The translations under genes and the position numbers were made by a program. Shown here one piece after another: positions 1 to 64,000 of a stretch of DNA of 64,000 nucleotides. The notes under the pieces are model-generated. The model ran no database searches. It was not told the DNA's origin and saw only the letters and a program-made list of their open reading frames with translations. This DNA comes from Candidatus Latescibacterota bacterium (GTDB lineage Bacteria; Latescibacterota; UBA2968; UBA8231). The stretch covers positions 3,520,001-3,584,000 of the forward strand of contig OZ253462.1 in assembly GCA_965261395.1 (NCBI GenBank), written 5' to 3'. Each line of letters begins with the position of its first letter. Position 1 is the first letter of the stretch.

Positions 1-565
1 GATCCCGCCACACGGCAAAGCGAATCAGCCAGCCACTGTATGGCCGCGGATCGGCACCCCGCGCCAATAGCATCGTGACGATGGCGAGGTGCCCGGCGCT
101 GACGGCGTAGTGCAAAACCGTCGTGCGCCGACAGGAATCGTGCTGCGCCTTTTCGGCCGTTGCCAGACCCAGTTCTCGGTCGAGGTAGTCGGCGACCGCA
201 TCGCTTTCGCCGAGAAAGGCAGCGGTGTAGATATCGGTCGTGGCACCGCGTGTTAGCAGCCGGTCGGCGACTGCGTGATGGCGCTTGTAACGGGCGGCGC
301 AGTAGGGGGAGATTTCGACTAGCAGAGGCGTGAAGTGACAGCCGCAGGCGTGGATGTCAGCGCCTTGATCGAGCAGGTAATCGACCATGGCGAGCCGTCC
401 CCGGTACGCAGCTTCCCACAGCATGGTGCGACCGTGCGAACCGACGCGGCTGATCCACGCTGGTTTTTGCGCCAATACGGCCTGAACGGTTTGGAGGTCG
501 CCGCGCCCGGCGGCAGCGACCGCGACCTTGAGAAAATCACTGGCTTTTCCCGGCAGAATCGACAT
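1..565 (-). CDS. Ankyrin-repeat protein (partial, runs off left edge; absent from ORF track)
   Basis: Manual translation from ATG at 565: MSILPGKASDFLKVAVAAGRGDLQTV...GRTMLWEAAYRGRLAMVDYLLDQGADIH...TVLHYAVSAGHLAIVTMLLARGADP. Canonical ankyrin motifs, no stop to the window edge. Confidence 0.85.
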   Translation of the reverse strand, partial: MSILPGKASDFLKVAVAAAGRGDLQTVQAVLAQKPAWISRVGSHGRTMLWEAAYRGRLAMVDYLLDQGADIHACGCHFTPLLVEISPYCAARYKRHHAVADRLLTRGATTDIYTAAFLGESDAVADYLDRELGLATAEKAQHDSCRRTTVLHYAVSAGHLAIVTMLLARGADPRPYSGWLIRFAVWRD

Positions 566-577
566 TGTTACCTGACC

Positions 578-1948
578 TTAAGGACTATAGTAGTTCCAAG
601 TCATCTTACTGCGGCGGTAGTGGTCTTGCGACCACAGTCGCGGACGATCAGAACCCAGATTCTCGGACTCGTTGAAGTAGATGTGGAGTTGGTTGCCGTG
701 CAAGACGATCAGTTCTTCGCGCCAATCTCCAGCTACATCGGCGACGTAGAGCCGGTCGGCCTTTTCCTTGAAGTGGTGGAGAAAGCGTCCGCTGAGCGGA
801 TCGAAGATGCCAACGTCCCCGGAGGTATGGCGCTCTTTGGCTGCGGCAAGCTGCTTGCGGTCGCCCGTCCAATCGATCTTGTGGATGACCTCGACCCCTC
901 TTACGGTCCAGCCCTCGGGTGCGACATCGTCCATTTGGTAATCCGCGATCTTCTTTCCCTGTGCGTCAAAGACGAAGGGCTTCTGATGCTCGTTATAGCG
1001 GCTCCGACACCATATCTCCAGGCCCGGCCGCTCCAAGTCGAATTCGCCGACCGCTGCATTCTGGGGTTCTTGATGGCGGAAGTGCGTTTCCCAGAAGAGT
1101 TGTTCGTGGTTGTAGAGGAAAATGCGATTGCCGCCACCTTCTTCTAAGGCGACGATTTCCAAGCCTGGTACGTTGGGTAGTACGTCGTAGATGAAGATCG
1201 AGTCGATGTGACCTTTTAAGGGAATCCGCAGTAGGATTTTTCCATCGGCAGAGACGACCGTTGCGCCGATGACCTCGTCTTGCCCATCTCTATTCAGATC
1301 GGCCAGCCGTACGCCGTTGTGGGCGCAGGAGACGAAATCGTCGCGTTCCCACAGGGGGGCAAAATTTCCGCGACGGAGATCTTCTATCGCATAGGCCGCT
1401 AGAAAGCGCCCCATGCGGTATCCCTCGGCGTTGGTGGCTTGGAGGAGTATGTCTCGATCTCCCGCGCCACGGAAATTGGCGACGACCAAATGCTCCCAGC
1501 GTTGGGTGCCTTTAGGAATGGGCGGCTTTGCGCTCCACTGCTCGCGCCCTGTAGTGCCATCGACCACATGGAGCGTGCCATCCTGGGTAAGGAACAGCAC
1601 TTCGACCTGTTCATCGCCATCGATGTCTGCGGCCTGAACGCCTGGACCGTGATGGCCGGGTAGGCCGAGGCGCTCTGAGGAGCCGCCTATCCAGAGGTCG
1701 GTTTCGAGTACCCAGAGTTTGCGGCCATCGTGGGCATGAGCTGTGAGATAATTGGGAACGGTGACCAAGTAATCCATGCGTCCATCCCCATTCAGATCGG
1801 CGACAATGAGGCCGCCGGCAGAATCCGTAGGGCCTGGAATGTCCAGTTGGATGACGAATGGATTTACGGGGTATGCAGGCCAGGGCGACCGCCTGTTCCC
1901 GGTGGTGGAACAACTGGCTAGGATTAACAGCGTCAGAAGCAGTTGCAA
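578..1948 (-). CDS. Lipoprotein beta-propeller with FG-GAP-like Ca loops, PL11 rhamnogalacturonan-lyase-like
   Basis: Lipobox LILASC; repeats ADLNGDGRMD, ADIDGDEQVE, ADLNRDGQDE; PL11-like motifs HNGVRLAD, GHIDS, ADVAGDWREEL. Confidence 0.65.
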   Translation of the reverse strand: MQLLLTLLILASCSTTGNRRSPWPAYPVNPFVIQLDIPGPTDSAGGLIVADLNGDGRMDYLVTVPNYLTAHAHDGRKLWVLETDLWIGGSSERLGLPGHHGPGVQAADIDGDEQVEVLFLTQDGTLHVVDGTTGREQWSAKPPIPKGTQRWEHLVVANFRGAGDRDILLQATNAEGYRMGRFLAAYAIEDLRRGNFAPLWERDDFVSCAHNGVRLADLNRDGQDEVIGATVVSADGKILLRIPLKGHIDSIFIYDVLPNVPGLEIVALEEGGGNRIFLYNHEQLFWETHFRHQEPQNAAVGEFDLERPGLEIWCRSRYNEHQKPFVFDAQGKKIADYQMDDVAPEGWTVRGVEVIHKIDWTGDRKQLAAAKERHTSGDVGIFDPLSGRFLHHFKEKADRLYVADVAGDWREELIVLHGNQLHIYFNESENLGSDRPRLWSQDHYRRSKMTWNYYSP

Positions 1949-1951
1949 TGC

Positions 1952-2884
1952 TTAGATCCCGTTCGAGCGGGCGCAGGCTAAGGCGACAATGGCAGCAGGC
2001 GCGTGCCAAAACGCAGACCAATTCTCGCCTCTATCCTCACTGCGGTAGAGCTGATCCTCGACAGCAGCCCAAGCAATCCCCTCGGCGTCAAAGGCGATGT
2101 GGAAAGTGTCGATATTGCCCTTGGCTTCGGGAAAGCCAGCAAGTGCCCGAGTCCAGGTGCGGCCGGCGTCGTGCGAAAAGTAGAGCTTGCCCTGCACATC
2201 GCCGCCATGGCCCGGTCCTTTGCTGACGCTGGCCAGCAGGCAGTCGGGATCGCGCGGGTGGACGGCCAAGGCGCGGCCATAGCGGTGTTCCAAGCCCTCG
2301 TTCCGATGCTCCCAAGAGTGGCCGTAGTCGTCGCTGGCAAAGACCGCGTCCGCAGTGTTGGCGTACAAGCGTCCCTCCATAGGGGCGGTGGCCACCTGAT
2401 GCACATCCGCGTGCAAGTCCGGGGTCACCGGCTCCCAGGTAGTGCCGCGGTCGGGCGAACGCATGATGCTGCCGACGTGGATATCGGCGAAAACCCAGTC
2501 GCCACTGCGCGCCAAACCGCGCACGGCCGGCGGACCGCCCCAAGGCGTGTACCAGCTCTGGCGGCATTCCAAAGCATCAAAGGATTCTATCCGGCTCGCC
2601 GGCCCGCTGTCGCCATTGAGACAGTACACGTGGGGCGGCTCCGTGCCCAGCAGCACTTGCAGCGGCTCTTCGGACAGCAGGGAGATGCACTCGACTGAAT
2701 CGCCGATGCCGGTGGCCTGCGGTTGGGCTTGGCCGTCGGCCAAGACGACCACTTGACCATCGGCCAAACCAATGGCGGAACAACGGACGCCCTCGTCTAG
2801 GCAGCGGATGCCGTCGGTGGCCAAGCATTGCGTGGGAGTTTCCCCCTCCAAGGTGAAAACTTGGTTACTAGTGACTATGAGCAT
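1952..2884 (-). CDS. BNR/Asp-box (sialidase-like) beta-propeller protein
   Basis: Asp-box motifs SPDRGTTW, SDDYGHSW, SHDAGRTW, SEDRGENW; start moved to ATG 2884 behind an AGGAGG RBS. Confidence 0.8.
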   Translation of the reverse strand: MLIVTSNQVFTLEGETPTQCLATDGIRCLDEGVRCSAIGLADGQVVVLADGQAQPQATGIGDSVECISLLSEEPLQVLLGTEPPHVYCLNGDSGPASRIESFDALECRQSWYTPWGGPPAVRGLARSGDWVFADIHVGSIMRSPDRGTTWEPVTPDLHADVHQVATAPMEGRLYANTADAVFASDDYGHSWEHRNEGLEHRYGRALAVHPRDPDCLLASVSKGPGHGGDVQGKLYFSHDAGRTWTRALAGFPEAKGNIDTFHIAFDAEGIAWAAVEDQLYRSEDRGENWSAFWHAPAAIVALACARSNGI

Positions 2885-2958
2885 GATCGTCCTCCTGACG
2901 TTGGTTTTATAAAAGTCAAACCTTGCACAAATATGGGCCGATGATTTGACGCACCTGC

Positions 2959-4248
2959 TCAGCGCTTGAAGTCGTACTCCATCAGTTCGGCAGTGCCCTG
3001 CCATACGATACCATTGTGCCCCAGCCGACGTGCTTCGTCAACGATGCGGTCGATTGCCTCTGGTGGCCAACCCTCTCCGTGGATAATTGGATAGGATGGC
3101 ATGTCCGCCGGTAGGTATAGTTTCGTCTTCACCAGATCCCGCAAAACCAAGTCGGCCGTGGGGATCCGATAGGCCAGCGTCGCCGGCTCGTCAGCGCCGT
3201 ATGCGGCGATGGTCTCCGGCAACCCCATGCCGTCGTAGCCCGTAAATCGATAGACGAGCTGTAGGGCATCCTCTTCCGGCAGGTTGGGAATTTCCTGCTG
3301 CAGAAAGCGGGCCCACTCGATGAACGTGTTGCAGACAAAGGCGGAAATGTGGGACACCAGCGGGCTGGCAAAGTCGGCCATCTCATCCCAGCGCCGGTAA
3401 TTGTGGCCCGCCGTCAGGGCCATGGAGGCCGGGTAGGTGTCGGTGCCAAAGGCCTTGCCAGGGGCGGCCGCGTGCACCGCCGCCCGAAAGCGCGCTAGAT
3501 TGCGGGTGAGCAGGTCACAGCGGAAGCGGACCCAGTCGAGGACCCCCGACCGCAGACCGAGCGCGTGGACCACATCGAAGAAACCAACCCCGAGACGGAC
3601 TGCTTCACCGAGGCGAGCACCGTCGAGCCGGCGCAGGCTCTCCCGGGTACGCTGCAAGTCCTCGACCATTGCTTCCATGTCGTAACCGAGCTCTTGGGCG
3701 GCGGCTGTGCAAGAAGAACAGGTGCAGCCAAAAAGCCCTAGGGGAAAACTGCCCATCGGATAGCGGAAGTGGGTGATGTCGAGCGCGTCGAGATCATACT
3801 GGGTCGCCCAGTACACGCACACGGCTTCGATCCAGTCTTGCACATCCTCCCGCGATGGACAGAACATGAGCCGGCGGATCGTCCAAGCTCCTCCGCACGT
3901 CCACACATTCAGGCCTGCCTCCTTTAGCTGTCCCACAGCCTGTCTGAAGGCTTTGTCGTCGCCCCGAGCCGCAACGCCGGGACCGCACAGGGCCTGAGCC
4001 TGCTGGTATTCCCGCGGGTCTATGGGCCGACCATCGAAATGCCGTATAACGAGCTTGGTCAGCTCCTCTGCTGTCGGCGTGCGTCCCCCATAGGGACTGA
4101 GGGCGAGCACCTCCTCCGATAGCTGGCCCGTAAAGGAGAGAACCACCGTATTCAGACCGATCTCATCGCGCAGCCGCTCGACATAATCGGGGTATTTGAG
4201 CACCACATCCGTGGTCAGATAAATTCCCGTGAGCCAATTATTGGTCAT
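2959..4248 (-). CDS. TIM-barrel glycoside-hydrolase-like protein (GHL10/DUF187-like)
   Basis: MFCPS...DALDITHFRYP and Cys cluster GCTCSSC, WVRFRC; start moved to ATG 4248 behind GAAAGGA. Confidence 0.5.
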   Translation of the reverse strand: MTNNWLTGIYLTTDVVLKYPDYVERLRDEIGLNTVVLSFTGQLSEEVLALSPYGGRTPTAEELTKLVIRHFDGRPIDPREYQQAQALCGPGVAARGDDKAFRQAVGQLKEAGLNVWTCGGAWTIRRLMFCPSREDVQDWIEAVCVYWATQYDLDALDITHFRYPMGSFPLGLFGCTCSSCTAAAQELGYDMEAMVEDLQRTRESLRRLDGARLGEAVRLGVGFFDVVHALGLRSGVLDWVRFRCDLLTRNLARFRAAVHAAAPGKAFGTDTYPASMALTAGHNYRRWDEMADFASPLVSHISAFVCNTFIEWARFLQQEIPNLPEEDALQLVYRFTGYDGMGLPETIAAYGADEPATLAYRIPTADLVLRDLVKTKLYLPADMPSYPIIHGEGWPPEAIDRIVDEARRLGHNGIVWQGTAELMEYDFKR

Positions 4249-4317
4249 TTGTTTCCTTTCGGGAGTCGTAGCGAATCTACATCCCTCGTCGAACGAAATG
4301 CGACTCATATCAGAATA

Positions 4318-4353
4318 GAGCCGGGGCTTCTAGCTGCCAACAAGCCCGGACTC
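4318..4353 (-). terminator. Possible stem-loop/terminator after the DUF6785 gene
   Basis: Minus strand GAGTCCGGGCTT-N12-AAGCCCCGGCTC (11 of 12 pairs including one G-U), weak T tail. Confidence 0.35.
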
Positions 4354-6364
4354 AAATTACAAATATCATGTTGTCTGTCATGCCAGTGAACCCATCAATT
4401 ATTGTCCATATACCCGCCGAGACGAACTGTCCCAGGACCATTCCCAAAAAGAAGGGGCGCAGGGCCCTAAACATCTTGGGCCCGCCATAGCGCAATACGA
4501 TGATCTTGACCAGCCAAGCCAGAAAGATGCTGAACCAAGTCCAGTCCATCACCCGGCTGCCGGCAACAGTCAATCCCAGCGGATGGAGCGGCCACCACAG
4601 AAATTTGTGTCGCAATAGCGTCAGCATGCCCATGAGCGAGGCGCCAATGCCTGTATTCATCCACATGCCCCAAGTCACGTCGATCGGTCGGTTGGTTACC
4701 GTCGATACCAGATCAAAGGGTAGCAAATTTGCCCCCAAGCAGAACCACGAGTGGATGTTCACGCCCCCGACCTCATAAACCAGCCTGAGCATCAGCCCAA
4801 ACGACACGATCAGCGATACGATTAGCGCCGCGACAATACAGCCAAACACCGGCCGCTTGCGTCCCTGGAAACGCTTGTCGTCCAACAGCTTCAACCCGTT
4901 GGCGATCGATGCCATCAAAAAGGTCCGAATATCCGAAGACCACCCGTAGGTATAACCCAGCGCCGTCACTCCCTGCGCGCCCAGTGCTGGAGTGCCGACG
5001 GCATAGAGCATAAAGTTGGGCGCGATCAGAGGTGCCCGGCACGCCGCCATACCGCCCTCGACCACGATGCGGGTAATGGCGATAAAGATCACAAAGGCGA
5101 TAAACAGGAACAGCCCGCCCGCCCAAAGAGGTAAGCCGGCGGCCCTGAGCCAGACGAGCATGACGACCACCGACACCAGGGTGCCGATCACCGCGCTCCG
5201 ATAGGAGAGAATCTCGCCGGAATCATCCACATCAGGAGCCGGGGTAAACGCCTTTCTAAACACATCTTTCAGGTGGCCCCTGGCGACCCATCCGCCATAG
5301 AGCACCAGTGTCAACATCGCTCCGATCGCGGTCGAGGAGAATATCCCTGAACTGCCGCCGTAGTGATTGACCCGCAATTGCAGGTACACCCCGAGGGTAT
5401 TGAACACTCCGTCCAGGCATTTGGCCACCACATCCAGAGACCAGAGCCCGAATGCCACATCCTGATTGATCAAATAGGCAAATCCCATCACGGGGAAACT
5501 GATCATAAAGCGCAACTGGATCGATTCCCGCAGCAGCGGGAGAGTGACGCCGGGATAGAGGAGGTTGAATGAGGGCAAATAATCGTAGTAAGCGTTGAGG
5601 CCAATGGAAGAAGTGACCAAGGAAGCAAAGGCGAAACCCAGCCACATCAGGGGATTTTTGAAGAACCCCGCCAGCAGACCGTCCCTGCTATTCTCACCGA
5701 TCATGTCGAGGGGGGCCCTGATGATGGGATAGATCAGCCTTTCGTGCTCTATCCACTGCTTTCTCAGAATGACCATCAGCGCGATCATCACAAAGTAGAA
5801 GGCGGCGAAGAAGACGCTCCAGTAAGCCAGCGGCTTCAACCACACAGCCCACGGAATCGACTCGCCTTGCGGCAGGCCCTCAAAGAAGTACTTGCTCGCC
5901 AGTGGATCCTCGATGATCATCCATCCTCTGACATAGGGGGCCACCAGATTCGCCCAGTCGTTCTCGGGCGTGGCAAAGTAGGGCAGCGTCGCCAGCAGGG
6001 GGATCTGGTAGTGGGTCAGCCCCATTCCCGTGATCGCGCACGAGGTCATCATCATCACATAGATGAGGATCAACTCCGTCGGCGTGAATGCCACTCTGGG
6101 TCCCATGAGCCTCAACAGCACATTGACGCCGGCCACTAAGAAAAAGAAAATGAATAGAGCCCCGCCGGTGCTGAAGTCATCGGACATGCGCGAACTTCTG
6201 AGGAAGATTTCCCCGTACTGCGTTCCCCCGCCTACCAGGGCCGAGCACACCAGACCGATAAAAAAAGCTCTCGGCGTCACCCCAGAGGAATTACCCACTC
6301 GCGTCTCTGTTCGCTTCTGTTCCTTCATCCTCCTCTGGCTCCCTCTAGTAACAGATTCCCCCAC
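4352..6364 (-). CDS. DUF6785/DUF6784 polytopic membrane protein (putative transporter)
   Basis: Many TM helices; family motifs LRKQWIEHERLIYP, RIVVEGG, WWPLHPLG, PFFLGMVLG. Alternative start 6328. Confidence 0.8.
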   Translation of the reverse strand: MGESVTRGSQRRMKEQKRTETRVGNSSGVTPRAFFIGLVCSALVGGGTQYGEIFLRSSRMSDDFSTGGALFIFFFLVAGVNVLLRLMGPRVAFTPTELILIYVMMMTSCAITGMGLTHYQIPLLATLPYFATPENDWANLVAPYVRGWMIIEDPLASKYFFEGLPQGESIPWAVWLKPLAYWSVFFAAFYFVMIALMVILRKQWIEHERLIYPIIRAPLDMIGENSRDGLLAGFFKNPLMWLGFAFASLVTSSIGLNAYYDYLPSFNLLYPGVTLPLLRESIQLRFMISFPVMGFAYLINQDVAFGLWSLDVVAKCLDGVFNTLGVYLQLRVNHYGGSSGIFSSTAIGAMLTLVLYGGWVARGHLKDVFRKAFTPAPDVDDSGEILSYRSAVIGTLVSVVVMLVWLRAAGLPLWAGGLFLFIAFVIFIAITRIVVEGGMAACRAPLIAPNFMLYAVGTPALGAQGVTALGYTYGWSSDIRTFLMASIANGLKLLDDKRFQGRKRPVFGCIVAALIVSLIVSFGLMLRLVYEVGGVNIHSWFCLGANLLPFDLVSTVTNRPIDVTWGMWMNTGIGASLMGMLTLLRHKFLWWPLHPLGLTVAGSRVMDWTWFSIFLAWLVKIIVLRYGGPKMFRALRPFFLGMVLGQFVSAGIWTIIDGFTGMTDNMIFVI

Positions 6365-6398
6365 AGCGATTTTATCCTGCGTCGCACCATTGCGATTG

Positions 6399-7673
6399 CT
6401 ACTTTTTGCTTAGTATAACTTGGTCCCCAGCCGCGTTCCTGAGCATCACAGTGACGGCTTTCGCTTCTCCGGGCAGCCGGATCTCCTCTGAAACCCGCAC
6501 TACTTTTCCCGGTAGCAAGCTCTTGGTGAAAAGAGACTCACCGCTAGCCGCATCCTGCGCGATGAGTTCGGTTTCTGCCGATACCCCAATATCCATTTTC
6601 AAGACGGCCTTGCCACCATTGCCGCTCTCGAAGGTCAGGCTCGGCTCATCCAACAGCAGATAATCTCCTGTGAGCCTGTACAAAGAGACAATCTGTTCCT
6701 TGGAGACACCGTGAAACATCGCCATATCCACGGTGTACTCGCACACCTCGCCTCGGTCGAGGTCGACAGAGTACCCCTCCCGCTCCCAGCGGTCGGCGTG
6801 ATTGGAGATGTGCCGGGTCAGCGAGGGCTCTAAGTAGTATGTGTCTGCACCCCGCGTATATCCTATGTAGGCGGGGATCTCCCTATCCTCGACAGACACC
6901 GAAGAGATGGCCATAGCCATCACTTGCTGGCTCTCGTCGTCCCCAATGACACCCCACCGCGCCGGCACAAACAACTGGAGACCGCCCGAGCCCCCCCTGC
7001 GGAAATCCACTGCTTCGGGTATCGGCCACGAGTGCCACGACTGGTCCGGGATCTGGTATTGGGGGATGAGTCCGCTCCACACCACCCAGCACTGACTGCC
7101 GGGGGCGAAAAAATAATCGCTGTCGTCGCACTCGCCTCCGACGCAGGGACTGCCGTGGACGCAGTGTTGAAAGCGGGCGCGCCGTTCGCCGACATTTTCT
7201 ATTTTGTAATCCATCTTCAGCCGCGTAGAGCCCTCGTAAGCGGTCGTGGTCTTTGCGAATCTCAGTTCGCACAATTTGCCGGTGACTGGGTCGGGGTAGG
7301 GAAAAGTCATCTCACCTACCAAGACTGCACGGTGTTCGTAGATCCGGGCTGTCATCTCCCACGGTTGGGTCCATAGGTAGCCCATGTAGGGCGATCCCCC
7401 GGTCCACGGCACGCATTCGGCGACACCGCCGTGCGGATAGTGTTTCCCGTGGTTTTTGTCGAGGGGTTCGAGTTGTCTTAGCTGTTCCACGCCGGCGATT
7501 TTGTCGAAATAACTCAGCGGCGACCGGCCTCGGGTATGGGCTATCTCACTTCTGATGTATTTATTCTCGAACACATATATCGGCTGCCCATCGCGTTCGC
7601 TGATATAGAGAGATACTTGGCCCATTCCGGGGAGGGCCCACAAGAGAGCTAGGGATAAAGCCCATGATCTCAT
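6399..7673 (-). CDS. Secreted galactose-mutarotase-like (aldose 1-epimerase fold) protein
   Basis: Signal peptide MRSWALSLALLWALPGMG; FENKYIR, GGVAECVP, YKIENVG...HCVHG pattern. Confidence 0.5.
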   Translation of the reverse strand: MRSWALSLALLWALPGMGQVSLYISERDGQPIYVFENKYIRSEIAHTRGRSPLSYFDKIAGVEQLRQLEPLDKNHGKHYPHGGVAECVPWTGGSPYMGYLWTQPWEMTARIYEHRAVLVGEMTFPYPDPVTGKLCELRFAKTTTAYEGSTRLKMDYKIENVGERRARFQHCVHGSPCVGGECDDSDYFFAPGSQCWVVWSGLIPQYQIPDQSWHSWPIPEAVDFRRGGSGGLQLFVPARWGVIGDDESQQVMAMAISSVSVEDREIPAYIGYTRGADTYYLEPSLTRHISNHADRWEREGYSVDLDRGEVCEYTVDMAMFHGVSKEQIVSLYRLTGDYLLLDEPSLTFESGNGGKAVLKMDIGVSAETELIAQDAASGESLFTKSLLPGKVVRVSEEIRLPGEAKAVTVMLRNAAGDQVILSKK

Positions 7674-7715
7674 CGAAAAACTCCTTTCGCGAATGCTATG
7701 ATCGAGCCTCTGACA

Positions 7716-9461
7716 TCAGGGCGCACGGCTGCTGTCGTTCCATCCACCTCCGACCCATCCCCTGCCTTCCTCGATCACGACGCGCTGATTGACGGCTAAC
7801 TGGCTCATGCGATCCACCGTGCCGCTGGGCCAGCGAACGACGAGTTGCTCTATACTCTCACTCTTCCCCAATCCAAAAGAAGCGTGTAGGTCATTTTGGC
7901 TGTACAGTCCAGAGCCGCTCTTGATCTCCCTGATCTGGCGCAAACCGCCCGCGTTGAGTTCGATCCGCGCCCCCACACCATCCCTGTTGCTCTCTACACC
8001 GACTACTCGGACTTGGAACCAGTTGTGCTGGGTACCCCCATCGTTTCGCAGCAGGTCGGCACGGCCGACCGAATGGACCACGAAGATATCCACATCGCCG
8101 TCGTTGTCGTAATCGCCGAACGCCGCCCCCCGGCTCACCTTGACGATGGACAGCCCCTCCCCCGAGGCATCGGAGACCTCCACAAAGCGTCTCTGTCCCT
8201 CGTTCCTGAACAACTGGTTGCGCTGGGGATACGAGGTAGAGGCGTCAAAAAGAATCACGTTGTCCAGAGTATGACCGTTGGCGACGAAGATATCCAACAA
8301 ACCATCGTTGTCATAGTCGAAGAAGGCGGTGCTCCAGCCGACATAGGGGAGCGAATAGCGCCCGATACTCGAAGGCGTCGATTCGTACGCGAACAGGCCA
8401 TCGCCTTCGTTCCGATAGAGGCTGGTAGGCTCGCGCTGAAAATTTGGGACAACGAGATCTAGCAAGCCATCGTTGTCATAGTCCCCGAAGTCGGCCCCCA
8501 TACTGGCTTCCATCCGCCCATCACCGCTGTAGCCGACCCCCGCGATAAGAGCTACATCCGCAAAAGTTCCATCGCCGTTGTTCTGGTAGAGGAAATTGGC
8601 TGTCTGGTCATTGGCCACAAAGAGATCCATGTCGCCGTCGTTGTCGTAATCGCCGCACACTAAGCCCATCCCTTTTCCATCTGGATTGAACACCCCGGCT
8701 TGGACCGTGACGTCCGCAAAGGTTCCATCCCCCTCGTTGTGATACAGGGCATCGGGAGCGCCTTTAAAATTATCGGGACTGGGATAGGATCTGGTATCTG
8801 GCGCTACTTCTGCGCCCGCAAAGGAGCCAACGGCATATGGAGTCAGATCCTTGCCAGGGGCATCGAGGGTATACTCGACATAGTTGGCCACATACAAATC
8901 GAGGAATCCGTCGTTGTCATAGTCAAAAAAGGCACAGCCCGTCCCCCACAATTCGTTCCCCAATCCCGTTTGGTCGGTGACGTTCGCAAAGGTTCCATCC
9001 CCCTCGTTGCGATACAGCGCGTTCGGACCGTAATTGGTGAGGTAGATATCCACATCCCCGTCGTTGTCATAATCGGCGGCGGTCACACCCATGCCGTATC
9101 CCCCGTCTCTCACCCCGGCTTCGCGTCCGACTGCGGCGAAGGTTCCATTGCCCCTGTTGCGATAGAGCGCATTGCGCTCTTCAGGGTCAGTGTCAGGACT
9201 CAGATCGTGACCATTGACTGCGTATAAATCGAGAAATCCATCGCTGTCATAGTCCAGAAACGCGCACCCCGGTCCCATGGTTTCGATAAAGTACTTCTGC
9301 CCAGTGCCGCCGTGGGTATAGTGAAAATCGATACCTGCCTCTACGCTCACCTCGACAAAATGCACCTGTCCACTCGTGGCATGGATGGCCGAACCCCAGA
9401 GCACGAGGCAGATCAACCACATTGAGTATGGAAAAAGACGGCCTAGGTAGTCTCTCGACAT
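7716..9461 (-). CDS. CRTAC1-family protein (FG-GAP repeats + ASPIC/UnbV)
   Basis: Seven DYD[NS]DGxxD repeats, ETMGPGCAFLD start motif, C-terminal SNRDGVGARI...FGLG...VRWPSG. Confidence 0.92.
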   Translation of the reverse strand: MSRDYLGRLFPYSMWLICLVLWGSAIHATSGQVHFVEVSVEAGIDFHYTHGGTGQKYFIETMGPGCAFLDYDSDGFLDLYAVNGHDLSPDTDPEERNALYRNRGNGTFAAVGREAGVRDGGYGMGVTAADYDNDGDVDIYLTNYGPNALYRNEGDGTFANVTDQTGLGNELWGTGCAFFDYDNDGFLDLYVANYVEYTLDAPGKDLTPYAVGSFAGAEVAPDTRSYPSPDNFKGAPDALYHNEGDGTFADVTVQAGVFNPDGKGMGLVCGDYDNDGDMDLFVANDQTANFLYQNNGDGTFADVALIAGVGYSGDGRMEASMGADFGDYDNDGLLDLVVPNFQREPTSLYRNEGDGLFAYESTPSSIGRYSLPYVGWSTAFFDYDNDGLLDIFVANGHTLDNVILFDASTSYPQRNQLFRNEGQRRFVEVSDASGEGLSIVKVSRGAAFGDYDNDGDVDIFVVHSVGRADLLRNDGGTQHNWFQVRVVGVESNRDGVGARIELNAGGLRQIREIKSGSGLYSQNDLHASFGLGKSESIEQLVVRWPSGTVDRMSQLAVNQRVVIEEGRGWVGGGWNDSSRAP

Positions 9462-9502
9462 TGAGATAGCGCCTCACGGCAGGAGTTCATGCTCTAGCGG
9501 CG

Positions 9503-10435
9503 CTAGGGAGCCTCTAGAGCATCCTCTACCTGAATATTATCCTGCCCTTCGAGCACCAGAATCCGGGAGAGATGCCGAGCCAGTACTTCGACGATTTGGA
9601 CGACTCCGATCCGCTTCATCTCCCGCCGAGAATACACCGCGAATTTGTGCCCCACCTCAACCTTGTCCGCCAGCCCCAAATTGGCGAAGCCCTCCTTTCC
9701 CTCCAGGGCGAGGATCTTCGGTTCCCGCTGTTGCAGGGCGTGAGGTGGGGAGGTCTTAGCCCTAATTTCTGCAGTTAGTTGCTGGAGTGCAGCTAGCGTA
9801 ACTTTGCCTATGATGGTCCGCCGAAAGCGCTCCACGCCAAAGGGAATCTCGTTGAGTTCGAGCAGGGCGGCCTCTTTACGGGTAGGTTTTCCCAAAAGGG
9901 TCAAGCCCAGATCCCGATCCGTCATTTCGGCCTTACCCGCCGCCGTTCCAACTTGACTCCCAGAGAGCGGCTGCAGCAATTGGAGCTCGACTTCGACCAG
10001 AGCCGTATAGGAGGTGTACCCTCCCAAGAAGGGGTTGCCTGCATTGAACCGTTTGATGGAGAAGTTGCGGATATCGCCGTTCACAACCAGATCGGCACCG
10101 GCGGCACCTCCTATCCTGAGCGCTTGGGCTTCACTCAGGGCGGCACCGTCCTCGCCTGCTGTCAGTAAAGAATCGAGCGTATCCAACGGCAAAACAACTA
10201 TGTTCCGATCCTGTTGGAGCAATTCGCCTAGGACCTGGGGAATATCCCGGCTGATATCCCAGCTACCGCGAAAATAGCTGTGGTCCTCGAAGGGCATGAT
10301 CAGAATCACCGCTTCGGGCTGCAACGCCGCAGAACGAAGCGGATACAGGAGTAGTGCGAGTCCAAACAGGTCGACTCTACAGAGACCAGCCCAGCCCAGA
10401 ATAGCTATTGTTCTTAGCATGGAAAGAGCTGGCAT
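9503..10435 (-). CDS. Periplasmic CsgG/TolB-N-like domain + FlgT C-terminal-like domain protein
   Basis: ILIMPFED...LGELL...IGGAAGADLVVNGDI (CsgG/FlgO/TolB-N fold); C-terminal ANLGLADKVEVGHKFAVY. True start uncertain. Confidence 0.55.
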   Translation of the reverse strand: MPALSMLRTIAILGWAGLCRVDLFGLALLLYPLRSAALQPEAVILIMPFEDHSYFRGSWDISRDIPQVLGELLQQDRNIVVLPLDTLDSLLTAGEDGAALSEAQALRIGGAAGADLVVNGDIRNFSIKRFNAGNPFLGGYTSYTALVEVELQLLQPLSGSQVGTAAGKAEMTDRDLGLTLLGKPTRKEAALLELNEIPFGVERFRRTIIGKVTLAALQQLTAEIRAKTSPPHALQQREPKILALEGKEGFANLGLADKVEVGHKFAVYSRREMKRIGVVQIVEVLARHLSRILVLEGQDNIQVEDALEAP

Positions 10436-10450
10436 GGTGGTATAAAGCCA

Positions 10451-11236
10451 CTATTGACGGTCAAAGCTCACCGCCTCATGGTCTTTCTTGACCTCCCACT
10501 TCTCCACCCTGCGGTTGAAGTCGAAACGGATATCGACCGTTTCTAGCGGCGTGTCGAACTGGTCGAATTTGAGGGCGAATTCTTTCAGTGCCAACCGCAC
10601 TTTCTCCACCGCCGGGTCGAGCGAATCAAAGGCGATTAGACCGCTGTAGCTCTCTCCCTTGAATATCGACTGATCCTCCGCATAGTTCAGACTGCGCACA
10701 TGCCCCATTCTGACTTCAAAGCGATAGAATTCATTGCCGCTCTGCCCGCGCAAGCCTCTGTAATACCGCTCGAAGCTATTGTAGGGCGACGTCGATGGCA
10801 TCCCATAGGAATGGAGTGTCTGGTCCTGATCCGTCAGGAGAATGGCTTTGAGGGGATAGAGTTGAACTTTGGCAAAAGTCTGGTTGAAAACACTCACCTT
10901 GAAGACCGTGAAGCGGTTGGGAGTATAACCCACATCCCGATCAATGTAGTCGCCGTAGGTATAGGGATTAGTCGAATACTCTCCTCTATCCGAATCTTCG
11001 GGAAGCAGGGCATTCAGCTCTGCATCCGTCATAAATTTGACGTCGATCCGCAATCCTTCTGACGCATATACAGAGCCATCGTTCTCCACTCTATAAGGAG
11101 CTTCATTGCCGCTCTTTGCCACGGGCACCAGATACGAGTTGTAGTGGATCTGCGGCGGAAAAATAATGCACCCCACCGCGATTTGGGCTGTACAAGCTAC
11201 CAATATCCACCTTGTCGCCTTGCCGGTGATTTGCAT
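10451..11236 (-). CDS. Hypothetical lipoprotein
   Basis: Lipobox IAVGC; beta-rich body; start ATG 11236 behind AAAGGGA. Confidence 0.65.
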   Translation of the reverse strand: MQITGKATRWILVACTAQIAVGCIIFPPQIHYNSYLVPVAKSGNEAPYRVENDGSVYASEGLRIDVKFMTDAELNALLPEDSDRGEYSTNPYTYGDYIDRDVGYTPNRFTVFKVSVFNQTFAKVQLYPLKAILLTDQDQTLHSYGMPSTSPYNSFERYYRGLRGQSGNEFYRFEVRMGHVRSLNYAEDQSIFKGESYSGLIAFDSLDPAVEKVRLALKEFALKFDQFDTPLETVDIRFDFNRRVEKWEVKKDHEAVSFDRQ

Positions 11237-11311
11237 ATTCATTCCCTTTCTGGTATGACTTACTTTTCCCCTCAACTTGCGCGAGCCCAGTCAATCCACG
11301 TACCCCGAGCA

Positions 11312-14300
11312 TCACAGCCTGGAGTTCACGATCCAGTCTCGATGCCCTTTGGCAAATCGATAGGCATCTTCGCTAGCTTTATCGTCCTCAAATAGAGCGA
11401 TCACTTTATCGTAGGTTTGCACTGCTTTTTGCCACTGGCGCAAAAACTCATAACATGTGCCCAAATTGCTTAGTGCGCCGATCTCCACCTCGGTGCCAGG
11501 ATATTTCTCCGTGAGAGCGATGAACAGCGGCACCACTTCGTCGAATTTCTGCCGCGCCTTCTCTTCCTCTCCCTCTTTGTCCAAGACCGCAGCCGCGCCA
11601 AATAGGGCCATAGTTCGTTCGTATTCTTCATAGGCTATCAGTTCCCGCACGTTTTCTACAACCTCGGGAACTTCTCTGGCGATATTGGCCTCGGGGTAGT
11701 CGGCCAGCACATGTTGATACTCGACCAGCGCTCTTGCGTAGTCTTCCTTGTTGAAGTAATAATCGCCTAGCGTGAAGCGGGCATCTGCCGCAAACTCACT
11801 ATTGGGAAAGGTTGCGAGCAGACGTTGAAAAGTCCGAATGAATTTTTCATTGTCCTTTAGTTCGTAGAACGCCCAAGCCGTGTTATAGAGTGCATCATCG
11901 CTAAACGACGACGCTAGATAATCATCTAATAGACGCTGGTAGAGCGCGATCGTCTCGTCAAATTTTCTCAAGTTGAATGCACTCTCAGATGCACGCATCA
12001 GCGCTTCGGCCGCCACGTCGGCGTGCGGATATTTTTCCACCAGCTGCTCGAAAACCTCTGCAGACCGCTCGAATTCCCTCAGGTTGAAATACGCGTAGCC
12101 AAGATAGTAGTACGCGTACCCAATGTTGGTTGAGTCGGGGAAACGCGCGACAAAGGCGCTCAATACTTCCGCTGATTCGTCGAACTTTTCGCTCTGAAAG
12201 TAAAGCGTGCCCAGAGCATAGGCCATATCGACGGAATAGTAAGAGTTCGGATAGCGCTTGAGCCCTTCGCTATACGTCGATATCACTTCCTCGTATTGCC
12301 CCTTGTGCTGCTGGCTCTCACCAATGAGGTAATAGACCTGCTCCTTCAACCAGTAATCTCTATCTCCTTTGCTGTCCGCTAGGTCCATCGCCAGAATTTT
12401 TCGGCCCGTGGCGATGGCTGTATCATACTGCTCCAATTCGAGATAGAGCGTCAGCATAAGCACCAGGTACTCTGCCTGTTCAACTGGATCTTCGGCAGCA
12501 GTGGCCAATCGCCGGTAGCTCTCGAGCGCCTCTTCCTGTCTGTTTAAGCGGAGATAAGCTAATCCCAACATCTTCTGGGCCGGACTTTTGATCCTCTCGT
12601 CGGCAGAATCCACCAGCACTCGCAGATCTTCCGCTGCTTGGGCGTATCGCTCCAGACGCGAGTAGCTCGTCCCCCTGTCGTACTGTGCGATCTCCTTCAA
12701 CTTGGGGTTGCCCGTACTATTGATGGCCTGCGTAAATTGGGCCACCGCACGCTCGTATTCCTCTTTTCCCACCCATGCCTTGCCCATCAAGTAGTGGTAT
12801 TGAGCACGCTCTTCCTCGCTGCCGGCTCTAGTCATGCCCCGCGCGAGAATCCCCAAAGCTCGGTCGAGTTGCTGGATACCTAGGTATATACGCCCTGCTT
12901 CGACGCACGCCAGTGAGAACTGTGGTGCCGTCTCCCGCACCTGCAAAAAGACCTCCGTCGCCCTCTCGCCTTCGCCTTTTTTATTGAGAGCCAATCCCCG
13001 TTCAAAGTGGGCGATATCCAACTGAGTGGAATCATCCGTCACCGCGATAATCTCATCGTAGAAGGCCGCCGCCCTATCGTATAGCTCCTGGTTGTAGAGC
13101 ATCCGTGCCAGTTGGAATTGTGAACTCCTGGCATAAGTGCCATCGCGATTGTCCGCGATGATCTGCCGGTAGATCTCCTCGGCCTCGCGCTGCGCTGCTT
13201 GCTCGCCAATCCTCTGTTTGGCGAGAGCGACATTGAATCTGGTCGCGGTGACAAAATTAGGATCGGGATACTGCTCCAAGACCGTGTCATAGGCCTGCAC
13301 GGCTGCCGCATAGGCCTCGCGGGCCTCTACTGCCTCTCCCTGCTGTGCCAATTTTTCGGCTTTAGAGTAGTAGGCGCGACCAATTTCGAACCAGGAATTA
13401 CCTAGGGAGTAGCCGGCTCGGGGGGCGATTTCGCCATAGGCTTTCGCATATACATTGTATTCGCGAATCGCATCGTCAAAATAGTCTGCTCCCCATTCTT
13501 CGCTCGCTTTGGTGTAGCGTTGAGCTAGCTGGAACTGCATTCGCGCCTTAAATGTGTTGTTGGGTATTTGGACGATGGCCTCGCGGTACGTATCAACACA
13601 GCGGGCGAAAAGCCGGTTTTCAAAGTACATATCCGCTAGGCTCTGATAAGCCTTCTCAACCAGTCTCCGCTCTTGGGCAAACACCGTGATGACGGAGCGA
13701 TAGGATCGCTCTGCCTGTGCAAAATCCTCTAACTGGCCGTAGCAGTCTCCGATCCGGATCTGGGCCTTTGCGGTCAACTCATACTCGGTTTCGTCCACCA
13801 ACCCGGCCACTTTCTCGAACTGCATCTTCTGAATTTCTTGGTCGCTTAACGCGCCGATGTTTAACTGGTCCACTAATTGTTGATAGTAGGGGATCGCCTT
13901 GCGGTACTGTCCCTGATCGTAATAGCATTCACCGATCTGGAAAAAGGCCCGGCTGACCTGGAAACCGGATTTGAAACGCTCCGTCAGTTCGGTAAAGGCT
14001 TCGATGCTATTGGTGTATTCCCTCAGTTCGTAGTAGGACCATCCTATATTATAAAAAGCCTCCACTACATACGGGTTATCGGGATATTTCTCAATAAATT
14101 TCTGTCCCGCGCGGATGACCTCCCGGTAGTGCCGCGCGCGGTACCAACAGGCCGTAATCCTGCTTTGCGCTAGCACCCGCAAATTCTCGGACTTAGCATT
14201 TTCTTCTACTCTGGAGAAATGGCTCACCGCCTTTGCCAAATATTCCTCCGCCCTGCTCTTCCGCTGCTCCTGTTCCTCTTTGTTCGACTCGTCCTTCGAG

Positions 14301-14599
14301 GCAAGAAATTCTTCCTCGAACATCTTGAAATACGCATTGCCCATCTGGTAGATCGCCGCGTCTTTCACTGCAGTTTCCACTTTTCCAACCACGACGACGA
14401 TGTCGCTGTCTGCTAGCAACATACTGCGAACACCGCTGATATCTTCGAACTTATCGATGGCCTGATCGTAAGCACCTTCGGAATAGAAACTCTGACCCGC
14501 TTGGAAGGTGGAGAGCATGTACTCTCTAGTGGGCACATTTTTCGCCAAGAGGGCAATGCCCAAGGTCATAGCTACAATCGCCAATCCCAGCAAATTCAT
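11312..14599 (-). CDS. Very large periplasmic TPR protein (BamD/CpoB-type repeats)
   Basis: Signal peptide followed by more than 20 TPR-like units, many ending in YP/FP-x-S (KYPDNP, RYPNSY, RFPDST, TFPNSE). Confidence 0.88.
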   Translation of the reverse strand: MNLLGLAIVAMTLGIALLAKNVPTREYMLSTFQAGQSFYSEGAYDQAIDKFEDISGVRSMLLADSDIVVVVGKVETAVKDAAIYQMGNAYFKMFEEEFLASKDESNKEEQEQRKSRAEEYLAKAVSHFSRVEENAKSENLRVLAQSRITACWYRARHYREVIRAGQKFIEKYPDNPYVVEAFYNIGWSYYELREYTNSIEAFTELTERFKSGFQVSRAFFQIGECYYDQGQYRKAIPYYQQLVDQLNIGALSDQEIQKMQFEKVAGLVDETEYELTAKAQIRIGDCYGQLEDFAQAERSYRSVITVFAQERRLVEKAYQSLADMYFENRLFARCVDTYREAIVQIPNNTFKARMQFQLAQRYTKASEEWGADYFDDAIREYNVYAKAYGEIAPRAGYSLGNSWFEIGRAYYSKAEKLAQQGEAVEAREAYAAAVQAYDTVLEQYPDPNFVTATRFNVALAKQRIGEQAAQREAEEIYRQIIADNRDGTYARSSQFQLARMLYNQELYDRAAAFYDEIIAVTDDSTQLDIAHFERGLALNKKGEGERATEVFLQVRETAPQFSLACVEAGRIYLGIQQLDRALGILARGMTRAGSEEERAQYHYLMGKAWVGKEEYERAVAQFTQAINSTGNPKLKEIAQYDRGTSYSRLERYAQAAEDLRVLVDSADERIKSPAQKMLGLAYLRLNRQEEALESYRRLATAAEDPVEQAEYLVLMLTLYLELEQYDTAIATGRKILAMDLADSKGDRDYWLKEQVYYLIGESQQHKGQYEEVISTYSEGLKRYPNSYYSVDMAYALGTLYFQSEKFDESAEVLSAFVARFPDSTNIGYAYYYLGYAYFNLREFERSAEVFEQLVEKYPHADVAAEALMRASESAFNLRKFDETIALYQRLLDDYLASSFSDDALYNTAWAFYELKDNEKFIRTFQRLLATFPNSEFAADARFTLGDYYFNKEDYARALVEYQHVLADYPEANIAREVPEVVENVRELIAYEEYERTMALFGAAAVLDKEGEEEKARQKFDEVVPLFIALTEKYPGTEVEIGALSNLGTCYEFLRQWQKAVQTYDKVIALFEDDKASEDAYRFAKGHRDWIVNSRL

Positions 14600-14633
14600 C
14601 AGTTCTCTCCTCTTTTCAAGCCTTGCAAAGAAA

Positions 14634-15914
14634 TCAAAGGCGCTGCGTGCTCTGCAGCGCTTCTTTGAGTCCCCGTCGGGCTTCCCCCAAGCCCGGTCGC
14701 AGTGTCAGGGCCTTCCTGTACGCGGTGATCGCCCGCTCATACTGACCGTATTTTTCGTGTATGCGCCCCAATTTGCAGTGCGCTGCCGCATCGCCGGGCA
14801 TGTAGAGCAGAATTTTGCCGATGTGCTCTTGCTCTTTGTTGTACTGGCTCATCTTCTCAAACAAGTCCATCTCGCGCTGGGCTTCTGCTCTCATTCCCAA
14901 TTTCATATAGGCCCGGCCCAAATTGTAGTGGGCATCGGCGTACTGGGAATCTAGGAAGATCGCCTTCTCGTAATAGGCCACAGCCTCTCGGTAGCGATTT
15001 TCCCTAGCCAGAAGCAACCCGATGCGGTAATGGGACTGCCGGTGGGATGGGGCGAGGGCGAGCACTTTCTCGTACTGTGCCATCGCCTGCTGCTCCTGCT
15101 GCATGCCCTCGTAGGTCAAGCCGAGGTGATAGTGGATATCGGGATTATCCCGCTTGCCCTGGAGCGCCTTGCTGTAATAGTCGAGCGCCACTTCATACTG
15201 GCCTTCTTCAGCATAGACGAGTCCGAGATTGTAGTAGGCTCTGCTCTGATGGGGATTCAACTGGAGCGAAATCTCGTACTCCGCAATAGCCTCCCTCGGC
15301 TTGCCCAAGGCGATGTAGGTAAGTGCTAGGTTGTTGTGAGCTTGGAACAGGTCCCGTCTGAGCTGGACGGCCTTCCGGTACTCTTCCACCGCCTTGCTGT
15401 ACTGGCCGATCTGCGCGTAGAAGGCACCCAGATTGTAGTGCATCACGGCGGAGTTCGGGTCCAAAGAGAGAGCCTGTCTGTATATGGCTTCTGCCTTCTC
15501 CGTCCTATCGCTCTCCGAGTAGATGATCCCCAGATTGTTGTAGGTATCCACCACGGTCCGATCTAGGGCAAGAGCCTGCAGGAGGTAATACTCTGCCCGG
15601 GCCAAATCTCCCGTGGCTCTGTAGGCCATGCCCATACCGTTGTAGGCATAGACAAAGTCTGGATCACGGTCAATCGCCTTTTTATAGTAGTCAATTGCAC
15701 GGCCCACCTGACCGACGTTTAAGTGGGCATTCCCCTGCTCGAATAATGCCTTGGCTGCGGACCGATCTCCCGGGGATGCAGAGGCGAAAAAATACAAACA
15801 GATCACTCCGATGAGGCCAGCACACGCCATTCCAATACCAAGCCATCTGATCCGGGCTGTGCTCTTTCCCGACACCGGACCTTCTCCCCTTCGCCGATCT
15901 CTACTCTGGCGCAA
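14634..15914 (-). CDS. Membrane-anchored TPR protein
   Basis: N-terminal TM, then about 10 canonical TPRs (AYNGMG, TYNNLG, MHYNLG, AHNNLA, AYYNLG). Confidence 0.9.
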   Translation of the reverse strand: MRQSRDRRRGEGPVSGKSTARIRWLGIGMACAGLIGVICLYFFASASPGDRSAAKALFEQGNAHLNVGQVGRAIDYYKKAIDRDPDFVYAYNGMGMAYRATGDLARAEYYLLQALALDRTVVDTYNNLGIIYSESDRTEKAEAIYRQALSLDPNSAVMHYNLGAFYAQIGQYSKAVEEYRKAVQLRRDLFQAHNNLALTYIALGKPREAIAEYEISLQLNPHQSRAYYNLGLVYAEEGQYEVALDYYSKALQGKRDNPDIHYHLGLTYEGMQQEQQAMAQYEKVLALAPSHRQSHYRIGLLLARENRYREAVAYYEKAIFLDSQYADAHYNLGRAYMKLGMRAEAQREMDLFEKMSQYNKEQEHIGKILLYMPGDAAAHCKLGRIHEKYGQYERAITAYRKALTLRPGLGEARRGLKEALQSTQRL

Positions 15915-16866
15915 ATAGTCTCTCCGCCGTAAGGGATTCGGCCAACTCGGAACTCGCCCGATTTAGCTGATTTACAAAGGACGAATCGAGTGTGAACACA
16001 GGAGCCCTTGACAGATCTCTGGCGTAGTAGCTTCCCTCCTGCTCAAATCCGACCCACAAACTATGGACCTCATCCTCTCCCACCGAGACTTCGACGCGTA
16101 GCACAGGCGGATCCAAGCCGTATGACCCCAAGCTATTGGGTACATCGTCGACAAATTCTCCGACGGGTGAGGCCAAGCCCCGTAGAACGGATTCTATCGC
16201 TTCTCCATCTCCTCTCGCCTCTGTCGGGAGCGTCATCTGCCACTCCTCGCCGCGCTTTGTTACTTCGACGGTGTCCCCCTGACTTTCGATTCTCAATTTC
16301 GTCGCCAGCGCCCTCTTGAATTTGAGCGTAGTCTTATTCCTCAGTTCGCTCCATTGCTTGTCTACTCCGGTGCGACGGTACAATTCGACCATACCGATGC
16401 GGTCCTCAGAATCCTTCTTGACATAGACATATCGTCCAGAGGGGTTCTCATCCCCGAACAGGATCGTGTCTAGAAGGCGTCCTCTGACGTGCAGACTCAC
16501 TTTCACGTGCGGAAAATCTAGGCCGTACTTTTTGAGTGCCTGTTCTGTCGATTCATTGTCCAAGACGAGAAACCGCGTCAGTCGTGCCCGCTCGAGATTA
16601 GCCAGGACAGCATGTATGGCCCCCCGATGTGCATCAACCGTTATGGGTTCGATGAGCTGCCAATCTTCCCCGATCTTGCGGCACACCACTCTACCGCTCG
16701 CATTCTCTATGCGAAGTTCGTCCACCTCATCCTTGTCAAAGGTCAGCAATTTCCTAGAATGATACTCTGCTCCCTCTTTTTCGTCTTCCTTTCTGTCGAC
16801 ATAGAGCACTACGAGAAAAAGGGCAGCAAAAAATAGGCTTATCAGAATGACTGTTTTCAGCTTCAT
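15901..16866 (-). CDS. DUF4340 domain protein
   Basis: N-terminal TM and two repeats of W-x-[LM]-x-x-P...A...YGLDxP. Confidence 0.8.
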   Translation of the reverse strand: MKLKTVILISLFFAALFLVVLYVDRKEDEKEGAEYHSRKLLTFDKDEVDELRIENASGRVVCRKIGEDWQLIEPITVDAHRGAIHAVLANLERARLTRFLVLDNESTEQALKKYGLDFPHVKVSLHVRGRLLDTILFGDENPSGRYVYVKKDSEDRIGMVELYRRTGVDKQWSELRNKTTLKFKRALATKLRIESQGDTVEVTKRGEEWQMTLPTEARGDGEAIESVLRGLASPVGEFVDDVPNSLGSYGLDPPVLRVEVSVGEDEVHSLWVGFEQEGSYYARDLSRAPVFTLDSSFVNQLNRASSELAESLTAERLFAPE

Positions 16867-17005
16867 TATCGCTCTTGCGTTATGAGTTTATCTTTGTCGT
16901 GTTGTCGCTGTTTACACTGCCCTGTCAGGGTCTAAAGTATCCGAACTACTGAGATTGGAGCAGGGGCACCTGTGGGAACACTGGTGGCTAATTTGAGGCG
17001 TTCTT

Positions 17006-17034
17006 ATTATAACGCAACAACTTGGCTCAGTAAA
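17006..17034 (-). promoter_or_regulatory. Sigma70-like promoter for the DUF4340/TPR operon
   Basis: Minus strand TTTACT-N17-TATAAT, about 140 nt upstream of the 16866 start. Confidence 0.6.
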
Positions 17035-17120
17035 CTATTTTTTGTGCGTAATTCAGGTTAGAATTGGGATGTCCTAAAGCCGCTTAGATGGCCAAAGTCG
17101 AGTCAGAGGAGTGTTCAAAT

Positions 17121-19247
17121 ATGCCGCTAGATAGAAGTCTCCGTTTTGCGTTCGATGCCGCCGCGCTCGAAGCGCGAGGCCAGTTCGACCAACTCCAGTA
17201 CTGCGAGTTGAAAAAGGCTATCGTCCTCAGTGATATGCTCCTCGTCGAAGACGATGCGCCGGCCATCGGCTGCCCCCAAGGCGCTGAGGACCGGTCGTGG
17301 TTCGAGAAATTGCAAGAAGGAGTGATGATCCGCAAAGATCTGGTCCTCGATGATCCTCGCGCCCTAGCCGCCTACCTGATCTTCAACGGACGGGAAATGG
17401 ACGACAATGACCATGCACTCCACATCTGTGTCAACGGTCACTACCTGATCCGACCCCCGAGCAAGATCGCCCACCCCTGTGCTCGCCACTACTACACCAG
17501 CGACTGGGGAGGCTCGCACTTCGACAACTGGTTCGCGGTGGCCGTGCCAGTAGGTGCCCTGCGGCAGGGCACCAATGAGTTCGTCCTGTGGGCCGAATCG
17601 GAGGAGACCAGTTGGGAAATTATGGTGGCCGCCGATGGAGAATATAAGCGTGGCTCTGAAACGCGGCTCTGCCACCCTAACCGCAGCGCCAAGAGCCGAG
17701 ACGGAGGCCGTACCTGGGATTTTGAGCACTTGGGCTGGAAAGATGAAATCGACGGGGAGTACACCATCCGCCTCAGTCTAGATCGCAGCGTAGCGCAGGG
17801 CACCTTTGTCTCGTCGGTGATCGACCTGGCTACAGGAGGGGAGACCAAAAGAATCGAGAGATTGCTCGACGTGGAAGAGTGCCGGGTAGGATGGGAGGTG
17901 GACATACCCGAGGGAAGTCAGGTAGAAATAGAGGTACGTCTGGGCGATAATCCAGTGCCTACAGCCGCCTCATGGTCTCCTTTCGAGTCCGTAGCAAATT
18001 TCTCCAAGACATGGTCTGCTCCCGCCGGACGCTACCTGCAGTTCAAGATTGTCATGCACACTCACAATCCGCTGGTGACGCCGGTGTTCAAAGGCATTTC
18101 TGTGGAAGCGAAGTACCGCGAGCACAAGCACCGCTCCAATAGATTTTATCGCCTTCTCCAATTCCGCAACGGCTGCGTCATCCGCCCATCCCTACCCTAT
18201 GTCCACGAAGATTTCGCCCGCTTAAACGAACTGCGCCACCGCTTTGAACTGGACGCGATGGTCTCAGACGCAGCGACTGAGTTCGAAGCCCAACTGCAAC
18301 TCATGCACTGGGCCTACAAAGTACCGCTCGGTCGCCTAGATGCCTACCAATGGAATTACTTTGATCTGCCTCGCCTCGATAGGGATGCGAGTGGACGCCC
18401 TCGCCTGCTAGGGGACTACCAGAATCGCCGGCGCGATGGCCACTGCCTCTACTGCAACCTGACCCTAATTGCCGCCTGTCTGGCCATGGGCTTTCCGGCC
18501 CGTTGGGTCAACATCTCCACTAAGCACACCTATGGGCACGAGGTGGCCGAAGTATGGTCTAACGAGTTCGACAAGTGGATATTCCTGGATGCGACGCGCG
18601 ATTACTACATTTACGACCCCGACACGGGTATTCCCCTGAGCCTAGTGGAAATCAGCGAGCGCTTGGCCGAAATCATGCCGGGACCGGCGACTTGGGAATA
18701 TCCCATCCAATGGCACCTGCCGGACCTCGAAATGCTCCGTGCCGCTCGCGTTGCCTACCGCCAAGGCGACAGTGCTTTTTCGATTGACGACCTGAGCGGA
18801 GGACCGGAGCACTTGATACTCAAAGGACACTTGCAACTAGTGCGGCGCAACGATTTTGCCAGCCGGCCTTGGCCGCTACCGTGGCGCCTCTCCAGCAACT
18901 GGGGAAGCGATCTCTTCTATTGTTTCTACAGCGATATGTTCCCCCGCAAACGCGAATACCACCAACACACCAAGCGCTGGCAGGATTTCAGTCCTCCGCT
19001 CAACCAGACGGAACTCTTCTTAAGCGAAACCGCCCAACCAGATGTCCTGCGCGTGGATGTGGATACCGAGACGCCCTGCTTTGACGCATTTCTAGTGCAG
19101 ATTGACAAAGCCGCATGGAGCGAACAAACAGACCCCTCGCTGGAGTGGAGACTGCACGAAGGCCTGAACCAACTGCGGCTCAAGGTGCGCAACAGCGCGG
19201 GGGTTTGCGGCCCGGAGAGCCATGCGGCGGTAGTGATGAACACTTGA
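17121..19247 (+). CDS. Multidomain transglutaminase-like protein
   Basis: Cys-His-Asp triad motifs GHCLYCN / GHEVAEVW / WIFLDAT; start ATG 17121 behind GAGGAG (ORF track starts at 17088). Confidence 0.8.
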   Translation: MPLDRSLRFAFDAAALEARGQFDQLQYCELKKAIVLSDMLLVEDDAPAIGCPQGAEDRSWFEKLQEGVMIRKDLVLDDPRALAAYLIFNGREMDDNDHALHICVNGHYLIRPPSKIAHPCARHYYTSDWGGSHFDNWFAVAVPVGALRQGTNEFVLWAESEETSWEIMVAADGEYKRGSETRLCHPNRSAKSRDGGRTWDFEHLGWKDEIDGEYTIRLSLDRSVAQGTFVSSVIDLATGGETKRIERLLDVEECRVGWEVDIPEGSQVEIEVRLGDNPVPTAASWSPFESVANFSKTWSAPAGRYLQFKIVMHTHNPLVTPVFKGISVEAKYREHKHRSNRFYRLLQFRNGCVIRPSLPYVHEDFARLNELRHRFELDAMVSDAATEFEAQLQLMHWAYKVPLGRLDAYQWNYFDLPRLDRDASGRPRLLGDYQNRRRDGHCLYCNLTLIAACLAMGFPARWVNISTKHTYGHEVAEVWSNEFDKWIFLDATRDYYIYDPDTGIPLSLVEISERLAEIMPGPATWEYPIQWHLPDLEMLRAARVAYRQGDSAFSIDDLSGGPEHLILKGHLQLVRRNDFASRPWPLPWRLSSNWGSDLFYCFYSDMFPRKREYHQHTKRWQDFSPPLNQTELFLSETAQPDVLRVDVDTETPCFDAFLVQIDKAAWSEQTDPSLEWRLHEGLNQLRLKVRNSAGVCGPESHAAVVMNT

Positions 19248-19276
19248 TTGGCTGCTAACGCGGGTCAACAAACAAA

Positions 19277-20773
19277 TCAGCCCTTCAGCCGGTCAAAGAG
19301 TGCTGCGACTTCTCGCTCTTTCTCCGCTGAGCGCTTGCTCACGAATCCTTCCGCAAAGTAGATCAGGAAGCTGACGACCAACTCGGCACCCAGATTGATG
19401 GTAAAATTATCGGGATAAATCGAATTGAAGAGAGCGTAGGTCAGCAAACCGCCGATCAGGGAGAGAATGGCACCTCGGGCTGTGGTCCGTCTCCAGATTA
19501 GGCCGAACATGAGTGGGATGGCCACTGGGGGTAGAACGGCGCTGAACATTTTGATGGTCTTTTCAAAGACCTTGCCGATCCCCTCGCTTTCGGCGACCCA
19601 GATAGCCGTGATCAGCACCGCCATCCCAAAGGCAACCGTGGCGATCATCCCGGTTCTGAAGAGTGTTTGGCCGCTCGCTTGGCGGTTGAAGTTGCGCTGG
19701 TAGATATCTTTGGTGAAGACCGCGGCCAGTGAATTGATATCGCTGTCGATCATGGACATCGTCGCCGCGAACATCGAACAAATGAGTAACCCAATCAGCC
19801 CTGGAGCTAGATCGGTCAGCACCTGACGAGCTAAGAGGACATAGGTCTGGTCCGGGTCGAACCCTTCGCGCGGCAACAATGAATTGGGGTCGAAATACTC
19901 CGGCATCATCAGCGGTGCTGCCCAAGCCGGCACGAAGATTACAATCGGATACAGAAGGTACAAAAAACCAGAAAGCAGGGCCGCCTTCTGTGTATCCTTC
20001 GATTGCCCTACTGAGATGAAGCGCTGCGCCAATCCCCAAGTACCACCGCTGTAGCTGAGTATCGTGACGATCAACAGAACCAGCCAGAAATCAAACCCAA
20101 TACCCGCTTCTGCATTGAACAGCACCGCACGCTCCGCCGGCAACTGATCCCACAGCGAATCCCACCCACCGACGTATTCGAGCACTATGATCATGACGAG
20201 GATGCTGAGGACGAATTGGATGAAAAACTGAAGCACATCGGTCAGGACCGTAGCCCACAAACCGCCGACCAGAACATACACAATGGTGACTAGACCACCC
20301 ACGGCGATAATGTGCAGCAAATCCCAACCGGTACAAATCTGGACCACGATCGAGATGGCGTAGAGCTTAATCCCGAGATCGACGAATTTAACTCCAATCC
20401 CTGCTAGGGCTACCAGTAGCCGCACAGAGTTGTCGTAGCGTGCCTCCAAGTATTCTACGGGGGTTAAAACTTTGAGGCGGGACCATCTCGGTGCCCAGGC
20501 TAGGGCAGCGATCATCATGGCGATAAAACACGAGAGCGAAAACAGGGTCCACATGCTGAACCCGGCACTGCTGGCACGGCCGGCAAAGCCGACAAAGAGT
20601 ACCGCGCTGTAGCCTGAAACATGGTGTGATATCGCCGCCATCCACCAAGGCAGGCGATGGCCGGCAGCAAAGTACTCATCGACATTGGCCGCCTTCTTCC
20701 GCGCCACCAGACCCATCCAAGTCATCACAACGACATAGATGGCGATGACAGCGCTATCAGTAGCAGTCAGCAC
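19277..20773 (-). CDS. Sodium:solute symporter (SSS family)
   Basis: EYFAAGHRLPWW, EYLEARY, GGLWATVLTD, AATMSMIDSDINS; about 13 TMs. Confidence 0.93.
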   Translation of the reverse strand: MLTATDSAVIAIYVVVMTWMGLVARKKAANVDEYFAAGHRLPWWMAAISHHVSGYSAVLFVGFAGRASSAGFSMWTLFSLSCFIAMMIAALAWAPRWSRLKVLTPVEYLEARYDNSVRLLVALAGIGVKFVDLGIKLYAISIVVQICTGWDLLHIIAVGGLVTIVYVLVGGLWATVLTDVLQFFIQFVLSILVMIIVLEYVGGWDSLWDQLPAERAVLFNAEAGIGFDFWLVLLIVTILSYSGGTWGLAQRFISVGQSKDTQKAALLSGFLYLLYPIVIFVPAWAAPLMMPEYFDPNSLLPREGFDPDQTYVLLARQVLTDLAPGLIGLLICSMFAATMSMIDSDINSLAAVFTKDIYQRNFNRQASGQTLFRTGMIATVAFGMAVLITAIWVAESEGIGKVFEKTIKMFSAVLPPVAIPLMFGLIWRRTTARGAILSLIGGLLTYALFNSIYPDNFTINLGAELVVSFLIYFAEGFVSKRSAEKEREVAALFDRLKG

Positions 20774-20853
20774 AATACACCCTCTTTTGCCCTTCCCAAG
20801 TCTTGCAACCGAGAATCCGGCTTACACAGCAGAAATAGGTTTTAAGCAGAAAT

Positions 20854-22134
20854 TTACTCGGTAAGTTCAGTATAGAAATCAATCTGCTGCTGCGCGATAG
20901 AGCCCTCCTGGGTGAGGGCAAAAACCACCAAATTGACCCCCATCCTCAGCTGAGGCTCATTCTCGAATTCATCCTGCCAGATGCTCCCATAGCCCATATC
21001 TGAGTAAACCGCCACCAAGCGTCCATGCAAAAAAACTCCTTCGAGGGACTGTGCCTGATCGGGCTGATAGTAAACATCTGTCTGCTCGGCCGAGTTGTAA
21101 TAGAAAACGTCGGGGTTACCCCTGACACTCAGGTATTCTCCCCCGACCGGAGGACCATCTAGGTCGAAATAACTGTGGTAAATCGGATGACTGTTGGAAA
21201 TGCGCTGCAGCTTGCCATCTTTGCCCAAAGCCAAGCTGAACATCTTTCTTAACGAAGCTTCCGCTGGCCCAAAGTTGAGATCCGGCCGGTCGTTGTCGGC
21301 AAAGACAAATCCTCCATTGCGCAGGTACCATCCCAGATTTTCGATTTCTTTATCCGTCAGTTCAAAACCATCCTTGTCCGTGATATATACAAAAGGTGTC
21401 TTGAACAGTTCGGGAGAGTCCAAGAACATGTGGTCCGCCACCTTGGCTTGGATACCGGTATAAGAGTTGATGCCATCTGCAAGCCTAGAAACCGAGCGGG
21501 GAGCGTCGGGTTGGAGATCGTTGGCCCAAGCCAGCGCCAGGTAGACGAAGCCCTTGATATTTCTCCGATCATTCGGATCTTGGATTACCATGCCCCGATA
21601 CTTACCCGTATCGAGCGCGTTCAGATCCAGAAACTCCTCCTGCATACTGATCCGCTTCTCCGGATCCTTCGAACTCTTGATCTGCATCGAGGGCATCTGC
21701 GGCGTGATAGTGCCGGTACCCACGCTTGTCCCCGCATCGATGCCGCGATCGAAGACAGCTACATTGCCCAATACATCTAGCCGCCGCACCGGACGCGGGG
21801 GCGTACGGGTCAGTTTCGGCTTCGCGGCAGCTAGCTTGCGGGTCATCACCCTCTTTTGCACCAAGGTCTTCCTCATGCGGAAGGGCTTCTTGGCCATCGG
21901 CTTGCGAATCATAAACTCCATTGCCAGGGGCTTGGGCACGGGCTTTTCTTCTTTTATTCCCACTAGAGAGGCGAAGGCTGAGGCCATTATGAGCAGCGCT
22001 AGAGCGTACGCAGCGTAGGATATCCTGCGGTTATCTCGATAGAGCCTCCTTAGAGCTATCGCATCCGCTGGAGCCCTAAAACGATCTGGAGTAGATTTTC
22101 GCACCTGTATTTGGTCCGAAGTGAATTCCGCCAT
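20854..22134 (-). CDS. Membrane-anchored DUF4159 protein with Lys/Pro/Arg-rich linker
   Basis: TM near aa 40-60, basic linker, then DUF4159 motifs LGWYLRNGGFVFAD, HPIYHSYF, GRLVAVYS, MGVNLVVFALT. Confidence 0.8.
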   Translation of the reverse strand: MAEFTSDQIQVRKSTPDRFRAPADAIALRRLYRDNRRISYAAYALALLIMASAFASLVGIKEEKPVPKPLAMEFMIRKPMAKKPFRMRKTLVQKRVMTRKLAAAKPKLTRTPPRPVRRLDVLGNVAVFDRGIDAGTSVGTGTITPQMPSMQIKSSKDPEKRISMQEEFLDLNALDTGKYRGMVIQDPNDRRNIKGFVYLALAWANDLQPDAPRSVSRLADGINSYTGIQAKVADHMFLDSPELFKTPFVYITDKDGFELTDKEIENLGWYLRNGGFVFADNDRPDLNFGPAEASLRKMFSLALGKDGKLQRISNSHPIYHSYFDLDGPPVGGEYLSVRGNPDVFYYNSAEQTDVYYQPDQAQSLEGVFLHGRLVAVYSDMGYGSIWQDEFENEPQLRMGVNLVVFALTQEGSIAQQQIDFYTELTE

Positions 22135-22185
22135 AGGAGTACGTCAGCCGTTAAAGCCTATATATCCATTGCCGTCATCGCGCTA

Positions 22186-22566
22186 TTACTGCGAAATAAA
22201 CACGGTGTCCACATTCGACTTCTGCCCGGCGAAGTTGGTTTTATCCACGGCCTGGACCTGGAAGGTATAGAAAGAGTCAATCCAGGTAAATTCAGCCGTA
22301 TAGGACTGCCTGGCGCCGGGGGTAGTGTATTGATGTTCCACCCCCGACGTGCCTTCAGTTACCGTGACTATATAGTAAAAGACGGTCGCAGTGTCGCTCA
22401 TGCTCCATCCCAGAATCACATCGTCCCCTGCAAAGGATGCTTCCAAGTCTTGGGGGATGCCAATCCGACTCTCGTGAAACTTGGGCGGCAAGCTATGATC
22501 TTTGCTGCAGTGCAGGGTGCCGAAGATCAGCAGCACGCAAAAAAGCAGCCACAAGGCTCTGCCCAT
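22186..22566 (-). CDS. Small lipoprotein with fibronectin type III domain
   Basis: Lipobox TLHC; PQDL...LGWS...YTFQVQAVD...GQKS. Confidence 0.75.
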   Translation of the reverse strand: MGRALWLLFCVLLIFGTLHCSKDHSLPPKFHESRIGIPQDLEASFAGDDVILGWSMSDTATVFYYIVTVTEGTSGVEHQYTTPGARQSYTAEFTWIDSFYTFQVQAVDKTNFAGQKSNVDTVFISQ

Positions 22567-22588
22567 TGACGAACTCCTTCTAAAAGGT

Positions 22589-23131
22589 TCAGAAACTTCC
22601 CACCATCACCAACTTGGGCGGCACATTTCCCATCCCCGGTATGGCCCTCAAGTTCCAGCGGGCCACAGCGGATGCTTTGGGAGAATCAGATAAGAGGATA
22701 TCGGTCAGGCTGTAAATATACACCCCCACAGCTACCGCACCAAAAACCCTGCGCGTCAGATGCAGGTCGTCCAACTCATCATTGGTTTTATGCAACTCGT
22801 CCCACTTTTGCTGGGCGAGATCGTAGCGGCTGTTCCCAGCCGCCATCACTGCGTATTCGTCTTTTAGGCGGTGGAAATTGTCGCGGCGGGTATTATAGTT
22901 TTCGTTTGCTATTAGCGCCACGGCCAGAGAGCCAATCTCGCCGACCAGCATGAACGTTCCCTTTATCTTCTGGCCGGTGGAAAGTTGACCCAGCCCGGGG
23001 AAGAGAGCTGACAGGACAACCGCCTCCTTTTTGGTGGCGATCTGCCTAGTTGCAAAGACATCGTCTTCGCTTTGCGCCCAGCAGGGAGGTCCCAAGCTGA
23101 GAAGCGTTAGTAATAAAATAAAATGTTTCAT
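22589..23131 (-). CDS. DUF5683-like protein
   Basis: Signal peptide from ATG 23131; LSALFPGLGQL...KG motif. Confidence 0.65.
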   Translation of the reverse strand: MKHFILLLTLLSLGPPCWAQSEDDVFATRQIATKKEAVVLSALFPGLGQLSTGQKIKGTFMLVGEIGSLAVALIANENYNTRRDNFHRLKDEYAVMAAGNSRYDLAQQKWDELHKTNDELDDLHLTRRVFGAVAVGVYIYSLTDILLSDSPKASAVARWNLRAIPGMGNVPPKLVMVGSF

Positions 23132-23175
23132 TGCAATTACCTTTTGTTGGATTCGCTTGAGAGTGCGTCTGTCCT

Positions 23176-26100
23176 TCAATATTGTGGTGCCCCTGCTACG
23201 ATCTGTATGAAGACAGCGAGGACATCGGTATTGTCGGCACTGCGGAAGGAATCGTCGTACGTTCGGCGATCGAAGGTCACACCAGCATTGGCCACAATCT
23301 CGTAGCCGAAATAGTCGGAACGGTTGGTCATCATGAAGACGTACACATTCTGCTCAAAACTGTTCCAATTGTTGCCATGGTCCTCGACGCCATAGTTCCA
23401 GAAGGGCAAACCCTGGGCACCGAGGCGAAAGGTAGTTCGGGGCGTCACATAGTAATTGGCTTTGAGCAACGGAATAACCGTGGTCTCATTGGCTAGGGGT
23501 ATGTCGATGATGTCCTGGGTGCGCTTGAGGAAAAGCAGTTTCAGCGCCGGGATGATCTCCAGTTTACTCTGGTGCCGCCGCCAAGTATAGTCAACGCGGT
23601 GAACCGAACTCATAGAGCGAATCGCATTCTTGCGCTGATGGGTCCCGTCGTCCAAAAAGCCCTGCTGCTGCCAGTTGAATTCGCAGCGGAAGTTGTGATA
23701 CATTCTCAGGTCTTTGAGCGGACTCAAAAGCGTCTCCAAGTAGAATCTATTGGCCAAGCTATTCTTGTAGTTCAGATTATCCTCTATTAATATCAGGTCG
23801 AACTGTTGTTGGTAGCCGAATCCGGCCAGATGCGTCTTGCCGAAGGGACTCCTGCCGAAATCCGAGGAGATCAAGACGCGATCCGGCACAGTGTCCCAAA
23901 CCCGCTTCAGCGTATTCTCCACCACCAGCCTACCCAATCCCGGCTGCTCTGCCTTCCAGATGAGACGGCCATAATTCATCAAATTTTTACCCGCCCTATC
24001 CTGCTGGCGGGCGTTGAGGCGCCCCAGAGAGAAGTTCAGATCCCGCCACAGCCCGTACTTCCCGAACAGATGGTAGCCCTCCAGATCCTCGGGATAGGGG
24101 TAATCGGGTTCGGGATCGTCCTCCCGGCTATCCGGTCTGTCGTTGTTATTCAGATCTAAATCGTAGATATAGTCGTCCGATTCCACATCGTACATCAGGA
24201 AGGGTTCTAGGTAGTCCGGCAGCCTATTCCCATTTTTATTCGTGTCTGGCCGCCCATCCCCATCCTCGTCCTTGCCAGGGAAAATACCATCCGCATCCAC
24301 TCCCTCGTTGACGAAGCCGGCGATGTACTGCTGGAACCACGAGTCGGGAAAGCGATCGTTGTCGTCATTGTCGTCCACCATCATCAAGCGCATAGTACTG
24401 TTGAAATGGGGTACAGCCGGCGTTCCCAACACTACTAATTCCGTGTTGTAGTTCGGTCCCATGTGGAAGAATTCGCCTCCCCAGTCGAAGCGCTCGTGTT
24501 CCTTGCGCACCACCAGATAATACGCTTCACCTTGCTGGTCGAAGCGCTTGCCGAAGCGCATGGCCGTGCTGGGATCGGGTCCGACTACACCATCGGGGTA
24601 CTGGAAGTAGTGCTGGCTCCTCGCGTACTCTCCGTCAATCTTTAGCCCGAAGATGTTGGTGCTGAAATTGGCTCCCAAGATTTCCATTCCGGTCTGCGTG
24701 CCGATGTCGAATGAAATGCGCTGCACGTTCGACCGGTCCTGGACATTCCCCGGAGCGCGCTCCACTACGCGAAAGAGCGTGGGCTGGCCATAGCGCTGTG
24801 TATAGGGGCTTTCAATCGGAGCGTACGGGTCATTGAGGTCCACCCTTCTATTTCTAGCCACAGTTCCCACCTCAATCTTGTAATCGTTGGCGACCACGGC
24901 TTCGAAGGAAACGGATTGAACATAGCCCTCTCCCGCCAAGTTGAAGTAATAGACCACGAAGTCGTCGCCAGAGACCTCTATAGGACCTGTTTCGTCGGTG
25001 CGCCACCGGAAAGATTGTTCCAGAGGCCTATAGATGTTGTTGAGGGCGTTGTTGCGAATCAGGATGGCAAGCACTTCATCTTCAGTAAATTGCTCCCCCA
25101 AGATCGCATCGGCGTTATCGCGGTAGTAGTTCCTGCTCGTTGATGCTTCCGGCTGCAGATTCACCGCTAAGTGCCACGGCTCCTCAATGGGAAATTCTAC
25201 GCCTCTCCATACGTAGGTCGTAAACTGGCGTTTGGGATCTACCGGATCATTCAACCTCAGATCCTTGAAGAAGAGGTAGTCCATGTAGAGCGGCGCTTCA
25301 TTGATGCGATACTGCATATAGGTGGGCTGGGTCGGGACCGAGGAAGTAAAGGCCGCCGCCAGCTCGGCATAGGTGTTGCGCACTAACCCCTGCGCACCGA
25401 AGCGGCCCACCGAGGACTCGGTGATGCCGTCAATGTGCTCGACAATATCCGGGACGATGTCCTGGCGGAGAATTCCGTTGACCAAGATGTTCAACTCGAC
25501 GATGTAGGGGCCACCCCGGTCGTCCTTGGGTGAATCATCCGAAAATTTGACGGCGATAATTTCTGGGTATGGCTGGTTGTGGCGCAGCACCCCTTTGCGG
25601 GAGAAGGTGTGGCCGGACGCATCGCTGAAGCTCTCGTGCTGGTTGACATAAGTTAGACCCAAATTCAGCAGGCCGATCCGCCGCTCAAAGTGAAAGGCCC
25701 CCATCCGCACCGTGTTCCAGTTCATAAATAGTGCCGAGAGATCGTTGTGTTTTGTACCTACGTCAATTCTGAAGCCGCGAAAGGCGTTGACTTTCAGAGT
25801 CAGCGGCGTGAAGCGCCCCCGCAACTCCTGAGCAATGGTCAGGCCCGCCCACCACCGGTTGGTCTGCTCCGAAACGGTCAGCACATCCTCGAAATAGCGC
25901 CGATAAGTAGATTGTTCGCGCCCGGGATAGTTGTAGAGATCGCCGGTCACCCTCAGTATCGACGATCCCCGACTTTGGGGGCCCAGACCCGTGGTTTCCA
26001 CCCAGTCATAGCCGGGGATCCCGTAGACTAGGCGATTCCCTAGCGGCCCATAGAAATACTGCTTGGGATCGCGGTAGGGAGAAAGGATGGTCGAATAGTT

Positions 26101-26358
26101 TTTATACCTTTTTTCTTCGTGGGCATAATTCTCGTAGGGTTGCCAATCTCTCCTCAGAAACATCCGGTCGGGTTGGATTCGCGGCACCTCCGGAATATCG
26201 ATTCCTGTGCGCGGTCCCCAACTCTCCGAAGACTCGTCCTCCTCGGTGCCGATGGACGAACTCGCAGAGATCAGGACAGCGAGTAAGACCCAGATAAAGG
26301 GCCGGTAACGAGAAATTCCGCAAGGCCTGGAAAATCTTTTGCGCAAATCGTTTGACAC
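23176..26358 (-). CDS. Putative outer-membrane protein, paralog P3 of an unnamed family
   Basis: Signal peptide; shares RFTPLTL, TYVNQH, ANDY, DDNDDNDRFPD, IFPGKDEDGDG, DYPY with P1/P2; amphipathic beta-strand C-terminus. Confidence 0.7.
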   Translation of the reverse strand: MSNDLRKRFSRPCGISRYRPFIWVLLAVLISASSSIGTEEDESSESWGPRTGIDIPEVPRIQPDRMFLRRDWQPYENYAHEEKRYKNYSTILSPYRDPKQYFYGPLGNRLVYGIPGYDWVETTGLGPQSRGSSILRVTGDLYNYPGREQSTYRRYFEDVLTVSEQTNRWWAGLTIAQELRGRFTPLTLKVNAFRGFRIDVGTKHNDLSALFMNWNTVRMGAFHFERRIGLLNLGLTYVNQHESFSDASGHTFSRKGVLRHNQPYPEIIAVKFSDDSPKDDRGGPYIVELNILVNGILRQDIVPDIVEHIDGITESSVGRFGAQGLVRNTYAELAAAFTSSVPTQPTYMQYRINEAPLYMDYLFFKDLRLNDPVDPKRQFTTYVWRGVEFPIEEPWHLAVNLQPEASTSRNYYRDNADAILGEQFTEDEVLAILIRNNALNNIYRPLEQSFRWRTDETGPIEVSGDDFVVYYFNLAGEGYVQSVSFEAVVANDYKIEVGTVARNRRVDLNDPYAPIESPYTQRYGQPTLFRVVERAPGNVQDRSNVQRISFDIGTQTGMEILGANFSTNIFGLKIDGEYARSQHYFQYPDGVVGPDPSTAMRFGKRFDQQGEAYYLVVRKEHERFDWGGEFFHMGPNYNTELVVLGTPAVPHFNSTMRLMMVDDNDDNDRFPDSWFQQYIAGFVNEGVDADGIFPGKDEDGDGRPDTNKNGNRLPDYLEPFLMYDVESDDYIYDLDLNNNDRPDSREDDPEPDYPYPEDLEGYHLFGKYGLWRDLNFSLGRLNARQQDRAGKNLMNYGRLIWKAEQPGLGRLVVENTLKRVWDTVPDRVLISSDFGRSPFGKTHLAGFGYQQQFDLILIEDNLNYKNSLANRFYLETLLSPLKDLRMYHNFRCEFNWQQQGFLDDGTHQRKNAIRSMSSVHRVDYTWRRHQSKLEIIPALKLLFLKRTQDIIDIPLANETTVIPLLKANYYVTPRTTFRLGAQGLPFWNYGVEDHGNNWNSFEQNVYVFMMTNRSDYFGYEIVANAGVTFDRRTYDDSFRSADNTDVLAVFIQIVAGAPQY

Positions 26359-26367
26359 GGCCTTTTC

Positions 26368-29196
26368 CTAGATGACCGGACGGAGTCCGACCAAAGCCCG
26401 AAAAAAGAATATGGACGTATCCACGTTATTCAGAGCCTGTCTGGAGGAATTGAATTCCCTCTTCTGTATCTGGTAGCCCATGTTGAAATTCACCCTATAC
26501 CCCTGATAAGTAAAAGTATTGGCGAGCATGAAAACATAGTCCTCACTCGCAAAGTCCCTATTCGAATTGACCAAGTCGAGAGAACGGCTCTGCAGAAAGG
26601 GAAAACCCTGGGCTCCTAGGCGAACGCTCGTCAAGGAGGTCATATTCCAGTCTAGGCGCAGAATGGGATAGAAGAATATCTCGTGCAGCACCGGAACCTG
26701 CCACCGATCATTGGTCAACTTCTGTCCCATTACCTTCACTTGAGGGGTGATTGTCACATCCCGAAACATACCCGACAGGTCTAAGGGATACTCTCCCTTG
26801 GCGACAGAAGTCAGCCTGACGATGCGGTTGGACTTGCGTCCTTGCTGGGCAAATTGGCGATTGAAGTCGTGCTTGAAATCGAGATGGATGTTGAGGGGTT
26901 TGGCACCGTCAAAATCCAAGGCGGCATAGGCGGTGTTGACGAAACTATCCTTCATGCGCAGAGGATCTTCTATCAGGTCAATGGTCAATCCCGCACCGGT
27001 CAGCCGACCACTGATATCTTCCTGCAGTTCAAAAGTGGCATTGCGGGGAAACTGGAAGACGTTATCCCGGATGTCGTCCTCGACCCTCTTGGCGAAGTCA
27101 ATCAGGGTAAGGTGACCCCAAAAGGGAAGATAGCGGGTGTGTTCCACCTTGGTGTAAAAGACCCTGTTCTCGCCCCCGGCTGCGATCTGCTCCGTGTTAT
27201 AGTGCCCCACCTTGAGCGTCGTTCCCTGCCAAGGGCGGAAAGACGCAAATAGGTGAAACCCTTCTAGATCCTTATTGTAGGGGTAGTCCACATCGGGATT
27301 GTTCTCCCGGATGTCGATGACTCCGTTGTTGTTCAAATCATCGCCGTAATCGTACTCTTCGGGATTGACATCGAAGAGCAGAAAAGGCTCCAGATAGTCG
27401 GGGATACCATTGTTGTTTATATTGGTCTCCGGCCGGCCGTCCTGATCGATATCTAGCCCCGGGAAAATTCCATCCTGATCTCTCCGGCTCCTGATATAAT
27501 GCTCATCTGGAAAGCGGTCCTTGTCGTCGTTGTCCTCCACCGTATCGAAGATCAGGGTTCCATTGAGCGAACTCTGGTTGAACCCATCAATGCCTTTCAA
27601 GCCGCCGGCAATCTCGCTGTCCAAGGGTGCAAAGGGCAGGGTGACAAAGCTCTGATAGCTAGGATCTTGGACCTGTAAGGAGGTGCCGTATTCCGGGCCT
27701 ATACGGAATAATTCGCCTCCGAATTCCACCCCGTTCCGGTCCACGACGGCATTGATGAAATACGCTTCGCCCCGGCGATTGCTCTGCTTCCCTTTGGCTA
27801 CCGGAAACTGGCGGAAATCGTAGCTGAGATCGTACTCCGCCCTCACAAAGAGATTCTCCACCTCAAAATCCGCGTGGACTCCGCCTAGCATTCTCCCAGT
27901 CTGTCGGCCGTGTCGGAACTCCACCACCCTCAGATTGGAGAGATCCTGTACTTTACCTAGAGCATGGGCGACGTCGTAGAAGTAAAGTGCTCTGTTCCGG
28001 TCCCGCGGACTTCGATCCCTCTGAGCCCTAGTGGGATCGTTGGCGTAGACCTCGGACAGGCTGATCCGATAGTCGTTGCCCACCTTGACTTTGAACCGCA
28101 CATCGTCGATATCCTCCTCGCTCAACGGCACCCAGTAAAGCAGGAACTCTTTGCCGTGTGCTTCCAGATAACCCTTTGCTCCTGGGAAGTCCTCTGGCAG
28201 CGAGCCGTTGACGAATTCCACATAGGGCGGTATTTCCCGCCCCAATTCCCGAAGAAATTCCTTGTCGCCGTTGGGAAAGGCTGGATCAATGTCCTCGAGG
28301 TGATGCCGGGTCACGGCGATGCGCTGGGTATCGTCAATGCCCGCCGCTGAAACAGCATCGGGATACACCTGCAATTCCGGTCGCAATTGGCCGTTGATAT
28401 AGACCTCGAAATCGTATACTCGGGGCCCTCCGCCATCGTCTATCGACCCATCCGCAAACTTCACCACCAGATAATCAACCGGCCGGATATTCCCTGGCGT
28501 CGCTCCCCTGAAATCCCAGTCCCCCCATTCCATCAGACTGTTGATGCGGTACTGATTGACCCACACGAGTCCCAGATTCAACGCTCCAACCTGGGTTTCC
28601 AAGTGCGATCCCAGCAGATAGGTGGCAAATAAGGGTGGCCGAGTGCCGAGCGCACCAAAGTTGTGTTGCTTATTATCGGCGTTCGCGTTCACGTCAAAGA
28701 TGGGATAGTCCAGACGCGAGGAGATCAGGGTAAAATCGGACTGGGGCAGGTTCATGTCCCAACGAATGCCGTTCATGGCCGCCAAGTCTAGGGTCAGCGA
28801 GGTAAATTTGGTGCGGACATTGTCGCCGATGATCAGAGAAGTGTTAATTTTTCCGTAGGAATCAGAGGAGACGGAAAGCCGACTGAGATAGTCTTTGAAA
28901 TACCGGCTCTTGTCGATGACACTTCCCGGCTCAGGGTCCAGGGTGCGCGACTCGCGCAGCCGGAACACTTCGATGCCCTCGACGACAAAATTGCCCAGCT
29001 CGTCGAAGACGAGATCTTCGGGACGAACCAGATAAGAGCGCGGCCAGTGTTTGTAGGGTTCCTGGGAATGGGTGATATATCCCTCGCCCGGCCGGTAGAG
29101 AAAAAGCCCCGATCCCCGTACATGGGCGCTACTCTCTCCAACCCACACCAGTGCCAGAGCGCTTAATAAAAAATAAACGGTCCTTGTCTTGCTCAT
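26368..29196 (-). CDS. Putative outer-membrane protein, paralog P2
   Basis: Start moved to ATG 29196 (MSKTRTVYFLLSALALVW, signal peptide), 7 nt after the P1 stop; same motif series as P1/P3. Confidence 0.7.
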   Translation of the reverse strand: MSKTRTVYFLLSALALVWVGESSAHVRGSGLFLYRPGEGYITHSQEPYKHWPRSYLVRPEDLVFDELGNFVVEGIEVFRLRESRTLDPEPGSVIDKSRYFKDYLSRLSVSSDSYGKINTSLIIGDNVRTKFTSLTLDLAAMNGIRWDMNLPQSDFTLISSRLDYPIFDVNANADNKQHNFGALGTRPPLFATYLLGSHLETQVGALNLGLVWVNQYRINSLMEWGDWDFRGATPGNIRPVDYLVVKFADGSIDDGGGPRVYDFEVYINGQLRPELQVYPDAVSAAGIDDTQRIAVTRHHLEDIDPAFPNGDKEFLRELGREIPPYVEFVNGSLPEDFPGAKGYLEAHGKEFLLYWVPLSEEDIDDVRFKVKVGNDYRISLSEVYANDPTRAQRDRSPRDRNRALYFYDVAHALGKVQDLSNLRVVEFRHGRQTGRMLGGVHADFEVENLFVRAEYDLSYDFRQFPVAKGKQSNRRGEAYFINAVVDRNGVEFGGELFRIGPEYGTSLQVQDPSYQSFVTLPFAPLDSEIAGGLKGIDGFNQSSLNGTLIFDTVEDNDDKDRFPDEHYIRSRRDQDGIFPGLDIDQDGRPETNINNNGIPDYLEPFLLFDVNPEEYDYGDDLNNNGVIDIRENNPDVDYPYNKDLEGFHLFASFRPWQGTTLKVGHYNTEQIAAGGENRVFYTKVEHTRYLPFWGHLTLIDFAKRVEDDIRDNVFQFPRNATFELQEDISGRLTGAGLTIDLIEDPLRMKDSFVNTAYAALDFDGAKPLNIHLDFKHDFNRQFAQQGRKSNRIVRLTSVAKGEYPLDLSGMFRDVTITPQVKVMGQKLTNDRWQVPVLHEIFFYPILRLDWNMTSLTSVRLGAQGFPFLQSRSLDLVNSNRDFASEDYVFMLANTFTYQGYRVNFNMGYQIQKREFNSSRQALNNVDTSIFFFRALVGLRPVI

Positions 29197-29203
29197 AGAA
29201 ACT

Positions 29204-31957
29204 CTATCCGATGCGCAAGCGGATAAAATAGCGAACGGCACCGACATCCACGCGGTGTGAGGAGGAAGGATAGCGGTCAAAATTTTTCTGGTACCCAATG
29301 TTGGTACTCACATCAACTCCCCGATAATTGCCGAGATTTTCCAGAACCAAAATGTAGTACCAAGAATCTCGGTCCAAAAAAGGCCGCACCAAGTCTCGGT
29401 GCTTCTCCTGCAGTGGCCATCCGAGGATCCCTCCTCGCAGCACTGTGTGCGGTGCCAAATGGTAATCTCCCCTTATGATCGGCGTCAGTGTATATGCATG
29501 TCTCTGCAAACTAAATAGTTCGGCCTTGGTCCGGTTGAAGACCGCCTTAAACATCGGACCGAAGCCGAAGCTATCGCCTAGGTGCCAGGTGTAATCGATC
29601 CTAGCGACATACCCCATAGTCGTTATGCGGCTGTCCGGCTGAAAGAAATCCCCATCAGTCAATTCTCGCTGGTCGTTGACTTCCACGAGAATATCATTGT
29701 AGATGTTCAAGTGTGGCAGCACGTCCGTGTTAACATGAGTCCCCACCACGAGGGTATTTTGCAGACTGTTGCGCAGCAGCAGACGATCTGGCAATACTTG
29801 GTACCTGCCGCTGCCGACGAATTGGTACAGATCATTGCTAATATCGTCCCGAACTCTCTTGGCGTAATAGCCGACCTGCAGCCGGCCGAGCCCCGGCCAG
29901 TGTCGCGGATAATTGGTCTTCACATAGGTGGTCAAGTCCCGGCCACCGCTGGCTGGCTGGCGCATATCGTAGTGGCCGACTCGCACCCACGCATACTGCT
30001 GGGAAGTAAAGGGACGCCAAGTGATGAAGAAATGACTGCCGCGACTGTCGTGATCGTAAGGGTAATCCGACCGGTTGTCGTTCTCCCACCCATCTACCAG
30101 ACCGTTATTGTTGAAATCGTCGCCGAACACAAAGGGCTGGTCGTAATAGGTCAGAACCTTGTCCGCTCCGTTGTACCAAATATTGTCCCGCACTCCATCG
30201 TTATCCACATCTAGGCCGGGAAAAACCCCGAATCCCAGACCGGCTCCTGGGGCCGGCGTCATGTTAAGCGAGGCAAAATCGCGCTCTTGCTCCCAGCGGT
30301 CAGGCCATTCATCCCGGTCGTCGTTGTCGTCCACCAAGTCAAAGGGGGCGATGACATTTTGCCGGGGGTTCTGCATTAGGGCTTGAAAAGAAGTGGCGAA
30401 GCCCGAAGGCAAGCTCACATACTCGAACCCCATGTCCCAACGGCCCATGTCCCGAAACACATTGAGGAAATAGGCGTCCTCGTTCGTGGAAAGACGCTTA
30501 CCCTCTCCCGAGGGGAACTTGAAATAGGAGGTGTTGCGGACGAATTCACCCCAAGCGTGGGAGCCCAAGACTTTGGCCTCGAAATTCATCCCGTAGAGAA
30601 TCATCCCCGTCGGGAATCCATAGCGGAACGTGATCCACCCCATATTGCCCCGGTCCTTGGCGTTGTTCTCAGCCCGCTTTACGGTGTGCCAATCCCGCCA
30701 TTGGACGTCGGTGCCGGTCCAGTCTAGGGCGCTGGCCACATCCACCACATAGTCTCCTGCGGCCAGTGCCCTGAAGCGCACCTTCTCGGAACCCGGAGGA
30801 ATCTCAAAGCGGTAGACTAGAATATCCGTCCCATTTACTTGTAAGAAAGGAACGCCATCGTGGCTTACGGGCTCTCCTTCCTTGAAGAACAGTCCGCCGC
30901 TGGTAAAATTGCTGAGTTGACCGCTACGCGTGTACCCCTCCCTGACAATTTCCTCCATCTGATAATTCTGGATTAGCCACGAAGGTCTGTCCGCCCGATG
31001 GAGCGCGATCTCACTGGTTCCCCGCCCGATAGTCCTGTTGGCAGCACCTATGAGTTCGGGCACCGAGTGGATCATCCGGATCATCGGCTCGATATCGTCC
31101 CGCCTCTCGCCGTCAACGTACAGCTCCATACGATAGATGCGTGGCCCTTCTCCGTCCCAATGGGAATCATCGCTGACTAGGACGAATACCGACTTTCCCT
31201 CGTCGAGAGCGGAAAAGGGGACGACTCCCTTGAGCGATCCCTCCTTTCTGCTTGCGATACTGTCGAAGTTGTGAGCATTGACATAGGTGGAACCCAGTTT
31301 GAGCACACTCCCCAGAGTTGTCTCCCAGTGCCCGCCTATCAGATAGGTTCCGAACGAAGGTCTGCCGAAAACGCCCCTTGGATTTACCTGAACGCCGCTC
31401 TGGGATAGCCCTGTGGCCAAGAGTACCGGATCCGAGATCCGCGAGGCGATGATGCTGAAACTAGTCTTGCGCGTAGAGGCGTCGAAGCGAAGGCCGTTGA
31501 GACGACTCAAATTCAGGGTCAAAGGCGAAAAGCGGGTGGGGATGGCATCGCCTACCATGATAGCGGCCGACCATCCCCGGTAGGAATCCATGCCGATCAT
31601 CAAGTTGCGGAAAATCCGTGGGTAGATCGGACTCTTGAAGACGGCGCTGCCTCGCTCTGGTCCCTCGGTACGGCTCTCCTCGAGTGTGAATACTGGAACC
31701 CCGTCAATCAAGTAGACCCCAAAGGGGTCGTAGACCCGCCGCTCAATATCCTGCTCATCAAAGTCGCGGTAGCCGTACTGTCCGAGATTCTCGTAACGCT
31801 CTTTTTGCCACAGGGGGTAGTAGTCGCGGGAGATTAGCTGGCCTTCGGCCCTACAAAAGCATAGGAGGAGCGCGGCGAATATAGCGAGTGATAATCCTCC
31901 TCTAATCCTCTCTACCACGACGCTTCTCCGCATTGCTTTGGGCTTGTGGTTTGACAC
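29204..31957 (-). CDS. Putative outer-membrane protein, paralog P1
   Basis: Signal peptide ending CRAEG; YDPFG, RFSPLTL, DDNDDRDEWPD, VFPGLDVDNDG; ends VRYFIRLRIG. Confidence 0.7.
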   Translation of the reverse strand: MSNHKPKAMRRSVVVERIRGGLSLAIFAALLLCFCRAEGQLISRDYYPLWQKERYENLGQYGYRDFDEQDIERRVYDPFGVYLIDGVPVFTLEESRTEGPERGSAVFKSPIYPRIFRNLMIGMDSYRGWSAAIMVGDAIPTRFSPLTLNLSRLNGLRFDASTRKTSFSIIASRISDPVLLATGLSQSGVQVNPRGVFGRPSFGTYLIGGHWETTLGSVLKLGSTYVNAHNFDSIASRKEGSLKGVVPFSALDEGKSVFVLVSDDSHWDGEGPRIYRMELYVDGERRDDIEPMIRMIHSVPELIGAANRTIGRGTSEIALHRADRPSWLIQNYQMEEIVREGYTRSGQLSNFTSGGLFFKEGEPVSHDGVPFLQVNGTDILVYRFEIPPGSEKVRFRALAAGDYVVDVASALDWTGTDVQWRDWHTVKRAENNAKDRGNMGWITFRYGFPTGMILYGMNFEAKVLGSHAWGEFVRNTSYFKFPSGEGKRLSTNEDAYFLNVFRDMGRWDMGFEYVSLPSGFATSFQALMQNPRQNVIAPFDLVDDNDDRDEWPDRWEQERDFASLNMTPAPGAGLGFGVFPGLDVDNDGVRDNIWYNGADKVLTYYDQPFVFGDDFNNNGLVDGWENDNRSDYPYDHDSRGSHFFITWRPFTSQQYAWVRVGHYDMRQPASGGRDLTTYVKTNYPRHWPGLGRLQVGYYAKRVRDDISNDLYQFVGSGRYQVLPDRLLLRNSLQNTLVVGTHVNTDVLPHLNIYNDILVEVNDQRELTDGDFFQPDSRITTMGYVARIDYTWHLGDSFGFGPMFKAVFNRTKAELFSLQRHAYTLTPIIRGDYHLAPHTVLRGGILGWPLQEKHRDLVRPFLDRDSWYYILVLENLGNYRGVDVSTNIGYQKNFDRYPSSSHRVDVGAVRYFIRLRIG

Positions 31958-31999
31958 AATCGGTGCCAGACCATCCCCCTGTTTCTCGCACCGGCCGCG

Positions 32000-34147
32000 C
32001 TAGTAGACGAGATGGACGACCCCAGCGGCCGTTGCATCCCCGTTATCCAGATTCGCTTTAACCGTAAAAAGATAAATTCCGGGGGGTACTAATTCGCCGG
32101 ACGCATCCATGCCGTCCCAGAAGCCCGGAACAAAGCGCGCTTGTTCTTTATTCAAGAGAGGATGAACATAGCGGCCGCCAACCAGCCGCTCCGTGTTGAG
32201 CCGGTTTACTCTGCGCCCGGACAGGTCGAAGATCTCCACATCCACGCGGCGCGGCGCGGCCACTTTGGTCAGTGTGAACTCGATCACGGTGAAGTCGTTC
32301 ACGCCGTCTCCGTTGGGTGTGAAGACACGAGGGTGGGCTCTGACATTGAGCAGATCCTTTGCCACCACATCGGTCACCACGACATCCCAGGAAGCGCCGT
32401 CCACCAAGTTCTCGCGGATGTTCTGTGGATTTTCAGAACCAGGACTGAATAGGGCGGCGCGAAATTCATGCGTGTCGGTGTAGAGGGCAGAGTGGACTAG
32501 AATTTGGAAGGGGATTTCCGTCCCGTCCGTTGAACTCAGCGGTGGTTCGAAGAGGATGTCTAGGTCGTTGACGCTCCCAGGCATAATCCGCAACACGCGT
32601 TCTCCCCCCGCGTCAAGACCCTCGCTACCCGTGGGAAACTGCGGCACAGGGATATCTTGGCCGAGCAGTTGAATCGAATCCACGCTAGTGGGAAAGCTGG
32701 GCAGGTGGAGCCGAATTTTCTCCACCGCGTCACCCTCGGCCAGCTCTAAGATAGCCCGATAGACGAAGGGAATCTCCATTCCCATCGGGACCTCGTTGGG
32801 GACCACTGAACCACGTGCATCCCTGGCGGCGATTGTCTCCGCGCTGAAGTCGATCGCAAGACTGTCCAAAGCCGGAGTAACTTCCAAGTCTTCGGTGCGG
32901 AGATTGACTCGATAGCGCAGATAGTGTCGCGGTTCGGGAGAGGGAACAAAGATGTCTGAGTCTTCGAATTCTTCACTCCAGGCACTCCAGCTAGCATCGG
33001 TCGTATCCGGCGAATCTCCCGTGCTGAACTGCAAGCTCAACCCCGTCGCTGCAGGCACATCCGCCCACCAGCGTACGCGCCCGAAATTCTTCACCGTAGC
33101 ATCGCCAAAGTCCAGCGGCGGCGAGATATAGCCTCCTTCAGAGACAAAATCAACGCCGTATATTTGAATCTCCGTCACCTGAGCCGGATCTTGGCCTACT
33201 TCTGCCTGAGTCACTTGGATCCGGACGTAGCGTGCCAGCACTGGATCAAAGAGCACTTCTGTGAAGATAAAGTCCTCTATGTCGTTAATTCCCCCCATCT
33301 CGATCCAGCGAGACTGGTCCTCGCTGATCTGCACAGAATACCCCAACAGCGAGTTGCCAGCATACGTCTCGTTCTCATCGGGTGGCTTGGTTATAACCCG
33401 AATCCGGTTGATCCGCGTCAGATCCGGCAGCGTGATGTCGACTAGGCGATTCAGCGCACTCAGTCCCTGGGGCAGAGACCATACCGGAGTGCCGATCCGG
33501 CCATCCGTCACTCCCACTTCAGTAGCATTCAGCCCCAGGGCTATATTTTGGCCACGCTGGTCGGCGAGGACGATGCGACCAGTGCTCGAACTACCCAGAT
33601 TCACCGCATTCGGATAGCCGGCGATTACCTCGGCGAGCGGATGAAATATGCCTTCTTGCACCTGCCCTCTGCTGATCGTTCCGGCCTGCACCCTCTCCCA
33701 CGAATTTTGCACATTCTCGGTTGTCCAGTCGGTTCCAACTTGCGCGGCGTCCGACCAGAACCAGGGAGATGTTTCGTCCGTGAAGTTACTCACCGCGACC
33801 TGAGGGCCGGCCTGAAGGCTGAAAATCAGGCCGGTGCCAGCTACCGCCTCGAAATGGTTCACCGCCACCGCGATATCGTTGGCCCCTGTTTGCAGGTCTA
33901 CAGAGACTTCTTCGGCAGTCCTCCAGTCGCTGTCGGATTCCACTTCGCTACCATTGAAATAAAGGGTATAATCCCCGATAGCTGTAATCCTCACGATCCC
34001 CGAGTGAGCCTGTTGAGCCTGGAAGGTATGACGGTAGTACGTCGTCTGCTCCCAGTGGCCGATGCGGAGAGTTTGGCCACAGAGCTGGCTGCTCCCAAAG
34101 CCGAGCAAGAGGAGAGTCAGGGACAGCAGAATTCTTCGTCTTCCCAA
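32000..34147 (-). CDS. Secreted protein: lectin-like + discoidin (F5/8C-like) domains + FlgD-Ig/CHU_C-like C-terminal domain
   Basis: Signal peptide; INRIRV...YSVQISED...ARYVRIQV...EIQIYG; C-terminal FTPNGDGVND...WDGMDASGELVPPGIY...HLVY. Confidence 0.8.
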   Translation of the reverse strand: MGRRRILLSLTLLLLGFGSSQLCGQTLRIGHWEQTTYYRHTFQAQQAHSGIVRITAIGDYTLYFNGSEVESDSDWRTAEEVSVDLQTGANDIAVAVNHFEAVAGTGLIFSLQAGPQVAVSNFTDETSPWFWSDAAQVGTDWTTENVQNSWERVQAGTISRGQVQEGIFHPLAEVIAGYPNAVNLGSSSTGRIVLADQRGQNIALGLNATEVGVTDGRIGTPVWSLPQGLSALNRLVDITLPDLTRINRIRVITKPPDENETYAGNSLLGYSVQISEDQSRWIEMGGINDIEDFIFTEVLFDPVLARYVRIQVTQAEVGQDPAQVTEIQIYGVDFVSEGGYISPPLDFGDATVKNFGRVRWWADVPAATGLSLQFSTGDSPDTTDASWSAWSEEFEDSDIFVPSPEPRHYLRYRVNLRTEDLEVTPALDSLAIDFSAETIAARDARGSVVPNEVPMGMEIPFVYRAILELAEGDAVEKIRLHLPSFPTSVDSIQLLGQDIPVPQFPTGSEGLDAGGERVLRIMPGSVNDLDILFEPPLSSTDGTEIPFQILVHSALYTDTHEFRAALFSPGSENPQNIRENLVDGASWDVVVTDVVAKDLLNVRAHPRVFTPNGDGVNDFTVIEFTLTKVAAPRRVDVEIFDLSGRRVNRLNTERLVGGRYVHPLLNKEQARFVPGFWDGMDASGELVPPGIYLFTVKANLDNGDATAAGVVHLVY

Positions 34148-34214
34148 GAGAAAGCCTTCTTCCTGTAGGGGGTGACTTAGCTGTGCCTAGACAGTTGAGA
34201 TGGGGTGTAAAAGA

Positions 34215-34264
34215 GGACAAGGTGGGTGAATCGTCCAAACAACAGGCAACCTCCCACCTTGTCC
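34215..34264 (-). terminator. Intrinsic terminator-like hairpin inside the operon
   Basis: Perfect 12-bp inverted repeat GGACAAGGTGGG (34215-34226) / CCCACCTTGTCC (34253-34264), followed by TCTTTT on the minus strand. Confidence 0.65.
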
Positions 34265-34289
34265 ATCTGTCGCAATATGACCCGGAATA

Positions 34290-36194
34290 TTACTTGAGCA
34301 AAGTCAGCTTCTTAGCCTCAAAGAAGCTACCGGCCTGCAGAGTGTAGAGATACACGCCACTGGCCACGCTCGCGCCAGAGTCATCGGTCCCATCCCACGC
34401 GCTCTGATACGTGCCGGCCTCGACCCAGCCCTGATGCAGAGTCTTCAGCAGCTGACCCGACAAATTGTATATCTGCAGCATCACGTTCTCATCCCGAGGG
34501 ATGCTGAAGCTGATAGTGGTCTGCGGGTTGGCCGGATTGGGAAAGGCGTTATCGAGCGCATATTTATCGGGCAGCCCCGCCCCCTCTACCGCCTCTACGA
34601 CCGTGGCACCATCGGGATTGATGAGCGCGGTCTTGGTGTCAAAGGGAAAGTGGATCGCCTGACGAGACGGAAATCCCGTGAAGTCGGGCACGTCCCAAGG
34701 GTCTGTCCCACCGCCGCGCCGCGAACCGATATCCCAGTAAAGCCCGTCGTACGGACCGTCTTCTTCAATCGACTCGACCCATTGCGGCCAGTGGGCCGGA
34801 GCGTGGGTGGCCACCATGTGGAGGATACCCGTGCCATCCGGTCCTAAGATATCCACAGTGCTGGTGGTACTGCCTAACAGCGGGATAAAGGCGAAGCCCC
34901 AGCCGTCCTTGCTGCCCGAACCAGATGTGTTCCACGGCGTGATGGAGAAGGCACCATAGTTGAATTCTCCGGTATCCGCGTTCCGCCGATCGGCAAAGCC
35001 ATCACCGTTGTCGTTGAGCCACTTCAACTCGCCGTCAAGGGAGATCTTGACATGCTGGGAGCCAGCATAGCCCACGCTGTAGATACCGGTATCGTCCACC
35101 CAGATATCGTGGGGGCTGAAGGCTTGGTTGCCCTCGCCTACATCCACGACCAGCCACTCGGACAGGTCGAGCACATCGATGACCTCGCCGGTAGCCGCAT
35201 CCTGAATCCCGACATTGGCTTGGGCGGGCGTGGTGCTACCCCGGTCGTAGATGGGGTAGTAGAGCCGTCCCTTCCATACATCTATGCCAGTCGATCCCAC
35301 AGCGAGATTCCCATCGCTGAAGGGCTCGAACTTCATGCGGCCGTCCCCCTCAGTGCCGAAGTTCCGGTCCAAGGTGACTTGACCATTCGCCGGATCTACG
35401 TTGAACTTGATGGCGCCGTAGACCGTTCCGTCCCAGCTATCGCCGTAGAAGTCGCCGGGCAGACTACCGTACTGTTTGCCGTTGCCGCCACCCTGCCACT
35501 CCGCCGGCATAACGTCATCCTCGTGGAAAACGGTCATGAGTTCGTTCTCGACGTCAATCGCCTGCCACGCGCCTGGCGTCTCCAGCCAGTTCGTGCCGAC
35601 GCGAGTGAGGAACAAGTGGCGCGGCCCATCCGCCGTCAGCCGTTGCGTGCTACCACCGGTCACAATGAAGAGATCGCCGTTCTGGTCGCGGGCCAAGGTC
35701 GACTCAGCCGTGTGCCGCTCATTGGTATAGCCCACCATGTTGATGGGTGCTTGGTCGTCAAGGCCGACGACAAAGAACCGATAGCTGGCATTGGGATCGG
35801 CCTGATTGCCGTCCATATCGTTGCCATCCCACCGGATTGAATGCGAACCCGGCTCAAAGCGAGAGCCCGGGGAAACCCACAGAGCCTTGTTCACTTCCTG
35901 GTAAGTATGCCAGTTGAAATCGCCCTCCACCGTCAGACCTGGAAGATCGGCATCCCCCCAGTTCGTGTAAACGGCTAGATGGACCGTGGCGGGAGATCCC
36001 GACATAGTGAAGGGAATATCCACAGGGAAGCTGCTGACGTTCATGTCCTCGACTTCGATCGTCAGCACCGTGGGCATCCGGCTCTCGGTTATTTCATTCT
36101 CCTCGCCGCCTATGGCACCCTGGGCAAATGCCGAGTGGGTAGGTAGCAAGGCGAAAGCTACTGCAAGGCAAATATTGGCTAAAAACGTCTTCAT
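34290..36194 (-). CDS. Secreted protein with N-terminal FlgD-Ig-like domain, propeller-like core and T9SS type-A-like CTD
   Basis: Signal peptide ending AFA; HSIRWDGNDMDGN near the N-terminus; C-terminal FPNPANPQTTISF...WDGTDDSG...SGVYLYTL...KKLTLLK. Confidence 0.8.
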   Translation of the reverse strand: MKTFLANICLAVAFALLPTHSAFAQGAIGGEENEITESRMPTVLTIEVEDMNVSSFPVDIPFTMSGSPATVHLAVYTNWGDADLPGLTVEGDFNWHTYQEVNKALWVSPGSRFEPGSHSIRWDGNDMDGNQADPNASYRFFVVGLDDQAPINMVGYTNERHTAESTLARDQNGDLFIVTGGSTQRLTADGPRHLFLTRVGTNWLETPGAWQAIDVENELMTVFHEDDVMPAEWQGGGNGKQYGSLPGDFYGDSWDGTVYGAIKFNVDPANGQVTLDRNFGTEGDGRMKFEPFSDGNLAVGSTGIDVWKGRLYYPIYDRGSTTPAQANVGIQDAATGEVIDVLDLSEWLVVDVGEGNQAFSPHDIWVDDTGIYSVGYAGSQHVKISLDGELKWLNDNGDGFADRRNADTGEFNYGAFSITPWNTSGSGSKDGWGFAFIPLLGSTTSTVDILGPDGTGILHMVATHAPAHWPQWVESIEEDGPYDGLYWDIGSRRGGGTDPWDVPDFTGFPSRQAIHFPFDTKTALINPDGATVVEAVEGAGLPDKYALDNAFPNPANPQTTISFSIPRDENVMLQIYNLSGQLLKTLHQGWVEAGTYQSAWDGTDDSGASVASGVYLYTLQAGSFFEAKKLTLLK

Positions 36195-36350
36195 AGTGCA
36201 TTCTCCAAGCTGGTATAACTGATGAAAGCTGAGTACTGCTGCGAAACTTCGTTTTGACCAATTTTGCTATTGACTATCTCCTTTCTCTTGGGTGTAACTC
36301 ATTACTATGGTTCTATATAAGCCTTTGTACCGGCTATTTTAGATTTTGCC

Positions 36351-36380
36351 AGTATACAAAAAAATCCCGCGCAAAAGCAA
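36351..36380 (-). promoter_or_regulatory. Sigma70-like promoter for the 36194-to-19277 gene run
   Basis: Minus strand TTGCTT-N18-TATACT in an AT-rich intergenic region. Confidence 0.45.
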
Positions 36381-36644
36381 ATTTTATCTTGACTTCGACA
36401 GATTTGGCTGAGGTGTAGATGGTAACTAGAGCTGGTATGCAAAATATTGGTTGGCGGAGTATTTTGCAACCAGCTCTAAGCTATCCCAACCCTGTCAAGA
36501 CCGCATTGCGTATTTATCTGATATGGACTGCTCACGCTCCGGGCTACTTGAGTAAGAGCCGCCGCCGTGTCTGCACGCCGCTGGGGTGGTGCGAAAATCT
36601 CCAACCGCACCGGGTCGATTACGGCATGAGTTCGCGCGTCGCCG

Positions 36645-37601
36645 TCAACGCCGCCAGCCGCCGGCCTCGTAGAATTCGCGCGATTGATCGACGGTTCTCT
36701 CCGTCTCCTGCAGAAAGGAGAGCAGGCCCTTGAGGAGGCCGACCAGATCGGGCCGTGCTCCAGCGCTGGTGGCGACACCTTCTGGCACGTAGGGATTGCC
36801 CGGCGCACTTTGCAAGATCGCCTGCGTGGTCTTGGGCATGTACGTGCACAGATACCCGTCGTAGCCGATCCCCTTCAGGATTCTGAAGATCTCTTGGTAG
36901 TCCGCGTGGCCAGTCCCGTGTTGACAGTGGTTGGTCTCGTTGAGGTGGAAGTGTTTGATCCGCGACCCGGCGTAGCGCAACGCATCCGGGATCGAGCCCT
37001 CCTCGACGTTCATGTGATACACGTCCGGCTGCACGCCGAGATTAGCGAGCCCGAGTTCATCGACGTAGTTGACCGCCTCGTAGATCGTCGTCAGCACGCC
37101 GGGGAGGCCCTCGTACGTGTTCAGCGGCTCCAGCAGGATGGTGATGTCGCGGCTTGCCGCATGTTCGCAGATTTCCCGGATCGACTGCCGGAAGTTGTTG
37201 CGCAGGGTCTCCACTGGCTCCAGCGGAAACGGCAACTGGGGAACCGCCGGCTGGGCCGCGCACAGCTCCGTAAAGCTGGCCCCGGCGTCGGCCGCCAAAT
37301 TGACGGTGTCTTTGGCGTACTGCACGGCGTGCGCCCTTTTCTCCGGGTCCGAGCTGGCGAGGTTGCGCTCCTCGCCGGCGTGGTAGTATCCCCACGCCGC
37401 GAGGACTTCCGGGACGACGAGGCCAGCGTCTTCTACCCGCCGCCGCCATTCGCAGCCATCCATCTTCTCCGGGTTGCCCGGCAGATCGATGCCGGTGTAT
37501 CCGGCCTCTGCGGCGGCTTGCAGCACTACATCAGGCTCTTCGAGGACGTTGTATCCGACCCACGGAAGCGTGTCGCACTGCAAGCTGTATTTGAAAGCCA
37601 T
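36645..37601 (-). CDS. Sugar phosphate isomerase/epimerase family (AP endonuclease 2 TIM barrel)
   Basis: LEPLNTYE, DVYHMNVEE, HFHLNE, GTGHADY. Confidence 0.88.
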   Translation of the reverse strand: MAFKYSLQCDTLPWVGYNVLEEPDVVLQAAAEAGYTGIDLPGNPEKMDGCEWRRRVEDAGLVVPEVLAAWGYYHAGEERNLASSDPEKRAHAVQYAKDTVNLAADAGASFTELCAAQPAVPQLPFPLEPVETLRNNFRQSIREICEHAASRDITILLEPLNTYEGLPGVLTTIYEAVNYVDELGLANLGVQPDVYHMNVEEGSIPDALRYAGSRIKHFHLNETNHCQHGTGHADYQEIFRILKGIGYDGYLCTYMPKTTQAILQSAPGNPYVPEGVATSAGARPDLVGLLKGLLSFLQETERTVDQSREFYEAGGWRR

Positions 37602-37831
37602 GATGTCCGTCTTTCTACGTTAGAATGGTGGTTGGTTAAGCTTTCGCTCGTCCAAAGAGGCCCGTGCGGATTGACCAAGTATCCTAGAAAGTCCTTTATA
37701 ATTCCTACACATTACAGGATGCCCGCTTCCGTTTGAAACGCACGCTCAGAGCGCATAATTCAGTCGTCATGCGCCTATTGCTAAAGTCGGATTGTGAACG
37801 ATTCGCTATACAATAAAAGTCTGGAAGGAAA

Positions 37832-38404
37832 ATGGTTCTCAGTGACCGCGTAATCAAGACGCTACTGGCAGAAGGCAAAATCGTCGTCGAGCCGCTGGGG
37901 GAGGGGTGCATTCAGCCCGCCAGCGTTGATGTTCATCTCGACAAGCACATTCTCGTGTTCCGCAACTCGCGCCGCCCATTTATCGACGTGCGCGAGGACT
38001 TGAGCGACCTGACTGAAATGGAGGAGATCGGCGAGCAACCGTTTATGCTGCATCCGGGCGAGTTCGTGCTGGGAAGCACTCTTGAGACTATAGAGCTGCC
38101 GGACGATCTGGTGGCGCGGCTTGAGGGCAAGAGTTCGCTGGGGCGCATCGGGCTGCTAATTCACTCGACCGCGGGGTATGTGGATCCCGGCTGGAAGGGC
38201 CATCTGACGTTGGAGCTGAGCAATGTGGCGAATCTACCCATCACGCTGTATCACGGCATGAAGATCGGGCAGCTCTCGTTCCTGCAGCTATCGACGCCGG
38301 CGGACAGCCCCTACGGTTCGCCGGGGCTGGGCAGCAAGTACCAAGGGCAGACCGTGCCCACGGCCAGCCGCGCGTACCGGGATTTTGAGGACGGCAAAGG
38401 TTAG
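37832..38404 (+). CDS. dcd: dCTP deaminase
   Basis: [46 protein letters not shown]. Confidence 0.97.
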
Positions 38405-38473
38405 CGGGTGGATGCAGTAGATGGAACGGGAGCTGTCGCTTTGGAAGCTAACAATCCATCCGAGGAACTAAAT

Positions 38474-39118
38474 ATGGTACAAATAGCACCGCTAGATCGC
38501 TCTCACCTTCCCCAGGTCTTGGCGCTTGTCAACAGTCATCTTAGCACCGCGATACCTGGGTGGAGCTTGACTGCCGATTACTTTTGGGAGCGCCTGAAGA
38601 GCGAGCCGCAGGAGTACATCACTGATCCTTGGGTTGTCGAAAGAAAGTCCATTGTTGGCATAGTCAGGGATCGCGTTTGCGCGGCGGCGCATCTCCTCCG
38701 ATACGGCGACGACACGCGCTATAAGGGAGTTGGAGACATTGACTGGATCTTGTTCTGGCCCGGAGAGCGCGAAGCTGGCGCGGCGGTCCTGACGGAGTGC
38801 CGGCACCAGATGAACGCTTGGCAGGTAGTGGACGAGCAGATTTCGGGTCCATTTCTCACGGAAGGCGGCCAATTGCCTGCATTGGCAGGATGGGCTGAGC
38901 TTTCAGAGGTCGAAACGAGTGAAACGATGCGAAATCAGGGAGTCGGTTCGTGGGTCGTCCGGCACGCCGTTGAATGGCTACGGCTAGCTAAGTGCGATCG
39001 GATCGTGCTGTCTGTTGCACGAGATGATGAAAAAGCAGGCGCAGGAAGGTTCTACAAGCGGTTTGGCTGGATGCCGCTGGTGCGACAAAAGCACTGGCGA
39101 AGACAGACAGAAAAATAA
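38474..39118 (+). CDS. GNAT-family N-acetyltransferase (possibly internally shortened)
   Basis: Acetyl-CoA motif RNQGVGSW and GRFYKRFGW; start ATG 38474 behind GAGGA. Confidence 0.7.
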   Translation: MVQIAPLDRSHLPQVLALVNSHLSTAIPGWSLTADYFWERLKSEPQEYITDPWVVERKSIVGIVRDRVCAAAHLLRYGDDTRYKGVGDIDWILFWPGEREAGAAVLTECRHQMNAWQVVDEQISGPFLTEGGQLPALAGWAELSEVETSETMRNQGVGSWVVRHAVEWLRLAKCDRIVLSVARDDEKAGAGRFYKRFGWMPLVRQKHWRRQTEK

Positions 39119-39249
39119 TGGTGAAACTCGACGAGTGGGTGGCGCCGCCAACATTTTGACGTTGATACAAGGCACGGTATTTTCCTTGCGCCGTGGTTGC
39201 TGGTCAAAACTACGCTATTTCCCAATCATCCCCTAACCGGAGCTTCGCC

Positions 39250-40614
39250 ATGACCGTGCCCATCGCCTTGGGATCCCGCCGCGAATTATTCGTCGATCAC
39301 TTTCTCATTGAACACCTCAATGGGGCCGCTCTGCACCTGCACTCGCCTATCCGTCGCGAAGTGGTCTATCAAGTCTCTCAGCCCTGGGACAATGCCTGCA
39401 CGGGCTGCTACAATCTCACTCAGGATGGGGGCCGCATTCTTCTGTACTACCGAGGTTTTTACCCCATCGGCGCGGACTACGCCGACGGTGCGGCCAGCCA
39501 GACCACTAACTTGGCCGTCAGCACCGATGGCATCCACTTTACACACCCTGAACTGGGCTTGGTCGAATTCAATGGCACTCGCAAAAACAACGTCCTTATC
39601 CAGGGCCACGAGAGCCACAATTTCTGCGTCTTTCTCGACGATAATCCCGCGGCCGATCCGGCGCAGCGCTTCAAAGCCGTGGGCGGCACGGGCCAGTCCA
39701 ACTTGCACGGCTTTGCCTCGCCCGACGGCCTCCATTGGACTCCGGTCAAAGACGGCCCCTTGGACGTCACTGGTGCCTTTGACTCGGTCAACGTCGCCCT
39801 GTGGGACCCTCACATTGGGCGCTATCGCCTCTTTAGCCGCTACTTCGACTCCACCGGCGGCCGGGTGCGGGCCATCCAGAGCTGTACCTCCGAGGACTTC
39901 ATCCACTGGACGCCGCCGCAGTCCCACCAGTACGCCGACGACGTGCCGCTGGAGCACTTCTACACCAACGCCACCACGCCTTGCCCTGGTGCCGAGCACA
40001 TCCTGCTGTCGTTTCCCATGCGCTTTTTGCCCGAGCGTCAGCTCGACATCGCGGCGATGGATTACCCCGGGGCAGGCCTGTCTGACGCGGTGTTTATGAG
40101 CAGCCGCGACGGCGTTCACTGGGACCGCCCCTTCATGGAAGCTTGGGTGCGCCCCGGCACGGATCAGCGCAACTGGTCCCACCGCAGTTGCACACCCGCC
40201 CCCGGCTTGGTGCAAACGGCTCCCGACGAATGGTCCATGTACATTTCGGAAAACTATGGCTGGTCAACAAACCGCTTGCGCCGCGTGGTGGTGCGCCCGC
40301 ATGGTTTTGCCTCGGTGCGGGCCGGGTATAGAGCCGGTGAATTGCTCACTCGTCCCTTGCTGTTGGAAGGGGTTGCCCTGCGCCTCAACTACGCGACCTC
40401 GGCGGCGGGGTCGCTGCGGGTGGAACTTCAGGACGAGTCGGGCCAGCCCCTGCCTGGGTATGCTTTGGAGGAGATGGACCCGGTCTACGGCGACCAACTC
40501 GACGCGCCAGTGGCTTGGAAAACTGGCGGCGACTTGTCCGGGCTCAAGGGCCGTCCGGTGCGCTTGCGGGTGGTGTTACAGGACGCTGATTTGTTTGCCG
40601 TGCGGGCCGCGTGA
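39250..40614 (+). CDS. Five-bladed beta-propeller glycoside-hydrolase-like protein (GH32/GH43 fold) with C-terminal beta-sandwich
   Basis: RELFVD, STDGIHF, SPDGLHW, FDSVNVALWD, SRDGVHW, HGFASV; start ATG 39250 behind GGAG. Confidence 0.7.
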   Translation: MTVPIALGSRRELFVDHFLIEHLNGAALHLHSPIRREVVYQVSQPWDNACTGCYNLTQDGGRILLYYRGFYPIGADYADGAASQTTNLAVSTDGIHFTHPELGLVEFNGTRKNNVLIQGHESHNFCVFLDDNPAADPAQRFKAVGGTGQSNLHGFASPDGLHWTPVKDGPLDVTGAFDSVNVALWDPHIGRYRLFSRYFDSTGGRVRAIQSCTSEDFIHWTPPQSHQYADDVPLEHFYTNATTPCPGAEHILLSFPMRFLPERQLDIAAMDYPGAGLSDAVFMSSRDGVHWDRPFMEAWVRPGTDQRNWSHRSCTPAPGLVQTAPDEWSMYISENYGWSTNRLRRVVVRPHGFASVRAGYRAGELLTRPLLLEGVALRLNYATSAAGSLRVELQDESGQPLPGYALEEMDPVYGDQLDAPVAWKTGGDLSGLKGRPVRLRVVLQDADLFAVRAA

Positions 40615-40619
40615 GACCG

Positions 40620-41382
40620 TTACGAGTTATTACCTCGCAGTCTTACGGCGTTGATATAACCTTTTCCGCTTTCTTCAATATCCCGGACAAGGGAGAGCGG
40701 ATTGACGGATTTTTTTAACCAAATATCAAATACAACGACGGCTGTTCCATCCTCATTATGGATCACGTCTGCTACCTGCCAGCGCTTGGTACTGGACGTT
40801 AGGATCAACTCCGTTGCTTTTTGCACCTCATCGACCTGCGCTGCATGCACTTCGATCTGAGCGTCACAGGGTTTATTAGCGGCAATGGCCGTGTCGCTCG
40901 TTTCAGAGACTTGGGCCGATTTTTCAGGATAAAGAATGGTCCAGTCGGATATTACTGCCGGCCGCGCGCCAAAATTGCTTTTCCACACACCCAGCGCTAT
41001 GGCGACAAAAACCAACGATGCGAGGTACGCCACGGTAGTAAGCTGGGTGCCAGCCGCCAGCCCTATCCCGATGGCCATAAACATGTACACGGCATCCATT
41101 GGCTCTTCGAGTGAGGTGCGAAAGCGCACGGCGGCCACGATGCCCGCCAAGCTGAACGCAAGGGCAAGGCTACCCTTAACCAAAAAAACGACCAGCGTTA
41201 TGGAGGTAGGTATCACGAGCAGGGTGTGTGCAAAGGATTGACTGTATTTCTTGCGCGGCCGCGTCCAGCGATATACCCAAGTAATAGGGAGCATAACCCC
41301 GAAGGCCAGCACCAAAGCGACCATGATCGGAATGGTGTGTGCCGGATCGACGAGCCGGGCCACCCCTTCTTCGATATTGCCG
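40620..41382 (-). pseudogene. DUF4956 membrane protein, probably 5'-truncated
   Basis: SLALAFSLAGIVAAVRFR and AIGIGLAAG motifs; the first ~20 codons of the ORF (to 41441) are Omp85 coding sequence read in another frame. Confidence 0.6.
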
Positions 41383-44001
41383 TCGTCGAAGAAAAGACAG
41401 CCATAATCCACCTCCCACGCCAGTGTGCCAACTGTCAGCATCGTCTGGATCTTCGGCGAAAATCACCCGGCCGACATCAGCCGCACTGAACAGGCCCAAC
41501 TCTCCCGGCACTAAAAGCTTGATTTTGGCCAGCACCAGCCGCAGTTCAGAATTGCCATACAGTGCGGTATCTCCTGCGAACCGGTTCTTCCGAAAACCAC
41601 GTAAATTGCCATTGGATGTGCCACTACCGGCTAAGCCGGGTCCGCCTAGGAAGGCGCTCTCGTGGAAGGGGAAGGTCCCCCCCACTTTCTTGCCGCCCGC
41701 TCTTAAGGCAAGGGTCGGGCTAGTCGGAATGCGAGCCGTCAGGTATGCGCGCGTCTCCCCATCTAGGCTGCCAAAGGCCGACTCCACATCCCAAACTCCC
41801 GGATAGATGGCTCCGGCAACTCTGACAAAGAACCCCCGAGTAGCATATCCTGGATTGTTGCGCGTATCGTACGCGATTTCACCCTGTGCTCCTACTTGGC
41901 CGAAGGAATCTGTGCCGTACACCGGGTGATCCAGAGAACCGATAAATTTGTCCTTATTGGAACTTAGCGGCGTGTTTGCATACTTGATGATCGGCCCCAA
42001 GCTAATGATTAATTCCGAGCGCAGCGATTCCATCCCTTCCATATCTCCTTCACGCTCTCCCGCGCGAAACTCAAGGGATGGTGCGAAAGCGAAATAGTTT
42101 TGCTCCACTTCATAGAAAGAAGACGACTCTGGAATCTCCGTTTTATTACCGAGTCCGTTGAACCGGATTACTTGGATTCTGGAATATTTGAGATGGACTT
42201 TAGCGTCGAGATTGAGCAGCAGTTGGCGGAAGGTTCCGGTATAGGAAATAGATGACTTGAGACGATTGATCGCCAATCCGGCGTTGAAGGAATGGCTCGA
42301 AGAGAAAGGGGTTTTTCGATAGCCGAAATACTGCCGGCTGCCGAGACCTCCTACGAACACGCTCAGATCTGGATTGGCCATAAGGATCGGGAGCGTAATC
42401 GCCTGCATGCCCCAGTCCAGTGCATACCGCGCGCGGAGAATCCGTGCGGGAGGACGCTTGTAGGGGCGCTTGTCGATTTTCGCGCCCTTGCCTTTGGTGA
42501 ACCGATTTTTCCCACGATAATCGTAAAACCGGGTCTTTGCGGCACTAGCTTGGGATGAATTTGTGGACGCGTCGTCCCCGCCTCCGCCGTCGATGCGGAC
42601 GGCAATTCGTCCCTTGGCCCCTGCTATCTCCACGCGGTCGGCTCCCCCTCGAAGGTATATGCGGACTTCCCGGGTTTCTTGGGGGTGGAACGTCCGCTGG
42701 AAATAGGGCGTCTTCCTTGCTCCATCAGGACCTTCCATGAGGCCGATGCGGACTGAGAGATCGCCGCTCGGCAGGTGTTCACAGTGGGCGTACTCGTCCT
42801 GATCGGTCGCTTGGATTTCGGCCTCGCGGGTAATCAACGCATAGTATCGGCTGGCAAATTCAGGCAATGCGTCCCGCCGCGATTTGAGCGCCTTTGTAAG
42901 AGCTTCTCCTACGATCTTGTAATACGGCGGGGGGAGCTTTCGCACGGCATCCTCGATGATCGGGTCTGGAAGGTCCCGGCGAAACGCCGTTACGACCGAA
43001 TCCCATGCCGTCTTATTGAGTTCGACTAGGAACTGGCGATCCAGCTCCCAGCCCGTAGTCGATAGGCCCACCAGACTCGGATACGCGTCGTCGAACTCGA
43101 TTTGCATCGGAAGCCCTCTACGCGCCACAGCCATGCCAAACCCGTCGAGGTCGACAAAGGCTTGGTCGCGATCCTCTGGTATGGGCAGCCAAGTATAACA
43201 ATCGCCAGCGGGGAACCGCGCCCATCGCCACTGACCGTAGTGGCGATCCCTGTCGTTGATGAGAAAATCCATCAGCCTCGCCTTTAGATAGGCGCGGGCA
43301 TCGACGCGGTTGCAGGGACTTTTTCCCAAGCGCTGCCACAGCTTCTCCGTGCCGCTGATCTTGCGGGAACCGGCAAAGCCGGGCGTATCGTCCGGCCCTT
43401 CAGAAGGGTGTTCCTGTAGCATTCCTATAAGGCCGGCAAATTCCTCGCGGCACTCCTTCAGCCTAAGATCATCTGGAATAACTACGAGCGTATGCTTGGC
43501 GTGAAGGATACCGGTGGCTTCCATTAGCGGATCGACCACGAGCGCCCCGGTGGGCAGCAGCGCACTGATCATGTCCTGCAGGACGTCGTCCACGACCGTA
43601 TTCTTGAGTTCGTCCCATTTCCTTTTGATAGGATCTTTATCCAGAGAGCGAACCGTATATCGGCGGCCATCTTCCCCTGTAAAGTGCAGAGAGATGGACT
43701 GTCCGGCTCCGCCGGTGCGAAGCGGTGTCAAGCCACCTCCTACACGGTCGAGGTCGAGGACCGCAACCTCGATGGGGGTGGTCCAGAGATCTCGGTAATC
43801 GCTGCCGTAGAGCCAGCGTTTGAACCCGCCGGCGCGGAACCTTTCCCCTATAATCATTACGTGGGTTTTGGCACCCTGCGGAGGAATAGAGCGGTGAATT
43901 CTGTATCCTGGAGGGGGGGATTCTTCCGCGGCTGATTCTGCTGGAATGGAAACGGCGAGCACCAACGAGAGTACTATGGGAATCCGCTTGGAAAATACCA
44001 T
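41176..44001 (-). CDS. Atypical kinase-like domain fused to an Omp85/BamA-TamA barrel; natural C-terminus apparently lost
   Basis: Signal peptide; DFLINDRDRHYGQW and EDRDQAF motifs; barrel motifs YDTRNN, LRGFRKNRFAG, ADVGRV, GVGGGLW; last ~65 aa are out-of-frame DUF4956 sequence. Confidence 0.7.
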   Translation of the reverse strand: MVFSKRIPIVLSLVLAVSIPAESAAEESPPPGYRIHRSIPPQGAKTHVMIIGERFRAGGFKRWLYGSDYRDLWTTPIEVAVLDLDRVGGGLTPLRTGGAGQSISLHFTGEDGRRYTVRSLDKDPIKRKWDELKNTVVDDVLQDMISALLPTGALVVDPLMEATGILHAKHTLVVIPDDLRLKECREEFAGLIGMLQEHPSEGPDDTPGFAGSRKISGTEKLWQRLGKSPCNRVDARAYLKARLMDFLINDRDRHYGQWRWARFPAGDCYTWLPIPEDRDQAFVDLDGFGMAVARRGLPMQIEFDDAYPSLVGLSTTGWELDRQFLVELNKTAWDSVVTAFRRDLPDPIIEDAVRKLPPPYYKIVGEALTKALKSRRDALPEFASRYYALITREAEIQATDQDEYAHCEHLPSGDLSVRIGLMEGPDGARKTPYFQRTFHPQETREVRIYLRGGADRVEIAGAKGRIAVRIDGGGGDDASTNSSQASAAKTRFYDYRGKNRFTKGKGAKIDKRPYKRPPARILRARYALDWGMQAITLPILMANPDLSVFVGGLGSRQYFGYRKTPFSSSHSFNAGLAINRLKSSISYTGTFRQLLLNLDAKVHLKYSRIQVIRFNGLGNKTEIPESSSFYEVEQNYFAFAPSLEFRAGEREGDMEGMESLRSELIISLGPIIKYANTPLSSNKDKFIGSLDHPVYGTDSFGQVGAQGEIAYDTRNNPGYATRGFFVRVAGAIYPGVWDVESAFGSLDGETRAYLTARIPTSPTLALRAGGKKVGGTFPFHESAFLGGPGLAGSGTSNGNLRGFRKNRFAGDTALYGNSELRLVLAKIKLLVPGELGLFSAADVGRVIFAEDPDDADSWHTGVGGGLWLSFLRRRQYRRRGGPARRSGTHHSDHGRFGAGLRGYAPYYLGISLDAAAQEIQSILCTHPARDTYLHNAGRFFG

Positions 44002-44101
44002 TTTTAGAAATCTTGTAGAGTTCTGATTCGGTCGCCGAAGTTATGGACGGCGGTAGGCGGCTCGGCTCGCAACTTTTAAGTTAGCATTCAAGAAAGGACA
44101 C

Positions 44102-44284
44102 CACGCGGCCGAACAGTGTCCTGTTTTTCCGGGGCGCGCCCGGGTGGTGCACCGGGCCTTTGACGATCCGCCGAAGCTGGCGCGGGATGCGCGCAGTGAA
44201 GAAGAAGCGCTGGGGGCATATCGGCGAGTGCGCGACGAGATCGGTGCTTATATCGAAACCTTGCCCGAGGGATTGGCGGGTTAA
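44102..44284 (+). pseudogene. arsC: 3' remnant of arsenate reductase (thioredoxin-coupled, LMW-PTP family)
   Basis: Manual translation HAAEQCPVFPGRARVVHRAFDDPPKLARDARSEEEALGAYRRVRDEIGAYIETLPEGLAG*; no start codon and no CTGNSCRS P-loop upstream. Confidence 0.8.
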
Positions 44285-44290
44285 ACGCGT

Positions 44291-45532
44291 TCAGCCGGGC
44301 ACCACGGGCTGTTCGCGGTTCTGTTTCACTAAGGGTCGGTTGCCGTCGGCCTCGACGACAAAGCTCTGCTCCATGTGCAAAGAAGCCCGCCCCGGCGCAA
44401 AGATCATCGCCTCTAGGTTGAGTACCATGCCGGCCTCCAGCGGCAAATCCGCAGCCTCGTCAACGCATCCATCGGCGATGCGACCGCCCTTGTCCGGCAC
44501 CAAGATGGGATAGTCCCGCACTTCGAGGCCGACGCCGTGGCCGTGGGGAAAGGAGGCCGCTACGCCGCGCCCGCCGAGAACGTCCCCCATAGCTTTCGGT
44601 GCGTCCGAGGCCTTGGCACCGACTTGTAGAGCAGTCTGCCCGGCCCGCATGCACTCGTATAACGCTTGGTATTTGCCGACCCATTCTCCTTCCAGCCCGC
44701 CCACCGCCAGCGTCACTCCGCTGTCCGAGCAATAGTTGCGGTATAGACAACCGTAGTCCACGTACAGGGCGTCGCCCGCTATCAGGGAGTAGTCCGGCTC
44801 TGTGGCCAGCCCCAAGCCCCGAATGCCATAGGCAAAGTGATCGACATCCGCGCCCAAGAGCCCGATTTCGGCCCGGAAGCGCTGCTGCATATCGCGCAGG
44901 TGCACGCCGGGCCGAGCCTCTGCGAAAGCAGCGGCGGCAGCCTGCTCGCCAATGCGCGCTGCCTCGGCCAACAGCGCCTGTTCGGCGGGGCTTTTGACCA
45001 TGCGGATTAGGCGGATCATGTTGGAGCAATCGACTAGTTCGGCCTTGGGTAAAGCTGCTCGCACCGCGGCCAACAGCGCCGCTGGTACGCCTTCCGTCTC
45101 TATGCCCAATCGCGCTTCGGCCAAGCCCGCTTGCCGCACCAGATGCACTAGGGCATCTACCGCCGTTGCTTCCGAGCGCACCTCCCGCAACTGCTGCCAC
45201 AACTGCCGCTGCGCCTCGTCCATCGGCCCCAAGGGTGTGCCCCACTCAAAAGGCGCATCGCCCCAAGGACACAGATCCACAGGCAAGTCCAAGGCATTGA
45301 CCGCCAATAGCGGGGACACGGTCAGGCCGGGGCGTCCTGTGGGCTGATGCAAGGCAAACGCGGGCAGCAAATCGCCGCTGCCGCCGGGCTTGACCATGAA
45401 TTCCTTGAACTGCCCGTCCAGCCAGCAATGGTAATCAGTGAAATAGGTGATGTTGACCGGCGAACTAGCAATGATTCCGTCTAGGCCGCAGTGTTGCATA
45501 TAGGCGGCGGCTCTAGGGGCATTACACGGCAT
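44291..45532 (-). CDS. Xaa-Pro peptidase / creatinase (M24) family
   Basis: NITYFTD, IRMVKSPAE, VDYG...SDSG, HGHGVGLE, NLE, HMEQ. Confidence 0.88.
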   Translation of the reverse strand: MPCNAPRAAAYMQHCGLDGIIASSPVNITYFTDYHCWLDGQFKEFMVKPGGSGDLLPAFALHQPTGRPGLTVSPLLAVNALDLPVDLCPWGDAPFEWGTPLGPMDEAQRQLWQQLREVRSEATAVDALVHLVRQAGLAEARLGIETEGVPAALLAAVRAALPKAELVDCSNMIRLIRMVKSPAEQALLAEAARIGEQAAAAAFAEARPGVHLRDMQQRFRAEIGLLGADVDHFAYGIRGLGLATEPDYSLIAGDALYVDYGCLYRNYCSDSGVTLAVGGLEGEWVGKYQALYECMRAGQTALQVGAKASDAPKAMGDVLGGRGVAASFPHGHGVGLEVRDYPILVPDKGGRIADGCVDEAADLPLEAGMVLNLEAMIFAPGRASLHMEQSFVVEADGNRPLVKQNREQPVVPG

Positions 45533-45554
45533 AAGGTTTTTCTTTCTCTACGAG

Positions 45555-46136
45555 TCAGAACAGAATGCGGGCCCTCAGAACCGGTATAGGGTTCCTTCGC
45601 TGATCAAGAGCCACGTCAAGCACGGGACTGATCCGCGATACTCCGCTCATAAACGGTGTTGGAATGGCCTCCCATTCTTCGCTTCGCACAATTGCGCCAA
45701 TGACCAACCCCGTGAGCCCTAGGTACGTGCCCAACACAGTGCTGCCTAAAATCGCTTCTGCAGTGGTTATTCTATCGCACCCGATGTGGGGGGTGCAGTA
45801 CGGGCCAACGGCCAAACTGAGGAATAGTCCCCCAAGGGCACCAGCACCAAACCCGATCGCGAATCCGCGTTTCTTATAGGTCTGGGTCCCAAGGCTCTGC
45901 TCCAGCAGTTCTATTTCGCTGTGCACGATGGAACGGGATTTGCCACCCCATAGTCTGAGGTCAAATCCGCTCTGGCTCGTCGCCGACACGGTCCCAGTCA
46001 TCGTTTCCCCGTCTAAGGTCACACGCAGACGCTCGCCTCCGCGCTGTCCGTAAAGGGGGGCAGGAAAGCTCATAGCGGTCAAGGCTATTATGCTGACAAG
46101 GACGGTGAATCGCTGCAATGGTCTCATGTCTATCAT
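45555..46136 (-). CDS. Hypothetical exported/membrane protein with Gly-rich helices
   Basis: Signal peptide from ATG 46136; GFAIGFGAGALGG and GLTGLVIGA...EEWE. Confidence 0.55.
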   Translation of the reverse strand: MIDMRPLQRFTVLVSIIALTAMSFPAPLYGQRGGERLRVTLDGETMTGTVSATSQSGFDLRLWGGKSRSIVHSEIELLEQSLGTQTYKKRGFAIGFGAGALGGLFLSLAVGPYCTPHIGCDRITTAEAILGSTVLGTYLGLTGLVIGAIVRSEEWEAIPTPFMSGVSRISPVLDVALDQRRNPIPVLRARILF

Positions 46137-46173
46137 AAGAATGCCTGCTTGAGCTATATGAATGTGCGCCGTC

Positions 46174-46989
46174 TCATTTGACGACGACCATTTTGCGCAC
46201 GTGGGCGACCGGGCCGGCCTGCAAGCGGTACAGATACACGCCGCTGGCGACGCGCTGGCCGCGATAGTCGCGTCCATCCCAATGGGCGGCGCTAGTGCTC
46301 GTCAAATACTGACCCGCTGCGCGATAGCCCAAGTCGATTTCTCGAACTAAGGCCCCCCGGACATCGTAGATACTCAAGTGCACATGGGCGAGGGCGTGGA
46401 GTTGATAGGGGATATAGGTGTCTGGGTTGAAGGGGTTAGGGAAGTTGGCTAGCAGCGCCGTCTGCGTCGGTAGCGGCGGCGAAGATTGAATTGCCGTTGG
46501 TGTAGAGGGGGTGATGTAGGGCGACATATCCCACAGTAGAATCGTGCCGTCCCGACTCCCACTGGCCAAGGCTTTTCCATCTGGCGAGAACGCCACGGAA
46601 AAGACCTGATTTGTATGGCCCTTGAGGGTTGTATGGAGTTGGCTGGTGCCCACATCCCACAACCGAATCGTGTTGCCCCCTCCTCCGCTGGCCAGCGTGG
46701 TTCCATCCGGCGAGAACGCTACGGTAGTGACCGCACCTATATGTCCCGTGAGCAAGGCGACTTCGTCAAAGGTGTATGCATCGTAGATCCAGATGCCGAT
46801 ATTACTAGCTACCGCGAGTCGCGTCCCGGCGGGCGAATACGCGATAGTCCCATTTATCGATCCTTTACCAAGACTGGCAATGGCACCTTCGGGCAAACTC
46901 AAGCGAGTATGGTCTTGGGCGCGGCTGTCCGGAACACACAGGACACAGACCAGCAACAGGAAGACGTTGAACAGCCGGATATTTTGCAT
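46174..46989 (-). CDS. Short WD40-repeat protein with T9SS type-A-like/FlgD-Ig CTD
   Basis: LPEGAIASLGKG, GH...VAFSPDG..LASG...LWD repeats, TALLANFPNPFNP, AAHWDGRD...ASGVYLY. Confidence 0.85.
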   Translation of the reverse strand: MQNIRLFNVFLLLVCVLCVPDSRAQDHTRLSLPEGAIASLGKGSINGTIAYSPAGTRLAVASNIGIWIYDAYTFDEVALLTGHIGAVTTVAFSPDGTTLASGGGGNTIRLWDVGTSQLHTTLKGHTNQVFSVAFSPDGKALASGSRDGTILLWDMSPYITPSTPTAIQSSPPLPTQTALLANFPNPFNPDTYIPYQLHALAHVHLSIYDVRGALVREIDLGYRAAGQYLTSTSAAHWDGRDYRGQRVASGVYLYRLQAGPVAHVRKMVVVK

Positions 46990-47151
46990 CTGGTTATGCT
47001 CCGTTTAAAGGAAGGGACTCGGCGAACGGAGAGGCTGGCCTGCAATCGCAAATATACGAACTAGCGACGCGCTGTTCCCTGATGTTAGCGCGGCACCGAC
47101 GAAAAATTGTAGATTATCACCGCACACTACCATCCATAAGGAGAACGCCTT

Positions 47152-48054
47152 ATGCAACTAAGTCCCGAACAGGTCGCCCAATTCGCGGAGAACGGCTATC
47201 TGCTGCTGCGCGGCGCGCTGACCGACGCCGACCTCGACCCGATCATCGCCGAGTACGAAGAGTACATCGGTCGCCGCGCCGAGGAGTTGTTGGCGGCCGG
47301 CGACATCTCGGCCCTGTATGCGGACGAACCCTTCGACCGCCGCCTCGTCTCGATCTGCCGCGAAGACGACGAGATCTACAGAGAGCTCGACATCATGCGC
47401 TTGCGCGGGCGAGCCTCGTTTGAATTTTTGCGCAATGACCGCCTGCTCGATATGGTCGAAAGCTTGGTCGGGCCGGAGATTACTTGTAGCCCCATCCAGC
47501 ACACCCGCGCCAAACTGCCTGCGGGTGTGACGCCAAGCGGCAGCGACCCGCACGTGGCCCCTTGGCACCAAGACGCCGGCGTTACTTGGGAGGAGGCCGA
47601 CCCGCACTTCATCCTCACGGTGTGGCTGCCGCTGTGCGCGGCGACGCCCGAAAACGGCTGTTTGCAGATCTTGCCGCGAGCACACCGGAACGGGCTGGTG
47701 CAGCACCACATCAAGCAGGGCCTTGGCACGGTGATCATCGACGACGAGATGCCGCAGACTGAGTCGCTTACCTTGCCGATGGACAAAGGCGACGTGCTGC
47801 TGATGGACAAGCAGACGCCGCATCGCTCGACGCCCAATAACGCAGACATGGTGCGCTGGAGCATGGACTTGCGCTATCAGCAGACGGGGACGCCGACCGG
47901 TCGCCCCTTCCATCCCGACTTCGTGGCCCGCAGCCGGTCCAACCCCGCGTCTGAGCTGAGGGACTACGACGAATGGTGTCGGCGGTGGGTTGAGTCGCTA
48001 GAGGCAGTGCAAGGACAGGGGGTTAAGGCGCATCGGTGGGCGGTCGTCCAGTAG
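47152..48054 (+). CDS. Phytanoyl-CoA dioxygenase (PhyH) family Fe/2OG oxygenase
   Basis: PWHQD, ENGCL, PHRS..N, RWSMDLRY; AAGGAG RBS. Confidence 0.92.
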   Translation: MQLSPEQVAQFAENGYLLLRGALTDADLDPIIAEYEEYIGRRAEELLAAGDISALYADEPFDRRLVSICREDDEIYRELDIMRLRGRASFEFLRNDRLLDMVESLVGPEITCSPIQHTRAKLPAGVTPSGSDPHVAPWHQDAGVTWEEADPHFILTVWLPLCAATPENGCLQILPRAHRNGLVQHHIKQGLGTVIIDDEMPQTESLTLPMDKGDVLLMDKQTPHRSTPNNADMVRWSMDLRYQQTGTPTGRPFHPDFVARSRSNPASELRDYDEWCRRWVESLEAVQGQGVKAHRWAVVQ

Positions 48055-48631
48055 CGACGATGCAGCGGAAGGTGAGGTTGAGGCGCAGAGCGCACGGGCG
48101 TCGGGTCTTGGGGACTTGGTGCTGCCAGTAGGTTTGGGTCGGGCCGCGCATGATGAGCAGGGCACCGTGTCCGAGGGGGATTTCAACCGGAGGGTGGTCG
48201 CGGCGCTTGTGTCGCAGGAGGAAGCGCCGCGTCTCGCCCAAACTTAGCGAGGCGATCGTCGGGTTGGCTCCCAACTCTGGCTCGTCGTCGCTGTGCCAGC
48301 CCATGCTGTCGCGGCCGTTGCGGTACTGATTGAGCAGGACGCTGTTGAGGGAACAGTCGGCGGCGGCTTCGATCCGCGTCTTGAGGTCTAGCAGCGGCGC
48401 GGTCCATGGGCGCGGCTCCAGCGCCAGCCCCGAATAGGCGTAGTGGGCCTCCGCGGACCCATGCCACGCCGAGAGACGCGGCGCGGGAAGCTGGCGGCCA
48501 AAGATGACGACGTGGTGCTGTTGCCACTCAATATCAGCCAACAGTTGCCGCATGAATTGGTCGGCCTCGGCAGGGGCCAAAAAGTCGGGGGCGTAGCGCA
48601 GGTCGCCGTCCGGGAGGGGAATGGCCCTCAT
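48023..48631 (-). CDS. alkB: AlkB-family (ALKBH2/3-like) 2OG-Fe(II) dioxygenase
   Basis: PRLSAW, LLNQYRNGRDSMGWHSDDE, IASLSLG, WQHQVPK, RLNLTFR; ATG 48631 overlaps the upstream TGA (ATGA). Confidence 0.9.
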   Translation of the reverse strand: MRAIPLPDGDLRYAPDFLAPAEADQFMRQLLADIEWQQHHVVIFGRQLPAPRLSAWHGSAEAHYAYSGLALEPRPWTAPLLDLKTRIEAAADCSLNSVLLNQYRNGRDSMGWHSDDEPELGANPTIASLSLGETRRFLLRHKRRDHPPVEIPLGHGALLIMRGPTQTYWQHQVPKTRRPCALRLNLTFRCIVATGRPPTDAP

Positions 48632-49527
48632 TCCACTGCAAAGCCGAGGTCGTCTAGCGCTTGGCACAGCGCGGCGCGGGTTGCATCGTCGAATGGGATG
48701 CGGGGTGGGCGGGCAGGGCCTACGGGCAGGCCGCGCATGGTCAACATCTCCTTGACGGCCGCTAGCAGGTCAAAGTGGAACAAGGTGGAGATGACCTCGT
48801 TAGCGCGTGCTTGCAGGGCCATAGCCGGCTGGATGTCGCTGGCTTCAAAGTGTTGCCGCATTTCCACAAACAGCTTGGGCATGATATTGTAGGTCGAGCC
48901 AATGGCTGCGTCGCTGCCGGCGACCATGCCGCCGAGGCAGATTTCGTCAGGGCCGGAGATTAGGTTGAGGCGGTCGCCGCCTAGCTGCACGAGGCGCTGG
49001 AAGAAGTAGAAATTGCTGTCGGTGAATTTGAGGCCGCTGAAGTTGGGCACGGCTTGCATGGCGTCGAGGAACTGTTCGGCCGTAACGTCCTTGGCGGCCG
49101 TTTGGGACAGCCAATACACGTAGAAAGGTAGATCGGTGGCCGCGCCAATAGCTGCGTAGTGGGCAACCGCGGCTTGGAGGTCGTTGGGCTGATCCACCGG
49201 CGCGACCGAAGCCACTGCGTCCGCGCCAGCGTCCGCGGCGTGCCGGGCCAATTCCACTGCATTAGCCGTGCTCGTCGCGCCGACTTGGAAAATCAGCGGT
49301 ACGGCACCAGCGACCGCGGCGATCGTCGCTTCGGCCATGGCCTTGCGCTCGGGTACGCTCATGGCGCTTCCCTCGCCTGTGCCGCCGCAGACGAAGAAGC
49401 CGTGAGAGCCAGCGTCGATCAGGTGCTTGACGAGTGGCTCGACGCGCGCGGGAGCCAAGGCGCTGCCGTCGTCGGTGAACGGGGTGACGAGCGCGGGCCA
49501 GATCCCGCGTGCTAGTTTATCGGCCAT
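48628..49527 (-). CDS. DHDPS/N-acetylneuraminate lyase family aldolase (NanA-like)
   Basis: ALVTPF, GGTGE, YVY, catalytic GLKFT, GPDE, IGSTYN. Confidence 0.85.
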   Translation of the reverse strand: MADKLARGIWPALVTPFTDDGSALAPARVEPLVKHLIDAGSHGFFVCGGTGEGSAMSVPERKAMAEATIAAVAGAVPLIFQVGATSTANAVELARHAADAGADAVASVAPVDQPNDLQAAVAHYAAIGAATDLPFYVYWLSQTAAKDVTAEQFLDAMQAVPNFSGLKFTDSNFYFFQRLVQLGGDRLNLISGPDEICLGGMVAGSDAAIGSTYNIMPKLFVEMRQHFEASDIQPAMALQARANEVISTLFHFDLLAAVKEMLTMRGLPVGPARPPRIPFDDATRAALCQALDDLGFAVE

Positions 49528-49560
49528 AGTGTTTAATCCTCTGAATGAAAATGGGTGGCG

Positions 49561-50691
49561 CTAAACCACTTGGCCGCCGCGAATGGTAGCCACCGGCTCC
49601 CAACAGCCGCCGGGCCGCTCCTCACCCTTGACATCGCGCAGGGGCAGAGCCGATTCGTTCCAGCGCAGCACCGCCAAGTCGGCGCAGGCACCTGGGGCCA
49701 AGGTGCCGACTTCGCCCTTGAGGCCTAACACCTCGGCGGGGCGGGCGGTGGCGCGGGCGAATACATCCGCTTCGGTCATGCCGGCGGCGATGAGTTTGGA
49801 CATCGTGCGGGGCAGATCGTGTTGGGGGCGGCTGTCAACATGGCGGTTGTATTGGTCGGTCGAAACCGTATCGACGAGAAACCCTTGGGCAATAGTGGCC
49901 TCGGCAATGGGAAAGCTGAAGGAGTTCATGCCGTGGCCCAAGTCGAAGAGGACGCCGCGCTGGCGGGCTTGCCATACGTCGTCGGCAATGCGGTCGTCGT
50001 CCATCAGGTTTTCGGGCAGGGCATTGAGTGAGTAAGTCACCACATCGCCGGGGCGCAACAGGGGGAATTGTTCGCGGCGGGGCCAGTCGGGTTTGAGGCG
50101 GGTGCCTACCAGCAGCGGTTTGCCGCTCAATTCCGCCGCCTCCAGCCCAGCGGCCATAATGGGGCGCGGGTCGAGGTCGTCGGCGCAGGCCCCACCGGTG
50201 ACGGTGACGGCAATGCCCCAAATGCTGCGGTCGTCCGCGGCAATGGCGTCGGCGCAGGCTTGGGCATCGGCGTCGGCTAGGTCGTTGAAGCAGCGCACGG
50301 GGTGCGTCTCACCGTGTTTGCACAGGTTGATGGCTAGGAGCACACGGGTGCGCGAGGCTTCGATCACGGTGCGGCGGTAGTCGTCTATGTTCAAAGCCCC
50401 GGCATCGCCTTGGGACATGACGGTGGTGACGCCGCGTGGCAAAAAGTGAAGGTCCGGGTCGATGCCAAAGCGCGATTGGCCGCGAGCCGGATGGGCGTGC
50501 AGATCGACTAGGCCGGGAAGGAGGAGGGCGTCGGGGAAGTCGAGCACGGTGTGGGCCGATCCCTCGACGCCGGCGCCGGAGGCGACAATGCGGTCGCCGC
50601 GGATGGCCACTGCGCCAGGGCCGTCTAGGCCGCTATCTGCGCAGAAGAGGCGCGGGGCGCGCACCAACAGGTCGTAGGTTTGTTTGGGCAC
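49561..50691 (-). CDS. Amidohydrolase/deacetylase family (dihydroorotase-like) protein
   Basis: PGLVDLHAH, GVTT...GDAG, FDLGHG..SFSF, VSTD, PGACADLAV; GTG start at 50691, 4 nt after the A3 stop. Confidence 0.82.
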   Translation of the reverse strand: MPKQTYDLLVRAPRLFCADSGLDGPGAVAIRGDRIVASGAGVEGSAHTVLDFPDALLLPGLVDLHAHPARGQSRFGIDPDLHFLPRGVTTVMSQGDAGALNIDDYRRTVIEASRTRVLLAINLCKHGETHPVRCFNDLADADAQACADAIAADDRSIWGIAVTVTGGACADDLDPRPIMAAGLEAAELSGKPLLVGTRLKPDWPRREQFPLLRPGDVVTYSLNALPENLMDDDRIADDVWQARQRGVLFDLGHGMNSFSFPIAEATIAQGFLVDTVSTDQYNRHVDSRPQHDLPRTMSKLIAAGMTEADVFARATARPAEVLGLKGEVGTLAPGACADLAVLRWNESALPLRDVKGEERPGGCWEPVATIRGGQVV

Positions 50692-50695
50692 AGTG

Positions 50696-53047
50696 TTAGT
50701 AGGCCACGGCGATGGTGCGAAACGCGGTGTCGTCGCCGGCATCGGCACCCAGATTGACGCGCAGGACGTACAGGCCGGGGGCGGCACCCGCTCCATCGGC
50801 GTCGCGGCCATCCCAGGTGAAGAGGCGTTGCGACCCCTCGCTGCCTGGGGTAAGAGCCGCTACTTGGCGTCCGGCCAGATCGAAGATTTTCACCTGCGGC
50901 TCGCGGCCCTCGACTTTGAAGGCGACGAATCGCACCTCTAGCCGGTCGTTGATACCGTCGCCGTTGGGAGTTACGGTCGCAGAGGCCAGTTGCAGATCGC
51001 TGATGAGCTGGCTGTTGCTGGTCAGCTCGGGGAGCATGACGATGTTGGAGCGGCGCTGGGCCGCCTCGACCGCCTGCCACAGGCCCGGTGATTCGCTCGA
51101 TCCTAGGTCGAGGGCGAAGACGGTGGCGTTTTGCAGCAGGCGGGTAGTGAAGCTCACTTGCAACGAGTCGCCCGCGATCACCTGCGGCAGAGCGATGAGC
51201 AGCGAGTCGGCCTGCACGTCCAAGGCGGCCGGAACGACCTGTTCCGCGCCTACCATCACCGAGACGCTCGATAGGTCAACAGGTTCGGGGACGGTGAAAC
51301 GCATTAGGTCGAAACCGCTGTCGAAGCCATCGGTCTCGGGCCAGAGGGTATAGGTGAAGTTCGTGTCTTGGTTGGGAGTGGCCTCGCGGGGGGTGACGCT
51401 GCCGCGCGCGCCTTGAACTAGGGCTTCTTCAAACTCGACGGACACCGAATTGACGGTCGGGGTGACGGTGGGGTCCTCGGTGGAGAGGATCATCTCCAGC
51501 AAGATGAAGCGGCGCGGGCTGGCCGATTTGAAGGTCTCGCCCGAAAACTGGTAGGTATTGCTAAATGCGTTCCAGTCCTCGCCTGTGACCAAGGTCGAGT
51601 CAACAGGCCCTCTGATCACCTTGGGCAAGCTGTTCCACTTCTCCTCGGTGACCAGATCGCCCTTCTTGTCGTAAAAGGTGTACTCCGGGCTGAGCGCATT
51701 GCCCGAGCGAGAGCGCAATTGCAATCGGGTGCCCGGCGGCAGGTCGGCGTCCCAGTGCAGGGCCTTGATGACTTTGGGCCGCCCATCGCCGGCTACCTCG
51801 CCGAGGTTGATAAAGGCCGACTGCAACTCGACTTGGGCCGGATAACCCGGCGAGAATAGTTGTATCTCACCCCACTTGACGACGCCCCATCCCCTGCAGC
51901 TAACTCCGTGCCACAACAGGTAGCGGGCCTTGTGTGGCTCAAACAGGTAGCGCATGTAAAACAGGTTGTCGGCGTTGGGGGCCAGATGGGTGAAGACCTC
52001 TTCGTAATCGACGTTTTCGGGCACTTCGACGAGTGGGGCGGTGCCCGTGGCCGGGGTGCCGTCGGAAAAGAGGAGGGTGTGGCCCGGCCCAGCGCCAGAG
52101 ATGGTGAAACCCAAGGTGCCTTCGTCGGGCTGCATGGAATAGAGGAACATCTCGTCGATAAAGAATGTCGCGCCTAGATCCGCGCGGAACCACGTGCCGC
52201 CTTCGGCCCATCCCGACAGATCACCACGGCAGCCGGTGACGGTATTGTTGGTGTTGAGGTTGGCATCGAAGAGGTTGGGGGTGGAGCCGGTGCCATCGCC
52301 TTCGACGAAATTGCCGCGTAGGCTGGTGCCTATGGCAATGTTGTCGCCGATGCCGATGACCTCGATCTCGGCGAGGGCAGCGTTGGCGTTCTGCTCTTCG
52401 GAGATGATTTGGATGTACTGGATTAACTGGTAGTGGTTGCGTTCTGCGGGCGTTAAATCCAAATCGGGGTCAAACACTAGCGCGCTGTCGCGACCAGCGT
52501 AGCGCAACGGGATGACAATTTCTGATTCGGCGTTGGGGCGCGTGGTGCGGAAGGCCTGGCGGTAGAGGAAGAGGTCTTCGGTGGCCGAGATGCGCACGCC
52601 AGAGGTGGTGAAGACGCGGAATTGGCGGAACGGGCGCGCTCCCTCTTGGTCGGGGAATGTCAGGCGAATCTCGCGGGCTAGGGCCGCACGGCCTAGGTCG
52701 ATGGTGATAAACCAGTCCTCGCGGGCGTCGTCGGGGCTAGGTTGCCAATAGGTCGTTGGATCGCCGTCGATGGCCAGCGGGGCGTCGGCCGGGTTGGAGC
52801 CAGCTTGCCAGAGGCCGCCGGCAACGGCATCGCCTCTAGTGCGGGTCTTGTGGGTGAAGCGATGCGCGTCCTCGATGAGGTTGATGTCCTTGCGGAATTT
52901 GACGAGCGAGAGCTGGCCTTGTTCGCCGACCTGGACCAAGCCGAAGGGCTGTTGCCATTGGGCCCATTTCTCGGCGCTGTCGAAGGAGAGCATTTCAGCC
53001 GCTAGTGGGGCGGCTAGCACGAGGCAGACGATGATTACGCGTTGCAT
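50696..53047 (-). CDS. Type-A cassette protein A3 (secreted; discoidin-like domains + FlgD-Ig/CHU_C-like CTD)
   Basis: Start ATG 53047 behind GGAGG; signal peptide; IDGDPTTYW...IDLG; TPNGDGIND...WDGRD...IAVAY. Confidence 0.85.
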   Translation of the reverse strand: MQRVIIVCLVLAAPLAAEMLSFDSAEKWAQWQQPFGLVQVGEQGQLSLVKFRKDINLIEDAHRFTHKTRTRGDAVAGGLWQAGSNPADAPLAIDGDPTTYWQPSPDDAREDWFITIDLGRAALAREIRLTFPDQEGARPFRQFRVFTTSGVRISATEDLFLYRQAFRTTRPNAESEIVIPLRYAGRDSALVFDPDLDLTPAERNHYQLIQYIQIISEEQNANAALAEIEVIGIGDNIAIGTSLRGNFVEGDGTGSTPNLFDANLNTNNTVTGCRGDLSGWAEGGTWFRADLGATFFIDEMFLYSMQPDEGTLGFTISGAGPGHTLLFSDGTPATGTAPLVEVPENVDYEEVFTHLAPNADNLFYMRYLFEPHKARYLLWHGVSCRGWGVVKWGEIQLFSPGYPAQVELQSAFINLGEVAGDGRPKVIKALHWDADLPPGTRLQLRSRSGNALSPEYTFYDKKGDLVTEEKWNSLPKVIRGPVDSTLVTGEDWNAFSNTYQFSGETFKSASPRRFILLEMILSTEDPTVTPTVNSVSVEFEEALVQGARGSVTPREATPNQDTNFTYTLWPETDGFDSGFDLMRFTVPEPVDLSSVSVMVGAEQVVPAALDVQADSLLIALPQVIAGDSLQVSFTTRLLQNATVFALDLGSSESPGLWQAVEAAQRRSNIVMLPELTSNSQLISDLQLASATVTPNGDGINDRLEVRFVAFKVEGREPQVKIFDLAGRQVAALTPGSEGSQRLFTWDGRDADGAGAAPGLYVLRVNLGADAGDDTAFRTIAVAY

Positions 53048-53057
53048 CGAATCCTCC

Positions 53058-55091
53058 TTAGTAGGCGATACCCAAAGGGCGGTATTGAGGATCGGCAGCA
53101 AATTCCGAGCGCAGATTTAAGGCCGTCAGGTAGAGGCCGGGCGGTAGCCTCTGACCTGTTTCATCGCGGCCGTCCCAGCGCAGGCTCTGCGGGCCCGCGC
53201 TCTGCAAGCCGGCCTCGACGAGGGCCACGCGCCGCCCGTCGAGGCTATAGACCTCGAGGACGACGGGAACGGCTTCGGGCAGGCGGAACAGCGAATAGGC
53301 GATGTGCAGTTCGTCGTTGATGCCGTCGCCGTTGGGCGTAAAGACCGCAGAGGAAAAGGTCAGGTTCTGGATGAAGGCGGTTGTTTGCCCCGTGGTGCCG
53401 AGGACGCGCAGGCTGTTGGTCGAGAGGGCTGCGCCGACATCAGCACCGACTACAGGTTGCGGTAGAACGTCGCGTTCGCTGTCTAGGACCTCGCTCTGGA
53501 AGGTGGTTGCGAATTCAAATATCTCCGTGCCAAAGACAATGCGGATCGGCGGATTGTTGGCGCGGGTGATGCGCTCGGGCAGGTGGATGAGTAGGCCCTC
53601 GGGCTCTTGGGTGATCTCGGCAGGCGCAGTTTCCGTGCGGCTCTCGCCTAGTTGCAGGCTTTTGAGTTCGGTTTGGTGCCCCGTGCGAATGCGCAACAGG
53701 TCGAAGCCGGGTGCGTCAACCGTCTCGAAATCGGCTCGGAGATCATAGACGAATTCTATCGCTTCGCCGAGGGGGACTTGGGTGATCCCGCTGGCGGGCT
53801 GTGGATCGTCTAGGGGAGCCACTTCGCCGCGCACGTTGGCGGCCAACAGCGGGGCGGTTTCGAGCCACAGCGAGTCGAGGCGCACGAAATCGTCGAAGGA
53901 ATCGCTTTCCATGGTGATGAGGAACTGCAAATGGGTGCCGTTGCGCAGGTTGATCGGTTGACCCGATTCGACGAAGGGTGCGGACCAGAAAGTCCAGTTA
54001 TCTGAATCGTAGCCGATGGACGCGCGGATGCCGGGTTTGGGCTGGCGTTCGCTCAGGTCGGATGAGGAGCCGATGCGCACGAAGCGGGTGCGCAGTGCGT
54101 TTTCGTAGTGGTCGCGCGAGACTACGCGCTCCAGCCCGGTATCCATGTACTCGTGATAGACGGCCGGGTCGTCGTCTAGGCCAGTGCGCACCTCGACCTT
54201 GATCTGGGCCGCTGCATCGGGGGTTTCCACTGGGGTCCCATTGACCATGCGGAACTTTGTCGCCTGCCAGAACAGCCGTCCGAAATTCACGGGTTCGCCG
54301 AGGTCGGTTATCTTGGTCTTGTAGATGCTCCGCTGCGGTACTCCTTGGGCAAAGAGTTGGAACTCGCTGATTGAGCCGATGAGGGAGAAGGTGATTTTGC
54401 TGATCTTGGCTTGGGCGTCCTCGTCTAGTATCGAGAGCGTCCGGCGGTAGCGAAAGAAGCGCAGATACTGGCGGTTGAAGTCGAAGCGGATCTGCGGGGT
54501 AAAATTGTTGTCAACATCGGCGATGACGGTGGAGAGTGGGTTGGCATTGCCTTTGAGGACTGGAGGTTCGGGCGCGACTGAGGCGGTCACCTGAAAGGCG
54601 GGGACGAAGTCCGTTTCCAGGGGGGTCCCATCGGAACGAAAGCCCTCACTGGGAGGAATAAAGCCAAAGGTCACCGCTGGCACCGCCACGGCTAAATCCA
54701 TGGTGAAGGTTTCTTTTTCGACGAGGTCGGCCATTGGGGGATTATAGGTGAGAGGGTCGCCGTCAATGAGCCAGGAGCCGTTTTCTGATGGATCGGGCAC
54801 GCCGTTGTTCCACTTCCACATGCGCGGCGTCTCGCCGTCTAGGTAGTCGAAGATGCGGTCGCTGGGATCGCGCCAGAAGGCCCAGTTGTCGATATGGGAA
54901 AAAACCGTCTCGTCCGGCGTGAAGTACGTGGGCTGGATGGCACCGGGGGTGGTTGCGAAATCGACGAAGAGGCGGGTGGTGTCGTTTTCGCTCCAGGCTA
55001 GGCCATTGCCGCCTAGCTGCCAGTGGGCGATCTGGGCGGTGGCGCTTTGCGCTAAAATTAGGATGAACAAGACGATAGTGGCACGGCGCAT
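53058..55091 (-). CDS. Type-B cassette protein B2 (secreted; FlgD-Ig/CHU_C-like CTD)
   Basis: Signal peptide ending ATA; WQLGG; DLGEPVNFGRLFW; FTPNGDGIND; ends LGIAY. Confidence 0.88.
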   Translation of the reverse strand: MRRATIVLFILILAQSATAQIAHWQLGGNGLAWSENDTTRLFVDFATTPGAIQPTYFTPDETVFSHIDNWAFWRDPSDRIFDYLDGETPRMWKWNNGVPDPSENGSWLIDGDPLTYNPPMADLVEKETFTMDLAVAVPAVTFGFIPPSEGFRSDGTPLETDFVPAFQVTASVAPEPPVLKGNANPLSTVIADVDNNFTPQIRFDFNRQYLRFFRYRRTLSILDEDAQAKISKITFSLIGSISEFQLFAQGVPQRSIYKTKITDLGEPVNFGRLFWQATKFRMVNGTPVETPDAAAQIKVEVRTGLDDDPAVYHEYMDTGLERVVSRDHYENALRTRFVRIGSSSDLSERQPKPGIRASIGYDSDNWTFWSAPFVESGQPINLRNGTHLQFLITMESDSFDDFVRLDSLWLETAPLLAANVRGEVAPLDDPQPASGITQVPLGEAIEFVYDLRADFETVDAPGFDLLRIRTGHQTELKSLQLGESRTETAPAEITQEPEGLLIHLPERITRANNPPIRIVFGTEIFEFATTFQSEVLDSERDVLPQPVVGADVGAALSTNSLRVLGTTGQTTAFIQNLTFSSAVFTPNGDGINDELHIAYSLFRLPEAVPVVLEVYSLDGRRVALVEAGLQSAGPQSLRWDGRDETGQRLPPGLYLTALNLRSEFAADPQYRPLGIAY

Positions 55092-55176
55092 GAAGACCCT
55101 CCTTTGGCAAAGCGAAAATTAGAGACATGTGCCAACAATATAATGCGTGGTAAACAATTATCCTATCTGAGGAAGA
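55092..55176 (-). promoter_or_regulatory. AT-rich putative promoter region of cassette B2-A3 (duplicate of 57644-57728)
   Basis: AT-rich spacer upstream of a B gene, ending in an AAAGGAGG RBS; no clear -35/-10 pair identified. Confidence 0.4.
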
Positions 55177-55599
55177 TCAGTACGCCACGGCGATGGTGCG
55201 CAGTACTGTATCATCGCCAGCGTCAGCCCCTAGGTCGATGCGGCAGAGGTAGGTGCCGGGTGGCATGAGGTCGCCTTGGGCAGCGCTTCCGTTCCAGGTG
55301 AAAACGTGAGCCAAGCCGTCGATGGCCAGCGGGGCGTCGGCCTCGTTGGAGCCAGCTTGCCAGAGACCTCCGGCGACGGCATCGCCCTTGGTGCGGGTCT
55401 CGTGGACGAAGAAGTGTGCGTCTTCGACGAGGTTGATATCCTTGCGGAATTTGACGAGCGAGAGTTGGCCCTGTTCGCCGACCTAGACCAAGCCGAAGGG
55501 CTGTTGCCATTGGGCCCATTCCTCGCCGCTGTCAAAGGAGAGCATGTCAGCAGCGAGTGGGACGGCTAGCACGAGGCAGACGATGATTACGCGTTGCAT
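55177..55599 (-). pseudogene. Chimeric type-A pseudogene (A3-like N-terminus fused in frame to A1-like C-terminus; internal TAG)
   Basis: MQRVIIVCL...PFGLV*VGEQ...DAPLAIDG|LAHVFTWNGSAAQGDLMPPGTYLCRIDLGADAGDDTVLRTIAVAY; TAG at 55483-55485 where A3 has CAG. Confidence 0.9.
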
Positions 55600-55609
55600 C
55601 GAATCCTCC

Positions 55610-57643
55610 TTAGTAGGCGATACCCAAAGGGCGGTATTGAGGATCGGCAGCAAATTCCGAGCGCAGATTTAAGGCCGTCAGGTAGAGGCCGGGCGGTAGC
55701 CACTGACCTGTTTCATCGCGGCCGTCCCAGCGCAGGCTCTGCGGGCCTGCGCTCTGCAAGCCGGCCTCGACGAGGGCCACGCGCCGACCATCGAGGCTAT
55801 AGACCTCGAGGACGACGGGAACGGCTTCGGGCAGGCGGAACAGCGAATAGGCGATGTGCAGTTCGTCGTTGATGCCGTCGCCGTTGGGCGTAAAGACCGC
55901 AGAGGAAAAGGTCAGGTTCTGGATGAAGGCGGTTGTTTGCCCCGTGGTGCCAAGGACGCGCAGGCTGTTGGTCGAGAGGGCTGCGCCGACATCAGCACCG
56001 ACTACAGGTTGCGGTAGAACGTCGCGTTCGCTGTCTAGGACCTCGCTCTGGAAGGTGGTTGCGAATTCAAATATCTCCGTGCCAAAGACAATGCGGATCG
56101 GCGGATTGTTGGCGCGGGTGATGCGCTCGGGCAGGTGGATGAGTAGGCCCTCGGGCTCTTGGGTGATCTCGGCAGGCGCAGTTTCCGTGCGGCTCTCGCC
56201 TAGTTGCAGGCTTTTGAGTTCGGTTTGGTGCCCCGTGCGAATGCGCAACAGGTCGAAGCCGGGTGCGTCAACCGTCTCGAAATCGGCTTGGAGATCATAG
56301 ACGAATTCTATCGCTTCGCCGAGGGGGACTTGGGTGATCCCGCTGGCGGGCTGCGGATCGTCTAGGGGAGCCACTTCGCCGCGCACGTTGGCGGCCAACA
56401 GCGGGGCGGTTTCGAGCCACAGCGAATCGAGGCGCACGAAGTCGTCGAAGGAGTCGCTTTCCATGGTGATGAGGAACTGCAAATAGGTGCCGTTGCGCAG
56501 GCTGATAGGTTGGCCTGATTCGACGAAGGGTGCGGACCAGAAGGTCCAGTTGTCTGAATCGTAGCCGATGGACGCGCGGACGCCCGGCTTGGGCTGGCGT
56601 TCGCTCAGGTCGGATGCGGCGGTGATACGCACGAAGCGAGTGCGCAGGGCGTTTTCATAGTGGTCGCGCGAAACTACGCGCTCTAGGCCGGTGTCCATGT
56701 ACTCGTGATAGACGGCCGGGTCGTCGTCTAGGCCGGTGCGCACCTCGATCTTAACTTGGGCCGCCGCGTCGGGAGTTTCCACTGGAGTCCCATTGACCAT
56801 GCGGAATTTTGTCGCCTGCCAGAACAGCCGTCCGAAATTTACGGGTTCGCCGAGGTCGGTTATCTTGGTCTTGTAAATGGCCTGCTGAGGCACACCTTGG
56901 GAGAAGAGCTGAAACTCGCTGATCGAGCCGATGAGAGCAAAGGCGACGTTGCCGCTCTTGGCTTGGGCGTCCTCATCCAGTAGCGAGAGCGTCCGGCGGT
57001 AGCGGAAGAAGCGCAGGTACTGGCGGTTGAAGTCGATGCGGACCTGCGGGGTAAAATTGTTGTCAACATCGGCGATGACGGTGGAGAGTGGATTGACATT
57101 GCCTTCAAGCACCGGGGGTTCGGGTGCGACCGAGGCGGTCACCTGAAAGGCGGGAACGAAGTCCGTTTCCAGTGGGGTGCCGTCGGAACGAAAGCCCTCG
57201 CTGGGCGGAATAAAGCCAAAGGCCACCGCTGGCACCGACACGGCCAAATCCATGGTGAAGGTTTCCTTTTCAATGCGGTCGGCTTTGGGTGGGTTGTAGG
57301 TGGTAGGGTCGCCATCGATGAGCCAGGAGCCGTTTTCCGAAGGGTCGGGTATGCCGTGGTTCCACTTCCACATGCGCGGGGTCTCGCCGTCGAGGTAGTC
57401 GAAAATCCGGTCGCTGGGGTCGCGCCAGAAGGCCCAGTTGTCGATATGGGAAAAAACCGTCTCGTCCGGCGTGAAGTACGTAGGCTGGATGGCACCGGGG
57501 GTGGTTGCGAAATCGACGAAGAGGCGGGTGGTGTCGTTTTCGCTCCAGGCTAGGCCACTGCCGCCTAGCTGCCAGTGGGCGATCTGGGCGGTGGCGCTTT
57601 GCGCTAAACTTAGGATGAACAAGACGATAGTGGCGCGGCGCAT
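55610..57643 (-). CDS. Type-B cassette protein B1 (close paralog of B2)
   Basis: Same length (677 aa) and collinear with B2. Confidence 0.88.
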   Translation of the reverse strand: MRRATIVLFILSLAQSATAQIAHWQLGGSGLAWSENDTTRLFVDFATTPGAIQPTYFTPDETVFSHIDNWAFWRDPSDRIFDYLDGETPRMWKWNHGIPDPSENGSWLIDGDPTTYNPPKADRIEKETFTMDLAVSVPAVAFGFIPPSEGFRSDGTPLETDFVPAFQVTASVAPEPPVLEGNVNPLSTVIADVDNNFTPQVRIDFNRQYLRFFRYRRTLSLLDEDAQAKSGNVAFALIGSISEFQLFSQGVPQQAIYKTKITDLGEPVNFGRLFWQATKFRMVNGTPVETPDAAAQVKIEVRTGLDDDPAVYHEYMDTGLERVVSRDHYENALRTRFVRITAASDLSERQPKPGVRASIGYDSDNWTFWSAPFVESGQPISLRNGTYLQFLITMESDSFDDFVRLDSLWLETAPLLAANVRGEVAPLDDPQPASGITQVPLGEAIEFVYDLQADFETVDAPGFDLLRIRTGHQTELKSLQLGESRTETAPAEITQEPEGLLIHLPERITRANNPPIRIVFGTEIFEFATTFQSEVLDSERDVLPQPVVGADVGAALSTNSLRVLGTTGQTTAFIQNLTFSSAVFTPNGDGINDELHIAYSLFRLPEAVPVVLEVYSLDGRRVALVEAGLQSAGPQSLRWDGRDETGQWLPPGLYLTALNLRSEFAADPQYRPLGIAY

Positions 57644-57728
57644 GAAGGCTTTCCTTTGGCAAAGCGAAAATTAGAGACATGTGCCAATAATATAATATTT
57701 GATAGACAATTATCCTATCTGCGGAAAA
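57644..57728 (-). promoter_or_regulatory. AT-rich putative promoter region upstream of B1
   Basis: Homologous to 55092-55176, with differences concentrated in the central AT tract. Confidence 0.4.
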
Positions 57729-60065
57729 TCAGTACGCCACAGCGATGGCGTGCAGTGCTGTATCGTCGCCGGCGTCAGCTCCTAGGTCAATGCGGCAGAG
57801 GTAGGTGCCGGGTGGCATGAGGTCGCCTTGGGCAGCGCTTCCGTTCCAGGTGAAAACATAGGCTACGCCGTCGATGGCTGGGGCCGCTAGTTCGGCGACC
57901 GGCCTTCCGGCAAGGTCGAAAATGCGCACTTGGGGCGTGCGTTGCTCGACCTTGAAGGCGACGAAGCGGATAACTACTTCGTCGTTGATGCCGTCGCCGT
58001 TGGGAGTGAGTACTGGCGAGGAAATCGAGAGGTCGTCAATGAGCTGGGTAGTGCCGGTCAGAGCGGGGAGCATGACGATATTGGCGCGGCGCGTCAGCGG
58101 CTCGACCGATTGCCACAGGTCTGGATGGCCGCTCGAACCTAAGTCGAGGCCGAAGAGCGTGGCGTTGTGTAGTACGCGGGTGGTGAAGCTGACTTGGACG
58201 GAGTCGGTGGTGATGGCACGGGGCAGGTCGATTTGCAGGGCGTCGGCGCGGATGTCTATGGAAGATGGCTCGATGTGGGTGCCGCCCGCGCGGACTTCGA
58301 CATCGGACGCTTCAGCGGGGAGGGCAAAGCGCAGCAAGTCGAAGCCCGCGTGGGCGGCATCGGCCGCGGACAACAGGGTGTAGGTGAAGCGAGTGTCCTC
58401 GTTGGGCAGGGCGACTCTGGGGGCGATTTGGCCCTGGGCGCCCTGTAACAGCGCGTCCTTGTACTCAAGCGACAGCGCGTCAATTGCGGGTGCCGCCTGT
58501 GGATCGTCGGTCGAGAGGATCATCTCCAACTGCACGAAGCGACGCGGGCTTTGCGACTTGAATGCCTCGCCGGAAAAGGTGTACGCCTTGCTCCACGCAT
58601 CCCAATCCTCGCTGACCACGACGGTGGTGTCGATCCTTCCCCGCAGCACTTTGGGCAGGCTGAGCCATTTCTCTTCAGTGACCGGCTCGCCGATCTTGTC
58701 GTGGAAGGCATAGACCTCGCCCTGGGTGTTGCCCGAGCGCGAGTGCACTTGCAGGCGAGTGCCGGGCGGAATGTCGGCGTCCCAAGAGAGGTGGCTGATG
58801 ACTTTGGCACGCCCATCGCCAGCGGCCGTGCCGAGATCGATAAAGTCCGAATGCATGACGACCTCGGCGGGGTGGCCCGGCGAAAAGAGCATCAGCTCGG
58901 TCCAGCGCGAACCCCATTCCTGGGGGGTGTGGGCGTGCCAGAACAGGTAGCGGACCCTGCGCGGTTGGAACAGATAGCGCAGATAGCGCATGGAGCCGGG
59001 GTCGGGTTGGTCGATGAGGGTAGCAAAGTCAAAGGATTCGGGGATGGGGAGCTGGGAGCTGATGACGCGGGTGCCGTCCGAGTGGAGAAAGTTAAAGCCT
59101 CTCGGAGCGCTGGCCACGCTCCCGACCGTGCCCTCGCGCGGCCTGAGCGCGTAGAGGAAAAGCTCGTCGAGCCAGAATACGGCCCCTAAGTCGATGAAGA
59201 ACCAGGTGCCCTGATCTTCCCAACTGCGGACGCGGCCCTCAAAGCCTACGGGCAGGATGGAGCTGGCGGTGTTCATGTCGCCGTCGAGGATATTTTCGTT
59301 AGAGCGGGCGGTAAGCCCGTTGATGATGCCGCCGCGCTGGTCGTTGCCCAAGCTGACGTTGTCGCCGACGGCGATGACTTCGACCTCGGCTAAGGCACCT
59401 TCAGGCTCTAGGTCTTCGACTGTGAAGTTGATGTACTGGATGAGGCGGTACTGGTTGAACTCTTCCAGATCGACGTTGAGACTAGGGTCGAGGACCTGGG
59501 CGCTGTCCTGGAGGTCGAAGGCGAGGGGGATTGAGATGGTGGTATCCCTGTTAGGTTGAGTCGTCAGATAAACCGGCCGAAAAATAAAGAGGTCGCCGAG
59601 GGCGTCGGAAGTGATGCCGGTGGCGGTGAAGACGGTGAACTGGCGGAAGGGGCGGGCGCCTTCTTGGTCGGGAAAGTGCAGGCGGATCTCTTTGGCCAGC
59701 ACGGCGCGACCGAGGTCAATCTGCACGAACCAGTCGCCGAGCACGTCGTCGGCCGAGGCCTGCCAGAAGGTCGCGCGGTTGCCGTCCATGACCCGTCTGG
59801 CTGCGGCTGGGTTGCTGCCGGCTTCCCAGATCCCGCCCGGCACGTTGGCACCGCGCGAGCGGGTGTGGTGGGTAAAGTCGGGCGCGTCGGCTACGGCGTT
59901 GATATCCTTGCGGAATTTGACCAGCCGCAACTGACCGCGGTCGCCAAACTCGATCAGGCCATAGGGCTTCTTCCAGGTTGACCAGCTAGCGGCGCTGTCG
60001 AAGCGGAATTCTGCGGCGGCGAGCGCGGTTGCCGAACAGAGGACCCAAAGCAGTAGAGGACGCAT
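57729..60065 (-). CDS. Type-A cassette protein A1
   Basis: Signal peptide; collinear with A3 (KFRKDIN, FPDQEGARPFRQF, GTWF..DLGA, SRSGN, LTPNGDGIND, IAVAY). Confidence 0.88.
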   Translation of the reverse strand: MRPLLLWVLCSATALAAAEFRFDSAASWSTWKKPYGLIEFGDRGQLRLVKFRKDINAVADAPDFTHHTRSRGANVPGGIWEAGSNPAAARRVMDGNRATFWQASADDVLGDWFVQIDLGRAVLAKEIRLHFPDQEGARPFRQFTVFTATGITSDALGDLFIFRPVYLTTQPNRDTTISIPLAFDLQDSAQVLDPSLNVDLEEFNQYRLIQYINFTVEDLEPEGALAEVEVIAVGDNVSLGNDQRGGIINGLTARSNENILDGDMNTASSILPVGFEGRVRSWEDQGTWFFIDLGAVFWLDELFLYALRPREGTVGSVASAPRGFNFLHSDGTRVISSQLPIPESFDFATLIDQPDPGSMRYLRYLFQPRRVRYLFWHAHTPQEWGSRWTELMLFSPGHPAEVVMHSDFIDLGTAAGDGRAKVISHLSWDADIPPGTRLQVHSRSGNTQGEVYAFHDKIGEPVTEEKWLSLPKVLRGRIDTTVVVSEDWDAWSKAYTFSGEAFKSQSPRRFVQLEMILSTDDPQAAPAIDALSLEYKDALLQGAQGQIAPRVALPNEDTRFTYTLLSAADAAHAGFDLLRFALPAEASDVEVRAGGTHIEPSSIDIRADALQIDLPRAITTDSVQVSFTTRVLHNATLFGLDLGSSGHPDLWQSVEPLTRRANIVMLPALTGTTQLIDDLSISSPVLTPNGDGINDEVVIRFVAFKVEQRTPQVRIFDLAGRPVAELAAPAIDGVAYVFTWNGSAAQGDLMPPGTYLCRIDLGADAGDDTALHAIAVAY

Positions 60066-60071
60066 TGGCCG

Positions 60072-62081
60072 TTAATAGGCAAGGCCCAAGGCCAATAGCT
60101 GTTTGGCTTGGACGAACTGGGTTTGCAGGGCGATGGAGAGTAGGTAGAGGCCCGGCGGGAGGAGCTGGCCGGTCTCGTCGCGGCCGTCCCAGGTGATCGC
60201 GCGCGGGCCGGAGTCTTGCAGCCCTTGGTCGAGGCGGGCGATGCGGCGACCGTCCAAGGCGTACACTTCCAGTGCCACGGGCACGGGACCGGGGAGGTGG
60301 AAGAGCGAATAACGCATCTGGAGCTGGTCGTGGATGCCGTCGCCATTGGGGGTCAGCACCGGGGTGGACAAAGCGAGCGCTTGGATGAAATCGAGTGTCT
60401 CGTCGCCCGCGCCCAGCACCCGCAGGCTGTTGGTGGAGACCGCCTCGCTGGCGTCGCCGGCTAGGATTGGTTGGGGGAGCGATTCGCCGTCGGCGACAAA
60501 GATCTCGCCGGCAAAGGTGGAGGCGAATTCAAAGACTTCGGCGGCGAAGACCACGCGGATCGGCGCGTTGTTGGTGCCGGTGACGCGCTGGGGCAATTGG
60601 ATCACCAAACCGTCGTCTTCCTCTACTGCGACTGGATTGACCGAGACGAGTGGGGTGCCCATTTCGAGGCGGCGAAAGGCGGTGCGATTGCCGGTGTGGA
60701 TCCTAAGCGCGTCGAAGCCGGGAGCGGTGCTACCGTCGAATACGGCCCGCACCTGATAGACGAATTCGGTCTGTTGGCCCAAGGCGACTTCGGTAAAGCC
60801 GCGCTTGGGCTGCGGGTCGTCGCGTCGAGCCACTTCGGCGAATACCTCAGCGGCCAATAGCGGCGCGGTCTCGATCCACAGCGAGTCAATCCGCATCCAA
60901 GCGTCGAAGTCGCGGCTTTCTAAGGAGAGTTCCACTTGGAGATGCGATCCGCTCCTGAGCCGGATTGGCTGGCCCGATTCGGTAAAGGGCACCGACCAGA
61001 AGGACCAGTTGGCAGAATCGTAGCCGATGGAGGCGCGGATCCCGGGCCGTGGGTCGCGGTTGAGTTGGGCGGTGAGTGTCTCGTATTGCTCGCGCGAGAC
61101 CTCCTTCTCTCGGCCGATGTTGGTGTATTCGTGGTAGGTCGCCGGGCTGTCATCGCGGCCGACGCGGACTTTGGCCTTGAGCCAGACTGGGGCGTCGGGA
61201 TCTGCGACGACCACGCCATCGACCAAGCGCAGCGGCGTGCCTGCCCAGTGCAGGCGGCCAAAATTCACCACTCGGCCCAGATCGACGACTTGGCTGAGGT
61301 ACACTACGCGCTGCGGGATGCCTTGGCCGAAGATCTCGAATCCCCCGATTGAGCCTTTGAGCGCGATGGCTTGGTTGCCTTGGCCTCCGCAGTCGCGGCA
61401 GATGTTGAGCGCTTCCTCGTCGGCCAGCGACAATTGGCGGCGCCAGCGGAAGAAGCGGACGTACTGGCGGGGGATTTCTATCTGAACGGAGGGTTCGAAG
61501 TTGGCACCGACATTGGCGATGGTTTTTTCAAAGAGATCGTTGCCACCCCACTGAACGGCCGGTTCGGTGTCCGTGCCGATCGAGACATCGAAAGCCGGGA
61601 CCGCGTCGAAGGGCAGCGGTGTGCCGTCAGAGCGGAAGCCCTGCGAGGGAGTGAAGAAGCCGAAGCGCACGGCGGGGATCGGCACGGCGGTGTCGAAGGA
61701 GAAGAAAGTGGCTCCGACCGATTCGGACCGGGGGGCGTTGTAAGTCGTGGAATCGCGATCAACTAGGAAAACGCCGCTTTGGGTCGGATCGCCGCCGGCA
61801 CCGCCCCAGCGGTTCCAGAAGCGGGGTTTCTGGCCATCGACATAGCCGAGGTTGTACAAGGGGGGTTCGCGCCAGAACTCCCAGTTTTCCAGCAAGTGAA
61901 TGACGTTTTGATCTGGCTGCAAGTAGAGCGGCTGGATCGCACCGTCGACAAAATCGACAAGGACGTGGAGGGAGTCGCGCTGATCCCACGCCATGCCACT
62001 GCCGCCCAGTTGCCACTTTGCTACTTGAGCGTGGCTGGGTGCGACGGCGAGGATTAGCATCAAAGGCCAAGCACTGCGCAT
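60072..62081 (-). CDS. Type-B cassette protein B0
   Basis: Start moved to ATG 62081 (MRSAWPLML..., signal peptide ending SHA); collinear with B1/B2; ends LGLAY. Confidence 0.85.
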   Translation of the reverse strand: MRSAWPLMLILAVAPSHAQVAKWQLGGSGMAWDQRDSLHVLVDFVDGAIQPLYLQPDQNVIHLLENWEFWREPPLYNLGYVDGQKPRFWNRWGGAGGDPTQSGVFLVDRDSTTYNAPRSESVGATFFSFDTAVPIPAVRFGFFTPSQGFRSDGTPLPFDAVPAFDVSIGTDTEPAVQWGGNDLFEKTIANVGANFEPSVQIEIPRQYVRFFRWRRQLSLADEEALNICRDCGGQGNQAIALKGSIGGFEIFGQGIPQRVVYLSQVVDLGRVVNFGRLHWAGTPLRLVDGVVVADPDAPVWLKAKVRVGRDDSPATYHEYTNIGREKEVSREQYETLTAQLNRDPRPGIRASIGYDSANWSFWSVPFTESGQPIRLRSGSHLQVELSLESRDFDAWMRIDSLWIETAPLLAAEVFAEVARRDDPQPKRGFTEVALGQQTEFVYQVRAVFDGSTAPGFDALRIHTGNRTAFRRLEMGTPLVSVNPVAVEEDDGLVIQLPQRVTGTNNAPIRVVFAAEVFEFASTFAGEIFVADGESLPQPILAGDASEAVSTNSLRVLGAGDETLDFIQALALSTPVLTPNGDGIHDQLQMRYSLFHLPGPVPVALEVYALDGRRIARLDQGLQDSGPRAITWDGRDETGQLLPPGLYLLSIALQTQFVQAKQLLALGLAY

Positions 62082-62179
62082 CGGGCACCGCATCTCCGCT
62101 GAGGTAACATGCTGCTGGGAAGATAATGCAAAAAGAGCCATGCGCGGAATTAAATAATCACCGCTATGGCTAGGAACTC

Positions 62180-64000
62180 CTAATAGGCGACGGCGATGGT
62201 GCGCAGCATCGTATCGTCACCGGCGTCGGCACCGAGATCGACGCGCAGGACGTAGATGCCGGGGGCCGCGTTCGCTCCGTTGGCGTCGCGGCCATCCCAA
62301 GTGAAGAGGCGGTGCAATCCCTCGGTACTTGGGGCGAGGACGGCTACTTGGTGCCCGGCGAGGTCGAAGACTTCCACTTGCGGCTCGCGGCCTTCGGCTT
62401 TAAGGACGACGAACCGCACCTCTAGCCGGTCGTTGATGCCGTCGCCGTTGGGCGTGAGTGTCGGCGAGGAGACGAAGAAGTCGCTGATGAGCTGGCTGCT
62501 ACTGGTTAGTTCGGGCAGCATGACGATATTGGCACGGCGTGCGGCCGGTTCGACCGACTGCCAACGGCCCGGATGCGTGCTGGAGCCTAAGTCCAACGCG
62601 AAGAGGGTGGCGTTGCGCACCAAGTGGGTGGTAAAGTGGACGCGGACCGAATCGTCTCGGATCGGATCGGGTAAGGCGATGAGCAGGGAGTCTCCGCGCA
62701 GGGAGGTCGATGCCGGCGAGACGGTTTCTGTGCCCTTCTCCACGCTCACGCTGTGCAGATTGAGCGGACCCGGCAGGTCGAAGCGCATCAGGTCGAAGCC
62801 GACGTCATCAGGGCTGGCGCTGGGCAGTAGGGTATAAGTGAAGGAAGTCTCCTCATTGGGGAGGGCACTGCGCGGCTCGACGCGGCCACGGGCACTCTGG
62901 AGCAGCGCGTCGTCGAATTCGATCGACAGCGCGTTGACTGCGGGCGCGACTTCGGGGCGGTCGGTAGCGAGAATCAGCTCCAGTTGCGCGAAGCGACGCG
63001 GACTTTGCGACTTAAAGGTTTCGCCGGAAAATTGGTACACATTGCTCCAAGCGTCCCAGTCCTCGCCGACGACCAGCAAGGTATCGATAGGACCGCGCAG
63101 CACCTTGGGCGAGCTATTCCATTTTTCTTCGGTGATTGCTTCGCCGATCTTATTGTGAAACGTATAGACCGGTGCCAGCGCGTTACCCGAACGAGAGCGC
63201 AGTTGCATCCTAGCCCCTATGGGCAGATCGGCGTCCCAGTGCAGGGCCTTGATGACTTTGGGCCGCCCGTCGCCGGTTTCCTCACCGAGGTCAATAAAGC
63301 CGGAGCGCAGCGAGACTTGGGCGGGATAGCCCGGCGAGAACAGCATAAATTCGCCCCATTTGGATTCGAGCCAATCGCGGTCGGTCAGGCCGTGCCAGAA
63401 CATATAGCGCATCCTGCGCGGCCTGAATTTGTAGCGTATGCGGTAGAGGCCATCCGCCTTGGGGTTGACGTGCGTGAGCAGTTCGCCGTAGTCGAGCGGC
63501 GCAGGTACGGGTAGGGAAGTGCCCACGCTGAGCGAGCCGTCCGAGACTAGGATGCTGTGACCTGGGCCAGCCGAGCCGCGGTGATAGCCCGCAGTGCCCT
63601 CAAAAGGTTGGAGCACGTAGAGGAACAGTTCATCGACGAAGAACACAGCGCCTAGATCGACGTAAAACCAAGTGCCTGCTTTCTCCCAGCCTTGGTCGCC
63701 GCGGCCGGAGGTGATGAGATTGGTGGTGTTGATATCGGCGTCGAAGAGGTTGCCCGGGACGGCGGCTACCGTGCCGTTGAGGAAGGTGCCGCGCCCGGCG
63801 GTGCCGATGCTGATATTGTCGCCCACAGTGAGCACTTCGACTTCGCCCAGCGCCGCATCTAGGCTTTGTTCTTCGACGATGATACTGATGTACTGAATCA
63901 CTTGGTAGTGGTTTTCAAAGGTGCGATCAATGGCCATAGCTGGATCGACCGTCAGGAGGGTGTCGGCGGCCGGATACTCGAGGGGAATGGTCAGGGAAGT
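62180..64000 (-). CDS. Type-A cassette protein A0 (5'-partial, continues beyond the right edge)
   Basis: Frame is open to the window end (TSLTIPLEYPAADTLL...); collinear with A1/A3; ends IAVAY. Confidence 0.88.
   Translation of the reverse strand, partial: TSLTIPLEYPAADTLLTVDPAMAIDRTFENHYQVIQYISIIVEEQSLDAALGEVEVLTVGDNISIGTAGRGTFLNGTVAAVPGNLFDADINTTNLITSGRGDQGWEKAGTWFYVDLGAVFFVDELFLYVLQPFEGTAGYHRGSAGPGHSILVSDGSLSVGTSLPVPAPLDYGELLTHVNPKADGLYRIRYKFRPRRMRYMFWHGLTDRDWLESKWGEFMLFSPGYPAQVSLRSGFIDLGEETGDGRPKVIKALHWDADLPIGARMQLRSRSGNALAPVYTFHNKIGEAITEEKWNSSPKVLRGPIDTLLVVGEDWDAWSNVYQFSGETFKSQSPRRFAQLELILATDRPEVAPAVNALSIEFDDALLQSARGRVEPRSALPNEETSFTYTLLPSASPDDVGFDLMRFDLPGPLNLHSVSVEKGTETVSPASTSLRGDSLLIALPDPIRDDSVRVHFTTHLVRNATLFALDLGSSTHPGRWQSVEPAARRANIVMLPELTSSSQLISDFFVSSPTLTPNGDGINDRLEVRFVVLKAEGREPQVEVFDLAGHQVAVLAPSTEGLHRLFTWDGRDANGANAAPGIYVLRVDLGADAGDDTMLRTIAVAY

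Follow-up and report, generated by a model that had tools for sequence, protein, structure and literature searches.

Divergent between paralogs, conserved among orthologs: loops of discoidin/CBM32-type domains in paired putative surface proteins of a Latescibacterota bacterium

Described relatives and domain architecture of the A and B proteins

Discoidin (F5/8 type C) domains bind their ligands through 'spikes' that precede the W-x-x-V-D-L strand, follow the T-Q-G turn and precede the last strand; we equate these places with loops i, ii and iii of the A proteins described below. Tandem discoidin domains of neuropilin (b1b2) and of factors V and VIII (C1C2) are eukaryotic and bind membranes or peptides. 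In CBM32 modules, apical loops, variable in length and sequence, form the sugar sites and differ between paralogous modules (PMC5291390).

The window analyzed (the whole stretch of 64,000 nucleotides of a Latescibacterota chromosome) carries on its minus strand an array of two-gene cassettes, B followed by A, in the order A1, B0, A2, B2, a dead A remnant, B1 and A3 (Table 1). The order A2-B-A3 recurs at L021, L022, L023, L025, L028 and L029, six of the 11 loci compared from related species. The dead remnant joins, in frame, an A3-like 5' part of about 113 codons, interrupted by one internal TAG, to a 3' tail that is A2-like and shares about 91% identity with the end of A2. The likely start of A3 is at 53047, because its orthologs begin at M19.

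Table 1. Features of the cassette array, in window coordinates
Feature	Position	Strand	Remarks
A3 gene	50696..53101	(-)	801 aa from TTG
A3 layout			signal peptide; CBM32-like D1 ~71-250; discoidin-like D2 251-420; beta-sandwich module 421-700; FlgD_ig/CHU_C tail 701-801
A3 domain D2	51842..52351	(-)	res 251-420; carries loops i, ii, iii
A3 loop i	52199..52243	(-)	res 287-301; includes C291 and RGD
A3 loop ii	52082..52114	(-)	res 330-340
A3 loop iii	51872..51907	(-)	res 399-410; includes C402
B1 gene	53058..55091	(-)	677 aa; derived 'type II' B copy
B1 patch KISKITFSL	54381..54407	(-)	res 229-237
B1 patch PMADLV	54720..54737	(-)	res 119-124
B1 patch IGSSS	54060..54074	(-)	res 340-344
Dead A remnant	55179..55653	(-)	
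B2 gene	55610..57643	(-)	677 aa; 'type I', the majority state
B2 segment KSGNVAFAL	56933..56959	(-)	
A2 gene	57729..60065	(-)	778 aa
A2 loops i/ii/iii	59211-59261, 59097-59126, 58902-58934	(-)	
B0 gene	60072..62141	(-)	689 aa
B0 loop NICRDCGGQGNQAIAL	61359-61406	(-)	
A1 gene	62180..64000	(-)	cut by window end; continues to about window 64504 in the genome
A1 loops i/ii/iii	63677-63718, 63560-63592, 63356-63391	(-)	

The first domain of the A3 AlphaFold model (D1, residues 71-250; model pLDDT 86.7) has the beta-sandwich fold of the multiple CBM32 modules of Clostridium perfringens GH31, GH84, GH89, NanJ and ZmpB, with Z of about 15 (13.4-15.3 among CBM32 modules, rmsd 2.1-2.4 Å over 126-132 residues). 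The D1+D2 pair, arranged in tandem like CBM32-1/-2 of ZmpB, superposes through residues 72-424 on tandem discoidin domains at Z 11.5-14.4 (14.4 with 267 residues aligned for neuropilin b1b2, 11.5-11.7 for factor V/VIII C1C2), at a sequence identity of 10-12% to these eukaryotic proteins; Foldseek E-values of the discoidin/CBM32-fold matches range from 5e-9 to 1e-6. As judged by superposition of its predicted model on solved members, A3 is of the discoidin/CBM32 beta-sandwich fold, in agreement with the initial annotation, which had placed the loops within a domain of this type. Unlike CBM32 modules recognized by Pfam, D1 stays below the gathering scores of PF00754 and PF22633 (26.2 vs 27.8 and 23.0 vs 28.2 in A3; likewise 25.0 and 19.1 in A2), and the isolated D2 and B N-domains matched 0 Pfam families even at E up to 10.

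Unlike CBM32 enzymes, A and B lack a catalytic domain, their modules being mounted on a family-specific beta-sandwich stalk (about 290 aa, common to A and B) followed by the FlgD-Ig/CHU_C tail; B1 residues 238-677 are homologous to A 407-801. Apparently, A and B are non-catalytic proteins, probably displayed at the surface or secreted. The B1 model has a mean pLDDT of 57, residues 1-254 being below 50 (about 30); because it failed there, the discoidin nature of the B N-domain rests on a short hhalign match to A D1 (40 columns, probability 66%) and on language-model neighbours scoring 0.87-0.90. The hhalign probability was 0.3% for the B N-domain against A D2 and 2.3% for A D1 against A D2. At its N-terminus A has two recognition domains of discoidin/CBM32 type, and B probably has one.

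Loops of the A proteins between paralogs and among orthologs

The initial annotation had described CDR-like hypervariable loops on a conserved scaffold, ascribed to diversifying selection on a binding face, for glycan specificity or phage escape. Each peptide quoted in it occurs once in the named ORF, within 1-3 nt of the stated place, and the three A paralogs do differ in the loops, where 7/38 columns are invariant vs 50/132 in the rest of D2 (Fisher p=0.03) and 262/567 in the rest of residues 197-801 (p=0.0007). The notion of three loops on a conserved scaffold fared worse, as D2 segments 351-363 (1/13 invariant) and 367-381 (1/15) exceed the loops in divergence. D2 is altogether the most paralog-divergent region, with 78/170 positions (46%) fixed but different between the A2 and A3 ortholog groups (29%, 19% and 17% in the other A regions), and inside it the fixed differences are not significantly enriched in the loops (20/38 vs 58/132 in the remainder, p=0.36). 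From the strand order in the model, loops i-iii should lie at one end of the D2 barrel, where they may form one face, the divergent loop 351-363 being expected at the other end.

Among 123 homologs roughly one loop position in two hardly varies (W298 in 122, G302 in 122, G331 in 122, G340 in 121, W405 in 119, K409 in 120, W410 in 120), and a single loop-i sequence is common to 54 of them, which is not the behaviour of a hypervariable, CDR-like segment. The cysteines of loops i and iii, proposed earlier as a private pair of A3, occur both together in 23 homologs, are both missing from 100 and never occur singly; it is thus the A3 clade, and not A3 alone, to which the pair is private. Its co-conservation fits an adjacency of loops i and iii, between which the two cysteines would form a disulfide.

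Loop i of A1 and A3 contains RGD, kept in 7/7 close A1 homologs. This motif, the recurrence of B-like-to-A-like cassettes in the genome and the peptide binding that titles of PDB entries suggest for discoidin domains such as neuropilin b1 would agree with loops serving as protein-protein interfaces, through which an A would pair with its cognate B or bind a host protein, instead of as glycan sites. We regard this as quite unlikely, given that sugar-binding CBM32 modules come out closest in single-domain structural comparison and that RGD is not maintained in A3 orthologs, in which the D position is occupied by D, A or T. Complex prediction for A 411-801 with B 238-677 gave a score of 0.00 in a run without controls and bears neither way on pairing.

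In the related-species comparison (median dS about 0.4; gene-wide pN/pS 0.16-0.21), the loop sequences scarcely differ across 9 A3 and 8 A2 orthologs, each paralog retaining its own, and the B0 loop is identical in 9/10 orthologs. Loci L031-L035 and L038 were rejected as B0 orthologs (about 51% identity), same-genus loci making up the B0 set in their place. The pN/pS values of loops i, ii and iii are 0.41, 0.06 and 0.15 in A3 (gene 0.16, 9 orthologs) and 0.09, 0.25 and 0.12 in A2 (gene 0.21), and D2 has the lowest value, 0.10, among the four A3 regions compared. A SLAC-like count found no codon under significant positive selection, the lowest p being 0.095 in sets of 8-14 sequences with little single-site power. 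Repeatedly replaced sites are scattered and seldom fall into the segments singled out initially (A3 2/15, A2 1/16, B 0/19).

These data bear directly on the suggestion that ongoing diversifying selection, driven by an arms race against phages or a host, continues to alter the loops. The probable surface exposure of the proteins would agree with it, as would loop i of A3, which has the third-highest pN among 39 model loops (pN 0.10, pN/pS 0.32-0.41). Against it, each paralog's loops hardly change across 8-10 species (7-10 species besides the one studied), and loops ii and iii show pN/pS of only 0.06-0.25. The two outcomes named beforehand as speaking against such selection, scattered variable sites and loop ratios no higher than in other surface loops, are largely what the A proteins display, because loop pN/pS is low, no codon is significant and the replaced sites are dispersed. 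We see no ongoing diversification in the loops, and as an explanation for A it is already largely refuted; for the locus as a whole it is highly improbable. The A loops are not antibody-like hypervariable segments, since each duplicate keeps its loop almost unchanged across related species.

Patches, types and probable gene conversion in the B copies

The clustering of B1/B2 differences noticed initially was confirmed, amino-acid differences forming 12 neighbouring pairs vs 4.7 expected (p=0.00025), and synonymous differences showed no clustering (p=0.12). The replacements are derived in B1 at 29 of 34 positions, and residues 229-237 have an N:S codon ratio of 6:1, the remainder of codons 1-406 one of 26:69 (p=0.004). 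Patch 229-237 immediately precedes the strand shared with A, that is, it occupies the same position as A loop iii; PMADLV comes after a DGDPxTY motif that aligns to A D1, and IGSSS belongs to a part of the shared module that is modelled with low confidence.

The pN/pS values of the patches are 0.75 (229-237), 0.40 (119-124) and 1.09 (340-344), the gene as a whole having 0.18. Two of the three patches are raised, a point in favour of continuing selection, but not clearly above 1, and they mark a one-off divergence of the B1 type. Among 86 close B homologs the patches fall into three discrete types, 76 sequences being of one type (KSGNVA-type in 76/86, PKADRI in 74/86), which again argues against an ongoing arms race. 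The most variable segments lie elsewhere (36 variants in 480-492, 26 in 562-572, 24 in 190-204). The B1 type is rare and common to one other species, that of locus L041, in which the patches are identical.

Trees of the two gene halves differ: the 5' part groups by type (B1+L041, support 1.0) and the 3' part by genome (B1+B2, 0.915; the two L041 copies, 1.0), the 3' 271 codons of B2 being nearly identical to those of B1. The B 3' halves are homogenized within genomes, the tandem copies probably being kept alike by gene conversion. Contigs of four public runs at 85% likeness yielded short pieces with B1-like and B2-like copies mixed, and for window positions 54294-54521 one run contained two forms, with 0 and 27 differences. 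The latter look like the two paralog types and not like a variant cloud, with the reservation that assembled contigs drop rare variants and are coarse for population diversity.

Clustered amino-acid changes in a binding domain bear a superficial likeness to programmed hypermutation by a diversity-generating retroelement. This origin has a negligible likelihood and is already refuted as far as the tests reach: the B1/B2 substitutions are ordinary transitions without adenine specificity (A>G 23, C>T 24, T>C 21, G>A 15), the sole RVT_1 match in the genome lies at 2.31 Mb, more than 1.2 Mb from the window (3.52-3.58 Mb), the repeats found in the region are paralog copies only, with no non-paralog (template) repeat among them, and the patches are fixed across species.

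Neutral drift, with the loops being the least constrained surface parts and their differences having no effect on specificity, has more in its favour: the B patches have pN/pS near 1, A3 loop i and B residues 334-367 have reduced model confidence, and other D2 loops diverge equally or more. We nevertheless hold it to be unlikely, as drift predicts changes among orthologs too, yet D2 is where A changes least among orthologs, and loop sequences, Cys pair and type II B patches alike persist from species to species.

Secretion, family size and proposed origin of the loops

A1, A2 and A3 carry a C-terminal TPNGDGIND-type domain resembling that of type IX secretion (T9SS) cargo of type B (CHU_C), with PF13585 scores of 28.5, 30.3 and 27.6 bits among the three (cut-off 27). 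The B proteins remain below this cut-off (25.0, 23.7 and 17.6 bits), and TIGR04131 is well under its own (19.3 and 18.6 bits vs 35); PF13860 (FlgD_ig) matches the tails at 29-34.8 bits (cut-off 27), fitting them as well as or better than PF13585. The same genome encodes PorU (618.4 bits, cut-off 420) and SprA (473.7 bits, or 594.9 counting the neighbouring same-frame stretch, cut-off 200). Judging from these profile matches, the tail most likely directs type IX secretion, the export of A and B being a prediction.

In the genome, ORFs with the C-module number 135, those with the tail 189 and those with D2 24. At least 30 clusters bring together two or more C-module genes that are neighbours on the same strand, many of the clusters running from B-like to A-like. 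A and B are thus part of a very large family of paralogs that pair as two-gene cassettes, B preceding A; by a rough estimate the family takes up roughly 4% of the chromosome. At the level of titles and abstracts, we found no description of it in the literature on Latescibacteria/Latescibacterota.

Taken together, these results make it probable that the loops are anciently diverged, now conserved recognition loops at the D2 binding end of cassette-paired discoidin/CBM32-type surface proteins. The segments noticed initially would be, in A, the binding-end loops of the second discoidin-like domain and, in B, the corresponding sites. We propose that the A loops differ because the paralogs split long ago and specialized, probably for different glycan ligands, after which purifying selection would have held the loops of each paralog across the genus. 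B1 would have arisen by a further B duplication, its replacements piling up in a few clustered patches, possibly under relaxed or episodic positive selection, and then freezing, while gene conversion may have maintained the likeness of the tandem 3' halves.

A bolder reading takes the family for a germline repertoire of two-chain surface receptors: heteromeric cassettes with distinct discoidin-type 'variable' N-domains and a gene-converted 'constant' C-terminal stalk, new specificities coming from unequal crossover and a short burst of clustered replacements as in B1. We consider it rather unlikely; if true, the 135 members would be a major means of recognizing host or algal glycans.

On the reading preferred here, that of anciently diverged and conserved recognition loops, the differing loops follow the known pattern of CBM32/discoidin paralogs and are of modest interest; alone they teach little new, because paralogs with differing apical loops are familiar. 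It is the context that deserves attention: an uncharacterized family with about 135 members per genome in an uncultured phylum, recurring cassettes of B followed by A, and recognition loops stable among orthologs. The B1/B2 pair provides a clean case of tandem duplication with patchy divergence and gene conversion of the other gene half. If ligands are found, the family could explain how these bacteria recognize polysaccharides or host surfaces.

Gene array and extent of the family

The window lies within a single 6.55-Mb contig, and the A and B chains are encoded in it by a minus-strand array (see the table). Because another B gene precedes A1 directly upstream, beyond the window, the unit of the array is a B->A cassette. 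Identity among the A paralogs is 53-63%, while B1 and B2 share 95% and B0 and B1 52%.

Features of the A/B array and its surroundings (window coordinates)
Feature	Positions	Strand	Remark
A1	62180 to beyond 64000	minus	ORF, first in reading order
A1 loop i	63677-63718	minus	with RGD tripeptide
B0	60072-62141	minus	ORF, second
B0 loop	61359-61406	minus	with C-x-x-C pair (CRDC)
A2	57729-60065	minus	ORF, third
B2	55610-57643	minus	ORF, fourth
B2 codons 407-677	55610-56422	minus	271 codons
Dead A remnant	about 55179-55653	minus	between B2 and B1
B1	53058-55091	minus	ORF, after dead A remnant
B1 codons 407-677	53058-53870	minus	271 codons
A3	50696-53101	minus	ORF, last
A3 start region, TTG to Met	53047-53101	minus	longest A3 ORF
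A3 loop i	52199-52243	minus	with RGD tripeptide
PhyH-family dioxygenase gene	47152-48054	plus	just downstream of A3
FlgD_ig/CHU_C-tailed protein	46174-46989	minus	
FlgD_ig/CHU_C-tailed protein	34290-36194	minus	
FlgD_ig/CHU_C-tailed protein	32000-34147	minus	

The longest A3 ORF begins with a TTG codon, at which it overlaps the end of B1; since the Met 18 codons downstream is the start in 8/8 A3 orthologs, the real start is probably at position 53047. In the dead A remnant, the 5' part resembles A3 (89-91% identity, with one internal TAG) and the 3' tail resembles the end of A2 (about 91% identity); the two are joined without a break in the reading frame at an 'AIDG' motif common to both parents. 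This composition suggests a scar left when A3 and A2 recombined by unequal crossover, an event that would have duplicated B.

A search with B1 returned 79 loci, 11 of which (L021-L029, L037 and L041; 84-95% identity) were used, the other 68 being distant paralogs. The order A2-type, B, A3-type was found in 6/11 loci (L021, L022, L023, L025, L028, L029). In one related species (L026, 4848-8029), two overlapping ORFs of 583 and 531 aa stand in place of an intact A3-type gene downstream of B, which could reflect a frameshift or an assembly error.

When profiles of the A alignment were run over the 2,949 ORFs of at least 350 aa in the genome, 135 ORFs displayed the C-module (the beta-sandwich stalk common to A and B), 189 the FlgD-Ig/CHU_C tail, 57 the first discoidin-like domain (D1) and 24 the second (D2). 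The family is thus very large; 30 clusters of at least two adjacent same-strand C-module genes were listed, many ordered B-like then A-like, and one run comprises seven genes (genome positions 5173632-5189354). The literature, as far as searched, contains no description of the family or of its cassette organization. The window encodes three further proteins with a FlgD_ig or CHU_C tail, of which one also matches F5/8 type C and one carries WD40 repeats. The PhyH gene adjoins genes of a 2OG-Fe(II) oxygenase, a DHDPS-family protein and an amidohydrolase.

Domain architecture and placement of the loops

All A and B proteins match FlgD_ig and CHU_C at the C-terminus (Pfam), and PorU (618 bits) and SprA (595 bits) were detected in the genome, both above curated cut-offs; type IX secretion is therefore plausible as the predicted export route. 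Pfam gave an F5/8 type C match just below threshold near residues 106-165 of the A proteins and did not recognize D2. In the AlphaFold model of A3, obtained from an 80-sequence alignment (mean pLDDT 86.7), D1 (residues 71-250) superposes on CBM32 modules (Z 15, rmsd 2.1-2.4 A over 126-132 residues), and the longer stretch 72-424 superposes on tandem discoidin units, namely b1b2 of neuropilin (Z 14.4, 267 residues) and C1C2 of factors V/VIII (Z 11.5-11.7). This tandem superposition places the three loops of the initial annotation, i (287-301), ii (330-340) and iii (399-410), in the modeled discoidin-like D2 (251-420), which is followed by a beta-sandwich (421-700). Judging from strand order and the alternation of beta-sandwich ends, loops i, ii and iii and segment 374-381 should lie at one end of the barrel and segment 351-363 at the other. 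Loops i-iii match in position the spikes through which the C2 domains of factors V/VIII bind ligand. In CBM32, the sugar sites are described as being built by apex loops of variable length, which are not the same in the different modules of a given enzyme (PMC5291390).

The two Cys residues of loops i and iii, C291 and C402, had been proposed as a disulfide private to A3. Both are invariant in 9/9 A3 orthologs and are retained while adjacent residues change, and among 123 homologs both occur in 23, neither in 100 and only one in none. Such retention is consistent with a disulfide joining loops i and iii, which would make these loops adjacent; the pair is shared, however, by homologs of the A3 clade, and, as the 23 homologs form a single clade, it may reflect a single evolutionary event. 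An RGD tripeptide is present in loop i of both A3 and A1. It is retained in 7/7 close A1 homologs, the D position in A3 orthologs being D, A or T, and it may be due to chance.

In the B chains, residues 238-677 align with A 407-801 (profile comparison, probability 100%). The N-terminal part (residues 1-254) of the B1 model has pLDDT about 30, i.e., its fold is not reliably predicted; a short hhalign match of B 105-144 to D1 of A (107-147, probability 66%) and language-model neighbors carrying F5/8 type C domains (scores 0.87-0.90, a lead only) suggest that this domain is likewise discoidin-like.

Divergence and gene conversion in the B chains

Between B1 and B2 there are 117 nt differences, which affect 109 codons; the change is a replacement in 34 of them and synonymous in 75, and 102 of the affected codons fall within codons 1-406. 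The earlier observation that the pair differs in clusters holds well, as the replacements are clustered (p=0.00025) and the synonymous changes are not (p=0.12); 29/34 replacements are derived in B1. At residues 229-237, three discrete types exist among 86 close B homologs: KSGNVA (76/86), KISK (2/86, B1 and one other) and a type with a 3-aa insertion (at least 7/86). All three B1 patches (229-237, 119-124 and 340-344) are unchanged in L041, where a copy of sequence type III lies directly upstream of the B1-type copy. In 13 sequences, pN/pS of these patches was 0.75, 0.40 and 1.09, respectively, against 0.18 for the gene, i.e., raised towards 1 rather than above it. The B1 patches represent a one-off divergence after duplication. 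DGR-driven variation was considered and rejected, since the B1/B2 substitution spectrum is ordinary and the only reverse-transcriptase match in the genome is >1.2 Mb away. The B0 loop is identical in 9/10 same-genus orthologs (overall identity 82-91%), and both Cys of its CRDC motif occur in 10/10.

Trees of codons 1-406 grouped the sequences by type (B1 with L041, support 1.0; the upstream L041 copy with L021, 0.993), whereas those of codons 407-677 grouped them by genome (B1 with B2, 0.915; the two L041 copies, 1.0). Together with the mere 7 differing codons between B1 and B2 in these 271 codons, this grouping, repeated here and in L041, indicates gene conversion of the 3' half, confined to the shared C-module.

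Variability and selection in the A loops

The initial annotation regarded loops i-iii as CDR-like hypervariable loops on a conserved scaffold, evolving under diversifying selection. All peptides quoted for the A and B chains are real, each occurring once within 1-3 nt of its assigned position. Among the three A paralogs, 7/38 loop columns are invariant, compared with 50/132 in the rest of D2 (p=0.03) and 262/567 in the rest of the protein (p=0.0007), so the loops are indeed conserved below average; nevertheless, D2 segments 351-363 (1/13) and 367-381 (1/15) are even less conserved. Hypervariability is not borne out: near-invariant Gly/Trp framework residues occupy roughly half of the positions in the loops across 123 homologs (e.g., W298 122/123, G331 122/123, W405 119/123, W410 120/123), and the loops are nearly identical inside both the A3 and the A2 ortholog groups. 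Mean entropy was 1.5 for residues 291-300 (loop i), 1.05 for 331-340 (ii) and 1.1 for 401-410 (iii), with 1.09 for the protein and 2.1-2.4 in segments 611-630 and 751-760.

The A3 group comprised nine intact downstream A genes (L026, L027 and L041 were dropped) and the A2 group eight upstream ones (L024, L026, L037 and L041 dropped), the dropped loci having no intact full-length ORF inside the locus. With a median dS of about 0.4, synonymous sites were unsaturated. Pairwise pN/pS of loops i, ii and iii was 0.41, 0.06 and 0.15 in A3 orthologs (gene 0.16) and 0.09, 0.25 and 0.12 in A2 orthologs (gene 0.21). By pN among the 39 loops of the A3 model, loop i ranked 3rd, and the parts with loops ii and iii 19th and 11th. 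D2 showed the lowest pN/pS of four A3 regions (0.10; others 0.13, 0.20 and 0.23) and was the richest in positions fixed differently in A2 and A3 (78/170; others 62/216, 52/280 and 17/101), the loops within it showing no significant enrichment (20/38 vs 58/132 elsewhere, p=0.36). A parsimony, SLAC-like count gave omega of 0.15, 0.22 and 0.17 for three ortholog groups and no significant site in them (lowest p 0.095). Sites with at least three replacements and no synonymous change were scattered, 2/15 (A3), 1/16 (A2) and 0/19 (B) falling inside the segments originally singled out.

These low ratios, absence of significant sites and scatter speak against diversifying selection on the A loops. The pattern is that of paralogs whose functions diverged long ago and which are now under purifying selection. 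The observation of variable loops was thus real and over-read: they are paralog-specific, ortholog-conserved recognition loops of discoidin/CBM32-type domains, a known pattern.

Follow-up and report, generated by a model that had tools for sequence, protein, structure and literature searches.

What does a tandem array of paired genes for secreted-looking proteins do, and do the two products of each pair act as a single receptor or as separate molecules? The question is raised by one end of a 64,000-nt stretch of the genome of a Candidatus Latescibacterota bacterium (the window; contig OZ253462.1 of assembly GCA_965261395.1). A preliminary description of this DNA had proposed that its A and B proteins form heterodimeric surface receptors.

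Gene order and the duplication junction

Reading of the open reading frames between positions 50696 and 64000 of the window gave the minus-strand order A0, B0-A1, B1-A remnant and B2-A3. The features are listed below in that order; the two full-length genes at the upstream edge are given in genome coordinates (G000).

G000 3584530-3586680: the B gene upstream of A0, just outside the window
G000 3582183-3584504: the full A0 gene
62180-64000, minus strand: A0 within the window, the 3'-terminal 606 codons of the gene, its 5' end cut off at the window edge
62082-62179, minus strand: AT-rich spacer from the A0 stop to the B0 start, 98 nt, presumed to hold a promoter
60072-62081, minus strand: B0, 669 aa, counted from the Met in register with the starts of the other B genes
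57729-60065, minus strand: A1, 778 aa, starting 6 nt past the B0 stop
57644-57728, minus strand: AT-rich spacer from the A1 stop to the B1 start, 85 nt
55610-57643, minus strand: B1, 677 aa, intact, 95% identical to B2
55180-55598, minus strand: A remnant (pseudogene), starting 11 nt past the B1 stop
55092-55179, minus strand: AT-rich spacer from the remnant to B2, 88 nt, a copy of the A1-B1 spacer
53058-55091, minus strand: B2, 677 aa
50696-53047, minus strand: A3, 783 aa, starting 10 nt past the B2 stop
55317-57868: copy 2 of a tandem duplication, ends approximate
52765-55316: copy 1 of the duplication, ends approximate

The cassette order and the tight B-A spacing of the preliminary description were borne out: within the window A starts lie 6-11 nt behind a B stop, with the AGGAGG before A3 overlapping the stop of B2, and 85-98 nt of AT-rich sequence precede each B. 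The repeating unit had been given as promoter, B and A. The B-then-A unit stands, and the promoter in the spacer is presumed; the 98-nt A0-B0 spacer had no match to the sigma-70 consensus. Each cassette would be a small operon whose transcription probably begins in the AT-rich spacer ahead of B, with A translated directly after B. A0 had been taken as an unpaired gene, which proved wrong once its own B gene was found beyond the window edge.

The A gene behind B1, earlier called a chimera, is indeed one. Its first ~93 codons are A3-like and are followed by an A1-like stretch that runs from about codon 728 to the end; it contains an in-frame TAG and lies where the two copies of a 2,552-nt tandem duplication within the array meet. 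Comparison of B1 with B2 gave a dN/dS of 0.14 at a dS of 0.18, although B1 precedes a dead A.

Paralogous proteins with discoidin-like heads and a T9SS-type tail

The common architecture reported earlier was recovered in both proteins: a signal-peptide-like N-terminus, one or more discoidin-like modules, a central module (D3), an Ig-like domain and a C-terminal domain (CTD) with the motif TPNGDGIxD, ending in AY. B has a single discoidin/CBM32-like module ahead of D3, the Ig-like domain and the T9SS-style CTD, and A has the same parts plus one extra discoidin-like module. The modules are as follows.

A1 residues 1-16: signal peptide (predicted)
A1 residues 18-51: N-segment
A1 residues 52-233: D1, CBM32 fold
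A1 residues 234-397: D2, F-lectin/CBM47-like fold
A1 residues 398-540: D3
A1 residues 541-672: Ig-like domain
A1 residues 673-778: CTD
B0, in order: signal peptide (predicted), discoidin/CBM32-like module, D3, Ig-like domain, T9SS-type CTD

A and B had been regarded as distinct families; sequence comparison makes them paralogs. Homology extends over the ~400 residues at the C-terminus, at 24-29% identity and E 1e-21 to 1e-27, and hhalign probabilities between A and B were 99.3 for D3, 99.3 for the Ig-like domain and 100 for the CTD. The N-terminal module of B is homologous to both discoidin-like modules of A (97.1 with D1 and 96.7 with D2), which match each other at 98.7. Identity among paralogs was lower in the heads than in D3, with means of 47-52% against 65% for A and 46% against 56% for B. 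D3 is specific to this family; in the A1 model its roughly 140 residues are all-beta and lie between sandwich domains. With the E limit relaxed to 10, the D3 and Ig region still matched no Pfam model, and its clusters in the ESM Atlas were all hypothetical.

The A1 structure was predicted well (pLDDT 90.1, pTM 0.77), and confidence in the B model was low over the first third of the chain (mean pLDDT 65.6). The fold of A1 D1 is that of CBM32: it superposes on 4a42_B, CBM32-6 of CpGH89, with Z 17.0 and rmsd 1.9 Å over 125 of 126 residues, and it also matches the NanJ CBM32 (2v72, Z 16.0). The B N-terminal module matches this CBM32/F5-8 type C fold at Z 9.7, a match that falls on the low-confidence stretch of the model. 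Pfam scores stayed under the gathering cut-offs for PF00754 (F5_F8_type_C; 19.1 for A1 and 23.0 for A3 against 28.2) and PF22633 (F5_F8_type_C_2; 25.0 and 26.3 against 27.8), and precomputed hits to one or other of these models exist on some homologs. Unlike the CBM32 modules of bacterial glycosidases, with which they also differ in these sub-cut-off scores, the A and B modules have no catalytic domain attached. Assignment to a characterised enzyme family, which the preliminary description had named as evidence against its proposal, did not result from any search, none of which returned a catalytic fold or family.

A1 D2 has the same fold and framework motifs as F-type lectins and CBM47 (FBP32 3cqo, SpX-3 2j22, Anguilla lectin 1k12). 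Structural matches to this group span Z 13.6-14.7, with the fucose-binding module 2j22 at 13.6, and the profile of A D2 matches FBP32 at E 1.3e-8. The tandem two-module arrangement of A is also like that of FBP32, and tandem-discoidin fold matches of the A1 model include neuropilin b1b2 and ZmpB CBM32-1/2. F-type lectins carry a fucose-binding His/Arg motif. The likeness to FBP32 does not extend to the His of its C-T-H-T stretch, which we take to be part of the fucose-binding site and which has no His counterpart in the A/B-family profile; the alignment stops short of the Arg region, at chain residue 219.

That A and B look secreted agrees with the earlier reading. By eye, the N-termini of A1, A3, B0, B1 and B2 are hydrophobic and run into an Ala-rich stretch of small residues, residues 2-15 form a helix in the A1 model, and no lipobox was seen in these N-termini. 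The CTD of the B model (residues 562-669) matches that of PorU (6za2_B; Z 11.8, rmsd 2.5 Å, 99 residues aligned), and also PorZ (5m11, Z 8.5) and the mirolase CTD (8qb1, Z 8.3, 80 of 88 residues). All four scanned proteins passed the cut-off of 27 for CHU_C (A1 30.3 and A3 28.6, with B0 at 17.6 and B2 at 25.0 below it) or for FlgD_ig (B0 31.9, B2 34.8, A3 29.1). The tail had been likened to type-B sorting domains. Its T9SS character is supported by the PorU, PorZ and mirolase folds, and the type-B label is weak, with TIGR04131 scores of 18.6, 15.3 and 19.4 bits against a cut-off of 35; the NCBIfam model for type A CTDs, TIGR04183, gave 17.1 against 23. T9SS cargo sorting domains are divided into type A, exemplified by Porphyromonas gingivalis cargo and the PorU and PorZ CTDs, and type B, exemplified by SprB-like proteins anchored via PorP-like proteins (PMC9143113).

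The genome holds 184 ORFs with an A/B-type CTD. It also encodes PorU (NF033707, 618 bits, cut-off 420) and SprA_N (78 bits, cut-off 27), with a PorV-like gene adjoining PorU (150 bits, under the cut-off of 250). GldM (TIGR03517) and PorP/SprF (TIGR03519) had no match in this genome, and control genomes were equally silent. No conserved PorP/SprF-type partner lies beside the pairs at the 10 close loci compared, where A and B are the sole conserved genes. With its predicted N-terminal signal peptide and Ig-like CTD of about 100 residues, each protein resembles known T9SS cargo. The differences are a source bacterium from Latescibacterota rather than Bacteroidota, scores short of the NCBIfam type A and B models, a tail that ends in AY and mixes CHU_C with FlgD_ig features, and the organisation of the cargo in B-A gene pairs. 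A literature search found no paper naming Latescibacteria together with T9SS.

Family expansion, pairing and co-diversification

The superfamily comprises 135 ORFs, or 4.7% of the 6.5-Mb genome, and was present in 63/63 sampled genomes of the bacterium's family and 89/151 of the phylum. Homologs listed with a source name were all "hypothetical protein" except one partial entry named for a gliding-motility C-terminal domain. Together with the predicted folds, these sequences point to a very large, undescribed family of related, probably non-enzymatic surface proteins of sugar-binding type.

There are 25 B-then-A pairs in the genome. The strict B-A adjacency expected earlier holds in the clade of the window: all 11 intact A genes of that clade in this genome follow a B or a B-headed A, 15 of 15 A genes of the clade lie within B-headed arrays, and none of 23 close A ORFs in other genomes lacked an upstream family gene (13 B, 4 weaker B, 6 A). 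It fails at the superfamily level, where nothing of the family lies upstream of 27 of the 55 A-like genes and entire A-like clades are solitary. That A always follows B in the window's clade may reflect nothing more than the lack of a separate promoter for A. Two of 13 close B genes had no downstream A, and arrays with unequal numbers occur (B-A-A, B-A-A-A, B-B-A, BBAABBA); at the window's own locus sister species have B-B-A, with two B and one A.

The trees of A and B were congruent across the 25 pairs, as had been anticipated, with 12 of 22 splits in common (at most 2 were shared in any of 2,000 label shuffles) and a Mantel r of 0.96. A and B have co-diversified as pairs. En-bloc duplication alone accounts for this congruence, and it does not establish contact between A and B. 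Among the flanks of 10 close loci no gene family recurred in more than three, and neither glycoside hydrolases nor transporters bordered the pairs.

A proposed set of cooperating glycan binders and the rival readings

We favour, with a probability of roughly 0.55, the reading that A and B are co-expressed, T9SS-exported surface glycan-binding proteins analogous to SusE and SusF. Both would be strings of non-catalytic beta-sandwiches with one head module in B or two in A, followed by D3, an Ig-like stalk and the T9SS-type CTD. After Sec export through the N-terminal signal peptide, the T9SS would recognise the CTD, with SprA as translocon, a PorV-like protein as shuttle and PorU as sortase, and the proteins would be displayed on the cell surface or freed from it. 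Their divergent heads may then bind glycans of a host or of food polymers, with A and B working side by side as a co-expressed set of n and n+1 binding modules, an arrangement for which a tight 1:1 complex is not required. Unequal tandem duplication probably enlarges and reshapes the array, and its paralogs differ most in the head modules; we propose that the two together yield a repertoire of specificities.

In Bacteroides thetaiotaomicron, susE and susF are adjacent genes. PMC4173775 describes two tandem CBMs in SusE and three in SusF, and the two proteins as partially homologous. Their likeness to A and B lies in partially homologous, non-catalytic, multi-domain binders with n and n+1 modules. 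SusE and SusF are lipoproteins within a polysaccharide utilisation locus with SusC, SusD and SusG, whereas A and B have no lipobox and no conserved transporter or glycosidase neighbour; they also differ in their T9SS-type tail, their folds and their dozens of pairs per genome. Because glycosidases and transporters do not recur near the pairs, a SusE/F-like tie to a degradation system is drawn by analogy only. If A and B are surface glycan binders, they would probably form a main interface of this uncultured phylum with its substrates or host and would extend T9SS cargo biology past Bacteroidota. The pairing itself makes these genes well suited to asking whether paralogs inherited together work as complexes or bind independently and cooperate.

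An obligate heterodimeric receptor, in which the A and B of a cassette bind each other specifically after export so that each cassette encodes a cognate pair, is in our judgement unlikely. The 6-11 nt spacing suggests coupled translation, the pairs have been duplicated and retained as units over deep divergence, close A genes never occur outside a B-headed array (11/11 in this genome, 23/23 in others), and D3, the most conserved module of both proteins, could be an interface. A fixed dimer is, however, hard to square with the unequal arrays, including that of the sister species, with the close B genes that have no A behind them, with the solitary A-like clades or with the low dN/dS between B2 and B1, which has only a dead A behind it. 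This loose stoichiometry fits cooperation better. An extended form of the receptor proposal would have A and B joined on the surface through their D3 modules while the heads form composite sites; the at least 25 pairs per genome would in that case amount to a combinatorial repertoire of lectin-like receptors for host or prey glycans in the (reportedly sponge-associated) Latescibacterota, renewed by unequal recombination within the arrays. We consider this version quite doubtful.

It is likewise rather improbable that the proteins form a surface coat or adhesin that binds proteins or cells instead of glycans, in host-matrix attachment, cell-cell adhesion or an S-layer-like role. Discoidin folds can also bind protein and lipid, and neuropilin b1b2, factor V C domains and ubiquitin-ligase DOC domains are among the matches, as are generic hits to S-layer and pilin Ig domains. 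The sheer size of the family and the failure to reach the curated CBM-type sequence models would suit such a role too. The strongest fold matches, with the fullest coverage, are nevertheless to carbohydrate-binding modules of glycosidases (Z 14-17), no repeat or lattice-forming feature was seen in A and B, and the S-layer matches are generic multi-Ig hits of low TM (0.13).

Finally, that the T9SS delivers a catalytic or cytotoxic activity residing in D3 is highly improbable: its missing Pfam match and purely hypothetical ESM Atlas clusters mean that annotation leaves room for some D3 function, but the top matches to the full A1 and B models held no catalytic fold, a weak argument, and D3 is a small all-beta module flanked by sandwich domains.

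Layout of the array and its tandem duplication

The preliminary description read this region as an array of genes for paired secreted proteins, A and B, in the transcription order A0, B0-A1, B1-remnant, B2-A3, and ORF coordinates and gaps confirmed that order. The window corresponds to G000:C1:3520001-3584000 of the host genome (G000), within a single 6.55-Mb contig, and every gene of the region lies on the minus strand.

ORFs of the array, in transcription order
62180-64000, minus strand, A0 (ORF truncated by the window end)
60072-62081, minus strand, B0
57729-60065, minus strand, A1
55610-57643, minus strand, B1
55180-55598, minus strand, remnant (a short broken A)
53058-55091, minus strand, B2
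50696-53047, minus strand, A3

The preliminary description listed A0 without a partner; its own B sits just beyond the window end. From B stop to A start the gaps measure 6 nt (B0-A1), 11 nt (B1-remnant) and 10 nt (B2-A3), and the AT-rich gaps from A stop to B start are 98, 85 and 88 nt in transcription order. AGGAGG overlaps the B stop ahead of the remnant and ahead of A3, and no obvious motif of this type was found ahead of A1.

A direct repeat with a period of 2,552 nt was identified, with copies at approximately 52765-55316 and 55317-57868. The repeated unit comprises the last ~50 codons of A1, the spacer, a B gene and the first ~93 codons of A3. The junction of two such copies has exactly the make-up of the remnant, which is thus an A3(5')::A1(3') fusion; it contains an in-frame TAG. 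B1 and B2 are 95% identical, with the identity unevenly spread: dS is 0.30 over the first 420 codons and 0.026 over the last 257, while dN/dS is 0.11-0.14 across the whole length. This uneven divergence indicates that the duplication is not brand new. Judged from these rates, the 3' part of the duplication appears to have undergone homogenisation, and constraint appears to act on both B copies. At the orthologous locus of three sister species (G009, G011 and G002) two B genes also lie between the A1 and A3 orthologs, with a repeat shorter than that of the window (only ~80-110 nt of A 3' end separate the B genes). The locus holds one B in G010, and spacing suggests a single B also in G013, G006 and G020.

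Domain architecture and probable export route

A and B had been regarded as distinct families. BLASTP and profile-profile comparison show them to be paralogs instead: over ~400 C-terminal residues they share 24-29% identity (E 1e-21 to 1e-27), and profile-profile probabilities reach 99.3 for the family-specific D3 modules (A_D3 with B_D3), 99.3 for the Ig-like domains and 100 for the C-terminal domains (CTDs). The N-terminal module of B matches the two A heads at 97.1 and 96.7, and the A heads match each other at 98.7. These module-by-module homologies give the architectures head-D3-Ig-CTD for B and head-head-D3-Ig-CTD for A. No relationship of D3 to either A head (D1 or D2) was detected by hhalign (probability <3). 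Mean paralog identity is lowest in the heads (46-52%) and highest in D3 (56-65%).

The structure of A1 was predicted with confidence (pLDDT 90.1, pTM 0.77, 47-row alignment). Its D1 (52-233) folds like CBM32 (4a42_B, Z 17.0, rmsd 1.9 Å, 125/126 residues) and its D2 (234-397) has an F-lectin/CBM47-like fold (2j22, Z 13.6); Foldseek returned discoidin modules paired in tandem, among them neuropilin b1b2 and ZmpB CBM32-1/2. The profile also matches the F-lectin FBP32 (E 1.3e-8), although the His of the FBP32 C-T-H-T stretch has no His counterpart in the A profile. Confidence is lower for the B0 model (pLDDT 65.6), which is poor in the N-terminal third. Its CTD matches those of PorU (Z 11.8) and mirolase (Z 8.3) as well as PorZ (Z 8.5), its Ig-like domain resembles pilin-type domains (Z about 9), and its head, in a low-confidence region of the model, resembles CBM32 (Z 9.7). 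Pfam recognised the tail alone, as CHU_C and/or FlgD_ig just above cut-off; F5/8 type C was sub-threshold and NCBIfam CTD models scored below cut-off. With E up to 10, Pfam gave no family for D3+Ig of A1, D3+Ig of B0 or the B0 N-terminal module, and ESM Atlas returned only hypothetical clusters for A1 residues 398-675. A catalytic fold or family appeared in none of the searches, those with whole models being dominated by CBM32 and Ig/CTD and barely probing D3.

Export by a type IX secretion system (T9SS) is the likely route, judging from the genes present. PorU (618 bits, cut-off 420) is encoded in the genome, with a PorV-like protein directly adjoining it (150 bits, under the cut-off of 250), and an open frame of 2,164 codons contains SprA_N (78 bits against a cut-off of 27). 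Models for the GldM and PorP families were silent, but equally silent in control genomes. The tail of A and B occurs on 184 ORFs genome-wide. A 271-aa WD40 beta-propeller protein (46174-46989, minus strand) carries the same FlgD_ig-type tail, which is therefore also joined to unrelated passenger domains.

Pairing in the host genome and across the phylum

All G000 ORFs of at least 150 codons were scanned with pieces of A1 and B0. The D3/Ig core was found in 135 (306.6 kb, 4.7% of the genome), 55 of which have A-type heads (A-like); the remaining 80 were called B-like. Directly upstream of the A-like ORFs (same strand, <300 nt) lies a B-like ORF in 25 cases and an A-like ORF in 3. Clusters took the form BA (14), BBA (3) and BAB (2), with BAA, BABAB, BBAABBA, ABA, AB and AA once each; A-free clusters were BB (3), BBB (1) and BBBB (1), and 33 B and 24 A were single. 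In the close clade of the window, defined by A_N scores of at least 280 bits (11 A genes) and B_N scores of at least 140 bits (13 B genes), 10 of the 11 A genes directly follow a B and the other follows an A that itself trails a B. An A or remnant comes next after 11 of the 13 B genes, the exceptions being 929861 (solitary) and 2297299. Strict B-A adjacency, a check proposed in the preliminary description, is approached by the close-clade A genes, all 11 in B-headed arrays, but not by the superfamily, in which 27/55 A-like ORFs lack an upstream family member.

Membership of a B-headed array, mapped on a tree of the 55 A-like proteins, requires 6 changes, where shuffles require 18.7 (0/500 as low); the window's clade is paired throughout (15/15), and two clades of 9 and 15 members are almost all solitary. 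The A and B trees, whose congruence had been proposed as a check, have 12 of 22 splits in common for 25 A and their 25 B partners, a number that never exceeded 2 when labels were shuffled 2,000 times (quick search, LG+G4, all 25 pairs), and A and B patristic distances correlate with r = 0.96 (0/2,000 shuffles). This congruence shows that pairs were duplicated and retained as units; it is not evidence of contact. No accessory gene recurred beside the pairs in more than 3 of 10 loci.

Several further loci were noted. Another same-strand pair in the window (32000-36194, minus strand, 143 nt apart) encodes first a 634-aa protein whose FlgD_ig tail is strong (59 bits) and then one of 715 aa that combines F5/8 type C and CHU_C with a core homologous to A/B (24-28% identity, E 1e-13 to 1e-21). 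Of the paralog pairs, the one closest to B0-A1 (A 71%, B 67% identical) lies at G000:C1:3879256-3883754 (minus strand); a TGA occurs near the 5' end of its A match and its B match crosses a TAG upstream of the longest ORF, which could mean either that the pair is decaying or that the start lies further downstream. The largest superfamily arrays are G000:C1:5173632-5189339 (minus strand; seven genes, BBAABBA) and 5457788-5466757 (plus strand; four B-like). Two near-identical A-like genes of a solitary clade (G000:C1:2299410-2301959 and 5374984-5377314) have branch lengths of 0.022 and 0.025, indicating that they arose very recently by dispersed duplication; one of them came to lie immediately upstream of a B gene of the close clade.

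Searching species-representative genomes with a 12-row alignment recovered 64 related loci, nearly all Latescibacterota-titled, with a few MAGs labelled Gemmatimonadota, Planctomycetota, Ignavibacteriaceae or Dehalococcoidia. Upstream of their 23 close A ORFs we found a clear B in 13, a weaker or partial B in 4 and an A in 6 (B-A-A-A arrays), and in none was the position empty. For 38 distant A-like ORFs the upstream position held nothing (20), a weak B-like ORF (8), an A (3), a B (2) or the contig end (5). Of 151 genomes sampled from the phylum, 89 matched the A profile at E <=1e-40, including 63/63 of the window's own family, with 0/30 and 0/19 in two others (f2 and f4) and matches in several further families. 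A1 alone at 1e-50 matched 24/24 genomes of the genus and 0/16 from three other families. A library of 1.84 billion representatives yielded 234 at E <=1e-30 and 1,568 at <=1e-3; the listed homologs with a source name are nearly all "hypothetical protein", the one exception, a partial sequence, being named for a gliding-motility C-terminal domain only.

The component parts are familiar ones: folds of the CBM32 and F-lectin types, an Ig stalk and a T9SS-type tail. The family itself, the D3 module, the family size, the restriction to Latescibacterota and the clade-wide B-A(n) operon structure appear to be undescribed, and literature searches returned nothing on any of these. The main text of a paper on sponge Latescibacterota (PMC12993501) contains none of the terms discoidin, type IX, T9SS, gliding, FlgD and adhes*, and a search on discoidin in sponge-symbiont metagenomes gave unrelated papers only.

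Candidate function and expression

On sequence and model evidence, the safest reading is that A and B are expressed together as non-catalytic surface proteins exported by the T9SS. The divergent discoidin-type heads would be putative glycan binders, held out from the surface by the conserved D3 and Ig-like stalk. The divergence pattern, highest in the heads and lowest in D3, fits the repertoire of specificities suggested earlier, here built on one shared scaffold. Functionally, the best analogy is SusE/SusF, described in PMC4173775 as surface binders of partial homology that carry two and three CBMs and differ in their preferences.

The preliminary description went further and proposed heterodimers. 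An A-B heterodimer, with D3 as candidate interface, is possible though less probable; a strict cognate 1:1 rule is opposed by the variable stoichiometry (B-A-A-A, B-B-A), by B copies that are under constraint and lack a live A, and by the solitary clades. Complex prediction with A1 17-545 and B0 22-420, each with an alignment and lacking Ig-like domains and CTDs, scored 0.01 against a mark of 0.32; run without controls, it is neutral on binding. The close clade presents an asymmetry, in that A always has B upstream and B is able to stand alone, most simply explained if A relies on the promoter ahead of B.

A scan of 50000-64000 for sigma-70 promoters and intrinsic terminators found 0 promoter-like sites against 2.3 expected and 12 terminator-like sites against 11.6 expected, an uninformative result, since the sigma-70 consensus may not be the promoter type of this phylum. 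By eye, AT-rich TATA-like stretches are the sole common feature upstream of the 13 close B genes. In two metatranscriptome runs only a little of the stretch is represented (shares of 0.08 and 0.06), in contigs 90-99% alike to the window and hence from a relative, covering parts of A3, B2 and A1. One contig spans A1-spacer-B1 (57329-58773) and one the B2/A3 junction (52691-53113); such contigs cannot give strand, level or single transcript, may include DNA carry-over, and carry no meaning for uncovered parts.

Directly downstream of the array (47152-50811) lie PhyH dioxygenase, 2OG-Fe(II) oxygenase, DHDPS-family and amidohydrolase genes. Two adjacent large paralogs without a Pfam match (20854-29298, minus strand; 1,060 and 976 aa, 32% identity over ~630 residues) are adjoined by DUF5683 and DUF4159 genes.
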